DNA from: Candidatus Omnitrophota bacterium
GTDB taxonomy: Bacteria; Ratteibacteria; UBA8468; B48-G9; JAFGKM01
Length of the DNA stretch: 64,000 nt
Direction: 5' to 3'
NCBI GenBank assembly: GCA_023818645.1
Contig: JAMWCJ010000002.1
Coordinates: forward strand, 9,454-73,453
The translations under genes and the position numbers were made by a program. The notes beneath the pieces were generated by a model. It was not told where the DNA came from and made no database searches. It worked only from the letters and a program-made list of their open reading frames with translations. The stretch's first letter is position 1; the number at the start of each line of letters is the position of its first letter. Of this stretch, positions 1 through 64,000 are shown piece after piece.

Positions 1-88
1 ACAGAAAGGAGGTGGTGAAATATGAGGGTAGAAAAATTTATTTTGGAATTATTAGAAAGATGTTGAAAAATTTAAAAAAGGAGGGAAA

Positions 89-1258
89 ATGTGGAAATTT
101 AGAATTATTATCTTTTCATCATTATTAAGTTTTTCATTTTTATTTGCCGGAGAAATGGATATACTTTTAGAAAAACTTATTAAAAAGGGTGTATTAACAA
201 AAGAAGAAGCAAAAGAGATAAAGGAAGAAGTTAAGAAAGAAAAGGAAAAAGAGAAATATAGTTTTTTAAAAGATACTAAATTTTCTGGGGATTTAAGAAT
301 TAGATATCAGAGAGATAATATTGAAGGTGAACCTCATAGAGATAGAGAAAGATTTAGGGGAAGATTTGGATTTAAAACAAATATTGGAGAAAATACTGAA
401 GTTGGAATGAGATTGGCAACAGGAGTAGGAGAACAGACATCTACAAATCAAACCTTTGAAAATGCCTTTTCACAAAAAAATATCTGGATTGATAGGTTTT
501 ATGTAAAACATAGAATAAGTGATTTTGGAATAATTGCAGGCAAAATGGAGAATCCCTTCTATTGTACCGATATGATTTGGGACTCAGATATTAATCCAGA
601 AGGAATTGCATTTACATATCAAAAGAATAATTTTTTTACCAATTTAGGAGTATTTATACTTGACGAATTTAAAAGTTCAACTGATGACCCAATGCTTTAT
701 AGTTTCCAGATTGGATATAAAGGTAAAATTATAGAAAGGGATTTTAAAATTGGGTTTGGACTCTATTTAACTGATAGTTTGAAAAATAAAAAACAAGATG
801 ATATAAGTCCAAATTATAAACCGAAAGGTAATACTCTTACTTCAGATGGGAAATATTCTTATGAATATAAGCCATTAAGTATTCCCATTGAATTTACAGT
901 GTTTGAAGTCGCAAACAAGTCATTTAAGTTATATGGTGAATATATCCGTAATATAGAATCTGGTGTTTCTGAAAATGAAGGTTATCTAATTGGATTTACT
1001 TTTGGTAAATTGAAAGAAAAAGGAGATTGGGAATTTGGATATAATTACAGGAAAATTGAAGGTGATGCAACACTGGCTATATTAAGTGATTCTGATATAA
1101 ATGGTGGAGGTACATCTTTGAAAGGTCATAAAATTAGTTTTGGGTATCAAGTAAGTAAAAATTCTTCTTTTGGAATAACCTACTTTATTGGTCAACCATT
1201 AAGTCCAAGGACTGACAAAAGAAATACATTACAAATTGATTATTTAATAAAATTTTAA
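89..1258 (+). CDS. Outer-membrane beta-barrel protein, putative phosphate-selective porin (OprO/OprP-like)
   Basis: 389-aa ORF with an N-terminal hydrophobic signal-like segment, a K/E-rich linker and G/Y/N/T-rich alternating strands. It ends in an aromatic residue (…IDYLIKF), as OM barrels do. It sits directly upstream of pstS in the same orientation. Family assignment is inference from context. Confidence 0.5.
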   Translation: MWKFRIIIFSSLLSFSFLFAGEMDILLEKLIKKGVLTKEEAKEIKEEVKKEKEKEKYSFLKDTKFSGDLRIRYQRDNIEGEPHRDRERFRGRFGFKTNIGENTEVGMRLATGVGEQTSTNQTFENAFSQKNIWIDRFYVKHRISDFGIIAGKMENPFYCTDMIWDSDINPEGIAFTYQKNNFFTNLGVFILDEFKSSTDDPMLYSFQIGYKGKIIERDFKIGFGLYLTDSLKNKKQDDISPNYKPKGNTLTSDGKYSYEYKPLSIPIEFTVFEVANKSFKLYGEYIRNIESGVSENEGYLIGFTFGKLKEKGDWEFGYNYRKIEGDATLAILSDSDINGGGTSLKGHKISFGYQVSKNSSFGITYFIGQPLSPRTDKRNTLQIDYLIKF

Positions 1259-1272
1259 AAGGGAGGTAAAAG

Positions 1273-2310
1273 ATGATTAAAAAATTTTTATTATCCATAA
1301 GTATAATATGGTTAATTTTTACAAATCTTTATGCTGAAACAGAGATGACAGGAGCAGGTGCTACTTTCCCTTTCCCTCTATATTCAAAAATGTTTGATGA
1401 GTATTATAAAACTTATGGAGTAAAGGTAAATTATCAATCAATTGGTTCTGGTGGTGGAATAAGACAATTAAAATCAAAAACAGTTGATTTTGCAGGTAGT
1501 GATGCTTTTCTAACAGATGAGCAGTTAAAAGAATTTGATGATGAGATTCTTCATATACCAACTTGTTTAGGAGCAGTTGTAATAACATACAATCTTGATA
1601 TACAGGACCTTAAATTTACACCTGAGATTATTGCAGATATTTTTCTTGGTAAAATAACAAAGTGGAATGATGAAAAAATCATAAAAGTAAATCAAGATAA
1701 AAATTTGCCAAATATGAGTATTACAGTAGTTAGAAGGTCAGACGGAAGTGGAACTACTTTTGTCTTTACTGATTATTTATCAAAGGTTAGTAATCAATGG
1801 AGAGAAAAAGTTGGTAGAGGAACAAGTGTAAACTGGCCAATTGGTCTTGGTGGGAAGGGTAATGAAGGTGTTTCAGGACTTGTTAGACAGATACCAGGTG
1901 CTATTGGATATGTTGAATTGACTTATGCTTTACAGAATAATTTGCCTGTTGGAATAATTCAAAATAGATCTGGCAAATTCATTAAACCTACTATTGAATC
2001 AATTACTTTAGCATCAAATGTTAAATTACCAGAGGATATGAGAATTAGTATTACAGATACAGAGAATAAAGATGGATACCCAATTTCTTCTTTTACATAT
2101 ATATTGGTTTACAAAAACTTAAAAAAATCAAATGAAAAAATGACTTATGAAAAAGCAAAAGGAGTTGCAGATTTATTATGGTGGATGACACATCAAGGGC
2201 AGAAATATACAAAACCACTTAGTTATGCCCCTCTTGGAATTCAAGCAGTTGAAAATGCAGAAAAAATGTTGAAGAAACTCCATTTTGATGGTAAAATTCT
2301 CCTTAAATGA
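1273..2310 (+). CDS. pstS: Phosphate ABC transporter substrate-binding protein PstS
   Basis: Signal peptide. Motifs GAGATFPFPLYSKMFDEY, SDGSGTTF and IGYVELTYA are typical of PstS. First gene of a pstSCAB-phoU arrangement. Confidence 0.9.
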   Translation: MIKKFLLSISIIWLIFTNLYAETEMTGAGATFPFPLYSKMFDEYYKTYGVKVNYQSIGSGGGIRQLKSKTVDFAGSDAFLTDEQLKEFDDEILHIPTCLGAVVITYNLDIQDLKFTPEIIADIFLGKITKWNDEKIIKVNQDKNLPNMSITVVRRSDGSGTTFVFTDYLSKVSNQWREKVGRGTSVNWPIGLGGKGNEGVSGLVRQIPGAIGYVELTYALQNNLPVGIIQNRSGKFIKPTIESITLASNVKLPEDMRISITDTENKDGYPISSFTYILVYKNLKKSNEKMTYEKAKGVADLLWWMTHQGQKYTKPLSYAPLGIQAVENAEKMLKKLHFDGKILLK

Positions 2311-3182
2311 TAAATACAGAAAAAGTATATAAAAAGATAATTGGGATAGGAGGAGTTATTATAATTGGACTCCTCCTATCCATTTTTATAACACTTTTTT
2401 TAAATTCTTTACCAACAATTAAAAAGTTTGGTTTTAAATTTTTAATTAATAAAACATGGGACCCTGTTTTTGAAAATTTTGGTGCATTACCTTTTATTAT
2501 AGGAACAATTTTAACCTCAATAATTTCGTTAATTATCTCAGTCCCATTTTCTCTATCTCTATCTTTATTCATAGGTGAATATTACAGAGACACATTTATT
2601 TCAAAAGTATTTGAAACATTTATAGAAATCATTGCAGTTATTCCCTCTGTGATTTTTGGTTTGTGGGGACTTTTTTATCTTGCACCAATCATAAGAAGTT
2701 TACAATTGAAATTCTCCCTTCCTCCTACTGGAGTTAGTATTTTTACTGCTTCTTTAATACTCTCAATTATGATTATTCCATATGCTACATCTATAGGTAA
2801 AGAGGTTATTAAACTTGTTCCAATTGATTTGAAAGAGGCTGCTTTTTCTTTTGGAGCAACAAGATATGAAGTTGTAAAAAAAATTATTTTTCCTTATGCA
2901 AGAAGTGGAATTTTTGCAGGTTTTCTACTTTCTTTTGGAAGAGCAATAGGAGAAACAATGGCTGTTACAATGGTTATAGGCAATTCAAATTTTTTAACTT
3001 TTAATATTTTAAAATCTGGCAATACAATTGCCTCAATAATAGCAAATGAATTTACAGAAGCAGTGGAAACTTTACATCTTACATCTTTAATTGAACTTGG
3101 ATTAATTTTATTTTTAATAACATTTATAATAAACTTTTTTGCACATTTTTTTGTCATTAAAAGAAAAATAATTGAAATATGA
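2307..3182 (+). CDS. pstC: Phosphate ABC transporter permease PstC
   Basis: Polytopic membrane protein whose ORF overlaps pstS by 4 nt. ABC permease signature region (…EAAFSFGATRYEVVKKIIFPYARSGI…). Second gene of the pst operon. Confidence 0.85.
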   Translation: MINTEKVYKKIIGIGGVIIIGLLLSIFITLFLNSLPTIKKFGFKFLINKTWDPVFENFGALPFIIGTILTSIISLIISVPFSLSLSLFIGEYYRDTFISKVFETFIEIIAVIPSVIFGLWGLFYLAPIIRSLQLKFSLPPTGVSIFTASLILSIMIIPYATSIGKEVIKLVPIDLKEAAFSFGATRYEVVKKIIFPYARSGIFAGFLLSFGRAIGETMAVTMVIGNSNFLTFNILKSGNTIASIIANEFTEAVETLHLTSLIELGLILFLITFIINFFAHFFVIKRKIIEI

Positions 3183-4006
3183 AAATATTTAAAGACAGAA
3201 TTTTTAAATTTTTAATTATAATATTCACAATTATTTCTATTCTTCCTCTCTTTTTTATATTTTTTATAATTTTAAAAAAGGGTCTTTCTGTAATAAATTT
3301 AAATTTTCTGTTATCTTTACCAAAACCTCCTGGAGAAACAGGTGGAGGAATTCTGAATGCTATTGTAGGGACTTTTTTACTTATATTTATTGCTTCTTTA
3401 ATTTCAATACCCTTAGGAATATTTTTAGGAATATTTCTTTATGAATATAAAAAAAGAAAAATAGGAGAAATTTGTTATATCTTCATAGATGTTTTACAGG
3501 GTATTCCTTCAATAGTAATAGGTATAGTTGCCTATATATGGATAGTAAAAAAAATGGGACACTTTTCTGCTTTTTCTGGTGGATTTGCTTTATTCTTAAT
3601 TTTACTTCCAATTGTTATAAAATCCACAAAAGAAACACTTGATATGATACCTTTTGATTTGATTGAAACTTCTCTTTCACTTGGGATAACTTATCCAAGA
3701 ACCATTTTAAAGGTTGTTTTACCTTGTGGAATGAGTGGAATGATGTCTGGAATATTGGTTGGAATAGGTAGAATTTCTGGTGAAACAGCACCTTTACTAT
3801 TCACTGCTTTTGGTTCTCCATTTTTGAATTTGAATATTTTAAAACCAATAAGTTCTTTACCTCATTTAATATTCACCTATACAATGAGTCCTTATGATGA
3901 TTGGCATCGTCAGGCATGGGGTTGTGCTTTATTATTAATTATGATTATTTTATCTTTAAATATAATAAGTAAGATTATAGTAAAAAAATGGAAAATAGAA
4001 TTTTAA
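3179..4006 (+). CDS. pstA: Phosphate ABC transporter permease PstA
   Basis: Polytopic membrane protein with the EAA-like loop (…ETSLSLGITYPRTILKVVLP…). Overlaps pstC and pstB by a few nt. Confidence 0.85.
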   Translation: MKIFKDRIFKFLIIIFTIISILPLFFIFFIILKKGLSVINLNFLLSLPKPPGETGGGILNAIVGTFLLIFIASLISIPLGIFLGIFLYEYKKRKIGEICYIFIDVLQGIPSIVIGIVAYIWIVKKMGHFSAFSGGFALFLILLPIVIKSTKETLDMIPFDLIETSLSLGITYPRTILKVVLPCGMSGMMSGILVGIGRISGETAPLLFTAFGSPFLNLNILKPISSLPHLIFTYTMSPYDDWHRQAWGCALLLIMIILSLNIISKIIVKKWKIEF

Positions 4007-4746
4007 AAATTGAAGATTTTTCTGCTGGATATGGAAATTTAACTATTTTGAAGAATATAAATCTTGAAATTTCAAAAAATAAAATAACTGCAATAATGGG
4101 ACCATCTGGATGTGGTAAAACAACACTAATAAGATGTATAAATAGAATGCATGAATTAAAAAAAGACGCATTTCATTATGGTAAAATCTATTTAGAAAAT
4201 GAAAATATTTTTAATATGAATCCAGTAATTTTAAGAAGAAAGGTGGGTATGGTTTTTCAAAAACCAAATCCATTCCCTCATATGTCAATTTATGAAAATG
4301 TTCTCGCAGGTTATTTAATTAATGGTATTAAATTGAAAAAAGCAGAAAAGGACATAATTGTTGAAGAAACATTAAAAAAAGTTGCTTTGTGGGATGAGGT
4401 TAAGGATAAATTATACTTAAGAGGGACTTATCTTTCAGGCGGCCAACAACAAAGATTGTGTATAGCAAGAACTCTTGCATTAAAACCAGAAATTCTACTA
4501 CTTGATGAACCAACCTCTTCTCTTGACCCTAAATCAACTTTTGAAATAGAAAGATTACTTGAAAAATTAAAAGAAAATTTGACAATAATTATTGTTACAC
4601 ATAATATTTCACAGGCATCAAGAATTTCTGATTATGTTGCTTTTTTATATTTAGGTGAACTTGTTGAATTTGGAAAAAGTGAGAAAGTTTTCACTTCTCC
4701 TACTAATAAAAAGACAGAGGAATATTTAAGCGGTAAATTTGGTTAA
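3988..4746 (+). CDS. pstB: Phosphate import ATP-binding protein PstB
   Basis: Walker A GPSGCGKTT, ABC signature LSGGQQQRL and Walker B LLLDEPTSSLD. The N-terminus is PstB-like (…GYGNLTILKNINLEI…). Confidence 0.92.
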   Translation: MENRILKIEDFSAGYGNLTILKNINLEISKNKITAIMGPSGCGKTTLIRCINRMHELKKDAFHYGKIYLENENIFNMNPVILRRKVGMVFQKPNPFPHMSIYENVLAGYLINGIKLKKAEKDIIVEETLKKVALWDEVKDKLYLRGTYLSGGQQQRLCIARTLALKPEILLLDEPTSSLDPKSTFEIERLLEKLKENLTIIIVTHNISQASRISDYVAFLYLGELVEFGKSEKVFTSPTNKKTEEYLSGKFG

Positions 4747-4748
4747 AA

Positions 4749-5417
4749 ATGGGGGTGTTTATGTTAGATGAGAGAATAATAGAACTTAAAAGAAAAATTA
4801 CTGAATTTGGTTTACTCATAGAAAAGATGATAGATGAAAGCATTGCTGGATTATTGAATAAAAATGAAGAAAGGCTAAAAAAGGTTATAGAAGATTTAGA
4901 AGAGAAGGCAAATAATTTTGAAATAGAAATTGAGGAATTGTGTATAGAAACAATTGCACAATTTGAACCAAAAGCAAAAAATTTAAGAATAATTTTGATG
5001 ATTTTGAAAATAAATAATGACCTTGAAAGGATAGGAGACCATGCAGTTAATATATCTGAAAGCAGTTTGTTTTTAATAAAAAGACCAGATGTAAAACCAT
5101 TGATTGATATACCAAGGATGGCTGATGAATCAATAAAAATGTTGAAAGACAGTATTAATTCTTTTATAAATGAAGATGCAGAAATGGCGAGAAACGTTTG
5201 TTATAGAGATAATATAGTTGATAATTTAAAAGACCAAATTATAAGAGAATTAGTAACATATATGATTTCTGACCCAAATACAATAGAAAGGTCTTTGGAA
5301 TTGATAAGAATAACACAAAATTTAGAAAGAATAGCAGATCTTTCTACAAATATAGGCGAGGATGTAATATTTATAACACAAGGTAAAATAATAAAACATC
5401 ATATAGAAGAAAAATGA
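4749..5417 (+). CDS. phoU: Phosphate transport system regulator PhoU
   Basis: 222 aa with two helical PhoU repeats (…LERIGDHAVNI… and …LERIADLSTNIGEDVIFI…), immediately after pstB. Confidence 0.85.
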   Translation: MGVFMLDERIIELKRKITEFGLLIEKMIDESIAGLLNKNEERLKKVIEDLEEKANNFEIEIEELCIETIAQFEPKAKNLRIILMILKINNDLERIGDHAVNISESSLFLIKRPDVKPLIDIPRMADESIKMLKDSINSFINEDAEMARNVCYRDNIVDNLKDQIIRELVTYMISDPNTIERSLELIRITQNLERIADLSTNIGEDVIFITQGKIIKHHIEEK

Positions 5418-5818
5418 AGAAAATATTATTTTTGTGTAAAGAAAATTCTGCAAGAAGTCAGATGGCGGAAGCAATTGTTAATAATTTTTATAAAGATAAA
5501 TTTATTGCTTTTTCTGCAGGTTCTAAACCAAAATATGTTCATCCACTTGCAATTTCAGTTATGAAAGAAATAGGTATAGATATATCAAATCAGAGGAGTA
5601 AGTCAGTTGTTGAATTTCTTGGCGAAAAGTTTGATTATGTTATTACTGTTTGTGCAGGAGATAAAAATGGTATCTGCCCTGTTTTCTATGGTGATGCTGG
5701 TGAGACAATATATTGGGAAATACCAGATCCTGCAAGATCTAACGATATTGAAAGTTTTAGAAGAGTAAGAGATTTATTGATAAAAAAAATAAACGGGTTT
5801 ATAAAAATTAGAGATTGA
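5414..5818 (+). CDS. Low-molecular-weight phosphotyrosine phosphatase / ArsC (thioredoxin-type arsenate reductase) family protein
   Basis: 134 aa with the N-terminal P-loop C-X5-R (LFLCKENSARSQMAEA) and the downstream Cys pair region (TVCAGDKNGICPV) of the LMW-PTP/ArsC fold. Overlaps the phoU stop. Confidence 0.7.
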   Translation: MKKILFLCKENSARSQMAEAIVNNFYKDKFIAFSAGSKPKYVHPLAISVMKEIGIDISNQRSKSVVEFLGEKFDYVITVCAGDKNGICPVFYGDAGETIYWEIPDPARSNDIESFRRVRDLLIKKINGFIKIRD

Positions 5819-5846
5819 CTTAAATTAGATAATTGAAAAACGAAAA

Positions 5847-6656
5847 ATGCTTTTTAATATTTATAATTTAAATATTTTACTTCAATCTCTAATAGGTGGA
5901 CTTTTTACTTGGTTTATTACTTTAATTGGCGCTTTAACAATTTTTTTAAATAAAAAATCAGATAGAAAAATTTTTGATGTTGCACTTGGATTTGCAGGTG
6001 GAGTTATGCTTGCTGCAAGTTTTTTTTCACTTTTACTTCCTTCAATAGAATATTCAAAAAAATTACTTATTCCTTTATGGTTTCCAGTTTCATTAGGGTT
6101 CTTAGGAGGGGCCTTATTTTTATTATTATTTGATAAGATAATTCCTCACCTTCATATAAATTCAAAAATAGAAAATAAAGAAGGGATTAAAACTGAACTT
6201 CCTGTTTATTTTTTGCTTGTTTTCGCAATAACTTTACATAATATCCCTGAAGGACTTGCAATTGGTGTTTCTTTTGGTTCGCTAAAATACAATAATACTT
6301 TTGAAAATTTTTTAAATTCTTTATCGCTAACAATAGGTATCGGTATTCAAAATTTCCCTGAAGGACTTGCTGTCAGTTTGCCTTTATCTACTTCTGGGAT
6401 TAGTAAATTAAAAAGTTTTATTTTAGGGCAATTATCAGGACTTATTGAACCATTATTTGCTCTTGTGGGTGCATTTTTTGTCTCCTATTTTTCCAAAATT
6501 TTACCATATGCTCTATCTTTTGCAGCAGGTGCTATGATTTATGTAATAATTGAAGAAGTTATTCCTGAAACACAAAAAGAAGGGAATATTGATATTTCAA
6601 CATTTTCTTTTATTATAGGTTTTGTAATTATGACAATTCTTGACATTTCTATTTAA
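5847..6656 (+). CDS. zupT: ZIP family divalent-metal transporter (ZupT-like)
   Basis: Polytopic membrane protein with two HNxPEGLA(I/V) metal-binding motifs (LHNIPEGLAIG and IQNFPEGLAVS) characteristic of ZIP transporters. Confidence 0.75.
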   Translation: MLFNIYNLNILLQSLIGGLFTWFITLIGALTIFLNKKSDRKIFDVALGFAGGVMLAASFFSLLLPSIEYSKKLLIPLWFPVSLGFLGGALFLLLFDKIIPHLHINSKIENKEGIKTELPVYFLLVFAITLHNIPEGLAIGVSFGSLKYNNTFENFLNSLSLTIGIGIQNFPEGLAVSLPLSTSGISKLKSFILGQLSGLIEPLFALVGAFFVSYFSKILPYALSFAAGAMIYVIIEEVIPETQKEGNIDISTFSFIIGFVIMTILDISI

Positions 6657-6691
6657 TCAATAAAAAGTAAGAATCTTATATCCAGATGGTT

Positions 6692-6958
6692 TTAACAAAT
6701 CAAATAATAATTTTCTTTTTTCATCGTATTCTGGAAAGAAAATTTCTTTACAGTCAAGTATATTTTTTCTTCATTAACAAGTTTTACTGAAAATGCAAGA
6801 CAACTATCCTCAATACATTTTTTACAATTTTTTAGTAAGTAGTTTATAAACATGGAGTACTTCAAGTTTATCTTTTTTTTATAATTAGGCTTTATTATTT
6901 TTATAATTTCATTTTTTTTCTTTATCCATTTTATTATTTCAATTTGCATCTTTTTCAT
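6692..6958 (-). CDS. Hypothetical small Cys-containing protein
   Basis: 88-aa ORF with no recognisable family. Lies in a gene-poor, apparently decayed region. Weak call. Confidence 0.2.
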   Translation of the reverse strand: MKKMQIEIIKWIKKKNEIIKIIKPNYKKKINLKYSMFINYLLKNCKKCIEDSCLAFSVKLVNEEKIYLTVKKFSFQNTMKKENYYLIC

Positions 6959-7163
6959 CTTTAATTTTTCCTGCAGAAATTTTATTTGAATAAAGTATAA
7001 TAATTTTTTCTTTGCTAAAGATTTTTCAGTATGATTATATATTGCTTTGGGTAAAATTGTATTTAAATAAGCAAGATGTCACTTATATCTTCATCAATTA
7101 AAGCAATAAATCTTATTTTTTCAGGATCAGCAGGACAAGGTAAAACTCTTTCAATTGTTATAT

Positions 7164-7355
7164 TCATTTTTTAAATTTAATTTCTTTATTATCCCAGGCA
7201 TAACTTGTTTTACAGTGTGATTTTTCTCTTTTTTTTAAGATTTCATAAATTTTTTTTACAAATTTTAAAGCATCTTCTTTATCTTCATCCATCACTATTT
7301 TTTTTATTTCAATTATATCTTTTTCTTCAAATTCTAAAACCTCTTTATTTTCCAT
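7164..7355 (-). CDS. Hypothetical small acidic protein
   Basis: 63-aa ORF, E/K-rich. It is followed in tandem by a 45-codon ORF fragment (about 7034-7162, MNITIERVLPCPADPEK…). It may be part of a disrupted gene. Confidence 0.2.
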   Translation of the reverse strand: MENKEVLEFEEKDIIEIKKIVMDEDKEDALKFVKKIYEILKKREKSHCKTSYAWDNKEIKFKK

Positions 7356-7823
7356 TTAAACTTTTTTATTTCTTTTTAATGTGAACTTTTTCTCGTCTTT
7401 CCCATCTTTCATTATAATTTCCTAACTTCATACATTTTTACATAAGAAATAAAAGTTCTTCAAATTTCATTTGTTTAAGATAATTTATAATTTTCACACC
7501 TTTTTGTCAATTTTGTAGATTTTTGAAAGGAGATAATATGTGTAAAAGTTGCAAATCTGGTTTTGAAGTGGTAAAAAGAAAGGTATATAAATGTAGGAAG
7601 TAAGGAAGGACTTAATTTCCCAGAGAACACCTCGTAGGTGAAAAAAGGTCATAATTCTTTATTTCATTTGACAGCAAAATTTTCTATTAAGGGAAAATAC
7701 ACAGTGAAATATGAAACAAAAAGATTTAACTATCATCTTCTTAAGTGATAAATTTTTTAATAAGACAATAGACATGAATAGAAAAAGTTGAATGTTTAAT
7801 AGAAAGCTTTGAATCAAGATATT

Positions 7824-8387
7824 TTATTTTTCCCTTTTTGATTGTTGACTGGCAAGATTGGAAAAGAAATTAAGTACCGATTGGAGTATTTGAGGTGTTT
7901 TTTTATTTTGTTCTGGTAGCATAAAACCAATTTTTTTTAAAAAAATTTTATTTTCTTTTTCAATTATTTCAAAAAATATATAGGCATTTCCAAAATTTTT
8001 AAAATCAATTCTGTAAGTTGTAAATAAACTTTTCAAATTCTCTATTTCTTCAAAAGGACCTAATTTTAATGATATATCTCTACTTTTTTCTTCTATCTTA
8101 TCAATCTTTTTGAAGTATTTTATTTCTCCAAGTTGATTTATTATAAATTCAAGTCCTTTTAAAATTGCTTCCCTGTCATTTCTTAAATTCTTTTCTCCAT
8201 AGTTTTCAGGAATATAAAAACTTTTAAAAATTTGCTCATACTCTCCACCAGCAATTTCAAAAATAAGTTTTTGAGAAAAATTATTTATCTCATTAACGGA
8301 GACCAGATTTTTTATAAAAAGAAAAACTGTTAAAAAAATTATTTTTCCCATCGTAAAAATTATAAACAAAAAAATATTATATTTCAA
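7824..8387 (-). CDS. Hypothetical membrane-anchored protein
   Basis: 187-aa ORF with an N-terminal hydrophobic anchor (MKYNIFLFIIFTMGKIIFLTVFLFI). No family recognised. Confidence 0.35.
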   Translation of the reverse strand: MKYNIFLFIIFTMGKIIFLTVFLFIKNLVSVNEINNFSQKLIFEIAGGEYEQIFKSFYIPENYGEKNLRNDREAILKGLEFIINQLGEIKYFKKIDKIEEKSRDISLKLGPFEEIENLKSLFTTYRIDFKNFGNAYIFFEIIEKENKIFLKKIGFMLPEQNKKTPQILQSVLNFFSNLASQQSKREK

Positions 8388-8503
8388 ATTTTTAATCTGT
8401 TTTGAAAAATGTAATAAAATTAAGAAGATTCAAGTATAATTTAATTTAAAAGGTAAAATTATAAAAAATGTATACTTACTGCAGAAAAATGAGGTGATAA
8501 TTA

Positions 8504-8686
8504 TGGCTTATTTTATGCAAAAATTTTGAATGAGAAGTTGAAAGAATGAGAGAAATTTTATAACTACCATAGACCACATGAATCTCTTAATGGAAAGACA
8601 CCTTATAAAAAGATGAGAGAAAAACTAACTTCTTTCAATGTAACCAGTGATTGGCAAATTCACATTGGTTTGACAAAGATAATTTA
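8504..8686 (+). mobile_element. IS remnant: frameshifted C-terminal fragment of a DDE/rve-type transposase (IS3/IS481-like)
   Basis: The intact 45-codon frame 8552-8686 encodes EKFYNYHRPHESLNGKTPYKKMREKL…*, the canonical C-terminal motif of rve integrase-core transposases. Upstream frames carry stops (MAYFMQKF*, MRS*). No intact catalytic core or inverted repeats are present. Confidence 0.6.
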
Positions 8687-8716
8687 AAAAGGTAAAATTT
8701 GTAAATAATTTTAAAA

Positions 8717-8790
8717 GGGGCCGTAGTTCAGCGGTCAAGAATGCCAGACTGTCGATCTGGAGGTCGCGGGTTCAAATCCCGTCGGCCCCG
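8717..8790 (+). tRNA. tRNA-Asp (anticodon GTC)
   Basis: Manual cloverleaf fold. Acceptor GGGGCCG/CGGCCCC; D-arm GTTC…GAAT; anticodon stem CCAGA/TCTGG with loop CTGTCGA (anticodon GTC); T-arm GCGGG-TTCAAAT-CCCGT; discriminator G. No encoded CCA. Confidence 0.85.
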
Positions 8791-8815
8791 TTTTTTCAAT
8801 TTTTTGTTTTAAAAA

Positions 8816-10528
8816 ATGGACTATAAAAAATACTGGCATACAACTTCACATATAATGGCTCAGGCAGTAAAAAGATTATTTCCTGAAGTTAAACTTGGAA
8901 CAGGACCTGCTATTGAAAAGGGCTTTTATTATGATTTTTATAAAAAAGAACCATTTACTCCAGAAGATCTAATAAAGATAGAAGACGAAATGAAAAAAAT
9001 TATAAAAGAAAATTATAAAATTGAAAGAATTGAGAAAAATAAACAACAGGCAAAAGAAATTTTAAAAAACGAACCTTTTAAAATAGAAATTCTTGATGAG
9101 ATAAAAGATGAGAAAGTAACTTTTTATCAACAGGGAGAGTTTATAGATTTATGCGAAGGCCCTCATCTATATTCAACTGGTGAAGTTAAATTCTTTAAAC
9201 TTCTATCAATTTCTTCTTCTTACTGGAGAGGTGATGAAAATAGGGAGAGTATGCAAAGAATTTATGGTATTTCTTTTGAAACAAAAGATGAGTTAGAGAA
9301 TTATTTAAAATATATGGAAGAGTCAAAAGAAAGGGACCATCGAATTCTTGGGAAAAAACTTGATTTATTCAGTATAAATCCAGATTATGGACCAGGTCTT
9401 ATTTTCTGGCATCCTAAGGGAGCAATTATAAGAAAAATTATTGAAGATTTCTGGAAAGATGTTCATCTTAAAAATGGTTATGAGATTGTATATACTCCAC
9501 ACATTGCAAATATTTCTCTATGGGAGAGATCAGGTCATACATCCTTTTACAGTGATTATCTTTTTCCAAAGATGGAGATAGAGGAGGGGAAAATATACTT
9601 ATTAAAACCGATGAACTGTCCATTCCATATTCAAATTTATAATAGTAGATTAAGAAGTTATAGAGAACTTCCTATAAGGTGGGCCGAACTTGGGACTGTT
9701 TATAGATATGAAAAACCAGGAGTTTTACATGGACTTTTAAGAGTTAGAGGTTTTACACAGGATGATGCACATATTTTTTGTACTCTTGAACAACTTGAAC
9801 AAGAAATTTGTAAGATTATAGATTTGGTTTACTTCTTTTTAAAAAGTTTTGGATTTGAAGATTATAGAGTTTTTTTATCAACAAGACCTGAAAAATTTGT
9901 TGGAACTGTTGAAAGTTGGGAAAAAGCAACCAGTTCCCTTGTAAATGCTTTGAAATCAAAAAATATAAATTATGAAATTGATCCAGGGGAAGGAGTATTT
10001 TACGGACCTAAAATTGATATAAAAATTAAAGATTGTATTGATAGAGAATGGCAGTGCTCAACTATACAAATTGATTTTAATATACCTGAAAAATTTGATT
10101 TAAAATATATTGATGATAATGGAAATTTTAAAACACCTATAATGATTCATAGAGCAATTCTTGGTTCTCTTGAAAGATTTTTTGGAATTTTAATTGAACA
10201 TTATAAAGGAAACTTTCCACTATGGCTTGCTCCAGAACAAGTGAGAATTTTACCTATTGCAGATAGGCACAATCAATTTTCTATTGATTTAAGGGAAAAG
10301 TTAAAAGAACATTTCAGGGTTGAAGTTGATTTAAGAAATGAAAAAATAAATAAAAAGATTAAAGACGCAGAAGAGGAAAAAATTCCTTACATGATAATCA
10401 TAGGAGATAGAGAAATTAGAGAAAATAAGTTGTCTTTAAGAAAACATAGAAAAGGGATGCTTGGAGAATTTAGTTTTAATGAAATTGTAGAATTGTTTAA
10501 GAACGAGATAATATCTAAAAAAATATAA
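8816..10528 (+). CDS. thrS: Threonine--tRNA ligase (lacks the N-terminal TGS domain)
   Basis: 570 aa. Begins at the N2 editing domain (…HTTSHIMAQAVKRLFPEVKLGTGPAIEKGFYYDF…). Class II motifs (…FRYEKPGVLHGLLRVRGFTQDDAHIF…) and a C-terminal anticodon-binding domain. About 70 aa shorter than TGS-containing ThrS. Confidence 0.9.
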   Translation: MDYKKYWHTTSHIMAQAVKRLFPEVKLGTGPAIEKGFYYDFYKKEPFTPEDLIKIEDEMKKIIKENYKIERIEKNKQQAKEILKNEPFKIEILDEIKDEKVTFYQQGEFIDLCEGPHLYSTGEVKFFKLLSISSSYWRGDENRESMQRIYGISFETKDELENYLKYMEESKERDHRILGKKLDLFSINPDYGPGLIFWHPKGAIIRKIIEDFWKDVHLKNGYEIVYTPHIANISLWERSGHTSFYSDYLFPKMEIEEGKIYLLKPMNCPFHIQIYNSRLRSYRELPIRWAELGTVYRYEKPGVLHGLLRVRGFTQDDAHIFCTLEQLEQEICKIIDLVYFFLKSFGFEDYRVFLSTRPEKFVGTVESWEKATSSLVNALKSKNINYEIDPGEGVFYGPKIDIKIKDCIDREWQCSTIQIDFNIPEKFDLKYIDDNGNFKTPIMIHRAILGSLERFFGILIEHYKGNFPLWLAPEQVRILPIADRHNQFSIDLREKLKEHFRVEVDLRNEKINKKIKDAEEEKIPYMIIIGDREIRENKLSLRKHRKGMLGEFSFNEIVELFKNEIISKKI

Positions 10529-10531
10529 ATC

Positions 10532-11692
10532 TCAGTTAAGTTCTTTCATTTCAAGTTCAATAAAAGAAATTAGATATTCTAAAACTTTATCTATCGCAAT
10601 TTCCACAATTTCACCGGTTTTTCTTTTTTTCACTTCTAATTTATTGTCTTTAACTTTTCTCCCAATTATTATTTGAAGAGGAAAACCGCAAAGGTCAGCA
10701 TCTTTAAACTTAACTCCTGCACTTTCTTCTCTATCATCAATTATAACACTAATATTATTCATTTTTAATTGGTTATAAACTTTTTCACTTATATTTACTA
10801 TGTTGCTATCACCTATGTTTGTGGGAATTATATCTACTAAGAATGGAGCAATAGACAAAGGCCAGACTATTCCATTTTCATCATAATTTCCTTCTATCAC
10901 TGCAGCAACTATTCTGCTTACGCCTATTCCATAACAACCCATATAAACCGGTTTTTCCTGATTATCTTTGTCTACAAAGTATGCCTTCATAGATTTACTA
11001 TATTCAAGCCCAAGTTTAAAAATATGACCTACTTCAAGCTCACTGCATTCTCCTTCTGCCACAAATTCTTCTGAAAATTTCCCACCTATTACACCACTTT
11101 CTGCTTCTTTGATATTAAACTTAAGTCCACATTTTTTAAATATTTTTTTGTATGTTTCTTTCATTAAATTGTAAGATTTATCAAGTCCATCTTCATCTAA
11201 ATCAAAACTGTAAGCATCCTTCATTAAAAATTCTCTCGCTCTTATAATTGCAAATCTTGGTCTTATTTCGTCCCTAAATTTTGTCTGGATTTGATACAAA
11301 ATTATAGGTAATTGTTTCCATGATTTTATATATCTCCTGATTATATCAGTGATTACTTCTTCATGTGTTGGTCCAAAAATCATTTCTCTATTATGTCTAT
11401 CAATAAATCTAATCATATCTTTTCCCATTTTCTCAAGACGAGCAGTTTCTTTCCATAATGATGCAGGTTGTAGAGAAGGCATTAACAATTCTATCGCTCC
11501 TGCTTTATCCATTTCTTCTCTTACTATATTTTCAACTTTTTTCAGAACTCTTAGTCCAAGTGGTAGATAAGTATAAACACCAGCAGAAAGTTTATCTATT
11601 AAACCCGCTCTTATTAACAGTTTATGACTTATTGTTTCCGCCTCTTTTGGTGCTTCTTTTTGTGTAAGAATAAAATATTTACTCCATCTCAT
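10532..11692 (-). CDS. proS: Proline--tRNA ligase, bacterial type without the INS editing domain
   Basis: The N-terminus MRWSKYFILTQKEAPKEAETISHKLLIRAGLI…LRVLKKVENIVREEM matches bacterial ProS. Motif 2 (FRDEIRPRFAIIRAREFLMKDAYSF) and motif 3 (YMGCYGIGVSRIVAAVIE) are present. Only about 15 aa separate GVIGGKFSEEF… from …EVGHIF, where E. coli ProS has the INS domain of about 180 aa. Confidence 0.85.
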   Translation of the reverse strand: MRWSKYFILTQKEAPKEAETISHKLLIRAGLIDKLSAGVYTYLPLGLRVLKKVENIVREEMDKAGAIELLMPSLQPASLWKETARLEKMGKDMIRFIDRHNREMIFGPTHEEVITDIIRRYIKSWKQLPIILYQIQTKFRDEIRPRFAIIRAREFLMKDAYSFDLDEDGLDKSYNLMKETYKKIFKKCGLKFNIKEAESGVIGGKFSEEFVAEGECSELEVGHIFKLGLEYSKSMKAYFVDKDNQEKPVYMGCYGIGVSRIVAAVIEGNYDENGIVWPLSIAPFLVDIIPTNIGDSNIVNISEKVYNQLKMNNISVIIDDREESAGVKFKDADLCGFPLQIIIGRKVKDNKLEVKKRKTGEIVEIAIDKVLEYLISFIELEMKELN

Positions 11693-11752
11693 ATATCCTC
11701 CTAATCAAAGAAAATATTTTATCCTATTTCTCTCAAATTTAAAAGTATAAAA

Positions 11753-12823
11753 TTATTTTTTCCTATAAATCTTTCCAGGCAATTCTTCAATTAACCCTTT
11801 CATATGAAGTTGGGTTAATAAAGAAAGAAGAATTTTGGGTTCAATTTTACTTATACTTAATATTTCATCTACGTTTAATGGTTGTTCTAAAATTTTTATA
11901 ATTAATTTTTCTTCTTCTGTTAAAGTTTCTATTTTCTTCTTTGTTTGTTTTTGTTCTTTTACTTTTATGTTTAATGCCTCAAGTATATCATTTGTATTTT
12001 CTATTAATATTGCCCCTTCTTTTAAGAGTTGATTGGTTCCTTTTGAATATAATGTATCAACTCTTCCTGGTAAAGCAAAAACATCTCTTCCTTGTTCAAG
12101 TGCAAAATTGGCTGTAATCAAAGCACCACTTTTAGGTCCTGCTTCTATTATAATTACACCTTTACATAAACCAGAAATTATTCTATTTCTTTTTGGGAAA
12201 TTATATTTTTCAGGGAGAGTAAAAGATGGGTATTCTGTTATTACTGCACCATTTTTTATAATATCTTTTCCAAGTTTTCTGTTTTCAGGAGGATAGAAAT
12301 TTTTGAATCCAGAACCCATTATACCGATTGTTTTTCCATTTGCTCTTAATGCTCCTGTGTGAGCAGCAGTATCAATTCCTCTTGCCAGACCGCTTACAAT
12401 TGTAAAACCAAATTGAGATAGTTCAAATGCAAATTTTTCAGCCATTTTAATACCATAAACAGATGGGGTTCTTGTTCCTACTATTGCAATAGGAATAATA
12501 TTATTAAAATTTATATTCCCTTTAAAATAAAACAAAATAGGTGGGTCATAAATTTCTTTTAATAGAAAGGGATAATTAGGGTCTTTTATGGTCAGAATAT
12601 TTATTCCCTCATTTTCAATATATTTGATTTCTTCTTTTAATGGCAACTCTTCCCATCTTTTAATTTTTTCAGCAATGTTTTTAGATAATCCGAATTCAAC
12701 TAATTTCTTTGTATCAAGTTTAAAAATCTCTTCAATGTTTTTTAATTCATTAAATAATTTTTGTAGTTTTTGATATGAAATATTTATAAAGTTTAAAGCA
12801 AGCCAATAAATTTTTTCATCCAT
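11753..12823 (-). CDS. dprA: DNA-processing protein DprA (Smf)
   Basis: Rossmann-like DprA core (IAIVGTRTPSVYGIKMAEKFAFELSQFGFTIVSGLARGIDTAAHTGAL) and a C-terminal winged-helix-like tail. Confidence 0.85.
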   Translation of the reverse strand: MDEKIYWLALNFINISYQKLQKLFNELKNIEEIFKLDTKKLVEFGLSKNIAEKIKRWEELPLKEEIKYIENEGINILTIKDPNYPFLLKEIYDPPILFYFKGNINFNNIIPIAIVGTRTPSVYGIKMAEKFAFELSQFGFTIVSGLARGIDTAAHTGALRANGKTIGIMGSGFKNFYPPENRKLGKDIIKNGAVITEYPSFTLPEKYNFPKRNRIISGLCKGVIIIEAGPKSGALITANFALEQGRDVFALPGRVDTLYSKGTNQLLKEGAILIENTNDILEALNIKVKEQKQTKKKIETLTEEEKLIIKILEQPLNVDEILSISKIEPKILLSLLTQLHMKGLIEELPGKIYRKK

Positions 12824-12825
12824 TT

Positions 12826-13980
12826 TTAAAAAGTGGTTGGATCAAATAATTTTTGATATTCACTCAATGCAAATCTATCAGTCATTCCTGCAATATAATC
12901 ACATATAACAATTTCCTTTTTCTCTTGCTCTATTTTTTTCTGGATATGAGATGGTAATTGTCTTGGTTCATTATAATAAGCATAAAATAGTTCTTTTATA
13001 ATTCTTCCACCTTTTTCTGTCATTCTTATGACCTTTGGATGAGTATACATTTTTTCTTCAAGGAACTTCCGCAACTGACTGTGTTGAATTTTTGCTTTCT
13101 CAGAATTTTTAACTATAATCTCTAAGTTTCTAATTTCATCTACTGATTTTGGGTTTAGTTTTGATAAGTTTTTTTTTGTTTCTTCAATAAGATCTGTTAC
13201 AAAATAATTTATCAAATTCCTTATCATTATATGTCTCTTATGCCTTTTATCATTTAATTGTTTTCGTATATTTTTTTCTATCTCTTTCCATATTTCTACA
13301 TCTTCAACATCTTTAAAACTTATAATTTCTGATTTAATACCATCGTCTAAATCATGACAGGTATAGGCAATTTCATCCGCTACATTAACAATCTGCGCTT
13401 CTATTGTTGGTGATTTAAATTTTATAAATTCTTCATATTCTTTTTCAATCAAAGGAGTGTCAAAACTTGTTGAATGTCTAATTATCCCTTCTCTCACTTC
13501 ATAAGTTAGGTTTAATCCTGGAAAATCTGGATATTTTTCTTCAAGAAAATCAACAATTTTTAATCCCTGTTTGTTGTGTTCAAAACCAGGTAAATTATAT
13601 GATTGCATAATTTCATTTAAAACTGTTTCACCTTTATGTCCAAATGGAGTATGTCCAAGGTCATGTGCAAGAGAGATCGCTTCAACAAGATCTTCGTTTA
13701 CTTTTAATTCTCTCGCAATCGTCCTTGCAATCTGTTGAACTTCAAGAGTATGAGTTAATCTATTTCTATAATAGTCACCTTCATGATAAATAAAAACTTG
13801 TGTTTTATATTCAAGTCTCCTAAAAGCAGTTGAGTGTATTATTCTATCCCTGTCTCTTTGAAAAGGAGTTCTAAAAGGATGTTCGTCTTCCTTATATTTT
13901 CTTCCAAGAGTTTTAAAACTGAAAACTGCGTATTTTTCAAAGATTAATTTTTCCCTATCTTCTAAAAATTTATTTTCCAT
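12826..13980 (-). CDS. dgt: dGTP triphosphohydrolase-like HD-domain protein
   Basis: HD-domain metal ligands (…YRNRLTHTLEVQQIARTIA… and …LAHDLGHTPFGHKGE…) typical of the dGTPase/dNTP triphosphohydrolase family. Confidence 0.8.
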   Translation of the reverse strand: MENKFLEDREKLIFEKYAVFSFKTLGRKYKEDEHPFRTPFQRDRDRIIHSTAFRRLEYKTQVFIYHEGDYYRNRLTHTLEVQQIARTIARELKVNEDLVEAISLAHDLGHTPFGHKGETVLNEIMQSYNLPGFEHNKQGLKIVDFLEEKYPDFPGLNLTYEVREGIIRHSTSFDTPLIEKEYEEFIKFKSPTIEAQIVNVADEIAYTCHDLDDGIKSEIISFKDVEDVEIWKEIEKNIRKQLNDKRHKRHIMIRNLINYFVTDLIEETKKNLSKLNPKSVDEIRNLEIIVKNSEKAKIQHSQLRKFLEEKMYTHPKVIRMTEKGGRIIKELFYAYYNEPRQLPSHIQKKIEQEKKEIVICDYIAGMTDRFALSEYQKLFDPTTF

Positions 13981-14708
13981 TCCGGAGTTGGTAAATATTT
14001 TAATGGGTCAACATTTACACCATCAATAATGATTTCAAAATGTATGTATCTTTTCCTTTGAGTTCCAGATTTTACTTTCCCTATAGTTTCACCTTTTTTC
14101 ACTCTATCTCCATTTTTAACTTTTATTTCAAGGTCGTGCGCATAAACAGTATAGATAGAAGGATTATGTTTAATTATAATTGTCTCATCATATTTTTTAG
14201 TATTTCCTGCAAAAACAACCTCTCCATCCTGCGAAGCAACAACATCTGTCGCTGGTTCAACTATCAAATCAATTCCTTTATTCTCAAGTTCACCAAATTT
14301 ACATATTATTTTACCATAAACAGGCCAGATAAACATACTTTCTTTAACAATTTTTGTTTCAATTTCAAGCGTTTTTGTTTCTACAAAAGATTGTGGTTTA
14401 ATATCTGCTGGTGGTAAAAGTGCATAAGATGGTTGCTGTTTATTTGTTTCAGGAATTAATAATCTTTGCCCAACACTTATATTTTCGTTTTTCAAATTAT
14501 TCGCTTTCATAATCTTTTCAATCCCTTGTTTAATTTTTTCAACTGTTTCACCTTCATAATAATATTTAGATATCCTGAATAAAGTTTCTCCCTTTCTTAC
14601 TTCATGATATGTAAAATTTACCTTTTCTGGTTTTGTTGCAATTGTAATAGCACATCCAGAAATTAAAAATATAAACAGTCCTAATTCAATTCTTTTTAAA
14701 ATTTTCAT
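13962..14708 (-). CDS. LysM-domain M23 family metallopeptidase (lipoprotein)
   Basis: Lipobox LISGCA. LysM segment (YHEVRKGETLFRISKYYY…VGQRLLIP). C-terminal M23/LytM-like segment (GIDLIV…DGEVVFAG…YTVYAHD…KGETIGKV). Confidence 0.8.
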   Translation of the reverse strand: MKILKRIELGLFIFLISGCAITIATKPEKVNFTYHEVRKGETLFRISKYYYEGETVEKIKQGIEKIMKANNLKNENISVGQRLLIPETNKQQPSYALLPPADIKPQSFVETKTLEIETKIVKESMFIWPVYGKIICKFGELENKGIDLIVEPATDVVASQDGEVVFAGNTKKYDETIIIKHNPSIYTVYAHDLEIKVKNGDRVKKGETIGKVKSGTQRKRYIHFEIIIDGVNVDPLKYLPTPEWKINF

Positions 14709-14880
14709 TTTTTAAAAAATTAATCACAAATTTTTATTTTTTCCTTTTTTAAAATGGAGTAGAACATATTCACCTTTAATTTTTTCCCTTTTGGTATTTC
14801 CCATAATTTCAAAACTCCATTTATTTCAAGACATAAATCAAAGTGATGAGAAGTTTTAAAATGTTCCTGAATAACAAAAA

Positions 14881-15510
14881 TCATTTTATTTTTCCCTTAG
14901 TTAAACAAAATTCATATAAAGGACAATTATTACAATTAGGATTTTTTGATTTACAAATATTTCTTCCAAACAGAATTAATCTAAAAGGAAAGTCAATCCA
15001 TTCATCTTTTGGTAAAATCTTCATTAAATCTTTTTCTATTTTTTCAGGGTCTTTATTTTTTGTTAGACCAAGGCGATATGAAACTCTTTTGACATGTGTA
15101 TCAACTACAATTCCTTCTGCCTTTCTAAATGCCTGGGATAACACAACATTTGCTGTTTTCCTTGCAACACCTGGTAGTTTAATTAAATCTTCAAGTTTAT
15201 CTGGTAATTTACCATTAAATTCTTTAACAATAATTTGAGATACTTTTTTTATATACTTTGCTTTATTCTTATAGAAATTAACCGATTTTATTAATTTAGT
15301 AATTTCATTTATATCAGAAGATGCAAAATCATTAGGAGTTTTAAATTTTTTGAATAGTTCAGCAGTTACTTTGTTAACTCTTTCATCAGTTGTTTGTGCA
15401 GAAAGAATAGTGGCTATTAAAAGTTGAAAAGGATTTTCAAAATATAAAGCCGTTTTTGAAATAGGATATAATTTTTTGAGTATTAAACTTATTTCTTTTA
15501 CTTTTTCCAT
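14881..15510 (-). CDS. nth: Endonuclease III
   Basis: HhH-GPD fold (…LPGVARKTANVVL…VDTHVKRVSYRLGL…) and a C-terminal 4Fe-4S Cys cluster (CKSKNPNCNNCPLYEFC). Confidence 0.9.
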   Translation of the reverse strand: MEKVKEISLILKKLYPISKTALYFENPFQLLIATILSAQTTDERVNKVTAELFKKFKTPNDFASSDINEITKLIKSVNFYKNKAKYIKKVSQIIVKEFNGKLPDKLEDLIKLPGVARKTANVVLSQAFRKAEGIVVDTHVKRVSYRLGLTKNKDPEKIEKDLMKILPKDEWIDFPFRLILFGRNICKSKNPNCNNCPLYEFCLTKGKIK

Positions 15511-15649
15511 TATAATAAATTTTAACCAAATTAATCTTTTTCGTCAAACCTCTTCACTTCTTAGGTGAGGATAGGAAAGATTGTGGTTTTTTGGCTTTTG
15601 ATTATATGATTATTTTAGATTTCGTTAGAAGTATTAATTTTATAAAAAA

Positions 15650-15721
15650 TGGAGATAGCCGGATTTGAACCGGCAACCTTCCGCGTGCAAGGCGGACGCT
15701 CTCCCGTTGAGCTATATCCCC
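15650..15721 (-). tRNA. tRNA-Ala (anticodon TGC)
   Basis: Reverse complement GGGGATATAGCTCAACGGGAGAGCGTCCGCCTTGCACGCGGAAGGTTGCCGGTTCAAATCCGGCTATCTCCA folds as a cloverleaf. Anticodon loop CTTGCAC (anticodon TGC). G3:U70 alanine identity pair is present. Confidence 0.85.
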
Positions 15722-15748
15722 ACAAAAATAATTTTAACAAAAAAAATG

Positions 15749-16618
15749 TTAAATGTCAATATTTATGCAACTTTCTGCAAGATATGAACTTCTATAAAAT
15801 ATGCCGGAAAAGACTTTTCTAAAACCAATTTTTAAACCATAATCCTTAATTTTTAAAAAGAAATCGGTATCATAAAATTTCTTTACTTCATATCCATTTT
15901 TATTTGGTTTTAAATATTGACCAACAACAAGAATATCGCATCCTGTCTTTAAAATATCTTCCATTAATATAAAAATTTCTTCTTCTTTCTCTCCAAGACC
16001 AAGCATAAATCCTGATTTTGTTATAAAACCATATTTTTTAATTTCTGATAATATTTTTAATGATGTGTTATAATCTGACTTTGGTCTTATAATTGGATAT
16101 AAAAATGACACTGTTTCAAGATTATGAGAAATTATATCTGGTTTTGAGTCAAAAATAATTTTTAAGGAATTTAAATTACCATTAAAATCAGGAATAAGTA
16201 GTTCAATTTTTGTTTCTGGAGATTTTTTTCTTATTTCTTCAACAACTTTTTTAAATTGACCTGCGCCTCCATCGGGTAAATCATCTCTCGTTACTGAAGT
16301 TATAACGACATATTTCATTTCAAGTATTTTGACAATTTCAGCAATTCTTTCTGGTTCTTTATTGTCAATAGGTTCAGGAATTGTCTTACTTACCCCACAA
16401 AATTTACAGTTTCTTGTGCAGTTTTTTCCAAGAATCATAAAGGAAGCATACTTTTTCCCAAAACATTCATAAATATTTGGGCAAATGGCATTTTCACATA
16501 CAGTTTGAACATTGTAAGTATTTAAAAGATTTCTTAGATAAATAATATTTTCATTAAGAGAAATTCTTTTTTTTATATATGCAGGAATTTTTCTCATTTT
16601 AAATATATTTTTCAACAA
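15749..16618 (-). CDS. lipA: Lipoyl synthase
   Basis: N-terminal auxiliary-cluster cysteines (CENAICPNIYEC) and a radical-SAM CxxxCxxC-like triad (CTRNCKFC). Matches LipA in length. Confidence 0.88.
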   Translation of the reverse strand: MLKNIFKMRKIPAYIKKRISLNENIIYLRNLLNTYNVQTVCENAICPNIYECFGKKYASFMILGKNCTRNCKFCGVSKTIPEPIDNKEPERIAEIVKILEMKYVVITSVTRDDLPDGGAGQFKKVVEEIRKKSPETKIELLIPDFNGNLNSLKIIFDSKPDIISHNLETVSFLYPIIRPKSDYNTSLKILSEIKKYGFITKSGFMLGLGEKEEEIFILMEDILKTGCDILVVGQYLKPNKNGYEVKKFYDTDFFLKIKDYGLKIGFRKVFSGIFYRSSYLAESCINIDI

Positions 16619-17651
16619 AGTTTAAAAATCTTCTATCTTTTAGATTTTTAGTATCAACTGTACCACAGGAAATTAGGACTTTTCCTGAATAGAAATTTTT
16701 AATAAGTATTTCAAATTGTTCTTTATCAGAAGCATAAATAATTACATTTTTCCCTTTTTTCAATATTTTATCAATTACAGGAAGCCACAAAGATGAAGCA
16801 CAAGGTGGTCTTCCTGCTCCTGGAACTACTTGAATAACTTTGATATATGGCAAAGATAAAAGAATGTCAAGATGTTTTATTTCATCAGGACCATCAAGAT
16901 GCCAGGCAATATATTCAAGATAATCTTTTAGTTTTTCAAGTTCATATACAACAAATTTTTCAAATAATTTAGGAGAAATCATTGTTGAAAAATCAGATTG
17001 ACATGCATAGGTTTTCCCTGGAGCCCACAATAGCCAGCATGCATCACCACTAATTTTTTTAGAATATATAGAATGGAAGAATTTATGTGATTTTATCCAT
17101 GCATCTACAAATTCATCAATCTTTTCAATTATTATTTCAGGGATTTCTATTATATCTATTAATAAATTTTCTACCCCTCTTAAAAGAGAAAAACAGGTTA
17201 AAGCATCTCCAAAATCAGGCATCCATATTAAAAACTCTCCATTATATTTTTCAATCTGTTTTTCAAGAAGTTTTTTACTCGCTCTTACCCAGAAATTATC
17301 CTGCCTGAATTCTATTTTAAATTTTTTCCAGTCATTTATAACTTTTTCAAACCAGACAGTTTCTTTACCAAAGAGCACTTTTCCACCAATATATGCAGTC
17401 ATTGTCATAGGTGTTCCTCTACTTCCCCATAAATGTGGTAAAGATGGATATAAAATTCCGAGATATTCTAATTTTTTTGTATTTTCAATCTGTGCATTTA
17501 CAAATTTTTCAAAATCAGGTAAATTGTTTTCTTCTTTCCAAAAATCATTTAAATTTATAAAATTTCCATCATTAATTTTTGAAATTCCAATTAAAGGACG
17601 ATTAGTTTTTTCATTCCACCAATCTTCAATTTTTTTCAGTTTCTCTACCAT
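16599..17651 (-). CDS. Hypothetical protein, possibly URO-D/MtaA-like TIM-barrel family (weak)
   Basis: 350 aa, cytoplasmic. Carries a C-terminal H-x-DG-x5-h-x2-h segment (HLDGPDEIKHLDILLSLPYIKVIQVVPGAG). This resembles the conserved region of the three clearer URO-D-like paralogs in the window. Low confidence. Confidence 0.3.
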   Translation of the reverse strand: MVEKLKKIEDWWNEKTNRPLIGISKINDGNFINLNDFWKEENNLPDFEKFVNAQIENTKKLEYLGILYPSLPHLWGSRGTPMTMTAYIGGKVLFGKETVWFEKVINDWKKFKIEFRQDNFWVRASKKLLEKQIEKYNGEFLIWMPDFGDALTCFSLLRGVENLLIDIIEIPEIIIEKIDEFVDAWIKSHKFFHSIYSKKISGDACWLLWAPGKTYACQSDFSTMISPKLFEKFVVYELEKLKDYLEYIAWHLDGPDEIKHLDILLSLPYIKVIQVVPGAGRPPCASSLWLPVIDKILKKGKNVIIYASDKEQFEILIKNFYSGKVLISCGTVDTKNLKDRRFLNFVEKYI

Positions 17652-17670
17652 TTTTTCTCCATTTTTAATT

Positions 17671-19842
17671 TTACATTAATTTTAAAATTATATAGGATTT
17701 GCAATCAATAGTTAAATTTAATGTTTCTTTTTCTAACCCAATTTCTTCATCTGTTTCAAAATCTATTATTTTCTCAAATTTGTCTCTAAATTTTATCTCA
17801 CATTCAACGCTTCTATTGAATAGATTGTGTAGAAAAAGGTAAATATTTTTTCCATCTGTTAATGCAGAATGAATTATTAAATTTCTTTTTTCATAGTATT
17901 TTTCAAGGCCTTTTTCTGTCCCTAAGGTATACTCAACTGGTTCTACTTTTATTTCTACAAATGGATTTATATTTTCACTTTTTAATATCTCTAAAATTAA
18001 ACAAATATTTCCTTCTGGTTCATTTAAAGGTTCACTCTGCCCAATTAATCCTCTTAAAAAATAGATTTTACCTTTACCATATTTAATCCTATCAAAAACA
18101 GGCAGACCACAGATTTCAAAAGATTTTCTACTATCATTGTTTAAGAAATATTCATATAAACTTATTTCTTTTGTCTCTAATTTTTCAATTTTTGCACCAA
18201 ATTTAATATTAAGGATATTTTTGAAACCATCAATTTTTTCTCCAGAAGGAGTAGATTCAGGGATAAAAGGGCCTGTAACTAAAATTCCACCATTTTTTAC
18301 AAAATCTATTAATACCTTTTCTGTTGTTTTATCAAGGAATGGACCAGATGGGAAAAATAAAACTTTACAATCTTTAATTTTTTCTGGTGAATCAATTATT
18401 TCAACAATTTTTGGACTGTAACTGGCAAGTAGTAATAATCTAAAAATTCCTTCATATTCCTTAGTTAATAATCCTGCTTTAAGTCCATTTATAACTGGTT
18501 GTCCGACATAAATAGAATTATCATTACAAGGAGAAGGGTCTCCAAGATATGTATGCCAGTGGTAAGGTCTATAATAGACAAGGCCAATTTTATCGTAAAG
18601 GACTTTTAATTCATTCCATTTTTCAAATTTATTTACTATACTTAAAAAATCTTTTATTCCATAATAGACACTTCTTATATTCCCTTTATCGCTTACTGGA
18701 CTTCCACCCCATGTCTCTCTATCATGAAACATAAAATAAAAAATCCCTTTGCATCCATTTGAGATTGCAGATAAACTCATAAATTTGTGATGTTCATAAG
18801 TTAACCAGCACTTTCCTATATCTTCAAACCACCATCCAGACATAAATTCAGCACTCCAAGTAAATTTTAAAACTGACTCAAGATATCTTAAAATCCTTGC
18901 TATTGATACATAACCAGAAAAACTTAAAAATGGGTTTCTGTAAAAATCATATCCGACAATACCCTTAACTGCATCCTCAAATTTTTTAGGGTTTGTTGGA
19001 ACTCCTTCTGGTCTGTGAGGATTTAGATTTGTGTAAAATAAAACTTCTTTTATTCCATTTTTTTCATACATTTCTCTTAACCTTTTTAAATATTCAGCCA
19101 TAACCCATTCTTTAAACTCAATCCAGTCAAAATAATAAATTAAATTTTTTTCAACATCAATTAATTTTCTTGGTGGTTCAATATCCTCAAAATTTTTAAA
19201 ATTATAAAAGGGAACTTTTGGTAAATTTGAAACATCTTTATATTTATTTTTTAAAAATTTATGGTAATAACCTCCTTTACCAACCATACATTCATTGTAA
19301 TCACTATCAAACATAGAATCCATAACTATATAACTTACCTCATTATCAAGATTTATCATTTCAATTGGTCCTCCATTTTTAGATAAATACGGTTTTATAA
19401 TTTCTGAAACAGCAGATATCCAAATTTCACATTCCTTAAGATATTCTGAGTGTAAATATGAAGGTTGAGAACCTTCCTTTTTTGGAATCCAGTAACCCTT
19501 TGTGTGTCTATTTTGATAATCAAGAACAAAAATTTTTGGATTTTCTTTTACTATTCTTTCAGGATAACCTCCATATAAGAATTCATTACATATAAATGGT
19601 CCTGGTCTTATAGCAAGTTTAAGTTTATATTTTTTTATTATTTCAAGAAATTTAACAAGATTTGTTTTCTCTGATTGCCTGCCTTCAAAATCAAAAATAC
19701 CCTTTTTAATTTCATGAAGACCCCATGGAACATATGTAGAAACAAAATTCAAGCCAGATTCTTTCAATCTTTCTACAATTTTCTCCCAATATTTTTCTTT
19801 TAATCGGAAATACTGTATCTCTCCACCAAATATTTTTTCCAT
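17671..19842 (-). CDS. Glycoside hydrolase, GH35-like beta-galactosidase (clan GH-A), cytoplasmic
   Basis: The N-terminal TIM barrel matches GH35 landmarks: GGEIQYFRL…W…GLNFVSTYVPWGLHE…G.FDF…LAIRPGPFICNEF.YGG.P, and GGPIEMINLDNEVSY (acid/base Glu in the NEV block). 723 aa, no signal peptide. Confidence 0.6.
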   Translation of the reverse strand: MEKIFGGEIQYFRLKEKYWEKIVERLKESGLNFVSTYVPWGLHEIKKGIFDFEGRQSEKTNLVKFLEIIKKYKLKLAIRPGPFICNEFLYGGYPERIVKENPKIFVLDYQNRHTKGYWIPKKEGSQPSYLHSEYLKECEIWISAVSEIIKPYLSKNGGPIEMINLDNEVSYIVMDSMFDSDYNECMVGKGGYYHKFLKNKYKDVSNLPKVPFYNFKNFEDIEPPRKLIDVEKNLIYYFDWIEFKEWVMAEYLKRLREMYEKNGIKEVLFYTNLNPHRPEGVPTNPKKFEDAVKGIVGYDFYRNPFLSFSGYVSIARILRYLESVLKFTWSAEFMSGWWFEDIGKCWLTYEHHKFMSLSAISNGCKGIFYFMFHDRETWGGSPVSDKGNIRSVYYGIKDFLSIVNKFEKWNELKVLYDKIGLVYYRPYHWHTYLGDPSPCNDNSIYVGQPVINGLKAGLLTKEYEGIFRLLLLASYSPKIVEIIDSPEKIKDCKVLFFPSGPFLDKTTEKVLIDFVKNGGILVTGPFIPESTPSGEKIDGFKNILNIKFGAKIEKLETKEISLYEYFLNNDSRKSFEICGLPVFDRIKYGKGKIYFLRGLIGQSEPLNEPEGNICLILEILKSENINPFVEIKVEPVEYTLGTEKGLEKYYEKRNLIIHSALTDGKNIYLFLHNLFNRSVECEIKFRDKFEKIIDFETDEEIGLEKETLNLTIDCKSYIILKLM

Positions 19843-19904
19843 TTTTGAGGTATATTATAACATTTTATTCTTGTTTAAAAAATTTGACATGTTAAAATAT
19901 TTGC

Positions 19905-21008
19905 ATGGACAGAAAAGAAAGAGTTATAAGGACATTAAATTTAAAAGAGGTTGATAGGATTCCAATTTATGACCTTGTAAGAAGTGATAAAGTGATTGAA
20001 TATTTTAGCGGTGAGAAGTTGCCTGAATATGAATTTTGGGAGAAGGAAGAAGAGAAATTGAAAATAATGACAGGTAAAGCAGTGAATAAATTATGTGATA
20101 TGACAAGAAGTTTTGGTTTTGGTCCTCTAAAAGAATATGAATGTACAGATGAATTTGGTTTTGTTTGGCATGCAAGTCCTTACGAAAAAACACGATGGAT
20201 TGTTAAAAGACCATTTAATGATGAAGAAGGTGGAATTGAATTTATAAAAAAACTTATAGAAAAATATTGTAAGGAAATAAAAGAAATAAAAGAGAATAGA
20301 AAACAATACAGAGAAAAATATCACAATGGTTTTTTAAAAATACAGTCATATATTGGAAATACGATTAACTTATTAGCTGAAAATGGAACAGGACTTGACT
20401 GTTTAAGGCATTACCTTGGATTTGAACTCTTTACTTATATTTATGCAGATAATCCAGATATAGTAAGTGAGTTTTTTGAAATTTTTACAGAATTGCAGAT
20501 AGAGATTGCAAAAACAGTTGCTGATAAAAATCTTTCTCCCTGTGTTTTAACTTATGGTGACATTGCATGCAAAAATAAACTTTTACATTCACCTGAATTT
20601 TTAAGAAGAGAGTTTTTTCCAAGATTAAAAAGGATTCAAGATACATGGCATAATTATGAAATAAAATGCTTGTTCCATTCAGATGGAAATATTATGGAAG
20701 TTTTGGATGATTTAATTGAAACAGGTATTGATGGACTTAATCCAATTGAAATAGTTGCAGGGATGGATATAAAAAAGATAAAGGAAAAGTACGGAAAAAA
20801 AATTTTTTTAACAGGTGGAATAGATATGAGTCAACTTTTATCTCTAAAAACACCGGAAGAAGTCAAAGAAATTTGTAAAGAAACAATAAAAATAGCATAT
20901 CCTGGATATTTTATTGGTTCAACAACTGAAATTGATAATTCAGTGAAACTTGAAAATGTAATAGCGATGTTTGAAATCGCATCACAGCCTGTTGAAAAAC
21001 TGCTTTAA
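19905..21008 (+). CDS. Uroporphyrinogen-decarboxylase (URO-D)/MtaA-like family protein
   Basis: The N-terminus MDRKERVIRTLNLKEVDRIPIYDL… and the C-terminal HSDGNIMEVLDDLIETGIDGLNPIE block are typical of the URO-D/methylcobamide methyltransferase (MtaA/CmuA) TIM-barrel family. Confidence 0.6.
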   Translation: MDRKERVIRTLNLKEVDRIPIYDLVRSDKVIEYFSGEKLPEYEFWEKEEEKLKIMTGKAVNKLCDMTRSFGFGPLKEYECTDEFGFVWHASPYEKTRWIVKRPFNDEEGGIEFIKKLIEKYCKEIKEIKENRKQYREKYHNGFLKIQSYIGNTINLLAENGTGLDCLRHYLGFELFTYIYADNPDIVSEFFEIFTELQIEIAKTVADKNLSPCVLTYGDIACKNKLLHSPEFLRREFFPRLKRIQDTWHNYEIKCLFHSDGNIMEVLDDLIETGIDGLNPIEIVAGMDIKKIKEKYGKKIFLTGGIDMSQLLSLKTPEEVKEICKETIKIAYPGYFIGSTTEIDNSVKLENVIAMFEIASQPVEKLL

Positions 21009-21017
21009 TTTAAAATT

Positions 21018-22328
21018 TTACTTTTTAGGAGGAAGATGAATGCTTTTTTTATTTAAATCGTTTATTGCTTCCATTATACCTTCTGCAAAGGTTGGATGAC
21101 AGTATAAAATCTTTTCAATTTCTTTTATTTTTATTCCTAACTTTATTGCAAGTGTTCCAAAACTTATAAGTTCAGTTGCTCCTTTTCCTATAATATGCAT
21201 TCCTATTATCTTTTCTGTTTTTTTGTCTGCAATGACTTTGAAAAAACCTTCTGTCTTTTTATCAGCATACGCACGACCAAGAGCAGAGTAGGGGAATTTG
21301 CCTATTTCTATTTCAATTCCTTTTTCTTTTGCAGTTTGTTCAGTAAGACCACATACGCCAATTTCTGGGTCTGTAAATATAACTTCTGGAATTGAATCAT
21401 AATCTATAATTTCGTCTTTTCCACATATATTTTCAGCAGCAATTTCACCTTCTTTTGTTGCAACATAAGCAAGTTGATATTTTCCATTTACATCTCCGAC
21501 TGCATAGATTTTCTCTATATTTGTTTTTAATCTTTCATCTGTTTTAATCCCTTTTTTATCATATTCTAATCCCTCTAATTTTAGTATATTCGGTATTCTT
21601 CCAACAGAAACAAATATTTTTTCTGCTTCTATCATTTCACAACTTTCAAGTTTTATATTTAAATTTACTTCAATTCCTCTTTTTTCAAATGATTTTTTAA
21701 GCAATTCAGTTATCTCTTTATCTTTTCCAGGTAAAAGTGAATCCATCATTTCATATATCTTTACTTTAACTCCAAACTTATTTAAAATTGAAGCAAATTC
21801 ACAACCAATAAATCCTCCTCCAATTATGGCAATACTTTCTGGAAGTTTTTGTAATTCCCATAAATGGTCAGAGATTATAATTCTTTTGTCATTTTTAAAA
21901 CATTCAGGAATATAACAAGATGAACCAGTAGCAATCACAATATATTCAGTAGTATAGAAATTCCCATTAACTTCAACAGTTCTTAAATCTTTAAATATTG
22001 CTTTTCCTTTTATAAGATCAACTTTATAACTTTTAAGAAGCATATTTATACCAGTTCTTAATCTTAAAACAACATCATTTAAAACCTCATTTAATATCTT
22101 ATTCCAGTCATAATTAACTTTTTTTTCAATTGAATTGTATTTTGAATTAGAAATTTCTTCTGAAATTGAATAAAGTGCTTTTGTTGGAATACATCCTCTA
22201 TTTAAACATACACCACCAAGAGCAAGTTCTTCAATTAAAAGGACTTTTTTTCCATATTGAGAACATCTAATAGCACATGGATATCCAGCAGGTCCTCCAC
22301 CAATAACAATCACATCATATTTTCCCAT
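21018..22328 (-). CDS. lpdA: Dihydrolipoyl dehydrogenase (E3)
   Basis: FAD-binding GGGPAGY, redox-active disulfide GGVCLNRGCIPTK, NAD-binding GGGFIGCEF and a C-terminal dimerisation domain (…HPTFAEGI…). Confidence 0.85.
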   Translation of the reverse strand: MGKYDVIVIGGGPAGYPCAIRCSQYGKKVLLIEELALGGVCLNRGCIPTKALYSISEEISNSKYNSIEKKVNYDWNKILNEVLNDVVLRLRTGINMLLKSYKVDLIKGKAIFKDLRTVEVNGNFYTTEYIVIATGSSCYIPECFKNDKRIIISDHLWELQKLPESIAIIGGGFIGCEFASILNKFGVKVKIYEMMDSLLPGKDKEITELLKKSFEKRGIEVNLNIKLESCEMIEAEKIFVSVGRIPNILKLEGLEYDKKGIKTDERLKTNIEKIYAVGDVNGKYQLAYVATKEGEIAAENICGKDEIIDYDSIPEVIFTDPEIGVCGLTEQTAKEKGIEIEIGKFPYSALGRAYADKKTEGFFKVIADKKTEKIIGMHIIGKGATELISFGTLAIKLGIKIKEIEKILYCHPTFAEGIMEAINDLNKKSIHLPPKK

Positions 22329-22330
22329 AT

Positions 22331-22882
22331 TTACTCCTTTTTAACTATAAATTCTGCTGCTTCTTTTAAATTTTTAAATATATAATCAGGTTTTATCTCC
22401 CATTTTTCTATTTCTTTTTTTGATTTTGTCTTTCCAGTTAAGACAAGTATTGTTTTTGCTCCTATATTTTCTCCTGCAATAATATCTATATCACTATCAC
22501 CAATAAAATATGTCTTTGAAAAATCAATTTTTCCAAAATCCTCTTCTACTTTTTTAAATAAACCTGTCTTTGGTTTTCTACATTCGCAATTTTCTTCCTT
22601 TGTATGTATGCAATAGTAAACTTTTAAAATATTATTTATATTTTTCTTTTTAAGTTCTTCAAGCATTTTTTGAGTTATCTCATTTAAATCATTTATAGTA
22701 AAAAGTCCTTTATTAACACCTGCCTGATTTGAAATTATTATAACTTTATAACCAGCATCATTTAAAATTTTCAATCCATCAATCCCTTTGGGTATAAACT
22801 TAAATTCTTCCCATTTTTTTATATAATCATCTGGTGTAAAAATTGAAATAACTCCATCCCTGTCAAGAAAAATTAGTTTCAT
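22331..22882 (-). CDS. gmhB: D,D-heptose 1,7-bisphosphate phosphatase-like HAD hydrolase
   Basis: HAD motif I LDRDGVI, a Zn-binding CxH/CxC region (C.HTKEENCECRKPKTGL) and motif IV GDSDIDIIAG. Confidence 0.7.
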   Translation of the reverse strand: MKLIFLDRDGVISIFTPDDYIKKWEEFKFIPKGIDGLKILNDAGYKVIIISNQAGVNKGLFTINDLNEITQKMLEELKKKNINNILKVYYCIHTKEENCECRKPKTGLFKKVEEDFGKIDFSKTYFIGDSDIDIIAGENIGAKTILVLTGKTKSKKEIEKWEIKPDYIFKNLKEAAEFIVKKE

Positions 22883-22894
22883 ATTTTTAAAAAA

Positions 22895-23926
22895 TTAGAA
22901 AATAAAAGGGGCTGTTTCTCTAAAACCAAAGATTATATTCATATTCTGAACTGCTTGACCACTTGCTCCTTTAACAAGATTATCTATTGCAGAAGTTATC
23001 ACAATATTTTTTCCTTCAATAAGTTTAATCCCAATATCACAGAAATTTGTATCATAAACATTTTTTGTTGATGCACTTATTCCATAATCCATAATTCTAA
23101 TAAAGGGCTCATTTTTATAAAACTCAATATATAAGTTCTGTATATCTTCTGGATTCATTTTTTCTTTTAATTCTACATAAATAGTTGATAGAATTCCTTG
23201 ATTATATGGTGCAAGATGTGGAACAAAAATAACTTTATAATTTTTATCTCCAAACTCATTTAAAATTTCTTCAATTTCTGGTTGATGTCTATGTTCACCT
23301 ATTTTATATGCTTTTATATTTTCATTACATTCAACAAAAATATTAGAAGTGGAAGGAGATTTTCCTGCTCCAGATACACCACTTACACTATTGGCAATAA
23401 TCTTATTGCTTATTAAATTATTTTTAACAAGAGGTAAAACACCAAGAATTATACTTGTAGGATAACAACCAGGATTTGCAACAAGTTTTGCGTTTTTAAT
23501 CTTTTCTCTATTCATTTCAGGAAGTCCATAAACCGCTTCTTTTAAAATTTCAGGATTTTTATGTTTTGTATACCATTTTTCATAAATTTCTACATTTTTA
23601 AATCTATAATCAGCACTTAAATCAATTACAATTTTCCCAAGTTTTAAAATTTCAGGAACAAAATTCATAGAGACAATATGTGGAAGGGCAAGGAAAACAC
23701 AGTCACAGTTTTTTTCAATTCTTTCCCAATCAGGCGAATTTTTACATTTTAAATTTATTCTTTTTTTAAACTTTGGATTAATTTCTTCTAAATATGGTGT
23801 TCCTTCATCAGGTGCAACATAACATTCTATAATCTCAACAGATGTATGATTTAATAAAATTTCTACAAGTTTCTGTCCAGCATAACCACTTGCTCCAAAT
23901 ATTCCAACTTTTATCTTTTGGTCCAC
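22895..23926 (-). CDS. argC: N-acetyl-gamma-glutamyl-phosphate reductase
   Basis: N-terminal NAD(P)-binding VGIFGASGYAGQKLVEIL and a catalytic-Cys region (…ANPGCYPTS…), typical of ArgC. Confidence 0.88.
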   Translation of the reverse strand: MDQKIKVGIFGASGYAGQKLVEILLNHTSVEIIECYVAPDEGTPYLEEINPKFKKRINLKCKNSPDWERIEKNCDCVFLALPHIVSMNFVPEILKLGKIVIDLSADYRFKNVEIYEKWYTKHKNPEILKEAVYGLPEMNREKIKNAKLVANPGCYPTSIILGVLPLVKNNLISNKIIANSVSGVSGAGKSPSTSNIFVECNENIKAYKIGEHRHQPEIEEILNEFGDKNYKVIFVPHLAPYNQGILSTIYVELKEKMNPEDIQNLYIEFYKNEPFIRIMDYGISASTKNVYDTNFCDIGIKLIEGKNIVITSAIDNLVKGASGQAVQNMNIIFGFRETAPFIF

Positions 23927-24306
23927 TGGAATTTCTTTCTTGCACCTTTCTGTCCGTATTTTTTTCTTTCTTTCATTCTTGGATCTCTTGTAAGGAGTCC
24001 ATATTCTTTTAATTTTGGTGTTAAAGATGGATCATATTTTACTAATGCTCTTGCTATCCCAAGTTTTATAGCATCAACCTGACCAGTTATTCCGCCTCCC
24101 TGTGTTTTAATCTCAAAATCAAATTTTCCTTTTAAATCAGTAACGATTAGTGGTTTTATTGCATTTTCTTGTTGATAAAAAAGAGGGAAATATTGTTCTA
24201 ATGTTTTTTTATTAACTAAAATTTTCCCTTCACCTTCTTTCATCTTCACTATAGCAACACTTTTTTTTCTCCTTCCTACACCAATAATTAATTGATTATT
24301 TCCCAT
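23911..24306 (-). CDS. rpsI: 30S ribosomal protein S9
   Basis: 131 aa with the conserved C-terminus …LLTRDPRMKERKKYGQKGARKKFQWTKR and the internal GGGITGQVDAIKLGIARAL block. No rplM is adjacent. Confidence 0.9.
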   Translation of the reverse strand: MGNNQLIIGVGRRKKSVAIVKMKEGEGKILVNKKTLEQYFPLFYQQENAIKPLIVTDLKGKFDFEIKTQGGGITGQVDAIKLGIARALVKYDPSLTPKLKEYGLLTRDPRMKERKKYGQKGARKKFQWTKR

Positions 24307-24339
24307 ATCTCTTCCTCTCCTTTTTAATAAATTTAAATT

Positions 24340-25869
24340 TTACAAAATTTTTGCTAATGTGTCAAATGAATTTTTAAGTTTAAAATAGAGTTCTCTGTAA
24401 ATTTTGTAAAATTTTTCGTACTCAGTAAACCTTTCTTTGTCAAATTTAAAACTATCCTTTTCTTTAAGTATTACTTTACATGCAGTTTTTACATCTTTAT
24501 ATATTCCAACACCTACACTTGCTAAAATCGCTGCTCCAAAAGGTGCTCCTTCCTGACATTCCAATCTTATAATATTTTTACCAAATATATCTGCCATCAT
24601 CTGACACCATAAACTACTTTTTCCACCACCTCCACTTGCAATAAAATTTTCTCCAATAGGTAAATTTATTTCATTCATTATTTTAATGCTATCTTTTAGT
24701 CCAAAAGTTATTCCTTCCATTACACTTCTAATTAAATTAATTTTTGTATGTTTTAGAGATAGACCAAAGAATACACCTCTTGCATTAGGATCTGGATATG
24801 GACATCTTTCTCCTGTAAGATATGGTAAAAAAATAAGGCCTTCGGAACCAACTGGAATATCTTTTGCTTTTTCAGTCATTATTTCATATGGATCTATCTT
24901 TTTTCTTTTTCCCTCTTTTTTCTCTTCTTCACATAAATTATCTCTTAACCATCTGAAAGAACCACCTGCAGAAAGCATAACTCCCATTAAATGCCATTTA
25001 CCTGGAACAGCATGACAGAAAGTATGAAGTCGTCCCTTTGGATCAACAATTACTTTTTCAGAATGTGCAAAAACAACTCCACTTGTTCCAATCGTTACAG
25101 AAACTTTTCCTTCTTCAACTATTCCATTTCCAACTCCACCACTTGCCTGGTCCCCTCCTCCTGCAACAACAGGCGTTTTTTCAGATAGACCTGTAATTTT
25201 AGCAATATCTTTTTTAATATATCCTGTAATTTCAGTTCCTTCATATACTTTTGGTAATAAATCAATCTCTAAATTTAATTTTTCAAGTATTTCGTTAGAC
25301 CATTTCCTATTTTTAACATCAAAAAGTGAAGTTCCAGAAGCATCAGAAACATCAGTTGCAAAGTCACCTGTTAAACAATATCTTATATAATCTTTTGGAA
25401 GTAAGATTTTTCTTACATTCTTATATATATCAGGTTGATTTTTTCTTAACCATAATATTTTTGGTGCTTGAAAACCAGTCAAAACTGGATTACATGTTAT
25501 TTCAAAGATTCTATCCTGTCCAACAATTTCATTTATTTCTTCGCATTCTTTTGCTGTCCTCTGGTCACACCATAAGATTGCTGGATAAATCACATTATAA
25601 TTTGAGTCGAGAAAAACAGAACCATGCATCTGGCCTGTCAAACCAATTCCTTTAATCTCTTCTCCTTTTATTCCTGTTTTTTTAAGAATTTTTTTAATAC
25701 ATTTGATAGTTGCATCCCACCAATCATTTGGATTTTGTTCAGCCCAACCAGGTTTAGGAGTTATTAATGGATATTCAACTGTATTTGTTCCTATAACTTT
25801 TCCATCTCTATCAATAATTACTATTTTTACTCCAGTAGTTCCAACATCTATTCCCATTAAGTATTCCAT
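24340..25869 (-). CDS. xylB: FGGY-family carbohydrate kinase, xylulokinase-like
   Basis: N-terminal actin-like ATPase motif MGIDVGTTGVKIVIID…, a central GTSGV… block and C-terminal GGG..S..W.Q..AD. About 500 aa, typical of XylB. Confidence 0.7.
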   Translation of the reverse strand: MEYLMGIDVGTTGVKIVIIDRDGKVIGTNTVEYPLITPKPGWAEQNPNDWWDATIKCIKKILKKTGIKGEEIKGIGLTGQMHGSVFLDSNYNVIYPAILWCDQRTAKECEEINEIVGQDRIFEITCNPVLTGFQAPKILWLRKNQPDIYKNVRKILLPKDYIRYCLTGDFATDVSDASGTSLFDVKNRKWSNEILEKLNLEIDLLPKVYEGTEITGYIKKDIAKITGLSEKTPVVAGGGDQASGGVGNGIVEEGKVSVTIGTSGVVFAHSEKVIVDPKGRLHTFCHAVPGKWHLMGVMLSAGGSFRWLRDNLCEEEKKEGKRKKIDPYEIMTEKAKDIPVGSEGLIFLPYLTGERCPYPDPNARGVFFGLSLKHTKINLIRSVMEGITFGLKDSIKIMNEINLPIGENFIASGGGGKSSLWCQMMADIFGKNIIRLECQEGAPFGAAILASVGVGIYKDVKTACKVILKEKDSFKFDKERFTEYEKFYKIYRELYFKLKNSFDTLAKIL

Positions 25870-25985
25870 TTAAACCTCCTTTGGAACTTCTCCTCTTTCT
25901 TCTTTTCCAATTAGAATGAGACCAGGATAAGATAAAAATGGGATTCTATCAACTTTCAACCTATTAAAAACTCTTTCTTTAAGAT

Positions 25986-27104
25986 TCATTTGACTTCTAT
26001 TTCTGGAGGATATAAAAAATTTAAATATTTCTCATTAACTTTTGCCTGTTCACAGTTTCCTGAATGTATATAAATTCTATAAAAGAGTTTTAGTTCATTT
26101 CCATAGGGTAAAATATAAGTTCCTGAAATTTTTTTATCTCCATAAAAATCAGAAAGACCAAAAAAGTTTGCACTAAAAAGTCCATAATCTCTTACATGCC
26201 AATAAGTTGGATACCTTAAATTACCAGGAAAATCAAAAACTGAAATTCCACATTCAATCCCTTCTATTTGACCTGAATAATCACACCAAAATGCTCTTTT
26301 ACCCCAACATTCTTTTTCACCTTCACCACCATAACTATTTTTTATTAATCCAGTATTTCTTCCTTCCATCTCAGGATTTACCCTTATACTCAATAATCCA
26401 CTTTCTTTTGTATCTTTAAATATAACTTCTGTTTCAGTCGCTCTTAAAATAATTGTATGGTCTATTATTCTATTATCAGATGGTAAATTATATATTTTTA
26501 TTATTCTTTCTTCTTCAAGCAATTTTCTTCCTTTATTATCTATCCAATCATTTAAAGAGTGAATTAAACCAAAGACCGGCCCACTTATAAGATTAATAAA
26601 TCTTCTATGTATAGTTTTTCCATGTCCTTCAAGTTCAGACCAATTATCTGTTCCATTTACATCTCCATGAGCAACCCAAATTCCTCTGTGATGGATATGG
26701 TCAAATTTTTCAGGATTTCCTGGACTTGCAGATTTCCTTACGATTGATTTACCAGAAGGTCCAATTACTGGATTTAAAAATGGACGGGAATATTCTAAAG
26801 AATAATTATAAGTTGTAAAAAGTGTCTCATTTATAAAAACATCAACTTTCCCATTTTTATCATCAACAACTTTTACTATTTCTGGGGAAGATTCACTTTT
26901 TTCAATTTTAAATTCTATTTCTTCACCTTTTCCAATCTCACCGGCTAAAAATATTAGGTATTTTTTTCCGTCTTCGTATTCTTTCTGGGTATAAAGTTCT
27001 TTATTTGAAAACTTCAAAATTATATTCTCTTCATCAAATTCAACTCTAATAGGGAAATTATACCATTTCCTTATTACACTATTCTTTAAAATAATTTTTT
27101 CCAT
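25986..27104 (-). CDS. Hypothetical protein, possibly PmoA-like (DUF6807) family
   Basis: 372 aa, no signal peptide. It is immediately upstream of a Gfo/Idh/MocA oxidoreductase in the same orientation, a pairing known for DUF6807 proteins. Family assignment is inference only. Confidence 0.25.
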   Translation of the reverse strand: MEKIILKNSVIRKWYNFPIRVEFDEENIILKFSNKELYTQKEYEDGKKYLIFLAGEIGKGEEIEFKIEKSESSPEIVKVVDDKNGKVDVFINETLFTTYNYSLEYSRPFLNPVIGPSGKSIVRKSASPGNPEKFDHIHHRGIWVAHGDVNGTDNWSELEGHGKTIHRRFINLISGPVFGLIHSLNDWIDNKGRKLLEEERIIKIYNLPSDNRIIDHTIILRATETEVIFKDTKESGLLSIRVNPEMEGRNTGLIKNSYGGEGEKECWGKRAFWCDYSGQIEGIECGISVFDFPGNLRYPTYWHVRDYGLFSANFFGLSDFYGDKKISGTYILPYGNELKLFYRIYIHSGNCEQAKVNEKYLNFLYPPEIEVK

Positions 27105-27121
27105 ATTTTTCCTCCTCTTTT

Positions 27122-28159
27122 TTAAATACCATCAATTTGATAACATTTTTCAATTACCCACATGACCCTTCTTACACTTTCAGGTGTAATTTTTAGTGGT
27201 TTATTATTTTTAATTGTATCGTAAAGATCTTTATAAAAATTTTTTTCATATTCTTTATCAGTTTCAGATAATTCCCAAATTTGCTCTTCTTTCCATGGTA
27301 TATCTTCTCTATTATAACTTCTGTCAGGAGTTGGTTGTTCTTCAATTTTTCGCGGTGGTAAATCAGACGGATTAAAAAATTTCCAGATTAATCTATTTGA
27401 AGTTCCTTTTATTCCTCCGTTTGTTCCCATAACAAGCCAATTTTCCTGTGGATAGCAACAGCAAAGAGTTATTTCAATATCAATTGTTGGTGAATTTTTA
27501 CCTTTTAAAATTATTTTTACATGGTCTTCTGTATCACCAAGAGTTAATGTTTTTTCCATCTGACAGAATATTTCAGGTTCTTCTTTATCTCCAAAAAGTT
27601 GTAATGCTTGGTCAATTAAATGTGGTCCCCAATTGTTCAATAAGCCGCCGCCATATTTTTTTAATGTCTGCCAGTCCCACCTTCTTCCAAAACCATGTTG
27701 ATACATTTTTATAAGAACGACTTTTCCAATTATTCCTGATTCAATAATTTCTTTTACTTTTAAAAAATCAGGAGAATATCTTCTATTTTGAAAAATTGTT
27801 AAAATTTTATTTTCTTCTTTTGCTACTTTTATCATTTGGTCAGCATCTTTTAGATTTGTTGCCATTGGTTTTTCACAGACAACATTTTTACCACTTTTCA
27901 GTGCTTTAATTGTGTGCTCAGCATGAAGAAAAGAAAAAGTTGATATTACAACAAGTTCAATATCTTCGTCTTTTAAAAATTCATCATAATCTGTATAAAC
28001 TTTACAACTGAAAGTTTCCTCTGCTTCTTTAATCCGTTTTTCATCTTTATCACAGACAGATACAATTTGATAAAGTTCTGGTAATTGAGAAATAGTTTTA
28101 CAATGAATATTCCAGCCACTTCTACCAAGTCCTGCAACTCCAACCTTAATTTTATCCAT
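27122..28159 (-). CDS. Gfo/Idh/MocA family NAD(P)-dependent oxidoreductase
   Basis: N-terminal Rossmann motif KVGVAGLGRSGWNIH… and the EKP motif (VVCEKPMA) conserved in Gfo/Idh/MocA dehydrogenases. Confidence 0.8.
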   Translation of the reverse strand: MDKIKVGVAGLGRSGWNIHCKTISQLPELYQIVSVCDKDEKRIKEAEETFSCKVYTDYDEFLKDEDIELVVISTFSFLHAEHTIKALKSGKNVVCEKPMATNLKDADQMIKVAKEENKILTIFQNRRYSPDFLKVKEIIESGIIGKVVLIKMYQHGFGRRWDWQTLKKYGGGLLNNWGPHLIDQALQLFGDKEEPEIFCQMEKTLTLGDTEDHVKIILKGKNSPTIDIEITLCCCYPQENWLVMGTNGGIKGTSNRLIWKFFNPSDLPPRKIEEQPTPDRSYNREDIPWKEEQIWELSETDKEYEKNFYKDLYDTIKNNKPLKITPESVRRVMWVIEKCYQIDGI

Positions 28160-28224
28160 TTTTTCTCCTCCTTTTTAATAAAATAATACAATTTTGTCTG
28201 AATAACAAATTTTTATTTTTTCTC

Positions 28225-29310
28225 CTATTTCATTCCATATATTTCTTTTAATATTCTAATATAGTATTTATAATTTTCCAATGAGATATCAGATGAAACA
28301 GAATGGTCAATTTTTGGTATATAGCCTCCTTCTTCAATAACACCTATCTTTTTATGAATTTCCTTTTTTATATTTTCTTTCCCTTTTGCAACCTCTCTTT
28401 TATCAATCCCACCTATCATTTTTACCCTTTTTCCATACCTTTTTCTTAAATTAACAGGGTCCATATCTGCTGCAACTTCACAAGGTAAAAACCCATCTAT
28501 TCCACATTCAAAATATAATTCCATAAAAGGATTTAAGTTCCCATCACTATCATATATGGTTATATTTACACCAAATTTTTTTGCAAAATCACATACTTTT
28601 TTATATCTTGGGAAAAGAAAATTTTTAAACATAGTAGGTGAAATTAAAGTTGATGTTTTAAAAGCAATATCTTCTCCAAAACCAAGATAATCAATTTCAA
28701 CCTCAGGTAAGATTTTTTTCAACCCTTCCATACATATCAAATTTATTCTTTCAAAGAGTTCATCAACAAGTTCAGGTGCATCATAGAATAGATAAGAAGA
28801 ATATTCTACTCCTGCTAAATTCCTTAAAATCCAATAATAACACCCACCATCAAGAAATAATATATAATCCCTTTTTTCATTTTTCCATTTATTTATTTTT
28901 TCATTAATATCAATAGGCCATCTTTCTTTAATTAATGATAAATCAAATTTTTCTTTTATTATTCTTTCAAGGTCTTTTTTGTTTTTAACAGGAAACTCAA
29001 TCCATTCTGGCATACTTGTTGAATTTTTAAAATCTCTTACTTTTCTTCCGTATCTATCAATTTTTACAATTTCATTCTCATTTTCAAAAATAACTTTTTC
29101 TTCAAATGGTGGATATAGATTTGTATTAAGACCAGCATAAACAAATTTTAATTCTTCAATTTCAAAATATTCATAAAGTGAAACATTTTCAGGGAGACCT
29201 TCTTTATACCATCTTTTTAATGTATCATGCCATGGCCCATCTAATAGTATTGGAGGATGGTCAATTTTTTCAAATTTAAGCGTCTTTTTAAACCTTTCAT
29301 AATTAGTCAT
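28225..29310 (-). CDS. URO-D/MtaA-like family protein
   Basis: The N-terminus MTNYERFKKTLKFEKIDHPPILL… and the C-terminal block DSDGNLNPFMELYFECGIDGFLPCE are parallel to the 19905-21008 paralog. Confidence 0.55.
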   Translation of the reverse strand: MTNYERFKKTLKFEKIDHPPILLDGPWHDTLKRWYKEGLPENVSLYEYFEIEELKFVYAGLNTNLYPPFEEKVIFENENEIVKIDRYGRKVRDFKNSTSMPEWIEFPVKNKKDLERIIKEKFDLSLIKERWPIDINEKINKWKNEKRDYILFLDGGCYYWILRNLAGVEYSSYLFYDAPELVDELFERINLICMEGLKKILPEVEIDYLGFGEDIAFKTSTLISPTMFKNFLFPRYKKVCDFAKKFGVNITIYDSDGNLNPFMELYFECGIDGFLPCEVAADMDPVNLRKRYGKRVKMIGGIDKREVAKGKENIKKEIHKKIGVIEEGGYIPKIDHSVSSDISLENYKYYIRILKEIYGMK

Positions 29311-29313
29311 ACC

Positions 29314-31752
29314 CTATATTTTAATCAAAAATGTTTTTATTTCAAATGGTTTAATTTTAATATTATTTAATTCAACTTCATTTATTATATTTTCCATTAA
29401 ATCTGTTTCATAAATATTTTTAAATTTAAAATTCATTTTAATACTTAATTTTTTTTCTTTACCTTCACTTTCAAAAATTCTCATTATATATCCACTTTTA
29501 TTTTCTGCCATTTTAAAAGCAGATAAAACAATTCCTTCTGTATCTATAGAAATAAATGATTTTTCAACATTCTCATCACTCTTTACTATAAAAGAAAAAA
29601 CAGGATTTATAAAATTGTAAGATAACTTAATAACTTCATCAATTTTTTCTGGTTTTAATGGAAGTATTAAAAATTCATAATAATGTGTACCATTATCATA
29701 ACTACCAATATCTGGAATAAAACCACTTGCTTTTTCTGTTGGACTTCTTAATAAAGAAATAATTATTTTCCCATTATTTAATTGTTGACCAGGAGTTCCT
29801 TTATTGCTAACTGCTAAACCAATTTTTTCATCATAATAATATACCCAGTTTAAACATGGCCAGTCACCTTTTGAAGTAGAAAGAATATTTTTTGGGAAGT
29901 TTGCCATATTTTCTTTGTATTTAAATTCAACTTCAAAATAAGGTTTCCTTTCAATATATCCAAATGGTATTTCATAAATTGCCTTCGCTTTGTTAGGATT
30001 GATTTTTGTAGGAATAGATAAAAATATCTTTGTATTTTTACCTTTCCAATTTAATTTTAATTTCAAAATAATATATTTTAGTTCATTAAAAATAAAAATT
30101 TCTTTATTCCAAGTTAATTTCTCAAATCCATCCCATAACTGATAATGTTCAAAGCCAGTTTCTATTTCTTTTACCTCCCCTTCTATTTTTATATTAGTAA
30201 AAACATCTCCTTCTATAATATATCTAATTCTTTCTTCTTCAAATTCTCTACCCATTATAAGTCCATAGAAATCTTCTGTCCATAATGTTCCTCTATCTTC
30301 TCTAAAAACAATTTCAAATATATTTTTATCAAAAACATTTTCTTTTAAAAATTTTGGTATTATTTTTAATTCATTATCATTCACGCTTATTTTATAATTA
30401 TCATTTTCAAATTTATATTTTTCAATCTCTTTTTCTTTATTTATAACCTTTTCTTTTTCCTTTTTCCTTTCTTTGAAATTTAAAAACTTATATCCAAAAG
30501 AAGGAACATTTGCAATGAAAAAAGTACCATTGTCATAGTTCTGTGTTTTTATTTTCCTCCCTCCATCAAATATCTCAATATCATTTTTACCTTCAAGAAA
30601 AACAATATCTTTTCTTTTCCATGGATTTGTATTTAAAAGCATTATTTTACTTTTAGTTCCTCTTGAAACAACTTTTGATATACAATAATAAATTTTGGAA
30701 TATGCCTTTTTTATTATCTCTGTAAATTCATTCAACATATCAGTATATACATCATCAATATGACAACCACATATTCCATCATGAAATTGACATATCGCAA
30801 TTTTCTCCCATAAGTTATTAAAAAATTCATTGTCATAATCCATATTTGAAACAATATTGGCTATTGAATTTATTTTTTCACAATTTGTAAGTATATTTTC
30901 TGCCTTTCTATTTAATCTTTTTATTTCTATTCTTGTGGTATAACAACCAGTAAATTCAGGGTTAAATTCTCCTTTATATATAGGTAAATTTCCCTCTTTA
31001 ATTGTCTGATAATAATCAATTGGCTGCCTTATTTTTATTTCTTTAAAACTTTTAATTTTTGAAAATATTTTTTCATCAAAAAATCCTTCTTCAGTAGCAT
31101 AAAGAGCAAATATATTTTCTTTATCCTGATTTAAAATTTCAATTATAGAATTTTCCATTCTTTCTTCAGGTGAATATATTATAGGAAGATTACAAAGATG
31201 GGTATTGGTTGTAATCTCTCCGGTTGCGAAAGATGTTATAATCCTACTTCCATCAATTCCTTCCCATAAAAAATCACTACCAAATTTTTCAGGAAGTCCA
31301 GGTATTCTACCAGGGAATAAATATTTAAAATTTGATTTTTTTAGAATCTGAGGAATTTGTCCACTCATACCAAATGCATCCATAAACCAAGCAATTTCAA
31401 TGTCAACATTAAAATTTTCTTTATAATATTTTCTCCCTAAATAAATGTTTCTAACGATTGATTCACCACTAACTAAATTAGTATCAGGAATACTTACTAT
31501 TCCACCTACAAAATAAATCTTTTTCCCTTTTACAAGTTTTTCTATCTCTCTCTTATACTCTGGATTTTCTTTTAAAAATGTCTTTATTATATCTGATTGC
31601 GCAAAGCAGAATCTAAATTCAGGATATTTTCTAAAAAGATTTAAATTATATAAAATTTGCTCTTGTCTGACTTTATTATAACCTTCCTTTGTTCTTCTCC
31701 ATATTAAATCAGAATGATGATGAAAACAAAGAAATATTTTTTTATTTTCCAT
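29314..31752 (-). CDS. Glycoside hydrolase family 38-like alpha-mannosidase, cytoplasmic
   Basis: The N-terminal GH38 catalytic-domain landmarks are CFHHHSDLIW (H-x-H-x-D…W) and AWFMDAFGMSGQIPQIL (compare W.IDPFGHS..P.LL). 812 aa, no signal peptide. Confidence 0.7.
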   Translation of the reverse strand: MENKKIFLCFHHHSDLIWRRTKEGYNKVRQEQILYNLNLFRKYPEFRFCFAQSDIIKTFLKENPEYKREIEKLVKGKKIYFVGGIVSIPDTNLVSGESIVRNIYLGRKYYKENFNVDIEIAWFMDAFGMSGQIPQILKKSNFKYLFPGRIPGLPEKFGSDFLWEGIDGSRIITSFATGEITTNTHLCNLPIIYSPEERMENSIIEILNQDKENIFALYATEEGFFDEKIFSKIKSFKEIKIRQPIDYYQTIKEGNLPIYKGEFNPEFTGCYTTRIEIKRLNRKAENILTNCEKINSIANIVSNMDYDNEFFNNLWEKIAICQFHDGICGCHIDDVYTDMLNEFTEIIKKAYSKIYYCISKVVSRGTKSKIMLLNTNPWKRKDIVFLEGKNDIEIFDGGRKIKTQNYDNGTFFIANVPSFGYKFLNFKERKKEKEKVINKEKEIEKYKFENDNYKISVNDNELKIIPKFLKENVFDKNIFEIVFREDRGTLWTEDFYGLIMGREFEEERIRYIIEGDVFTNIKIEGEVKEIETGFEHYQLWDGFEKLTWNKEIFIFNELKYIILKLKLNWKGKNTKIFLSIPTKINPNKAKAIYEIPFGYIERKPYFEVEFKYKENMANFPKNILSTSKGDWPCLNWVYYYDEKIGLAVSNKGTPGQQLNNGKIIISLLRSPTEKASGFIPDIGSYDNGTHYYEFLILPLKPEKIDEVIKLSYNFINPVFSFIVKSDENVEKSFISIDTEGIVLSAFKMAENKSGYIMRIFESEGKEKKLSIKMNFKFKNIYETDLMENIINEVELNNIKIKPFEIKTFLIKI

Positions 31753-33667
31753 TTTTAAAAATTCCTAAAAATACTTTTTCTAATATTTTCTCCCACTCAC
31801 TACTTTCAAAAAAAACATTTAAATTATCATACTCAAAAGGTGCTCCAGTAATACAAAATATCTTCCCCCCTTTATCTAATTCTTTATAGATAAGAAAAGG
31901 GAAATCTCTATTTGTTTTAATTAAAATTTTTGAATTTGGTTTTGCTTTAACTTTATGAATATAAGGACAAAATAATTTTTTTCTTATTCTAATTTCATTT
32001 AAAAATTCATTTTTAAAAACTAAATATGAATTTTTGTCAAATTCTATATCAGAAAAAGAGGAACTTATTTCTATCGGTAAAATATCATAAAGAATAGAAT
32101 TTTTTAAACCACCAGCCCCATAAGAGACTTTCCCCCCAAGGAATATAATATTTCCTCCATTTTCAATATAATCCTTTAATATTTCAATACCAATATTCCC
32201 AAGAGATTCAATATTTACATTCCCAACAATTATTATATCTTTACTCATAATTTCATTATAATCAAAAGGGAAATATGTTATTCTCGGTCCTTCAAGCCCA
32301 ATACTATAATATCCATATTCACATGAGACATTAAATTTATTCTTCATTTTCTCTATAACATTTTCAATTTTATAATTTTCAGATAATAATCCTTTCATAA
32401 AAAATATATCAATTTTTCCATCGTATATTCTCTCTATCTTTTCTGGTTTCATAATTCTTTGTTTTTTAGCAATCTTTTCAACTTTAAATACTGGTGTGAC
32501 CATATCCTGCTGAATATTATCACCATAACCATAACTACCTGTATAAAAGTCAAAATATTTTTCTGAAATATTATCTCCCTTTATTTTAACAGATATTACA
32601 AGAGGGTCAGGGAAATTTATATTTTCTTTTTGAATTATTTCTTTAAATTCATCACTGTTAATCTTATCTATCTTAAAAATTGGCAGTGATATTTTTTTAT
32701 TTTCTATAGGGTTTAAAACTTCTGTATTTAATTCTAAATTTTTTATATCTTTTGAAACTCCTTTTATCAAATGTTTTATTTCAATTTTCCCATTTTCTCT
32801 ATAAATATTTATTCCACTTAAAATATCAAGAGAACAATGGCTTATATAATCAATCCCTGTAAATGGAATCATAACAATTTCTGTTTCCCAGAATTTACCA
32901 GGAGGAATAGGAATTTTATCAAACATAAATTCAAGAGTTGTGTTTCCTCCACAATTATAAAGCATATCAAGATAATTATAATCCATTAAAAAAATAATCC
33001 CTTCTTTTTTTTCTATATCTATTGCTCCACTCCATCCAGTATATGGGTCTTTTAAAAAATCTTTTTCACCTTTTTCCCTTACACTTTTCCTAATCCCTCT
33101 TAATGATGGTCTAAAAAATATATCATTTTCACTATCATAATCACCACCTATAAAAAACACATTTTGTAACCAATAAGCAGGAAGTTTACTTTTTTCTGTA
33201 TTATTTATAAGTTTTATATAACACCATATAATTTCAGAATCCTTTTTAATAACATATTTTTTTTCAAGGATTAATCCTTTTATTATCTCCTGTTCTACTC
33301 CTTGCCATATTCCACTTATTTCTCTTTTTAAAAGAATAGAAAAATAATCATTTTTTTTATCAATTGAAACAATATCATATGGAACCTCTAAAAGTTCACC
33401 AGGCCAAGTTTGACCCCATAAATGGTCCATAAAAAGCCCCATATATTTTTTCTTTCCAGGGATTATATCCTTTATTTTATTATTCTTCCATTCTTTATAA
33501 TAAAAACTTGAAATAATACCACCTCTTTTTGGAGAAATTACAAGTTTTATTCTATCATTTTCAACAATTATTTCATCGCCTATTTCTGCAACATTTATCA
33601 TAGAAAAGAGTATTTTGATGTTTAAAATAAGTAAAATAAAAAATTTCCCACGCATCTTTTCCCCCAT
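31742..33667 (-). CDS. Secreted hypothetical protein with a C-terminal class-I glutamine-amidotransferase-like (ThuA / GH42-trimerisation-like) module
   Basis: Signal peptide (MRGKFFILLILNIKILFSMINVAEIG). The C-terminal block DIIIVGNVNIESLG…YIENGGNIIFLGG…LPIEIS resembles the GGG-containing GATase1-like modules that recur in the other large proteins of this island. Confidence 0.4.
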   Translation of the reverse strand: MGEKMRGKFFILLILNIKILFSMINVAEIGDEIIVENDRIKLVISPKRGGIISSFYYKEWKNNKIKDIIPGKKKYMGLFMDHLWGQTWPGELLEVPYDIVSIDKKNDYFSILLKREISGIWQGVEQEIIKGLILEKKYVIKKDSEIIWCYIKLINNTEKSKLPAYWLQNVFFIGGDYDSENDIFFRPSLRGIRKSVREKGEKDFLKDPYTGWSGAIDIEKKEGIIFLMDYNYLDMLYNCGGNTTLEFMFDKIPIPPGKFWETEIVMIPFTGIDYISHCSLDILSGINIYRENGKIEIKHLIKGVSKDIKNLELNTEVLNPIENKKISLPIFKIDKINSDEFKEIIQKENINFPDPLVISVKIKGDNISEKYFDFYTGSYGYGDNIQQDMVTPVFKVEKIAKKQRIMKPEKIERIYDGKIDIFFMKGLLSENYKIENVIEKMKNKFNVSCEYGYYSIGLEGPRITYFPFDYNEIMSKDIIIVGNVNIESLGNIGIEILKDYIENGGNIIFLGGKVSYGAGGLKNSILYDILPIEISSSFSDIEFDKNSYLVFKNEFLNEIRIRKKLFCPYIHKVKAKPNSKILIKTNRDFPFLIYKELDKGGKIFCITGAPFEYDNLNVFFESSEWEKILEKVFLGIFKNGK

Positions 33668-36073
33668 TTATTTTGAAAATTTTATAACTACCATCTTCCA
33701 GTAAAATAAACAAGGTAGAAATATCTCTACTTCCCCATTTTTAATATCTGCCTTTAATTCATAATATTTTGTTTCTGGTTTTTCTCCTTCTATAAATGAC
33801 TCACAAGATAAACAATATGCTTTAATAAATTTATCTTTATTTTTTAATATAATCTTTATATTCTCAATTGGTTCTGGAAGAATACTTTCTGGATTTTTTT
33901 CTATATCTATTATTACAGGAGGATTTATAAGATGGATTATCAAGTATTTATACTTATTATCTTCCAATTGGTCAACTGTTTCTTTCCACCATAAATTTGA
34001 TGGTAAAATATTTATTATTCTTTCAGGATTTTCTAATCTTCTTAAATCTGTTCCAAAAGTAAACTTACCAAATCTAACGAGAAATTGTGCAAAATTTCCA
34101 ACATTTGTTTGAGAATTATAATAAAGAGTATTTGGATGTCCATTACCTGAAATTCTAAATATTGATTCATAAATTCTATCAACAGGATATTTACCACCAA
34201 ATCTATTTAAAGAAAAAGGATTATAATGTCCACCAAGAGAAAGAACATAATCTCCTTGCTCTGCCATTACTTTATAATATTTATCCCATTTATTATATGG
34301 ACTTGTGGGTGAATTGTAAGTATAAGAAACTTCATCAAGTAACCATCCACCATCCTTACATAATTCTTTTACCATTTTTGGAAACCTTCTTGTTTCTTCA
34401 AAAGAACCAAAATTTGTTCCAAATACAAAATTTGGGAATTCTTTTCTAATAATATTTTTCATCAATCTTAAATTCTCAATTGTCTGTTCTTCCATTTCTT
34501 TTTCTGTTTTTGCAAGTGGATTTCCAAAAAAGTCATAATATGGAGAATAAGGACCCCAAAGAGGTCCTGTATTTAAATGACCACAGTCCCATCTTATACC
34601 CTCCCAACCAAAAATTTTTGTTGATTCTATCACTTGATTTGCAATATATTCAATAACTTCTTTCAATTTATAATTTGGAACAAAATATCCAATTGTTGAA
34701 AAGTTTATTACCTGCTTACTATACATCTTCCAAAATTCAACATATTTTTTCCAATTTTCTTCTGTGTCTTGCCATCCAGGGGAACCAGGATATATCTTTT
34801 TATAGGTATCCCAATCAAAATTTTTCCAGAACTCCTTTTGTCTTTCAATTTCAGAAACTTTGTAAAATTCAATTAAATCACCATCTTTACTATATGCGAA
34901 CCAATATGGCTTTTTTTTCAATATTTCTATAGTTTTTTCTCCCATTGCTTGCTGTGCGATATAACTTATAGATGCAATACCATACTTTTTTAACTCGCTT
35001 ACTTCTTTTATTATTTCTCTTTTACTTCTTAATAAATTACCCCCATTGCCTCTAATCCATATTTCTTCTTCTGGAGCCATATAAAATGGTTCTCCTGGAG
35101 ACCAACTAAAAAATTCAGTGCAGGTTACATATTCTTTTTTTGCTCTTAAAGCACATTCTTTTATCACAGGGTCAGTTGCTCCAATATGATAAAAAACAGA
35201 GTGCCATGGACTATAATATTCTTTTATTGCTTCATCTCTTGCACCACAAACTGCTATTGCCCAAGGATTTTCATGAACTGTGAAAAATTCTTCTTTAATA
35301 TCTGAAATTTTATTATCTTCAAATAAAGTAATTTTTGTTGAATATCCATATTTTGTATTATTAAGTTTAAAGTCAAAACTTACACCTTTTATTTGTTTAG
35401 GTTCAATATTTATCTCTTTAATTTCTGTTTTTTTTATTTCATCAATATCAGTTATAAGTTCAAACTTTACTTTTATATTTTTATTCTCTCCTTTTAAATT
35501 TTCAATCTTTACATCTACTTTACCCTTTTCATTTGGAAGATATCTTATTTTATCTGGGAAAACATCTAAAATTCTTACATCAGGTAAGTCATCTATTCTT
35601 TCAATTTCAAATTTATCAATATAAATTATTGGTTCTCCTTCTTTCCCGTCCCATCTCATATAAAAAGAAACCTGATTTTTTTCTTTTAAAATAAAATCAA
35701 TAGAATAGTCATTGTAAGAATTCTTGTTTTTTGCTTTATATCCATAAATTACACCATATTCTTCAAGAATATTATTAATTTTTATATCAGTTCTCCATCC
35801 TTTACCTAAATAGCAAGCATTTTCTAATTTATATCTTATTTTAAATCTATATTTCCCATCTTTTTCAATTGGAACTGTAAAATATACAATATTCCAATCA
35901 GGAACACCAATAGAAGGAACTTTTAATGCCTTTTGGCCTGATGCATTATTATCACTAATTATTTCAACTCCTTTTTGGATATTAACAGTTTTATCTTCCC
36001 CTTCTATAACCAAAATATTTTGAGAATTTAAAGAAAAAATACAAAAAATTAAAAATAAAACTATCTTTTTCAT
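33668..36073 (-). CDS. Secreted hypothetical protein (possible carbohydrate-active enzyme)
   Basis: 801 aa with a signal peptide (MKKIVLFLIFCIFSLNSQN). The central region is rich in W/Y/E, as in TIM-barrel glycosidases, but no family motif was recognised. Confidence 0.35.
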   Translation of the reverse strand: MKKIVLFLIFCIFSLNSQNILVIEGEDKTVNIQKGVEIISDNNASGQKALKVPSIGVPDWNIVYFTVPIEKDGKYRFKIRYKLENACYLGKGWRTDIKINNILEEYGVIYGYKAKNKNSYNDYSIDFILKEKNQVSFYMRWDGKEGEPIIYIDKFEIERIDDLPDVRILDVFPDKIRYLPNEKGKVDVKIENLKGENKNIKVKFELITDIDEIKKTEIKEINIEPKQIKGVSFDFKLNNTKYGYSTKITLFEDNKISDIKEEFFTVHENPWAIAVCGARDEAIKEYYSPWHSVFYHIGATDPVIKECALRAKKEYVTCTEFFSWSPGEPFYMAPEEEIWIRGNGGNLLRSKREIIKEVSELKKYGIASISYIAQQAMGEKTIEILKKKPYWFAYSKDGDLIEFYKVSEIERQKEFWKNFDWDTYKKIYPGSPGWQDTEENWKKYVEFWKMYSKQVINFSTIGYFVPNYKLKEVIEYIANQVIESTKIFGWEGIRWDCGHLNTGPLWGPYSPYYDFFGNPLAKTEKEMEEQTIENLRLMKNIIRKEFPNFVFGTNFGSFEETRRFPKMVKELCKDGGWLLDEVSYTYNSPTSPYNKWDKYYKVMAEQGDYVLSLGGHYNPFSLNRFGGKYPVDRIYESIFRISGNGHPNTLYYNSQTNVGNFAQFLVRFGKFTFGTDLRRLENPERIINILPSNLWWKETVDQLEDNKYKYLIIHLINPPVIIDIEKNPESILPEPIENIKIILKNKDKFIKAYCLSCESFIEGEKPETKYYELKADIKNGEVEIFLPCLFYWKMVVIKFSK

Positions 36074-36074
36074 A

Positions 36075-37874
36075 TTATCTCCCTGTTAAAAATTTAATTA
36101 AATCAGTAATTAAATATTTACATTCCCAGAATGGTATTTCATTTTTTACTTTCTCACCTAAATTAGCACCAAGAAAACAAATTACTTTTCCTTTAAAGTA
36201 TTCTCCAATTATTAAAAATGGAAAATCCCCTGCTTTTATATATACTTTACAATTTGGTTTTACTTTTTTAATTTTATATATATAATAAACACTTATATTT
36301 TCATTGAATTTTATATTTTCTAAAAAAGACGCCTCTAAATTTTTTTTAAGAAAAAGGCCCTCTTTAAAAAACTCTATATTGCCTTCAATTTCAAAAGGCA
36401 AAATTTCTTCTAAAAAAGAATTTTTCCATCCACTTTTTTCATAACTTTGATGTCCAATAGTAATAATTAAATTTCCTCCTCTTTTCAAATATTCCTTAAT
36501 ATAGTTTTTATATCTTAATGGTATTGCTTTAATACTAACATCATTTAAAAATATAATATTATTATCAAAAAAATCTTTCACATCGTCTGGGAATTTATCA
36601 AAAGTGGGTGTATTCATCAGTACCTGGAAATATATCCTTTTAACTTCTCCTAATTCTTTTAAAACATCATCATAATCCTTGTATAAAAGTCCTGTAAAAG
36701 CAAGTATTTTCAATGGTTTTTCCTTTCTTGGATATAAATTCTCATCAACAAATCCTTCTATATTAGGATAAATTTCAATAAGGTCTTTATCTGAAAAGTT
36801 TAAAAGAGGAATGATTATTATATTGTCAATATACCATTCAATTTTCCCCTCAGTATAAACTCTTATACACCACCAACCAGGGTCTCTAATAATAAAATCA
36901 TCACTAAATGTAATATATTTTTTTTCTTTATCAAAATTAGAAGTATTAAAATTTATCAAAAGCCTTGTCCCTGAAAATTGAGAAGCAATATCAACAAATC
37001 CCATATTTACATTTTCTTTTTTAACATTAATTTTTGCTCTAATTTTAAATCTGTATAAGCCAGAAGGTAAAGAAGGAAAATATGGAGAATGAAAAACCAA
37101 TCCTTTTTCTCCAACTTCAGGAATATAAATTGTTTTCCCCTTCATTGCATCTCTATCATCAAAAACTTTACACCATTTACTTCCTTTACCTTTAAATCCT
37201 TCATCTATTGCTGGGAAAAATAAAGTTATAGGGAAAGAACTTTGAAATCTCTCAATATCTGTAATAAAGTCATCCTTATCAAATTCAGAAGAAGGAGGTA
37301 TATATTCTCTAAGTTGCATATTATCAATCCATAATTTTGAAATAATAAATTTTCCAAGAACTTTTTCACTATTATTTGATATCTGTATTTTTACTCTAAA
37401 AAATTTTGAATTTAAAGGACTGGTTAAAATTGCATCTCTTATATCCCAATCAGTTTCACTATAAAGAAATCTACTTATATTCCCCCGAGAAATTAAATTT
37501 TTATTATTATCGTACCATTCAATTGCTACATACGAATCTATTCCTATATACCTATCATATCCTTTACTTTCCCAACTCTGTTTATAAGAAGTTGAAAAAA
37601 AGTATTTTTTGTTTTCATCAACAGAAAAAAATGGGCTGTAAAGAGTTGCATAAGAATTATTTTTTTCAATCAATATACAAATAGAACCATCTTTGCTTAA
37701 TTTAATGTTGTTATCCCATAAAATACTTACACCTTCAGATTTTTTTATTTCCCAATAATGTAAAAGTTTTTCTCCTTTAAATTTTTCATATTCAATTAAA
37801 TTTTCTCCAAGAAAATTTGTTTCAGAATTTAAAATATAAAAAAAATAAAATAAAAAAAATAAAATTTTCTTCAT
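36075..37874 (-). CDS. Secreted hypothetical protein with a CBM-like N-terminal domain and a GATase1-like C-terminal module
   Basis: Signal peptide. The N-terminal beta-sandwich-like segment (…NLIEYEKFKGEKLLHYWEIKK…) is followed by the C-terminal …YLKRGGNLIITIGHQ…LPFEIEG module. Confidence 0.35.
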   Translation of the reverse strand: MKKILFFLFYFFYILNSETNFLGENLIEYEKFKGEKLLHYWEIKKSEGVSILWDNNIKLSKDGSICILIEKNNSYATLYSPFFSVDENKKYFFSTSYKQSWESKGYDRYIGIDSYVAIEWYDNNKNLISRGNISRFLYSETDWDIRDAILTSPLNSKFFRVKIQISNNSEKVLGKFIISKLWIDNMQLREYIPPSSEFDKDDFITDIERFQSSFPITLFFPAIDEGFKGKGSKWCKVFDDRDAMKGKTIYIPEVGEKGLVFHSPYFPSLPSGLYRFKIRAKINVKKENVNMGFVDIASQFSGTRLLINFNTSNFDKEKKYITFSDDFIIRDPGWWCIRVYTEGKIEWYIDNIIIIPLLNFSDKDLIEIYPNIEGFVDENLYPRKEKPLKILAFTGLLYKDYDDVLKELGEVKRIYFQVLMNTPTFDKFPDDVKDFFDNNIIFLNDVSIKAIPLRYKNYIKEYLKRGGNLIITIGHQSYEKSGWKNSFLEEILPFEIEGNIEFFKEGLFLKKNLEASFLENIKFNENISVYYIYKIKKVKPNCKVYIKAGDFPFLIIGEYFKGKVICFLGANLGEKVKNEIPFWECKYLITDLIKFLTGR

Positions 37875-37875
37875 T

Positions 37876-46414: not shown

Positions 46415-49400
46415 TCAATTCAAATTCAGAGTAATTTCATTTTTTATGCCAGAAACTACCTCTGTAAGAATTACTTTCCATTTTCCTTTGGGAGAATTTA
46501 TAAAAAATGGAATAGTTAGTTTCCCTTTACCATTTTTAATTACAAAATTCTTGCAAAAAGATTTTTCTATTTCTCCATAAGGATTAAATACTTCCATATT
46601 TATAATAGAAATACCAGAAATCTCTCCGTTAGATGATACAAGTTCCACATCTATTTCTGTTTCATCAGGTAATCTTTTTATCTTTTTTAAATCAGTTTTA
46701 ATTTTATCCAGTTTATATGGCAATCTTGCAAGAAGAACTACACCACCAGGAGAAATATTAATTTCAACTTTTTCAGAATATCCTAAATATAATGGTTTAA
46801 TAATTTCCCCTGAAATAGGTTCCACTCCTCCAAAAAGATAGTTATGAGAAGGTTTTTCAAAGAAGAAATATACTTTAGAAGGTAAAAGAGGGTCACAATT
46901 TTCTTCCCTAAAAATTCCTAAATAACTCGTCTCTCCATCTTTCCATTCTATAACTTCATGACCGAGTAAAGGCACTTTCTTTTCATTACAAACTTGATGT
47001 CTTGGGGTAATACCGGCAAAATTTAAAATTTCTTTACTCAATTGAACTGACCAAGTATCCTGTTTTCTTGAATAAGCAGTTAGAAGAAAGTTTAAAAGCA
47101 AAACTTTACCTTTTCCATATTGTTTATAAATAAAGCATGGAATTTGTTTCTTGTCTTTTTCAAAAATGATCTCTCCTAAATTTTTACCATCAATGACTTC
47201 TAAACTTTTTTCATAATATTCAGCCACTAACCAACCTTTTAGATTCCAGTCAGGAACTGTTTCTTTTGCCCACACTAAATAATCAAAGGGTTGTAATCCC
47301 CATTCAAATTTTTTATTTTTAACTCCAAAAAGGTCATTTAATCCTTCATAAGGTACACCCCTATCATCAAATATAGCAGGTCTTACATCTGCAATAACTA
47401 TTCCACCTTCTTTTACCCAAGTTTTAATTTCTTCACATGTTTTTGGAGATAATGAAAAACAACAGGAAAGAATAAGAAGTTTTTTATCTTTCAAAAACCC
47501 ATTTTGTATTTGTTCTTCACTTATATATCTATAATTTATCCCATTTTCTGAAAGAAATCGCTGTAAAGCAGTTCTACTAGCATTGAAAGGTCTTAAAAAA
47601 AGATGAGTATTTTCTGGATTAACCCAATGCCCCATAATATATGTTGTATAAATAGAAGGTTGACTATAAAGAAATACAACAGGGTCTATTTCTTCTTTCA
47701 ATTGCATTATAAGTTTACCAATACCTTTTCTCAATGGTTCAGTTGTTTCTTTTACCCATTTATGTTGAGGATATAAACCACCTATATCAGATACAAATGT
47801 TTTCCCACAAAACCAACTCATGCCCCAGTATCCATGAAGAAGCCCCCACCATGGAGTTGTATAATATTGATTTTTATCTTGTCCATATCCTGCCCATGTA
47901 CTAACTGGACCAGAACAAAAACTTCTTGATAAGTTTACTACATTTCTACCATAAGGCATTAAAATATTAAAAGGAGAGGATGAATAATCAAATCCAGAGT
48001 AAGGAATAATATGTTCACCTAATTCAAATAATCCTTCAATCCCATAATAAATATCTTTATCAACAAGTCCATCAATTGCTTTATCCATTATCATTTTGTC
48101 TACATCTGTAATAAGTTTTGAAAACCATATTCTATATTCAAGCCAACTTGATATATTATATGTTGTTTCTTTTATATCTTTTTCACTTGCTGGTTTAACT
48201 TCGTCAAATGAAGAAAAATTTGTCTCCCATGCAGTATTTAAGTTTTTTATATCTTTATATTTCTCTTTTAGGTATTTCTGAAACATTTTTAAAACTTCTT
48301 CTCCTGGTATTGTTTCTTTTAAAGCATGCCTTTCATCCTGAACACATACCGCTATTCCTCCATATTTATTTAAGTGTCTATGAAAATAAGGTATTTTATT
48401 TTCTAAATTTTTTATTACTTTTGAATAATCTTTTTCTAATTCCCAAGGATAAATAGGGAACCAGTTTGTCCAGAAAATAGGAAACCCAGAATTTAAAATT
48501 AATCTCTGAATGGGTCTTTCTTCTGGATAACCACCGACTAAAAATACATCTATTCCGGCTTTCTGGTTTAAAACCTTTGAAAATTCTAATCCAAGAGATG
48601 GCAAATGTGTCGTACCCCATAAAATGTTATAAAAATCTTCCCATTTGTGAGAAGAAACTGAAATTTCTTTTTCTTTAAAACAGACCTTTCTATTACCATC
48701 AAAGACATAAACAATTATTTTTTGAATAGATGAATCTGTTTTTATCGTTTTATATTTTGCAAAAAATTCCTCTTTTTCAAGAGTTAAAGTTTCTCTATAT
48801 AAAATGTGGCCTTCAACATCTTCTATATCTATAACAAGTTTTATCTTTTTTAAGAATTTTTCTAATCCTTCAACCCTTCCTTTTATTTCTACAATCTCTC
48901 CTGGTAAATAAATTTCTTTATCGGTTTCAATTTTTAAATTCAAAGGATTTTCTATTTTAAACGAGTGAGAATACCATGAGATTACACAGTCATTTTTATC
49001 TTTTATAACAACATCTAAAACATATTTGCCAGAAGCAATATCAGGTAATTCCAAAACATTTTCCTTCATAGGATTTATATATTTTTCTAAAACAGTATTA
49101 AAATTCATATCTCTTACTGTCACTTTTAATTTATCAACTTCCTTCAATTCTCCTTCTAAATTAAAAGTTATTTTATTCTTTTCTCCAAAAACTAATTTTT
49201 CATTAGAGTTAAAAATAGCCCATGCCAATGGTTTTCTTCCAGCAGCATATAATACCAGTTTACAAAATATGGATGAAAAGTATCTCTCAAAAGATTTAAT
49301 TCCAGAAACAAGATCATCTTCTGCTTCTGGATTAACTGACATATATCTTCCTACCTCAGGAAACATCCCTGACCAACCTAATGCAACAATTCTACTACTT

Positions 49401-50215
49401 CCAATTTCTTTTATACCTGCGAGAGGGATTCCAGTTTTTGTATACCATACTGGTTTTGAATCTTTAGTTAAGGATAAATTTTTATAAAGAGAAATAGGTG
49501 GAAGAATATCCCATGGAATTCCTCCAAAGTGAATCCAGTCATCTGTAACTATAGAATCCATATCTTTAAACCTTTGTTTGTCTCCACTTGAACCAATAAT
49601 AGGATTAACCTCTCCATATTGTTTTTCCCACCATGTTCCATACCAGCCATAAGAATTTACTCCGCATAAAATTAAACCTTTACCATTTTCTTTAACATAA
49701 GAAATAATTTTTTTGTGCACTTCTTCTGGAAATGAAGAAGCAGATGTTGTAAGAACAATAACATCTGGATTTTCTTCAAGCGCTTTTTTCAAAAGTTTCA
49801 GAGAAAAATATGATATATACTTTTGTTTGTCCCCTAAATAATCATACATAGTTGGATATAAAGCAGGAATTCTAATCCATTTAGCATCTAAAGCAGAGGG
49901 TAAGTAAAATAGTTCTCCTTCTAACTGTAATGTAGAAACAACTAAAATTTTCAAAGGATGTCCAGAAAATTTTTCTGCCCATTCTACTTCTTTTACTTTA
50001 ACTAAAGGAAGTTTGTCAGTAAAAAGTAGAGATTGAGAACCAAATGTTAAAACTTCTGGATTTTTGCCAAACTCAACAAGTTCTGGATATCCTCTTGTTG
50101 CTTCCTGAAGTTCCCCAATAGTAGATGGTAAATTTAAAACAGGAAGGTTTTTGATTTCACAAAAAGCAATACTTGAAAAACACAAGACACAAACAAAACT
50201 ATTAAAAATTTTCAT
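46415..50215 (-). CDS. Giant secreted protein with two GATase1-like (ThuA / GH42-trimerisation-like) modules
   Basis: 1266 aa with a signal peptide (MKIFNSFVCVLCFSSIAFC). Module blocks are …HPLKILVVSTLQ…VKENGKGLILCGVNSYG… and …KKLLILSCCFSLSPKTCEEIKTWVKEGGIVIADV…. The centre is W/Y-rich (TIM-barrel-like). No family assigned. Confidence 0.45.
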   Translation of the reverse strand: MKIFNSFVCVLCFSSIAFCEIKNLPVLNLPSTIGELQEATRGYPELVEFGKNPEVLTFGSQSLLFTDKLPLVKVKEVEWAEKFSGHPLKILVVSTLQLEGELFYLPSALDAKWIRIPALYPTMYDYLGDKQKYISYFSLKLLKKALEENPDVIVLTTSASSFPEEVHKKIISYVKENGKGLILCGVNSYGWYGTWWEKQYGEVNPIIGSSGDKQRFKDMDSIVTDDWIHFGGIPWDILPPISLYKNLSLTKDSKPVWYTKTGIPLAGIKEIGSSRIVALGWSGMFPEVGRYMSVNPEAEDDLVSGIKSFERYFSSIFCKLVLYAAGRKPLAWAIFNSNEKLVFGEKNKITFNLEGELKEVDKLKVTVRDMNFNTVLEKYINPMKENVLELPDIASGKYVLDVVIKDKNDCVISWYSHSFKIENPLNLKIETDKEIYLPGEIVEIKGRVEGLEKFLKKIKLVIDIEDVEGHILYRETLTLEKEEFFAKYKTIKTDSSIQKIIVYVFDGNRKVCFKEKEISVSSHKWEDFYNILWGTTHLPSLGLEFSKVLNQKAGIDVFLVGGYPEERPIQRLILNSGFPIFWTNWFPIYPWELEKDYSKVIKNLENKIPYFHRHLNKYGGIAVCVQDERHALKETIPGEEVLKMFQKYLKEKYKDIKNLNTAWETNFSSFDEVKPASEKDIKETTYNISSWLEYRIWFSKLITDVDKMIMDKAIDGLVDKDIYYGIEGLFELGEHIIPYSGFDYSSSPFNILMPYGRNVVNLSRSFCSGPVSTWAGYGQDKNQYYTTPWWGLLHGYWGMSWFCGKTFVSDIGGLYPQHKWVKETTEPLRKGIGKLIMQLKEEIDPVVFLYSQPSIYTTYIMGHWVNPENTHLFLRPFNASRTALQRFLSENGINYRYISEEQIQNGFLKDKKLLILSCCFSLSPKTCEEIKTWVKEGGIVIADVRPAIFDDRGVPYEGLNDLFGVKNKKFEWGLQPFDYLVWAKETVPDWNLKGWLVAEYYEKSLEVIDGKNLGEIIFEKDKKQIPCFIYKQYGKGKVLLLNFLLTAYSRKQDTWSVQLSKEILNFAGITPRHQVCNEKKVPLLGHEVIEWKDGETSYLGIFREENCDPLLPSKVYFFFEKPSHNYLFGGVEPISGEIIKPLYLGYSEKVEINISPGGVVLLARLPYKLDKIKTDLKKIKRLPDETEIDVELVSSNGEISGISIINMEVFNPYGEIEKSFCKNFVIKNGKGKLTIPFFINSPKGKWKVILTEVVSGIKNEITLNLN

Positions 50216-50227
50216 CTGTCTTCCTTT

Positions 50228-51286
50228 TTAAAATTCAGGTTTTTCTATTTTCCCTATTTTTTCCAATTTTATATCATCATACCAGATAGTTCCTTCAGTA
50301 AATCTGAGTTGGAAATGAATAGTGCAATATTTATGCCAATTTTTTGTTGTGAAATTATATTTTACCTCCTGCCAGTCAAAAGTTCCTGATAATTTAGGCG
50401 AAAAAACTAAAACTTGTGCTTTTTCAGGTCCTTCCCCAAATGAATATTTTTCTGTTGGTGAAAGAATAATTCTTATGTTTACGCCTTCACCAACTATCCC
50501 AACTTTTTCTCCTTTAACCCAACAACTTAATGTATAAGCAGTATCCGGTTCTATAGAAAAAACATCTTCAGCATAAGGAAATGTTCTCATTCCAGTAACT
50601 TGATTTATTGAATTTACTACTATTTTTATACTGTGAGTCCCAGAATGAAAAACAGAATTATCAACAGAAACAGAATTTTCAGCCCCTACATAAAATTCCC
50701 AACCAACAGGAATTCCGGAAAGCAATTTCTCAAAATTTCCATTCTCTATTTCATTAGGTTTTTCTTTTATTTCCTCAAGATAAAGTTCATCAACATAAAA
50801 TTTTCCATTTTTTAGAGCCTCAACTTTTATACTTGATTTAAAAGCATTTTCTGGAGTCATGACTTTTTTTTGAAAAAATGTCCATTCTTTTAAAAATGGT
50901 TGAGGCACATATAATTCATTTACTGAAATGTATTTCCCTTCTTTATCAAAAAAATAAATTATAATTTTCAATCCTGAAAATTCTCCTTGTTTTTTTTCTG
51001 TTTCACACTTATACCATCCTGAAAACCTATATTTTGTTGATGGCTTTATTTGAAAAAGTTCTTTTATTTGAGCAAAACACTCTTTATTTTCTTCTCCTAA
51101 AAGTAACAATCCTTTTTCTTCTTTGTATTTTGCTTCTTCTTTAATTTTTATAAACGCGTTTTCTTTTTCAACTAACTTCCATTCTTCTTCCTTTTCAAAT
51201 CCATTATAAAAAATAATATTTTCTCCGCTTAATTTATGAAAAAAAAGTAAACATAAAAATATTCCTACTTTTATTTTTCTATTCAT
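50228..51286 (-). CDS. Secreted protein with two tandem CBM4/9-like carbohydrate-binding modules
   Basis: Signal peptide. Two repeats begin with the CBM_4_9-like signature (NIIFYNGFEKEEEWK… and IENGNFEKLLSGIPVGWEFY…), each followed by beta-sandwich-like sequence. Confidence 0.45.
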   Translation of the reverse strand: MNRKIKVGIFLCLLFFHKLSGENIIFYNGFEKEEEWKLVEKENAFIKIKEEAKYKEEKGLLLLGEENKECFAQIKELFQIKPSTKYRFSGWYKCETEKKQGEFSGLKIIIYFFDKEGKYISVNELYVPQPFLKEWTFFQKKVMTPENAFKSSIKVEALKNGKFYVDELYLEEIKEKPNEIENGNFEKLLSGIPVGWEFYVGAENSVSVDNSVFHSGTHSIKIVVNSINQVTGMRTFPYAEDVFSIEPDTAYTLSCWVKGEKVGIVGEGVNIRIILSPTEKYSFGEGPEKAQVLVFSPKLSGTFDWQEVKYNFTTKNWHKYCTIHFQLRFTEGTIWYDDIKLEKIGKIEKPEF

Positions 51287-51302
51287 ATTGCCTCCCTTCT
51301 AA

Positions 51303-52073
51303 CTACTTTTTCACTATATCTAAATATGCCCACCAAGAAAAATCATTATAACCATCTTCTCTCAATCCATTCCCCCAAGTATTTGTATCTGCATAACCGC
51401 TTAAACCCATTTGAGATGGAAAACCTTTAATAAATTTAACATGACCTCCTAAATACCAGACATTTACTCCTTCATATTTATGCGGTATAGTTTTGTAATT
51501 TGCACCTCCATCTGGATAATTAAGACATGCTACATAACCTAAATTTGAATGAAATTTATATCCAGAAACTGTCCTATCTAATTTTGGCCAGTAAGAAGGG
51601 TTTCCTGGGGGAGTAACACGATGTGTCTGTCTTTGAGCATAGGTAATACATAGATAGTTGCCAGTTTTCCAAGTATTTATAAAGTTTTTATACCAGGATT
51701 TTAATACTGTTCCATCCATTGTTTGAGAAGGACAGAACAAAAACTTATAATTATTAGGATTTATATAACCAGATTGTATTACTAAACCCAAGTATGTAGG
51801 AATATAAGCATACTTTATAAAAGATGTATTTACACCATCCGCAGTTCTTGCTGGTAAATACCCATCATTATCTTGAGAATACATCAAAATCGCAAGTCCT
51901 ATCTGTTTTAAATTATTCATACAAGTTGCCTGTCTTGCTTTTTCTCTTGCTTTAGAAAGTGCTGGTAAAAGCATCGCTGCCAAAATAGCAATGATCGCTA
52001 CTACGACTAACAACTCTATTAATGTGAATCCATGTGGTTTTGAAAAGATGCTCTTTGAAAATTTTTGTTTCAT
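51303..52073 (-). CDS. Prepilin-type N-terminal cleavage/methylation domain protein (H-X9-DG-like, degenerate motif)
   Basis: The class-III signal [15 protein letters not shown]|[22 protein letters not shown] is nearly identical at the DNA level to the other two copies. C-terminal …[17 protein letters not shown] (degenerate H-X9-DG). Confidence 0.85.
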
Positions 52074-52280
52074 ATTGCACCTCCTATAAAATTTAATTTA
52101 TATATAATCATCCGCATAAATATAGCGGATGGTAAAAAAGAGTATAATGTGTTCTGCAAAATTACACATTTGAAACTTTTTCTCTTTATAATTTTCATAT
52201 TATAATATGTTGACATATCATTTATTTTACCCCTTATAAATTTTTTGTCAAATATATTTTTATTTTTGTCAAATTTTTGT
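52074..52280 (-). promoter_or_regulatory. Conserved leader/promoter module, copy 2
   Basis: Near-identical to 41324-41543, including the hairpin 52109-52131 and the palindrome 52147-52169. It differs by a 12-bp indel between the two TTTGACAAA repeats. Confidence 0.6.
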
Positions 52281-52766
52281 ATAAGTTGAATACATCGTGA
52301 ACACTTTTTTATCTTCTATAGATTCAATTTTACACATACTTTAACTCTTTTATCCTGTTTTTCTTTGCTGCTAACTTTTCTTTTTCTCAACTTCTTCAGA
52401 TTTTTGTTTTTGATTTTACCTTTTATCAAATTAATTCAGGCTCTGCCCAGACGCCATGCAGGTAATTTACCCATACAGGAGGGTCTGGTTCTTCTATTGT
52501 TAGCATTGATAAAGTTAAAACACAAAATCTTGCTTTTTTATAACTATGAATTATTTAATCACGGTAGGTGCAGATAAGACAAATTTTTGTAAAGTCATCT
52601 TTGCCTTTTAGAAACTTCAGTTAAATAAACTCTACCATTTTTCATCTTTACTATCACTAACTTTTGAAATAAAAAAATCATCATATAGTTAACTTGCCTT
52701 TTCTTTCCCTTAAAAACTTTTTTCCAACATCATAGATACTTGTCTTTAAAAAAATATTTTTCATTC

Positions 52767-55700
52767 TTATTCCAGAACAATATATGAACCTGGAGTTAAT
52801 ATTAATTCCTTCTCTTTAAATTTCATTCCTGGTAAATCTATAACTTTTTTAATTTTTGTTTTTATTATTTTATCAGTTGGATTATTGACAGAGATATGCC
52901 ATTTATCAGGATTTTCAGAGACATGAGTTACCTGTATAAAAAGTTGTTTTCCTTCTTCTGTTTCAGCGATAACTGGATGACCGGATAAAATATGAGTTTC
53001 TTCTGCATAATCAATATATAATGGTACATAAGAATTCCCATAAATATCTATTCCAGGTTCTCTAAATCTGTTTTCTCCTTTTCCATAATCACCTTTGCTA
53101 TACCCTTTTTTCTGCCATAGAATAGATGTCCATTTTTTATTTAAATTTTTAATCATTAAAGGTAAAGTTAAATTCATTTTCTCTTTTGGTTTTTTAATAT
53201 AAATTTCAACATTATAATTTTCTGGATTTAATTCTATAATTCCTAAATTGCTACTAATTTTCTTTCCTTGTTTAATTTCCATATATTCTGGTTTTTCAAT
53301 ATATTTAACTATCTTCAAAATATCCTCTTTGCTTTCAACTTCTACATTAACAGGAATACCAACTCCACAAATTTCAAAAATATATTTTTCTCCTTTTTTA
53401 ATATTTTCAACTCCATCTGCAAACCATATTAAATTTCCTTTATGAACAATCTTCACTGGATTTTTTCTATTAATAAAAATATGAGAATTTGAAATTCCTT
53501 TTTTATAAAAGGCAATCCAATCACCTTTATTAAGGATAAATTTATCTCCAATTTTAATATCTTTAAATTGATATTCAGAAATTTTCTCTCCATTACATAT
53601 AACAATAATAGAATCTGGGTCAATTGCACCAAAATATCCAACTTGTAATGATTTTACTTTATCATCTTTAAGAAAACTTATTTCTTCACTGAAAATACTT
53701 ACATTTATTCCAACTCTAACTCCAGGACCAGCCCATCCTGCTTCAGGAACTCCTATTGTTGGTGTTACATACTCTATATATCTCTGTTTATAATTAAATA
53801 TTTTTGAAAAATCGTTAATTGGTCCATAAGTATGCCATGGATTTACAATATTTAAAACTTTTCCATCATATAATTTCTCTTTAACAGAACTAACAACAAG
53901 AACTCCTTCATCTGAGAATTCTAATAAAGGCATTTGCACAAACCTTCTTCCATCTTCTTTATCAGTATCTGTTTCTAAAATAGGAACTGTGTCTTGATAT
54001 CTAATTAATGGTAAACATGCAGGTGGTCCACCATCCCAAGTATCTCCTGCGATATTAACAGGTAAAACTGGTGCTCTATTCATTGGATACCAATAAGGAC
54101 CATGAGCAAGTGGCAAAAGCCCATCAATATACGCATTTACATGGTCAGAACAGAAACTCACTCCAAGAGCACCCTCTTTCCAACACCTTCTTGGAAAACT
54201 TATTGCTTTGCCTCCTTTAATATCCTCTGCTATAAGAACAAGATTTTTTTGAACTGTCCCATCTAAAACAAGTGTCTGGATATACTCTTTTTCACCATCT
54301 AATTTAATTTTTCTGAATAATTCCTGTCCATTGTAAATTCTTATTTCTTTCAATCCAACATCACTTTTTATATCAATATATGAAGGCATAACTGAAATAG
54401 GAGTTACAAATTCTTCACCACCATAAGTTATAACTCTATGACACCAAGGCCAGGCATATATTAAAGGACCATTTGAACTAAAAATATTAACTCCATCATA
54501 TTGATGCGTCCATCTTAAACCATCTTCAAAAATTGTGTCTAAATTTCTCGCCATAATATAAGTTAAACTATTTTTATTTTCAATCTCTCTTTTTAATTCA
54601 TCAGCAGAATATATTTCATTTATACTTACAGGATTTGGTGCTATTGTACATTGTGCTGTTTTTAAATATTCTTCTGTTAAATCTTCTATTAGTTTTCCAT
54701 TTTTATAATATCTTATACCAACTGCTGCATATAATTTTAAATCCCACATTGGTTGACAATTTTTATTTGTTGAAAAATTGTAATAACATACATTTCCATT
54801 ATTATGATAATTTGCCAATACCCAATTCAAATAAGGAGTAATATAGCCAGTAAAATTCCCTTTATCATCCTCTTCCTGTATATAAATTCTTTTTTTATCT
54901 TTTGTTAAAACTTTATCAGGCGGGAAAACAGGGTTTTTACCATAAAATATCATATAATTACCAACATTGTTTAAAATTGAAAATCCAGCAAATAATTTTA
55001 TTTTATCATCTGAATATTTTTTACAATCTTCTTTAAGTTCCTCAAATTTTTCAGGTGTTAAATATTCAAAATCATCTGCAAAAACTATAAAATCAAAACC
55101 AAATTGTTTCCCTTTATTAGCATATTCTTCTACAGTAGATTTTCCTGTTGAATAATTTGTTTTTGCTCCAATTATTCCTTTATACAGATTACCTTTTTGA
55201 GGGCGTCTATATCCTAAAACTTCTGGTTCATAAACCCAAAAATAATAATCAAATTGTGCCTTTACTCCAGGTCTTAAATTAGGTGGTAATAATTTTTGTT
55301 CATCTGTTACATATCCTCCAAATTTCTTATTTTTAAAAGATACCTCACCAAGATACTTAAATGTATTTTCAAGAAGTTTTCCAAAATCACTCTCTATTCC
55401 TTTTGCTCCTTTTGATAATACCTGTCTATCATAAATCCATTTTGTTCCTGCTCCTATTGAAAATTGTCTCCATTGGGCACATAAAGCAACTCTTCCATTT
55501 CTATATTCTCTTATTGCAAAAATAACTGGTTCTTTCTCTTTTTCAGTTCTTATAATTGGATTTTTTATAACTTCTGTTTCTTTACTTATATCTATTGGTT
55601 CTGTATGAGATGTCTTTGATGCTCTTACTACTACTTTCCAGTTTTCATCTACAATTATAGGTGCTGTCATCTGGGATAAATACGCAATTTGATAAGGGTA

Positions 55701-56753
55701 CCAAATATGTTTAACTCCTTCACTTACAGGGGATGGTAAAATATTATCTGTAAAAGCAATAGGAGTTGCATGTGTAGAATTAGTAAGTGAAGCAATTTTT
55801 TCTTTATCTTGTTCAACAATTCTTTCAACAGGTATTTTCGCACCAAAAAGGTCTGTCAGTTCAATAAGTTTCTGTCTTCCTAAATTATCCTCTGTCGGCA
55901 TCAATAAAACACCACCTCCCTCAGATACATATTTTTCTATTAGATTTTTAAATTCACTATCATATTCAATTTTCTCCTTCTGATAGTGATATCCAGGTGA
56001 TTGAAATAAAACTAAAACATTGTAATTTTTTATTCTATCCCATGTTATTTCATTCAAACTTTCTGTATAATCAACTTCAAATCCTTTTTGATATAACTCT
56101 TTTAAATATGTAAAATCAATCCAGCCATATCCTTGCTGTGGAGCACAGAATAAGATTGATATTCCTTTAGGTTCTTTACTTTTAATTATTTCATCTATCT
56201 TTTTTGCTTCAACAGAAACATTATCTATCAAAAACTCACCAGAAACCACTTTCCCAAAATTATTTACAGGAGAAAATATTACTTCATTTACATCATAATT
56301 ATACTTAAAATAAACATTATAATTTTTCCATTCTTTTTCTAATTTAATAATTTTTATTTCAGAGCCACCCCATAATCTTCCAATAGATAAATACTCAGCA
56401 TCAGATAACCATTTTGCATAAAAATTTACATTAACAACTTTTTCTTTGTCAACAGGTATTTTCTCTTTTAAAACTCCAAAAACTCCTGAATTCCATCTTG
56501 AATAACTGTAATTTTCTGGAAAATTTAAACTTACCTTTAAACTATTTTTTGAATTATCTGGTGTATCTGATACTAAAGAAAGTTCATTTTCACTAAAAAC
56601 TTGTTTATCTTTTTCAATTCTAACACATTTCCAACCATTAAAATCTTTTTCAAAATCAGAGTTTAAAATTAAGTTATCTGAAAAAACCAAAAAAGATAAA
56701 AAATAAAACAATATTATAATTCCTTTTCTCATATTAACCCCTCTTTTTTTCAA
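52767..56753 (-). CDS. Giant secreted protein, paralog of 41571-45140
   Basis: 1328 aa with a signal peptide. The N-terminal GATase1-like module is …KYVSEGGGVLLMP…. The paralogous central block is FGFDFIVFADDFEYLTPEKFEELKEDCKKYSD. The PHP-like HxH…DG residues are not conserved here (GAKTNYSTGKS). Confidence 0.5.
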   Translation of the reverse strand: MKKRGVNMRKGIIILFYFLSFLVFSDNLILNSDFEKDFNGWKCVRIEKDKQVFSENELSLVSDTPDNSKNSLKVSLNFPENYSYSRWNSGVFGVLKEKIPVDKEKVVNVNFYAKWLSDAEYLSIGRLWGGSEIKIIKLEKEWKNYNVYFKYNYDVNEVIFSPVNNFGKVVSGEFLIDNVSVEAKKIDEIIKSKEPKGISILFCAPQQGYGWIDFTYLKELYQKGFEVDYTESLNEITWDRIKNYNVLVLFQSPGYHYQKEKIEYDSEFKNLIEKYVSEGGGVLLMPTEDNLGRQKLIELTDLFGAKIPVERIVEQDKEKIASLTNSTHATPIAFTDNILPSPVSEGVKHIWYPYQIAYLSQMTAPIIVDENWKVVVRASKTSHTEPIDISKETEVIKNPIIRTEKEKEPVIFAIREYRNGRVALCAQWRQFSIGAGTKWIYDRQVLSKGAKGIESDFGKLLENTFKYLGEVSFKNKKFGGYVTDEQKLLPPNLRPGVKAQFDYYFWVYEPEVLGYRRPQKGNLYKGIIGAKTNYSTGKSTVEEYANKGKQFGFDFIVFADDFEYLTPEKFEELKEDCKKYSDDKIKLFAGFSILNNVGNYMIFYGKNPVFPPDKVLTKDKKRIYIQEEDDKGNFTGYITPYLNWVLANYHNNGNVCYYNFSTNKNCQPMWDLKLYAAVGIRYYKNGKLIEDLTEEYLKTAQCTIAPNPVSINEIYSADELKREIENKNSLTYIMARNLDTIFEDGLRWTHQYDGVNIFSSNGPLIYAWPWCHRVITYGGEEFVTPISVMPSYIDIKSDVGLKEIRIYNGQELFRKIKLDGEKEYIQTLVLDGTVQKNLVLIAEDIKGGKAISFPRRCWKEGALGVSFCSDHVNAYIDGLLPLAHGPYWYPMNRAPVLPVNIAGDTWDGGPPACLPLIRYQDTVPILETDTDKEDGRRFVQMPLLEFSDEGVLVVSSVKEKLYDGKVLNIVNPWHTYGPINDFSKIFNYKQRYIEYVTPTIGVPEAGWAGPGVRVGINVSIFSEEISFLKDDKVKSLQVGYFGAIDPDSIIVICNGEKISEYQFKDIKIGDKFILNKGDWIAFYKKGISNSHIFINRKNPVKIVHKGNLIWFADGVENIKKGEKYIFEICGVGIPVNVEVESKEDILKIVKYIEKPEYMEIKQGKKISSNLGIIELNPENYNVEIYIKKPKEKMNLTLPLMIKNLNKKWTSILWQKKGYSKGDYGKGENRFREPGIDIYGNSYVPLYIDYAEETHILSGHPVIAETEEGKQLFIQVTHVSENPDKWHISVNNPTDKIIKTKIKKVIDLPGMKFKEKELILTPGSYIVLE

Positions 56754-56771
56754 CCTCGGCGGTTGAATTTT

Positions 56772-57563
56772 TTAATAACTTACTTTTGGTATTCTTGTAA
56801 AAGGCCAAGCATATTCCCATCCTGCATTTCCATACCAATTTGGATTTGGGCTGTAATTTACATTATAGTATTGTGTATTTTCAAGTATTTCTTTTGGATA
56901 CCACTTTACATGATAATCACAGAAAAGAAGATTTGCTCCATTAGTATGCCTATATTGCCAATGAGAATCCCCCCATCCTTGCCAATTACACGCTCCACAA
57001 TTTGAAGTCCACCAAGGATATATCATTGATTCACCTAAAAGAAGAGTCGCACTTGAATTTTTTAATTGACTTTCTTTGACACCACAACTATCTGGAATAT
57101 ATACACGATTTAAACCAGCAGGTTCAGTACCATATCCTGTATTAAAACCATATCCACCCATATATACATACTCCATTGCTGGATTTTCATAAACTGGTGG
57201 AGGACCTCCTTTCCCATATTTATAATAATTGGGACAATAATAAGCACGCCAGTTTTTAACATAGGGGAAAATCTGCGTTATCCAAAAATGCATCCAACCA
57301 GAACCACCATATCCATAATAATTACCATTAGAATAATATGCAGGATAATAATTATCATAATCATTCAAATACATTGCAAATGCCAATCCAAGTTGTTTCA
57401 AATTGCTCATACAAGTTGCTTGTCTTGCTTTTTCTCTTGCTTTAGAAAGTGCTGGTAAAAGCATCGCTGCCAAAATAGCAATTATTGCTACTACGACTAA
57501 CAACTCTATTAATGTGAACCCATGTAGGTTTTGAGACCTGCTCTTTAAAAATTTTTGCTTCAT
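56772..57563 (-). CDS. Prepilin-type N-terminal cleavage/methylation domain protein (H-X9-DG-like)
   Basis: Class-III signal [15 protein letters not shown]|[23 protein letters not shown]-terminal [13 protein letters not shown] (H-X9-DY variant). Y/G/N/W-rich C-terminal half. Confidence 0.85.
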
Positions 57564-57617
57564 ATTGCACCTCCTAAAAAATTTAATCTATATATAATCA
57601 TCCGGGATAACCGGATG
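57564..57617 (-). promoter_or_regulatory. Leader module copy 3 (partial: RBS plus covarying hairpin 57599-57617)
   Basis: The first roughly 45 nt upstream of the start codon match copies 1 and 2. The hairpin is catccgg-gataa-ccggatg. Further upstream the sequence diverges and contains a (GA)9 tract. Confidence 0.5.
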
Positions 57618-57718
57618 GCAAAATAGGAAGATATATATAATCATCCACCATAATAACTGGTAGATGTAAAATAGAGGATTTTTATAAAAGAGGAAATTTT
57701 TTATAATAATATATCTAC

Positions 57719-64000: not shown

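Follow-up and report, generated by a model that had tools for sequence, protein, structure and literature searches.

Why does a single stretch of bacterial DNA, with cytoplasmic glycosidase genes among their neighbours, carry four genes for proteins of the uroporphyrinogen decarboxylase (URO-D) type? The stretch analysed here (64 kb, hereafter the window) originates from a Candidatus Ratteibacteria/Omnitrophota MAG. Four such genes, designated U1 to U4, among approximately 55 genes are not chance. We examined the identity of the encoded proteins, their conserved residues and their genomic context, both in the window and around their orthologues in other genomes, and weighed the functions that could account for them.

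The four proteins are divergent UroD/MtaA-fold TIM barrels

The open reading frames lie exactly where a preliminary description of the window had placed them: U1 at 16599-17651 (minus strand, 350 aa), U2 at 19905-21008 (plus strand, 367 aa), U3 at 28225-29310 (minus strand, 361 aa) and U4 at 57955-58938 (minus strand, 327 aa). Three of them are URO-D-family proteins according to the Pfam URO-D model (PF01208, gathering cut-off 23.9 bits), against which U2 scored 56.2 bits (E 3.9e-15), U3 48.8 bits (6.8e-13) and U4, a member of a rare clade, 33.9 bits (2.3e-8); in U2 and U3 the match is confined to the C-terminal half. U1, a very divergent UroD/MtaA-fold TIM barrel, had no match in the Pfam search, and the earlier claim for this protein could therefore not rest on ordinary sequence hallmarks. 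It was retrieved by an HMM of the U4 family in a search of the window ORFs (2.9e-7), and profile-profile comparison (hhalign) of the U4 and U1 families gave a probability of 98.8% (E 4.3e-17, 271 columns). The corresponding probabilities were 99.8% for the U2 and U3 families, 98.2% for U4 and U3, and 97.2% for U4 and U2, the U4-family profile being the link among all four paralogues.

The AlphaFold (AF2) model of U1 (pLDDT 97.5) has MtaA (4ay7; E 1.9e-8, TM 0.62) as its best PDB match, followed by UROD, and the model of U3 (pLDDT 96.8) returned in Foldseek first MtaA 4ay7 (4.4e-12), then UROD (1e-11) and then MetE. MtaA is also the best PDB match of U2 by sequence, and the best NCBIfam matches of U2, U3 and U4 are MtaA/CmuA/MtbA models, all far under cut-off, the MtaA/MtbA-type models (TIGR01463, NF040654, NF041608) giving 19-60 bits against cut-offs of 235-600. 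No sequence match of the U families to solved structures other than MtaA and UROD was detectable. All four are real and mutually homologous, very divergent UroD/MtaA-fold TIM barrels, which bears out the URO-D/methyltransferase-type assignment made earlier (U2, U3 and U4 through Pfam, U1 through profile-profile comparison and its AlphaFold model), and both sequence and structure place them nearer to the branch of MtaA/CmuA methyltransferases than to HemE. They are divergent paralogues and belong to a large branch, as yet unnamed, of the UroD/MtaA/MetE TIM-barrel superfamily. MetE, the cobalamin-independent methionine synthase, appears lower in the fold-search lists of U1 and U3, and its barrel binds a folate methyl donor and zinc according to PDB entry titles; its zinc site is His/Cys/Glu/Cys and serves homocysteine. 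Unlike the U proteins it is a far larger, two-barrel protein, and no sequence-level match between the two was found.

Carboxylates replace the cysteines at the metal-ligand position

Where MtaA has its zinc ligands, H-x-C...C, the U proteins carry H-x-D, D-x-D or H-x-E, and a conserved Cys partner is missing. In U1 the motif H251-L-D253-G occupies the place of H-x-C, and W100, W209, D220, H251 and D253 are invariant in the family of 253 homologues. U2 carries F-H258-S-D260-G and has an invariant polar set equivalent to that of U3, in whose family alignment D254-S-D256-G, E278, D303-K304-R305 and D335-H336 are invariant and E213-D214 nearly so; these polar residues of U3 are placed at the C-terminal ends of the barrel strands. 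U4 has H223-S-E225, plus H231. Because H-x-C has given way to [H/D]-x-[D/E], we ruled out that U1 to U4 are MtaA-type zinc-thiol methyltransferases. The MtaA/MtbA methylcobamide:coenzyme M methyltransferases (4ay7) have the same barrel and the same position of the metal dyad, whereas the U proteins are without H-x-C...C, without a coenzyme M context and without an adjacent corrinoid protein. Paralogues of the Cys type (H-x-C) do occur at most two genes from a carboxylate-type gene in about a dozen loci.

The U genes adjoin glycosidase and sugar-pathway genes

Upstream of U1 lies the gene of a cytoplasmic GH35-like exo-glycosidase (17671-19842, minus strand; Pfam GH35 9.9e-36, plus GH42 and GLMA_2nd), the N-terminal part of which resembles exo-beta-D-glucosaminidase (NCBIfam exo_beta_glucsam 4.3e-52, under cut-off). 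It is transcribed divergently from U2, and U1 lies 19 nt downstream of it and overlaps lipA by 20 nt at its 3' end. A cytoplasmic enzyme of the alpha-mannosidase family GH38 (29314-31752, minus strand; four GH38 Pfam domains) is encoded immediately upstream of U3, with a gap of 3 nt. Direct reading of the translations revealed no N-terminal signal-like segment in either glycosidase or in U1 to U4. Directly downstream of U3 follows a Pfam-assigned Gfo/Idh/MocA NAD-dependent sugar dehydrogenase (27122-28159, minus strand), its nearest NCBIfam models being sugar 3-dehydrogenases and inositol dehydrogenase (under cut-off). The co-directional run that includes U3 ends with xylB (24340-25869, minus strand), whose product scores 591 bits with TIGR01312 (cut-off 380) and is thereby a xylulokinase; between these two genes lies that of a DUF6807 protein of unknown function (25986-27104, minus strand; PF14100 1.6e-63). 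U4 is situated 13 nt downstream of a gene for an AP_endonuc_2, xylose-isomerase-like TIM barrel (58952-59785, minus strand; Pfam 1.2e-40) that is nearest to ketose 3-epimerases (NCBIfam IolO 7.1e-43 and psicose 3-epimerase 2.3e-26, both under cut-off).

The GH35- and GH38-like cytoplasmic neighbours and the FGGY kinase, now identified as a xylulokinase, had been named correctly in the preliminary description. Its 'sugar-phosphate isomerase' is present next to U4 and is the AP_endonuc_2 barrel just described. One reservation applies to the 'glycan island': the stretch 15749-24306 is not a pure one, as lipA, lpd, gmhB, argC and rpsI are interleaved there with U1 and U2.

Orthologous loci strengthen the tie to imported sugars

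Each U gene belongs to a sizeable unnamed family, and the branch as a whole resides in cytoplasmic glycan-catabolic loci of the PVC group, Armatimonadota, Omnitrophota/Ratteibacteria and similar lineages. U2 has 875 homologues and is highly conserved (55-60% identity across phyla), and U4 has 165 representatives at E<=1e-3, only 8 of them at <=1e-30. The neighbourhoods of the orthologues are very heterogeneous, most neighbour clusters being singletons. The GH38-U3 and GH35-like-U1-like pairs both recur, in the same order, in a Lentisphaeria locus (L089) that holds six URO-D-like genes. Across 80 U3 loci, the commonest neighbours of U3 are NAD-dependent sugar oxidoreductases: the Gfo/Idh/MocA family is present in 14, and GH4 adjoins the U3 orthologue in 10-11 loci from five lineage groups. 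U3 orthologues immediately precede UxaC in three lineage groups and XylB in three loci (L016, L018 and L063), the gene order in L016 and L018 being U3, XylB, FchA, FolD; together with UxaC and XylB, a mannitol-dehydrogenase-like gene recurs among the neighbours. A Fucose_iso_C isomerase-like gene is preceded by a U2 relative and by a U1 homologue. About 25 of the 80 loci, which come from other genomes, hold further URO-D-like paralogues besides the U3 orthologue, and one JGI contig carries a tandem run of about 10 URO-D-like genes. The earlier interpretation is partly supported: its rejection of a role in haem synthesis is right, and its link to imported sugars is made stronger by the comparative context, in which the two glycosidase pairs recur and U3 orthologues adjoin GH4, UxaC, XylB and Gfo/Idh/MocA genes.

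Corrinoid-system genes are rare near U genes

Neither a corrinoid protein nor MtaB/MttB was found in the 64-kb window, which also lacks a methylcorrinoid:THF methyltransferase and a reductive activase. Within approximately 10 kb, MtaC-type corrinoid proteins were present in 2 of 80 U3 loci and in 0 of 80 U2 loci, and hence missing from 158 of 160, and no corrinoid protein was found in the U1-family contexts L007, L174/L175, L176 and L178. Three independent links between the U families and corrinoid-system genes are rare but direct. In a Victivallaceae locus (L054), 14 nt separate the end of the gene for an MtaC/MtgC-type corrinoid protein (motif GDLHDIGKN) from the U3 orthologue that follows it, a true one that retains YDSDG, PCE, GGIDKR and IDHS, and the pair is flanked by an AraC regulator and a GH29 fucosidase. 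A Caldicellulosiruptoraceae cluster (L008) reads MtaC-CobW-URO-D-MtaC-MtaB-URO-D(HxC)-U1, then LacI and PfkB; the U1-family member, last of this MtaC-MtaB cluster, has kept the invariant residues of its family. Finally, the U2 orthologues of two lineages have MttB-family MT I-like genes as flanking neighbours, and the MttB-like proteins of the two lineages are only about 24% identical to each other.

Sugar O-demethylation as the leading reading

The reading that we favour, tentatively and with a probability of roughly 0.4, is that U1 to U4 act in sugar O-demethylation via methyl transfer. Each paralogue would be a sugar-specific tailoring enzyme that removes an O-methyl ether from a sugar freed or exposed by its partner exo-glycosidase, before the canonical isomerase or kinase step. 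The conserved [H/D]-x-[D/E] dyad and further Asp/His residues at the barrel mouth would hold a divalent metal, in the position of the MtaA zinc (H-x-C), that polarises the ether oxygen. In an MT I-type reaction, a corrinoid protein whose gene lies elsewhere in the genome would accept the methyl group on its cob(I)amide, and the group would then be handed to tetrahydrofolate.

Known MT I enzymes with UroD-superfamily barrels (MtvB, OdmB, VdmB, MtoB and CdmB) take the methyl group from an ether or halide, their substrates being aryl methyl ethers or halomethanes, and are substrate-specific components with many paralogues; CdmB and a Moorella enzyme do not need the zinc-thiolate site (PMC13222342; PMC8630106). 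Since published MT I enzymes are UroD barrels and CdmB is zinc-independent, the absent Cys ligands are no obstacle. The U families share with these enzymes the UroD-type TIM barrel and the many paralogues, in arrays that resemble expansions of substrate-specific MT I genes, and their rare members that adjoin MtaC-type corrinoid proteins add to the likeness. The described MT I examples are clustered with genes for the corrinoid protein, MT II and activase (PMC8630106, PMC13222342), whereas U genes lie amid cytoplasmic glycosidases and sugar kinases/isomerases, nearly always with no corrinoid protein in the locus.

In favour of O-demethylation speak the nearness of fold and sequence to the corrinoid-methyltransferase branch (NCBIfam for U2 to U4, PDB for U1 and U3), the three corrinoid links, the position of U genes ahead of UxaC, XylB and Fucose_iso_C-like genes, the gene order of L016 and L018, the recurring glycosidase pairs of L089, the paralogue arrays and the Cys-type paralogues close to carboxylate-type genes. 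Against it stand the scarcity of corrinoid genes in the window and the orthologous loci and the heterogeneity of the orthologues' neighbourhoods; we would expect cognate corrinoid genes to accompany known MT I genes more frequently. In L008 the proximity may be no more than what tandem duplication of URO-D paralogues left behind, and the abundant invariant carboxylates, with Lys, Arg and His, would suit other sugar chemistries just as well. In the literature searched, demethylation of alkyl (sugar) methyl ethers by methyl transfer was not found, and the only sugar demethylase was a cytochrome P450 (PMC6292453). This O-demethylase clears a methyl ether that blocks the catabolism of 6-O-methyl-D-galactose and is encoded with glycan-degrading genes; it is oxygen-dependent and yields formaldehyde (PMC6292453, PMC9400963). 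It is a possible functional analogue of unrelated fold, and none of its type was found in the window.

Alternative explanations

Nearly as likely as O-demethylation is that U1 to U4 are corrinoid-independent, metal-dependent sugar-converting enzymes that pass no methyl group to cobalt. The zinc-thiolate site would then have been re-tooled to Asp/Asp/His (or His/Asp) to bind a hard divalent cation, and would support acid/base catalysis with a monosaccharide or keto-sugar as substrate. The neighbouring NAD-dependent dehydrogenase or GH4 could supply a beta-keto uronate for decarboxylation; epimerisation and beta-elimination of a substituent are the other candidate reactions. Such enzymes would fit the missing corrinoid proteins, the conserved strand-end residues of U3 with the equivalent set of U2, the prevalence of Gfo/Idh/MocA and GH4 beside U3 and the recurrence of hexuronate/pentulose genes (UxaC, mannitol-dehydrogenase-like, XylB). 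The founding member of the superfamily is a decarboxylase without cofactor. Moreover, the set of FGGY kinase, AP_endonuc_2 epimerase, class II aldolase and TIM-barrel decarboxylase recalls the L-ascorbate/L-gulonate (Ula/Yia) pathway. This explanation nevertheless leaves the operon-like pair of L054, the U1 homologue in the MtaC-MtaB cluster and the MttB-like genes beside U2 without a reason, and such an activity was not found in any superfamily member encountered in this analysis. As isomerase genes (UxaC, Fucose_iso_C-like) already adjoin U genes, simple aldose-ketose isomerisation is unlikely.

It is improbable that the four are corrinoid-dependent methyltransferases for a non-sugar substrate, such as methylamines, methylated thiols or the methanol that pectin and other methyl esters release, or that they have an MT II (methyl-corrinoid:acceptor) role; their setting among sugar genes would then stem from co-regulation or from a gene order that is loose in these genomes. 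L008 does carry MtaB, the methanol MT I, and MttB-like genes flank U2 orthologues, characterised members of the MttB family using methylamines or quaternary amines; the housekeeping genes interleaved with U1 and U2 also show that gene order here is loose. Conversely, the spacing to the glycosidases is tight (3 nt for U3, 19 nt for U1) and each pair is met again in another phylum, UxaC, XylB and fucose-isomerase-like genes repeatedly have an orthologue immediately ahead of them, and an MT II role of the MtaA type would call on the thiol-activating H-x-C...C zinc site that is not present.

Genuine uroporphyrinogen decarboxylases (HemE) of tetrapyrrole synthesis are refuted for practical purposes: although three of the four proteins pass PF01208, UROD structures rank close behind MtaA in the fold searches (TM 0.5-0.63), the Asp ahead of the 'SP' turn is conserved and so is the C-terminal His of HemE, with which H336 of U3 aligns, the Arg-rich N-terminal signature PxWxMRQAGR, or any RQAGR, was found in none of them, the hemE equivalog (TIGR01464) gives U3 17 bits where its cut-off is 303 (no hit reported for U1, U2 and U4), the Pfam match of U2 and U3 is limited to the C-terminal half, there are four divergent copies in sugar loci, no further haem gene was found in the 64 kb, and relatives form tandem arrays with as many as about 10 members. 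Haem biosynthesis, as had been stated beforehand, does not explain the four copies.

Conclusions

U1 to U4 represent an unnamed, divergent branch of the UroD/MtaA/MetE superfamily that accompanies glycosidases and sugar-pathway genes. If our leading reading of sugar O-demethylation is true, the U enzymes would remove methyl groups from sugars, for which the literature searched offered no anaerobic enzyme.

Four members of the UroD superfamily

The window holds four open reading frames that had been described from the sequence as URO-D/MtaA-like, and all four are present exactly as first delimited: U1 (16599-17651, minus strand, 350 aa), U2 (19905-21008, plus strand, 367 aa), U3 (28225-29310, minus strand, 361 aa) and U4 (57955-58938, minus strand, 327 aa). 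In a Pfam scan, the gathering cut-off of the URO-D family (PF01208, 23.9 bits) was exceeded by U2 (56.2 bits), U3 (48.8 bits) and U4 (33.9 bits), with a model that leaves the N-terminal halves of U2 and U3 unmatched; U1 alone failed this cut-off and gave no Pfam match of any kind. The only kinship detected among the four by BLASTP is that of U2 and U3 (31% identity over 199 residues). Profile-profile comparison (hhalign) of family alignments of database homologues related U2 to U3 over their full length (99.8% probability) and U4 to U1 (98.8%, E 4.3e-17, 271 columns), U3 (98.2%) and U2 (97.2%). Run against the open reading frames of the window, the U4 profile recovered U1, U2 and U3 and found no fifth paralogue.

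Confident AlphaFold (AF2) models were obtained for U3 (pLDDT 96.8) and U1 (pLDDT 97.5), and in a ranking of PDB folds both were closest to Methanosarcina MtaA (4ay7), followed by uroporphyrinogen decarboxylases and then MetE. The models predict a UroD/MtaA-type (beta/alpha)8 barrel for U3 and U1, and hhalign ties U1 to U4. Because family profiles and models agree, the URO-D/MtaA-like assignment holds for all four proteins, U1 included despite its lack of ordinary sequence hallmarks: U1-U4 are members of the UroD superfamily, and U2, U3 and U4 are members of Pfam URO-D. Sequence and family-profile searches of PDB chains found no solved structure inside any of the four families and nothing nearer than MtaA and UROD; with the family profiles, U1 and U2 had no match and U3 only marginal MtaA/UROD matches.

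In the clustered protein database, U2 has 875 homologues and remarkably strong conservation, with 55-60% identity held from Ratteibacteria to Armatimonadota, U3 has 477, and U1 has 253, none of them with a Pfam domain. U4 is rare (165 representatives at E<=1e-3), and its closest relative sits on short contigs, whose gene contexts are uninformative. An NCBI protein from a 'Candidatus Omnitrophica bacterium' MAG matches U2 at 100% identity, and for U1 and U3 the nearest relatives carry the label Candidatus Ratteibacteria. A tblastn search of plasmids yielded two unannotated Subdoligranulum records and nothing more.

The four proteins are neither HemE nor MtaA-type methyltransferases

Uroporphyrinogen decarboxylase (HemE) carries substrate-binding arginines in its N-terminal signature PxWxMRQAGR. 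A regular-expression search found neither PxWxMRQAGR nor RQAGR in any of the four proteins, the hemE model TIGR01464 reported U3 alone, at 17.1 bits, far under its equivalog cut-off of 302.95 bits, and the window's open reading frames of at least 150 aa include no further haem or tetrapyrrole gene. The four genes thus have a practically negligible chance of being HemE, and the initial view that haem biosynthesis does not explain them is upheld.

The top NCBIfam matches were the MtaA/CmuA/MtbA models, with best scores of 59.5 bits (U2), 34.7 bits (U3) and 18.9 bits (U4); U1 did not score against the MtaA/MtbA-type models. The cut-offs for the MtaA/MtbA-type methylcobamide:thiol methyltransferases (MT II) are 235 bits (TIGR01463), 400 bits (NF040654) and 600 bits (NF041608). 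Whereas MtaA and MtbA have a zinc-binding H-x-C...C motif, U1-U4 carry [H/D]-x-[D/E] at the zinc-ligand position (HLD in U1, HSD in U2, DSD in U3 and HSE in U4), and H-x-C occurs nowhere in their sequences. With the motif missing and scores of 19-60 bits against cut-offs of 235-600 bits, a role as MtaA-type zinc-thiol methyltransferase was dropped as well.

An Asp ahead of an 'xxSP' turn is invariant and common to all four proteins. In the U3 family, D254, D256, E278, D303-K304-R305 and D335-H336 are invariant and E213 and D214 nearly so; according to the family alignment and the AF2 model, these residues cluster at the C-terminal ends of the barrel strands. The U2 family has an equivalent set. 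Together they look like a putative catalytic site with a hard-ligand metal centre.

Gene neighbourhood in the window

The window has a low GC content (~28%). A GH35-like gene (17671-19842) is followed by U1 after 19 nt, and U2 diverges from the same gene with 62 nt between them. At its 3' end U1 shares 20 nt (16599-16618) with lipA (lipoyl synthase), whose annotated start codon is TTG, so that lipA may be co-transcribed with the GH35-like gene and U1, or may begin further downstream. A GH38 gene (29314-31752) lies 3 nt before U3, in the order GH38, U3, Gfo/Idh/MocA, DUF6807, xylulokinase, and U4 follows an AP_endonuc_2 ketose-epimerase-like TIM-barrel gene (58952-59785) after 13 nt. Inspection of the translations revealed no signal-like N-terminus in U1-U4 or in these neighbours. 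The DUF6807 and Gfo/Idh/MocA pair between U3 and xylB occupies 25986-28159, and the same trio is kept in the Ratteibacteria relatives L002, L011 and L019 (L-numbers denote loci of homologues from other genomes). In the closest of these, L011 (JBKBIN010000001.1), DUF6807 and xylB are separated by an extra gene (13262-14329) with weak matches to the profiles of U3 and U4 (18-19 bits); it is missing from the window, so the paralogue set differs among close relatives.

U3 stands at the end of a glycan-type array of co-directional genes that covers 33 kb (57563 down to 24340). Its minus-strand stretch 31742-57563 includes DUF1559/N-methyl pseudopilin-like genes at 40556-41323, 51303-52073 and 56772-57563, each preceding large proteins with little or no Pfam signal. 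Among the large proteins of the array are a 1328-aa protein without a domain, a 1266-aa GH42-like protein, a protein with LamG and DUF1080 (3-keto-disaccharide-hydrolase-like) and a 1189-aa protein; CBM domains also occur. The array further holds two GATase1_like proteins (31742-33667 and 36075-37874) and a GntR/periplasmic-binding-type regulator (45249-46319). Scanning the window against Rfam gave two tRNAs only, at 8717-8790 (plus) and 15650-15721 (minus), and no riboswitch.

The preliminary description had placed the four genes in a glycan island. The nearby GH35-like, GH38 and xylulokinase genes agree with this, but the housekeeping genes lipA, lpd, gmhB, argC and rpsI are interspersed in the U1/U2 region. 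Proximity alone therefore proves little in this genome, and comparative context is needed.

Comparative gene context

We sampled 80 genomic loci of U3 orthologues, spanning Omnitrophota, Verrucomicrobiota, Planctomycetota, Lentisphaerota/Victivallales, Kiritimatiellia, Armatimonadota, WS1, Elusimicrobia, Spirochaetes, Chloroflexi and Sumerlaeota, clustered their open reading frames and annotated the recurrent clusters; 80 metagenomic loci of U2 orthologues were clustered likewise. The neighbourhoods are heterogeneous, and the recurring neighbours are consistently sugar genes. GH4 directly adjoins the U3 orthologue in 10-11 of the 80 loci, from five lineage groups. This NAD/Mn-dependent glycosidase is the commonest direct U3 neighbour, across several phyla (L027, L030, L033, L038, L039, L042, L043, L048, L049, L062 and L073). 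Gfo/Idh/MocA genes occur in 14 of the 80 U3 loci; directly downstream of the U3 orthologue lie UxaC in three lineage groups and XylB in L016, L018 and L063. Mannitol-dehydrogenase-like, sulfatase, GH2, GH29, GH95, GH35-like and GH38 genes also recur. In L016 (90-4291) and L018 (2352-6510), the U3 orthologue is followed by XylB, FchA (FTCD_C cyclodeaminase-like) and FolD, which puts one-carbon tetrahydrofolate enzymes directly behind the sugar kinase.

Around U2 orthologues, heparinase II/III-like, DUF4838, GLMA-like and GH2 genes recur. The closest U2 relatives have a Fucose_iso_C isomerase-like gene directly downstream; in another genome a class II aldolase diverges from U2, with a sugar ABC transporter, two Gfo/Idh/MocA genes and one AP_endonuc_2 gene near. 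As for U1 homologues, one comes after an Opp-type transporter and GH4, one precedes, with a GH42/35 gene, another Fucose_iso_C gene, and one pairs with an AraC regulator. Most informative is L089, a Lentisphaeria MAG locus with six URO-D-like genes in which the pairs GH38-U3 and GH35-like-U1-like of the window recur. Additional URO-D-like paralogues stand beside the U3 orthologue in ~25 of the 80 loci. On a 502-kb contig of JGI metagenome 3300072015, 17 kb accommodate a tandem array of about ten URO-D-family genes, adjoining a DegT aminotransferase and an FGE-sulfatase/DinB protein, with no corrinoid protein within the 21 kb shown.

The slot that recurs is after an exo-glycosidase and before the first canonical monosaccharide-pathway enzyme, an isomerase or kinase, which suggests a step that makes the released sugar 'canonical'. 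A simple aldose-ketose isomerase, thought of for U3 because of its D-x-D motif and its position before XylB, was judged unlikely since dedicated isomerase genes (UxaC, Fucose_iso_C-like) adjoin the U genes.

Links to corrinoid systems

With MtaC-type corrinoid proteins as queries, no match came from the window and only 2 of the 80 U3 loci had one; an HMM built from four MtaC-type proteins found none in the 80 U2 loci, and the Pfam-annotated contexts contained neither a methylcorrinoid:tetrahydrofolate methyltransferase nor an activase. This scarcity is the main argument against corrinoid-dependent methyl transfer. For a family of substrate:corrinoid methyltransferases (MT I), corrinoid adjacency below 2% would be expected to be very unusual.

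Conversely, three mutually independent links to corrinoid systems were found. In L054 (Victivallaceae), a canonical corrinoid protein with a GDLHDIGKN motif, whose best NCBIfam matches are MtgC and 'methyltransferase cognate corrinoid protein', stops 14 nt short of a true U3 orthologue (46% identity to U3, all motifs kept), and the pair has a divergent AraC regulator on one side and a convergent GH29 fucosidase on the other. In L008 (Caldicellulosiruptoraceae bacterium PP1, 1-9100), the order is MtaC, CobW, URO-D, MtaC, MtaB, URO-D of the H-x-C type and a U1-like gene, then LacI and PfkB; the U1-family member closes the cluster and keeps the invariant residues of its family. L008 is a methanol-type corrinoid methyltransferase cluster in a non-methanogen, in which the first URO-D protein has 455 aa with a thioredoxin-like tail and PfkB is a sugar kinase. 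Finally, MttB-family genes adjoin U2 orthologues in two lineages, and to our knowledge every member of that family characterised so far is an MT I enzyme that depends on a corrinoid. Corrinoid-system genes are scarce in genomes, and by a rough estimate their position directly beside three of the four families is unlikely without a functional link. L138 (8835-13787), L098 and L104 share a compact module, set within a type I restriction system between its HsdM/HsdS and HsdR genes, that consists of a 325-aa protein, U2, an MttB-like gene and, in convergent orientation, a U3-like gene. The 325-aa protein, which has no Pfam family and, judging by sequence alone, is possibly a beta-propeller, was tested as a novel corrinoid carrier or hidden paralogue and matches neither.

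In about a dozen loci (L030, L042, L055, L056, L099, L116, L145, L149, L165, L093/L094, L013 and L089), paralogues with H-x-C at the zinc-ligand position (Cys-type) lie at most two genes from a gene with H-x-D or D-x-D there (carboxylate-type), an arrangement that suggests a two-protein partnership; the window has no Cys-type copy. A corrinoid protein adjoins just 2 of the ~30 Cys-type paralogues in these loci, so the corrinoid genes of these phyla may lie elsewhere in the genome, or these enzymes may all work without a corrinoid protein. UroD-superfamily barrels make up the O-demethylase MT I proteins MtvB, OdmB, VdmB and MtoB as well as the chloromethane enzyme CdmB; the last of these is free of zinc, which is thus not obligatory in MT I (PMC13222342, PMC8630106). 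The lack of the MtaA zinc motif is therefore no argument against an MT I role for U1-U4, which are predicted to share this barrel.

Discussion

Within a known fold, U1-U4 and their relatives constitute a distinct radiation that is sizeable and associated with sugar genes. The preliminary description had proposed O-demethylation, or another decarboxylation or methyl-transfer step, on imported sugars. Its premises that the proteins are not HemE and keep company with sugar genes are borne out, but a corrinoid partner was seen in only 2 of 80 U3 and 0 of 80 U2 loci; its interpretation is supported in part. We give a probability of roughly 0.4 to sugar O-demethylation by methyl transfer, with the corrinoid protein in trans or conceivably with direct transfer to folate. 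In this mechanism, the family, paralogue-rich in PVC bacteria, Armatimonadota and Omnitrophota, would have each member matched to a particular exo-glycosidase and would act on methyl ethers such as those of methyl-mannose, methyl-fucose, 4-O-methyl-glucuronate or methyl-xylose; the methyl group could pass to a shared corrinoid protein encoded in trans, or straight to tetrahydrofolate in the way that MetE employs folate. The fuller proposal, that U1-U4 and relatives are the first known methyl-transfer sugar O-demethylases, widespread, glycosidase-paired and using an acceptor corrinoid in trans or tetrahydrofolate, is likewise put forward tentatively.

Almost as probable, in our estimate, is a corrinoid-independent, metal-dependent sugar conversion, for instance an epimerisation, an elimination or the decarboxylation of a keto-uronate produced by the neighbouring dehydrogenase or GH4; the putative hard-ligand centre and the rarity of corrinoid genes are consistent with it, and the three corrinoid links argue against it. 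Methyl transfer without relation to sugars would accommodate those links and is unlikely given the recurring sugar neighbours.

Polysaccharides of algae, plants and microbes commonly contain O-methylated sugars, which obstruct ordinary sugar catabolism; examples are 6-O-methyl-galactose, 4-O-methyl-glucuronate, 2-O-methyl-fucose and 2-O-methyl-xylose. The literature searched offered a single sugar demethylase, an oxygen-dependent P450 (PMC6292453, PMC9400963). The same literature yielded no anaerobic removal route for sugar methyl ethers and no paper on URO-D-like genes in glycan loci or on corrinoid-dependent or methyl-transfer sugar demethylation. The U1-U3 families (253 to 875 homologues) are sizeable, lack a specific name and are systematically tied to cytoplasmic glycosidases, and hosts of the U families include major uncultured glycan degraders. 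Under either sugar-directed reading, the two-gene unit of L054, a corrinoid protein and a U3 orthologue by a fucosidase, offers an experimental entry point. Should the proteins prove to be metal-dependent sugar-converting enzymes, this would be new chemistry for the UroD fold. If instead they cleave methyl ethers, they would fill a missing step of the carbon cycle, bring carbohydrates, alongside aromatic ethers, within the scope of corrinoid methyl-transfer chemistry and explain the oxygen-free catabolism of complex methylated glycans.
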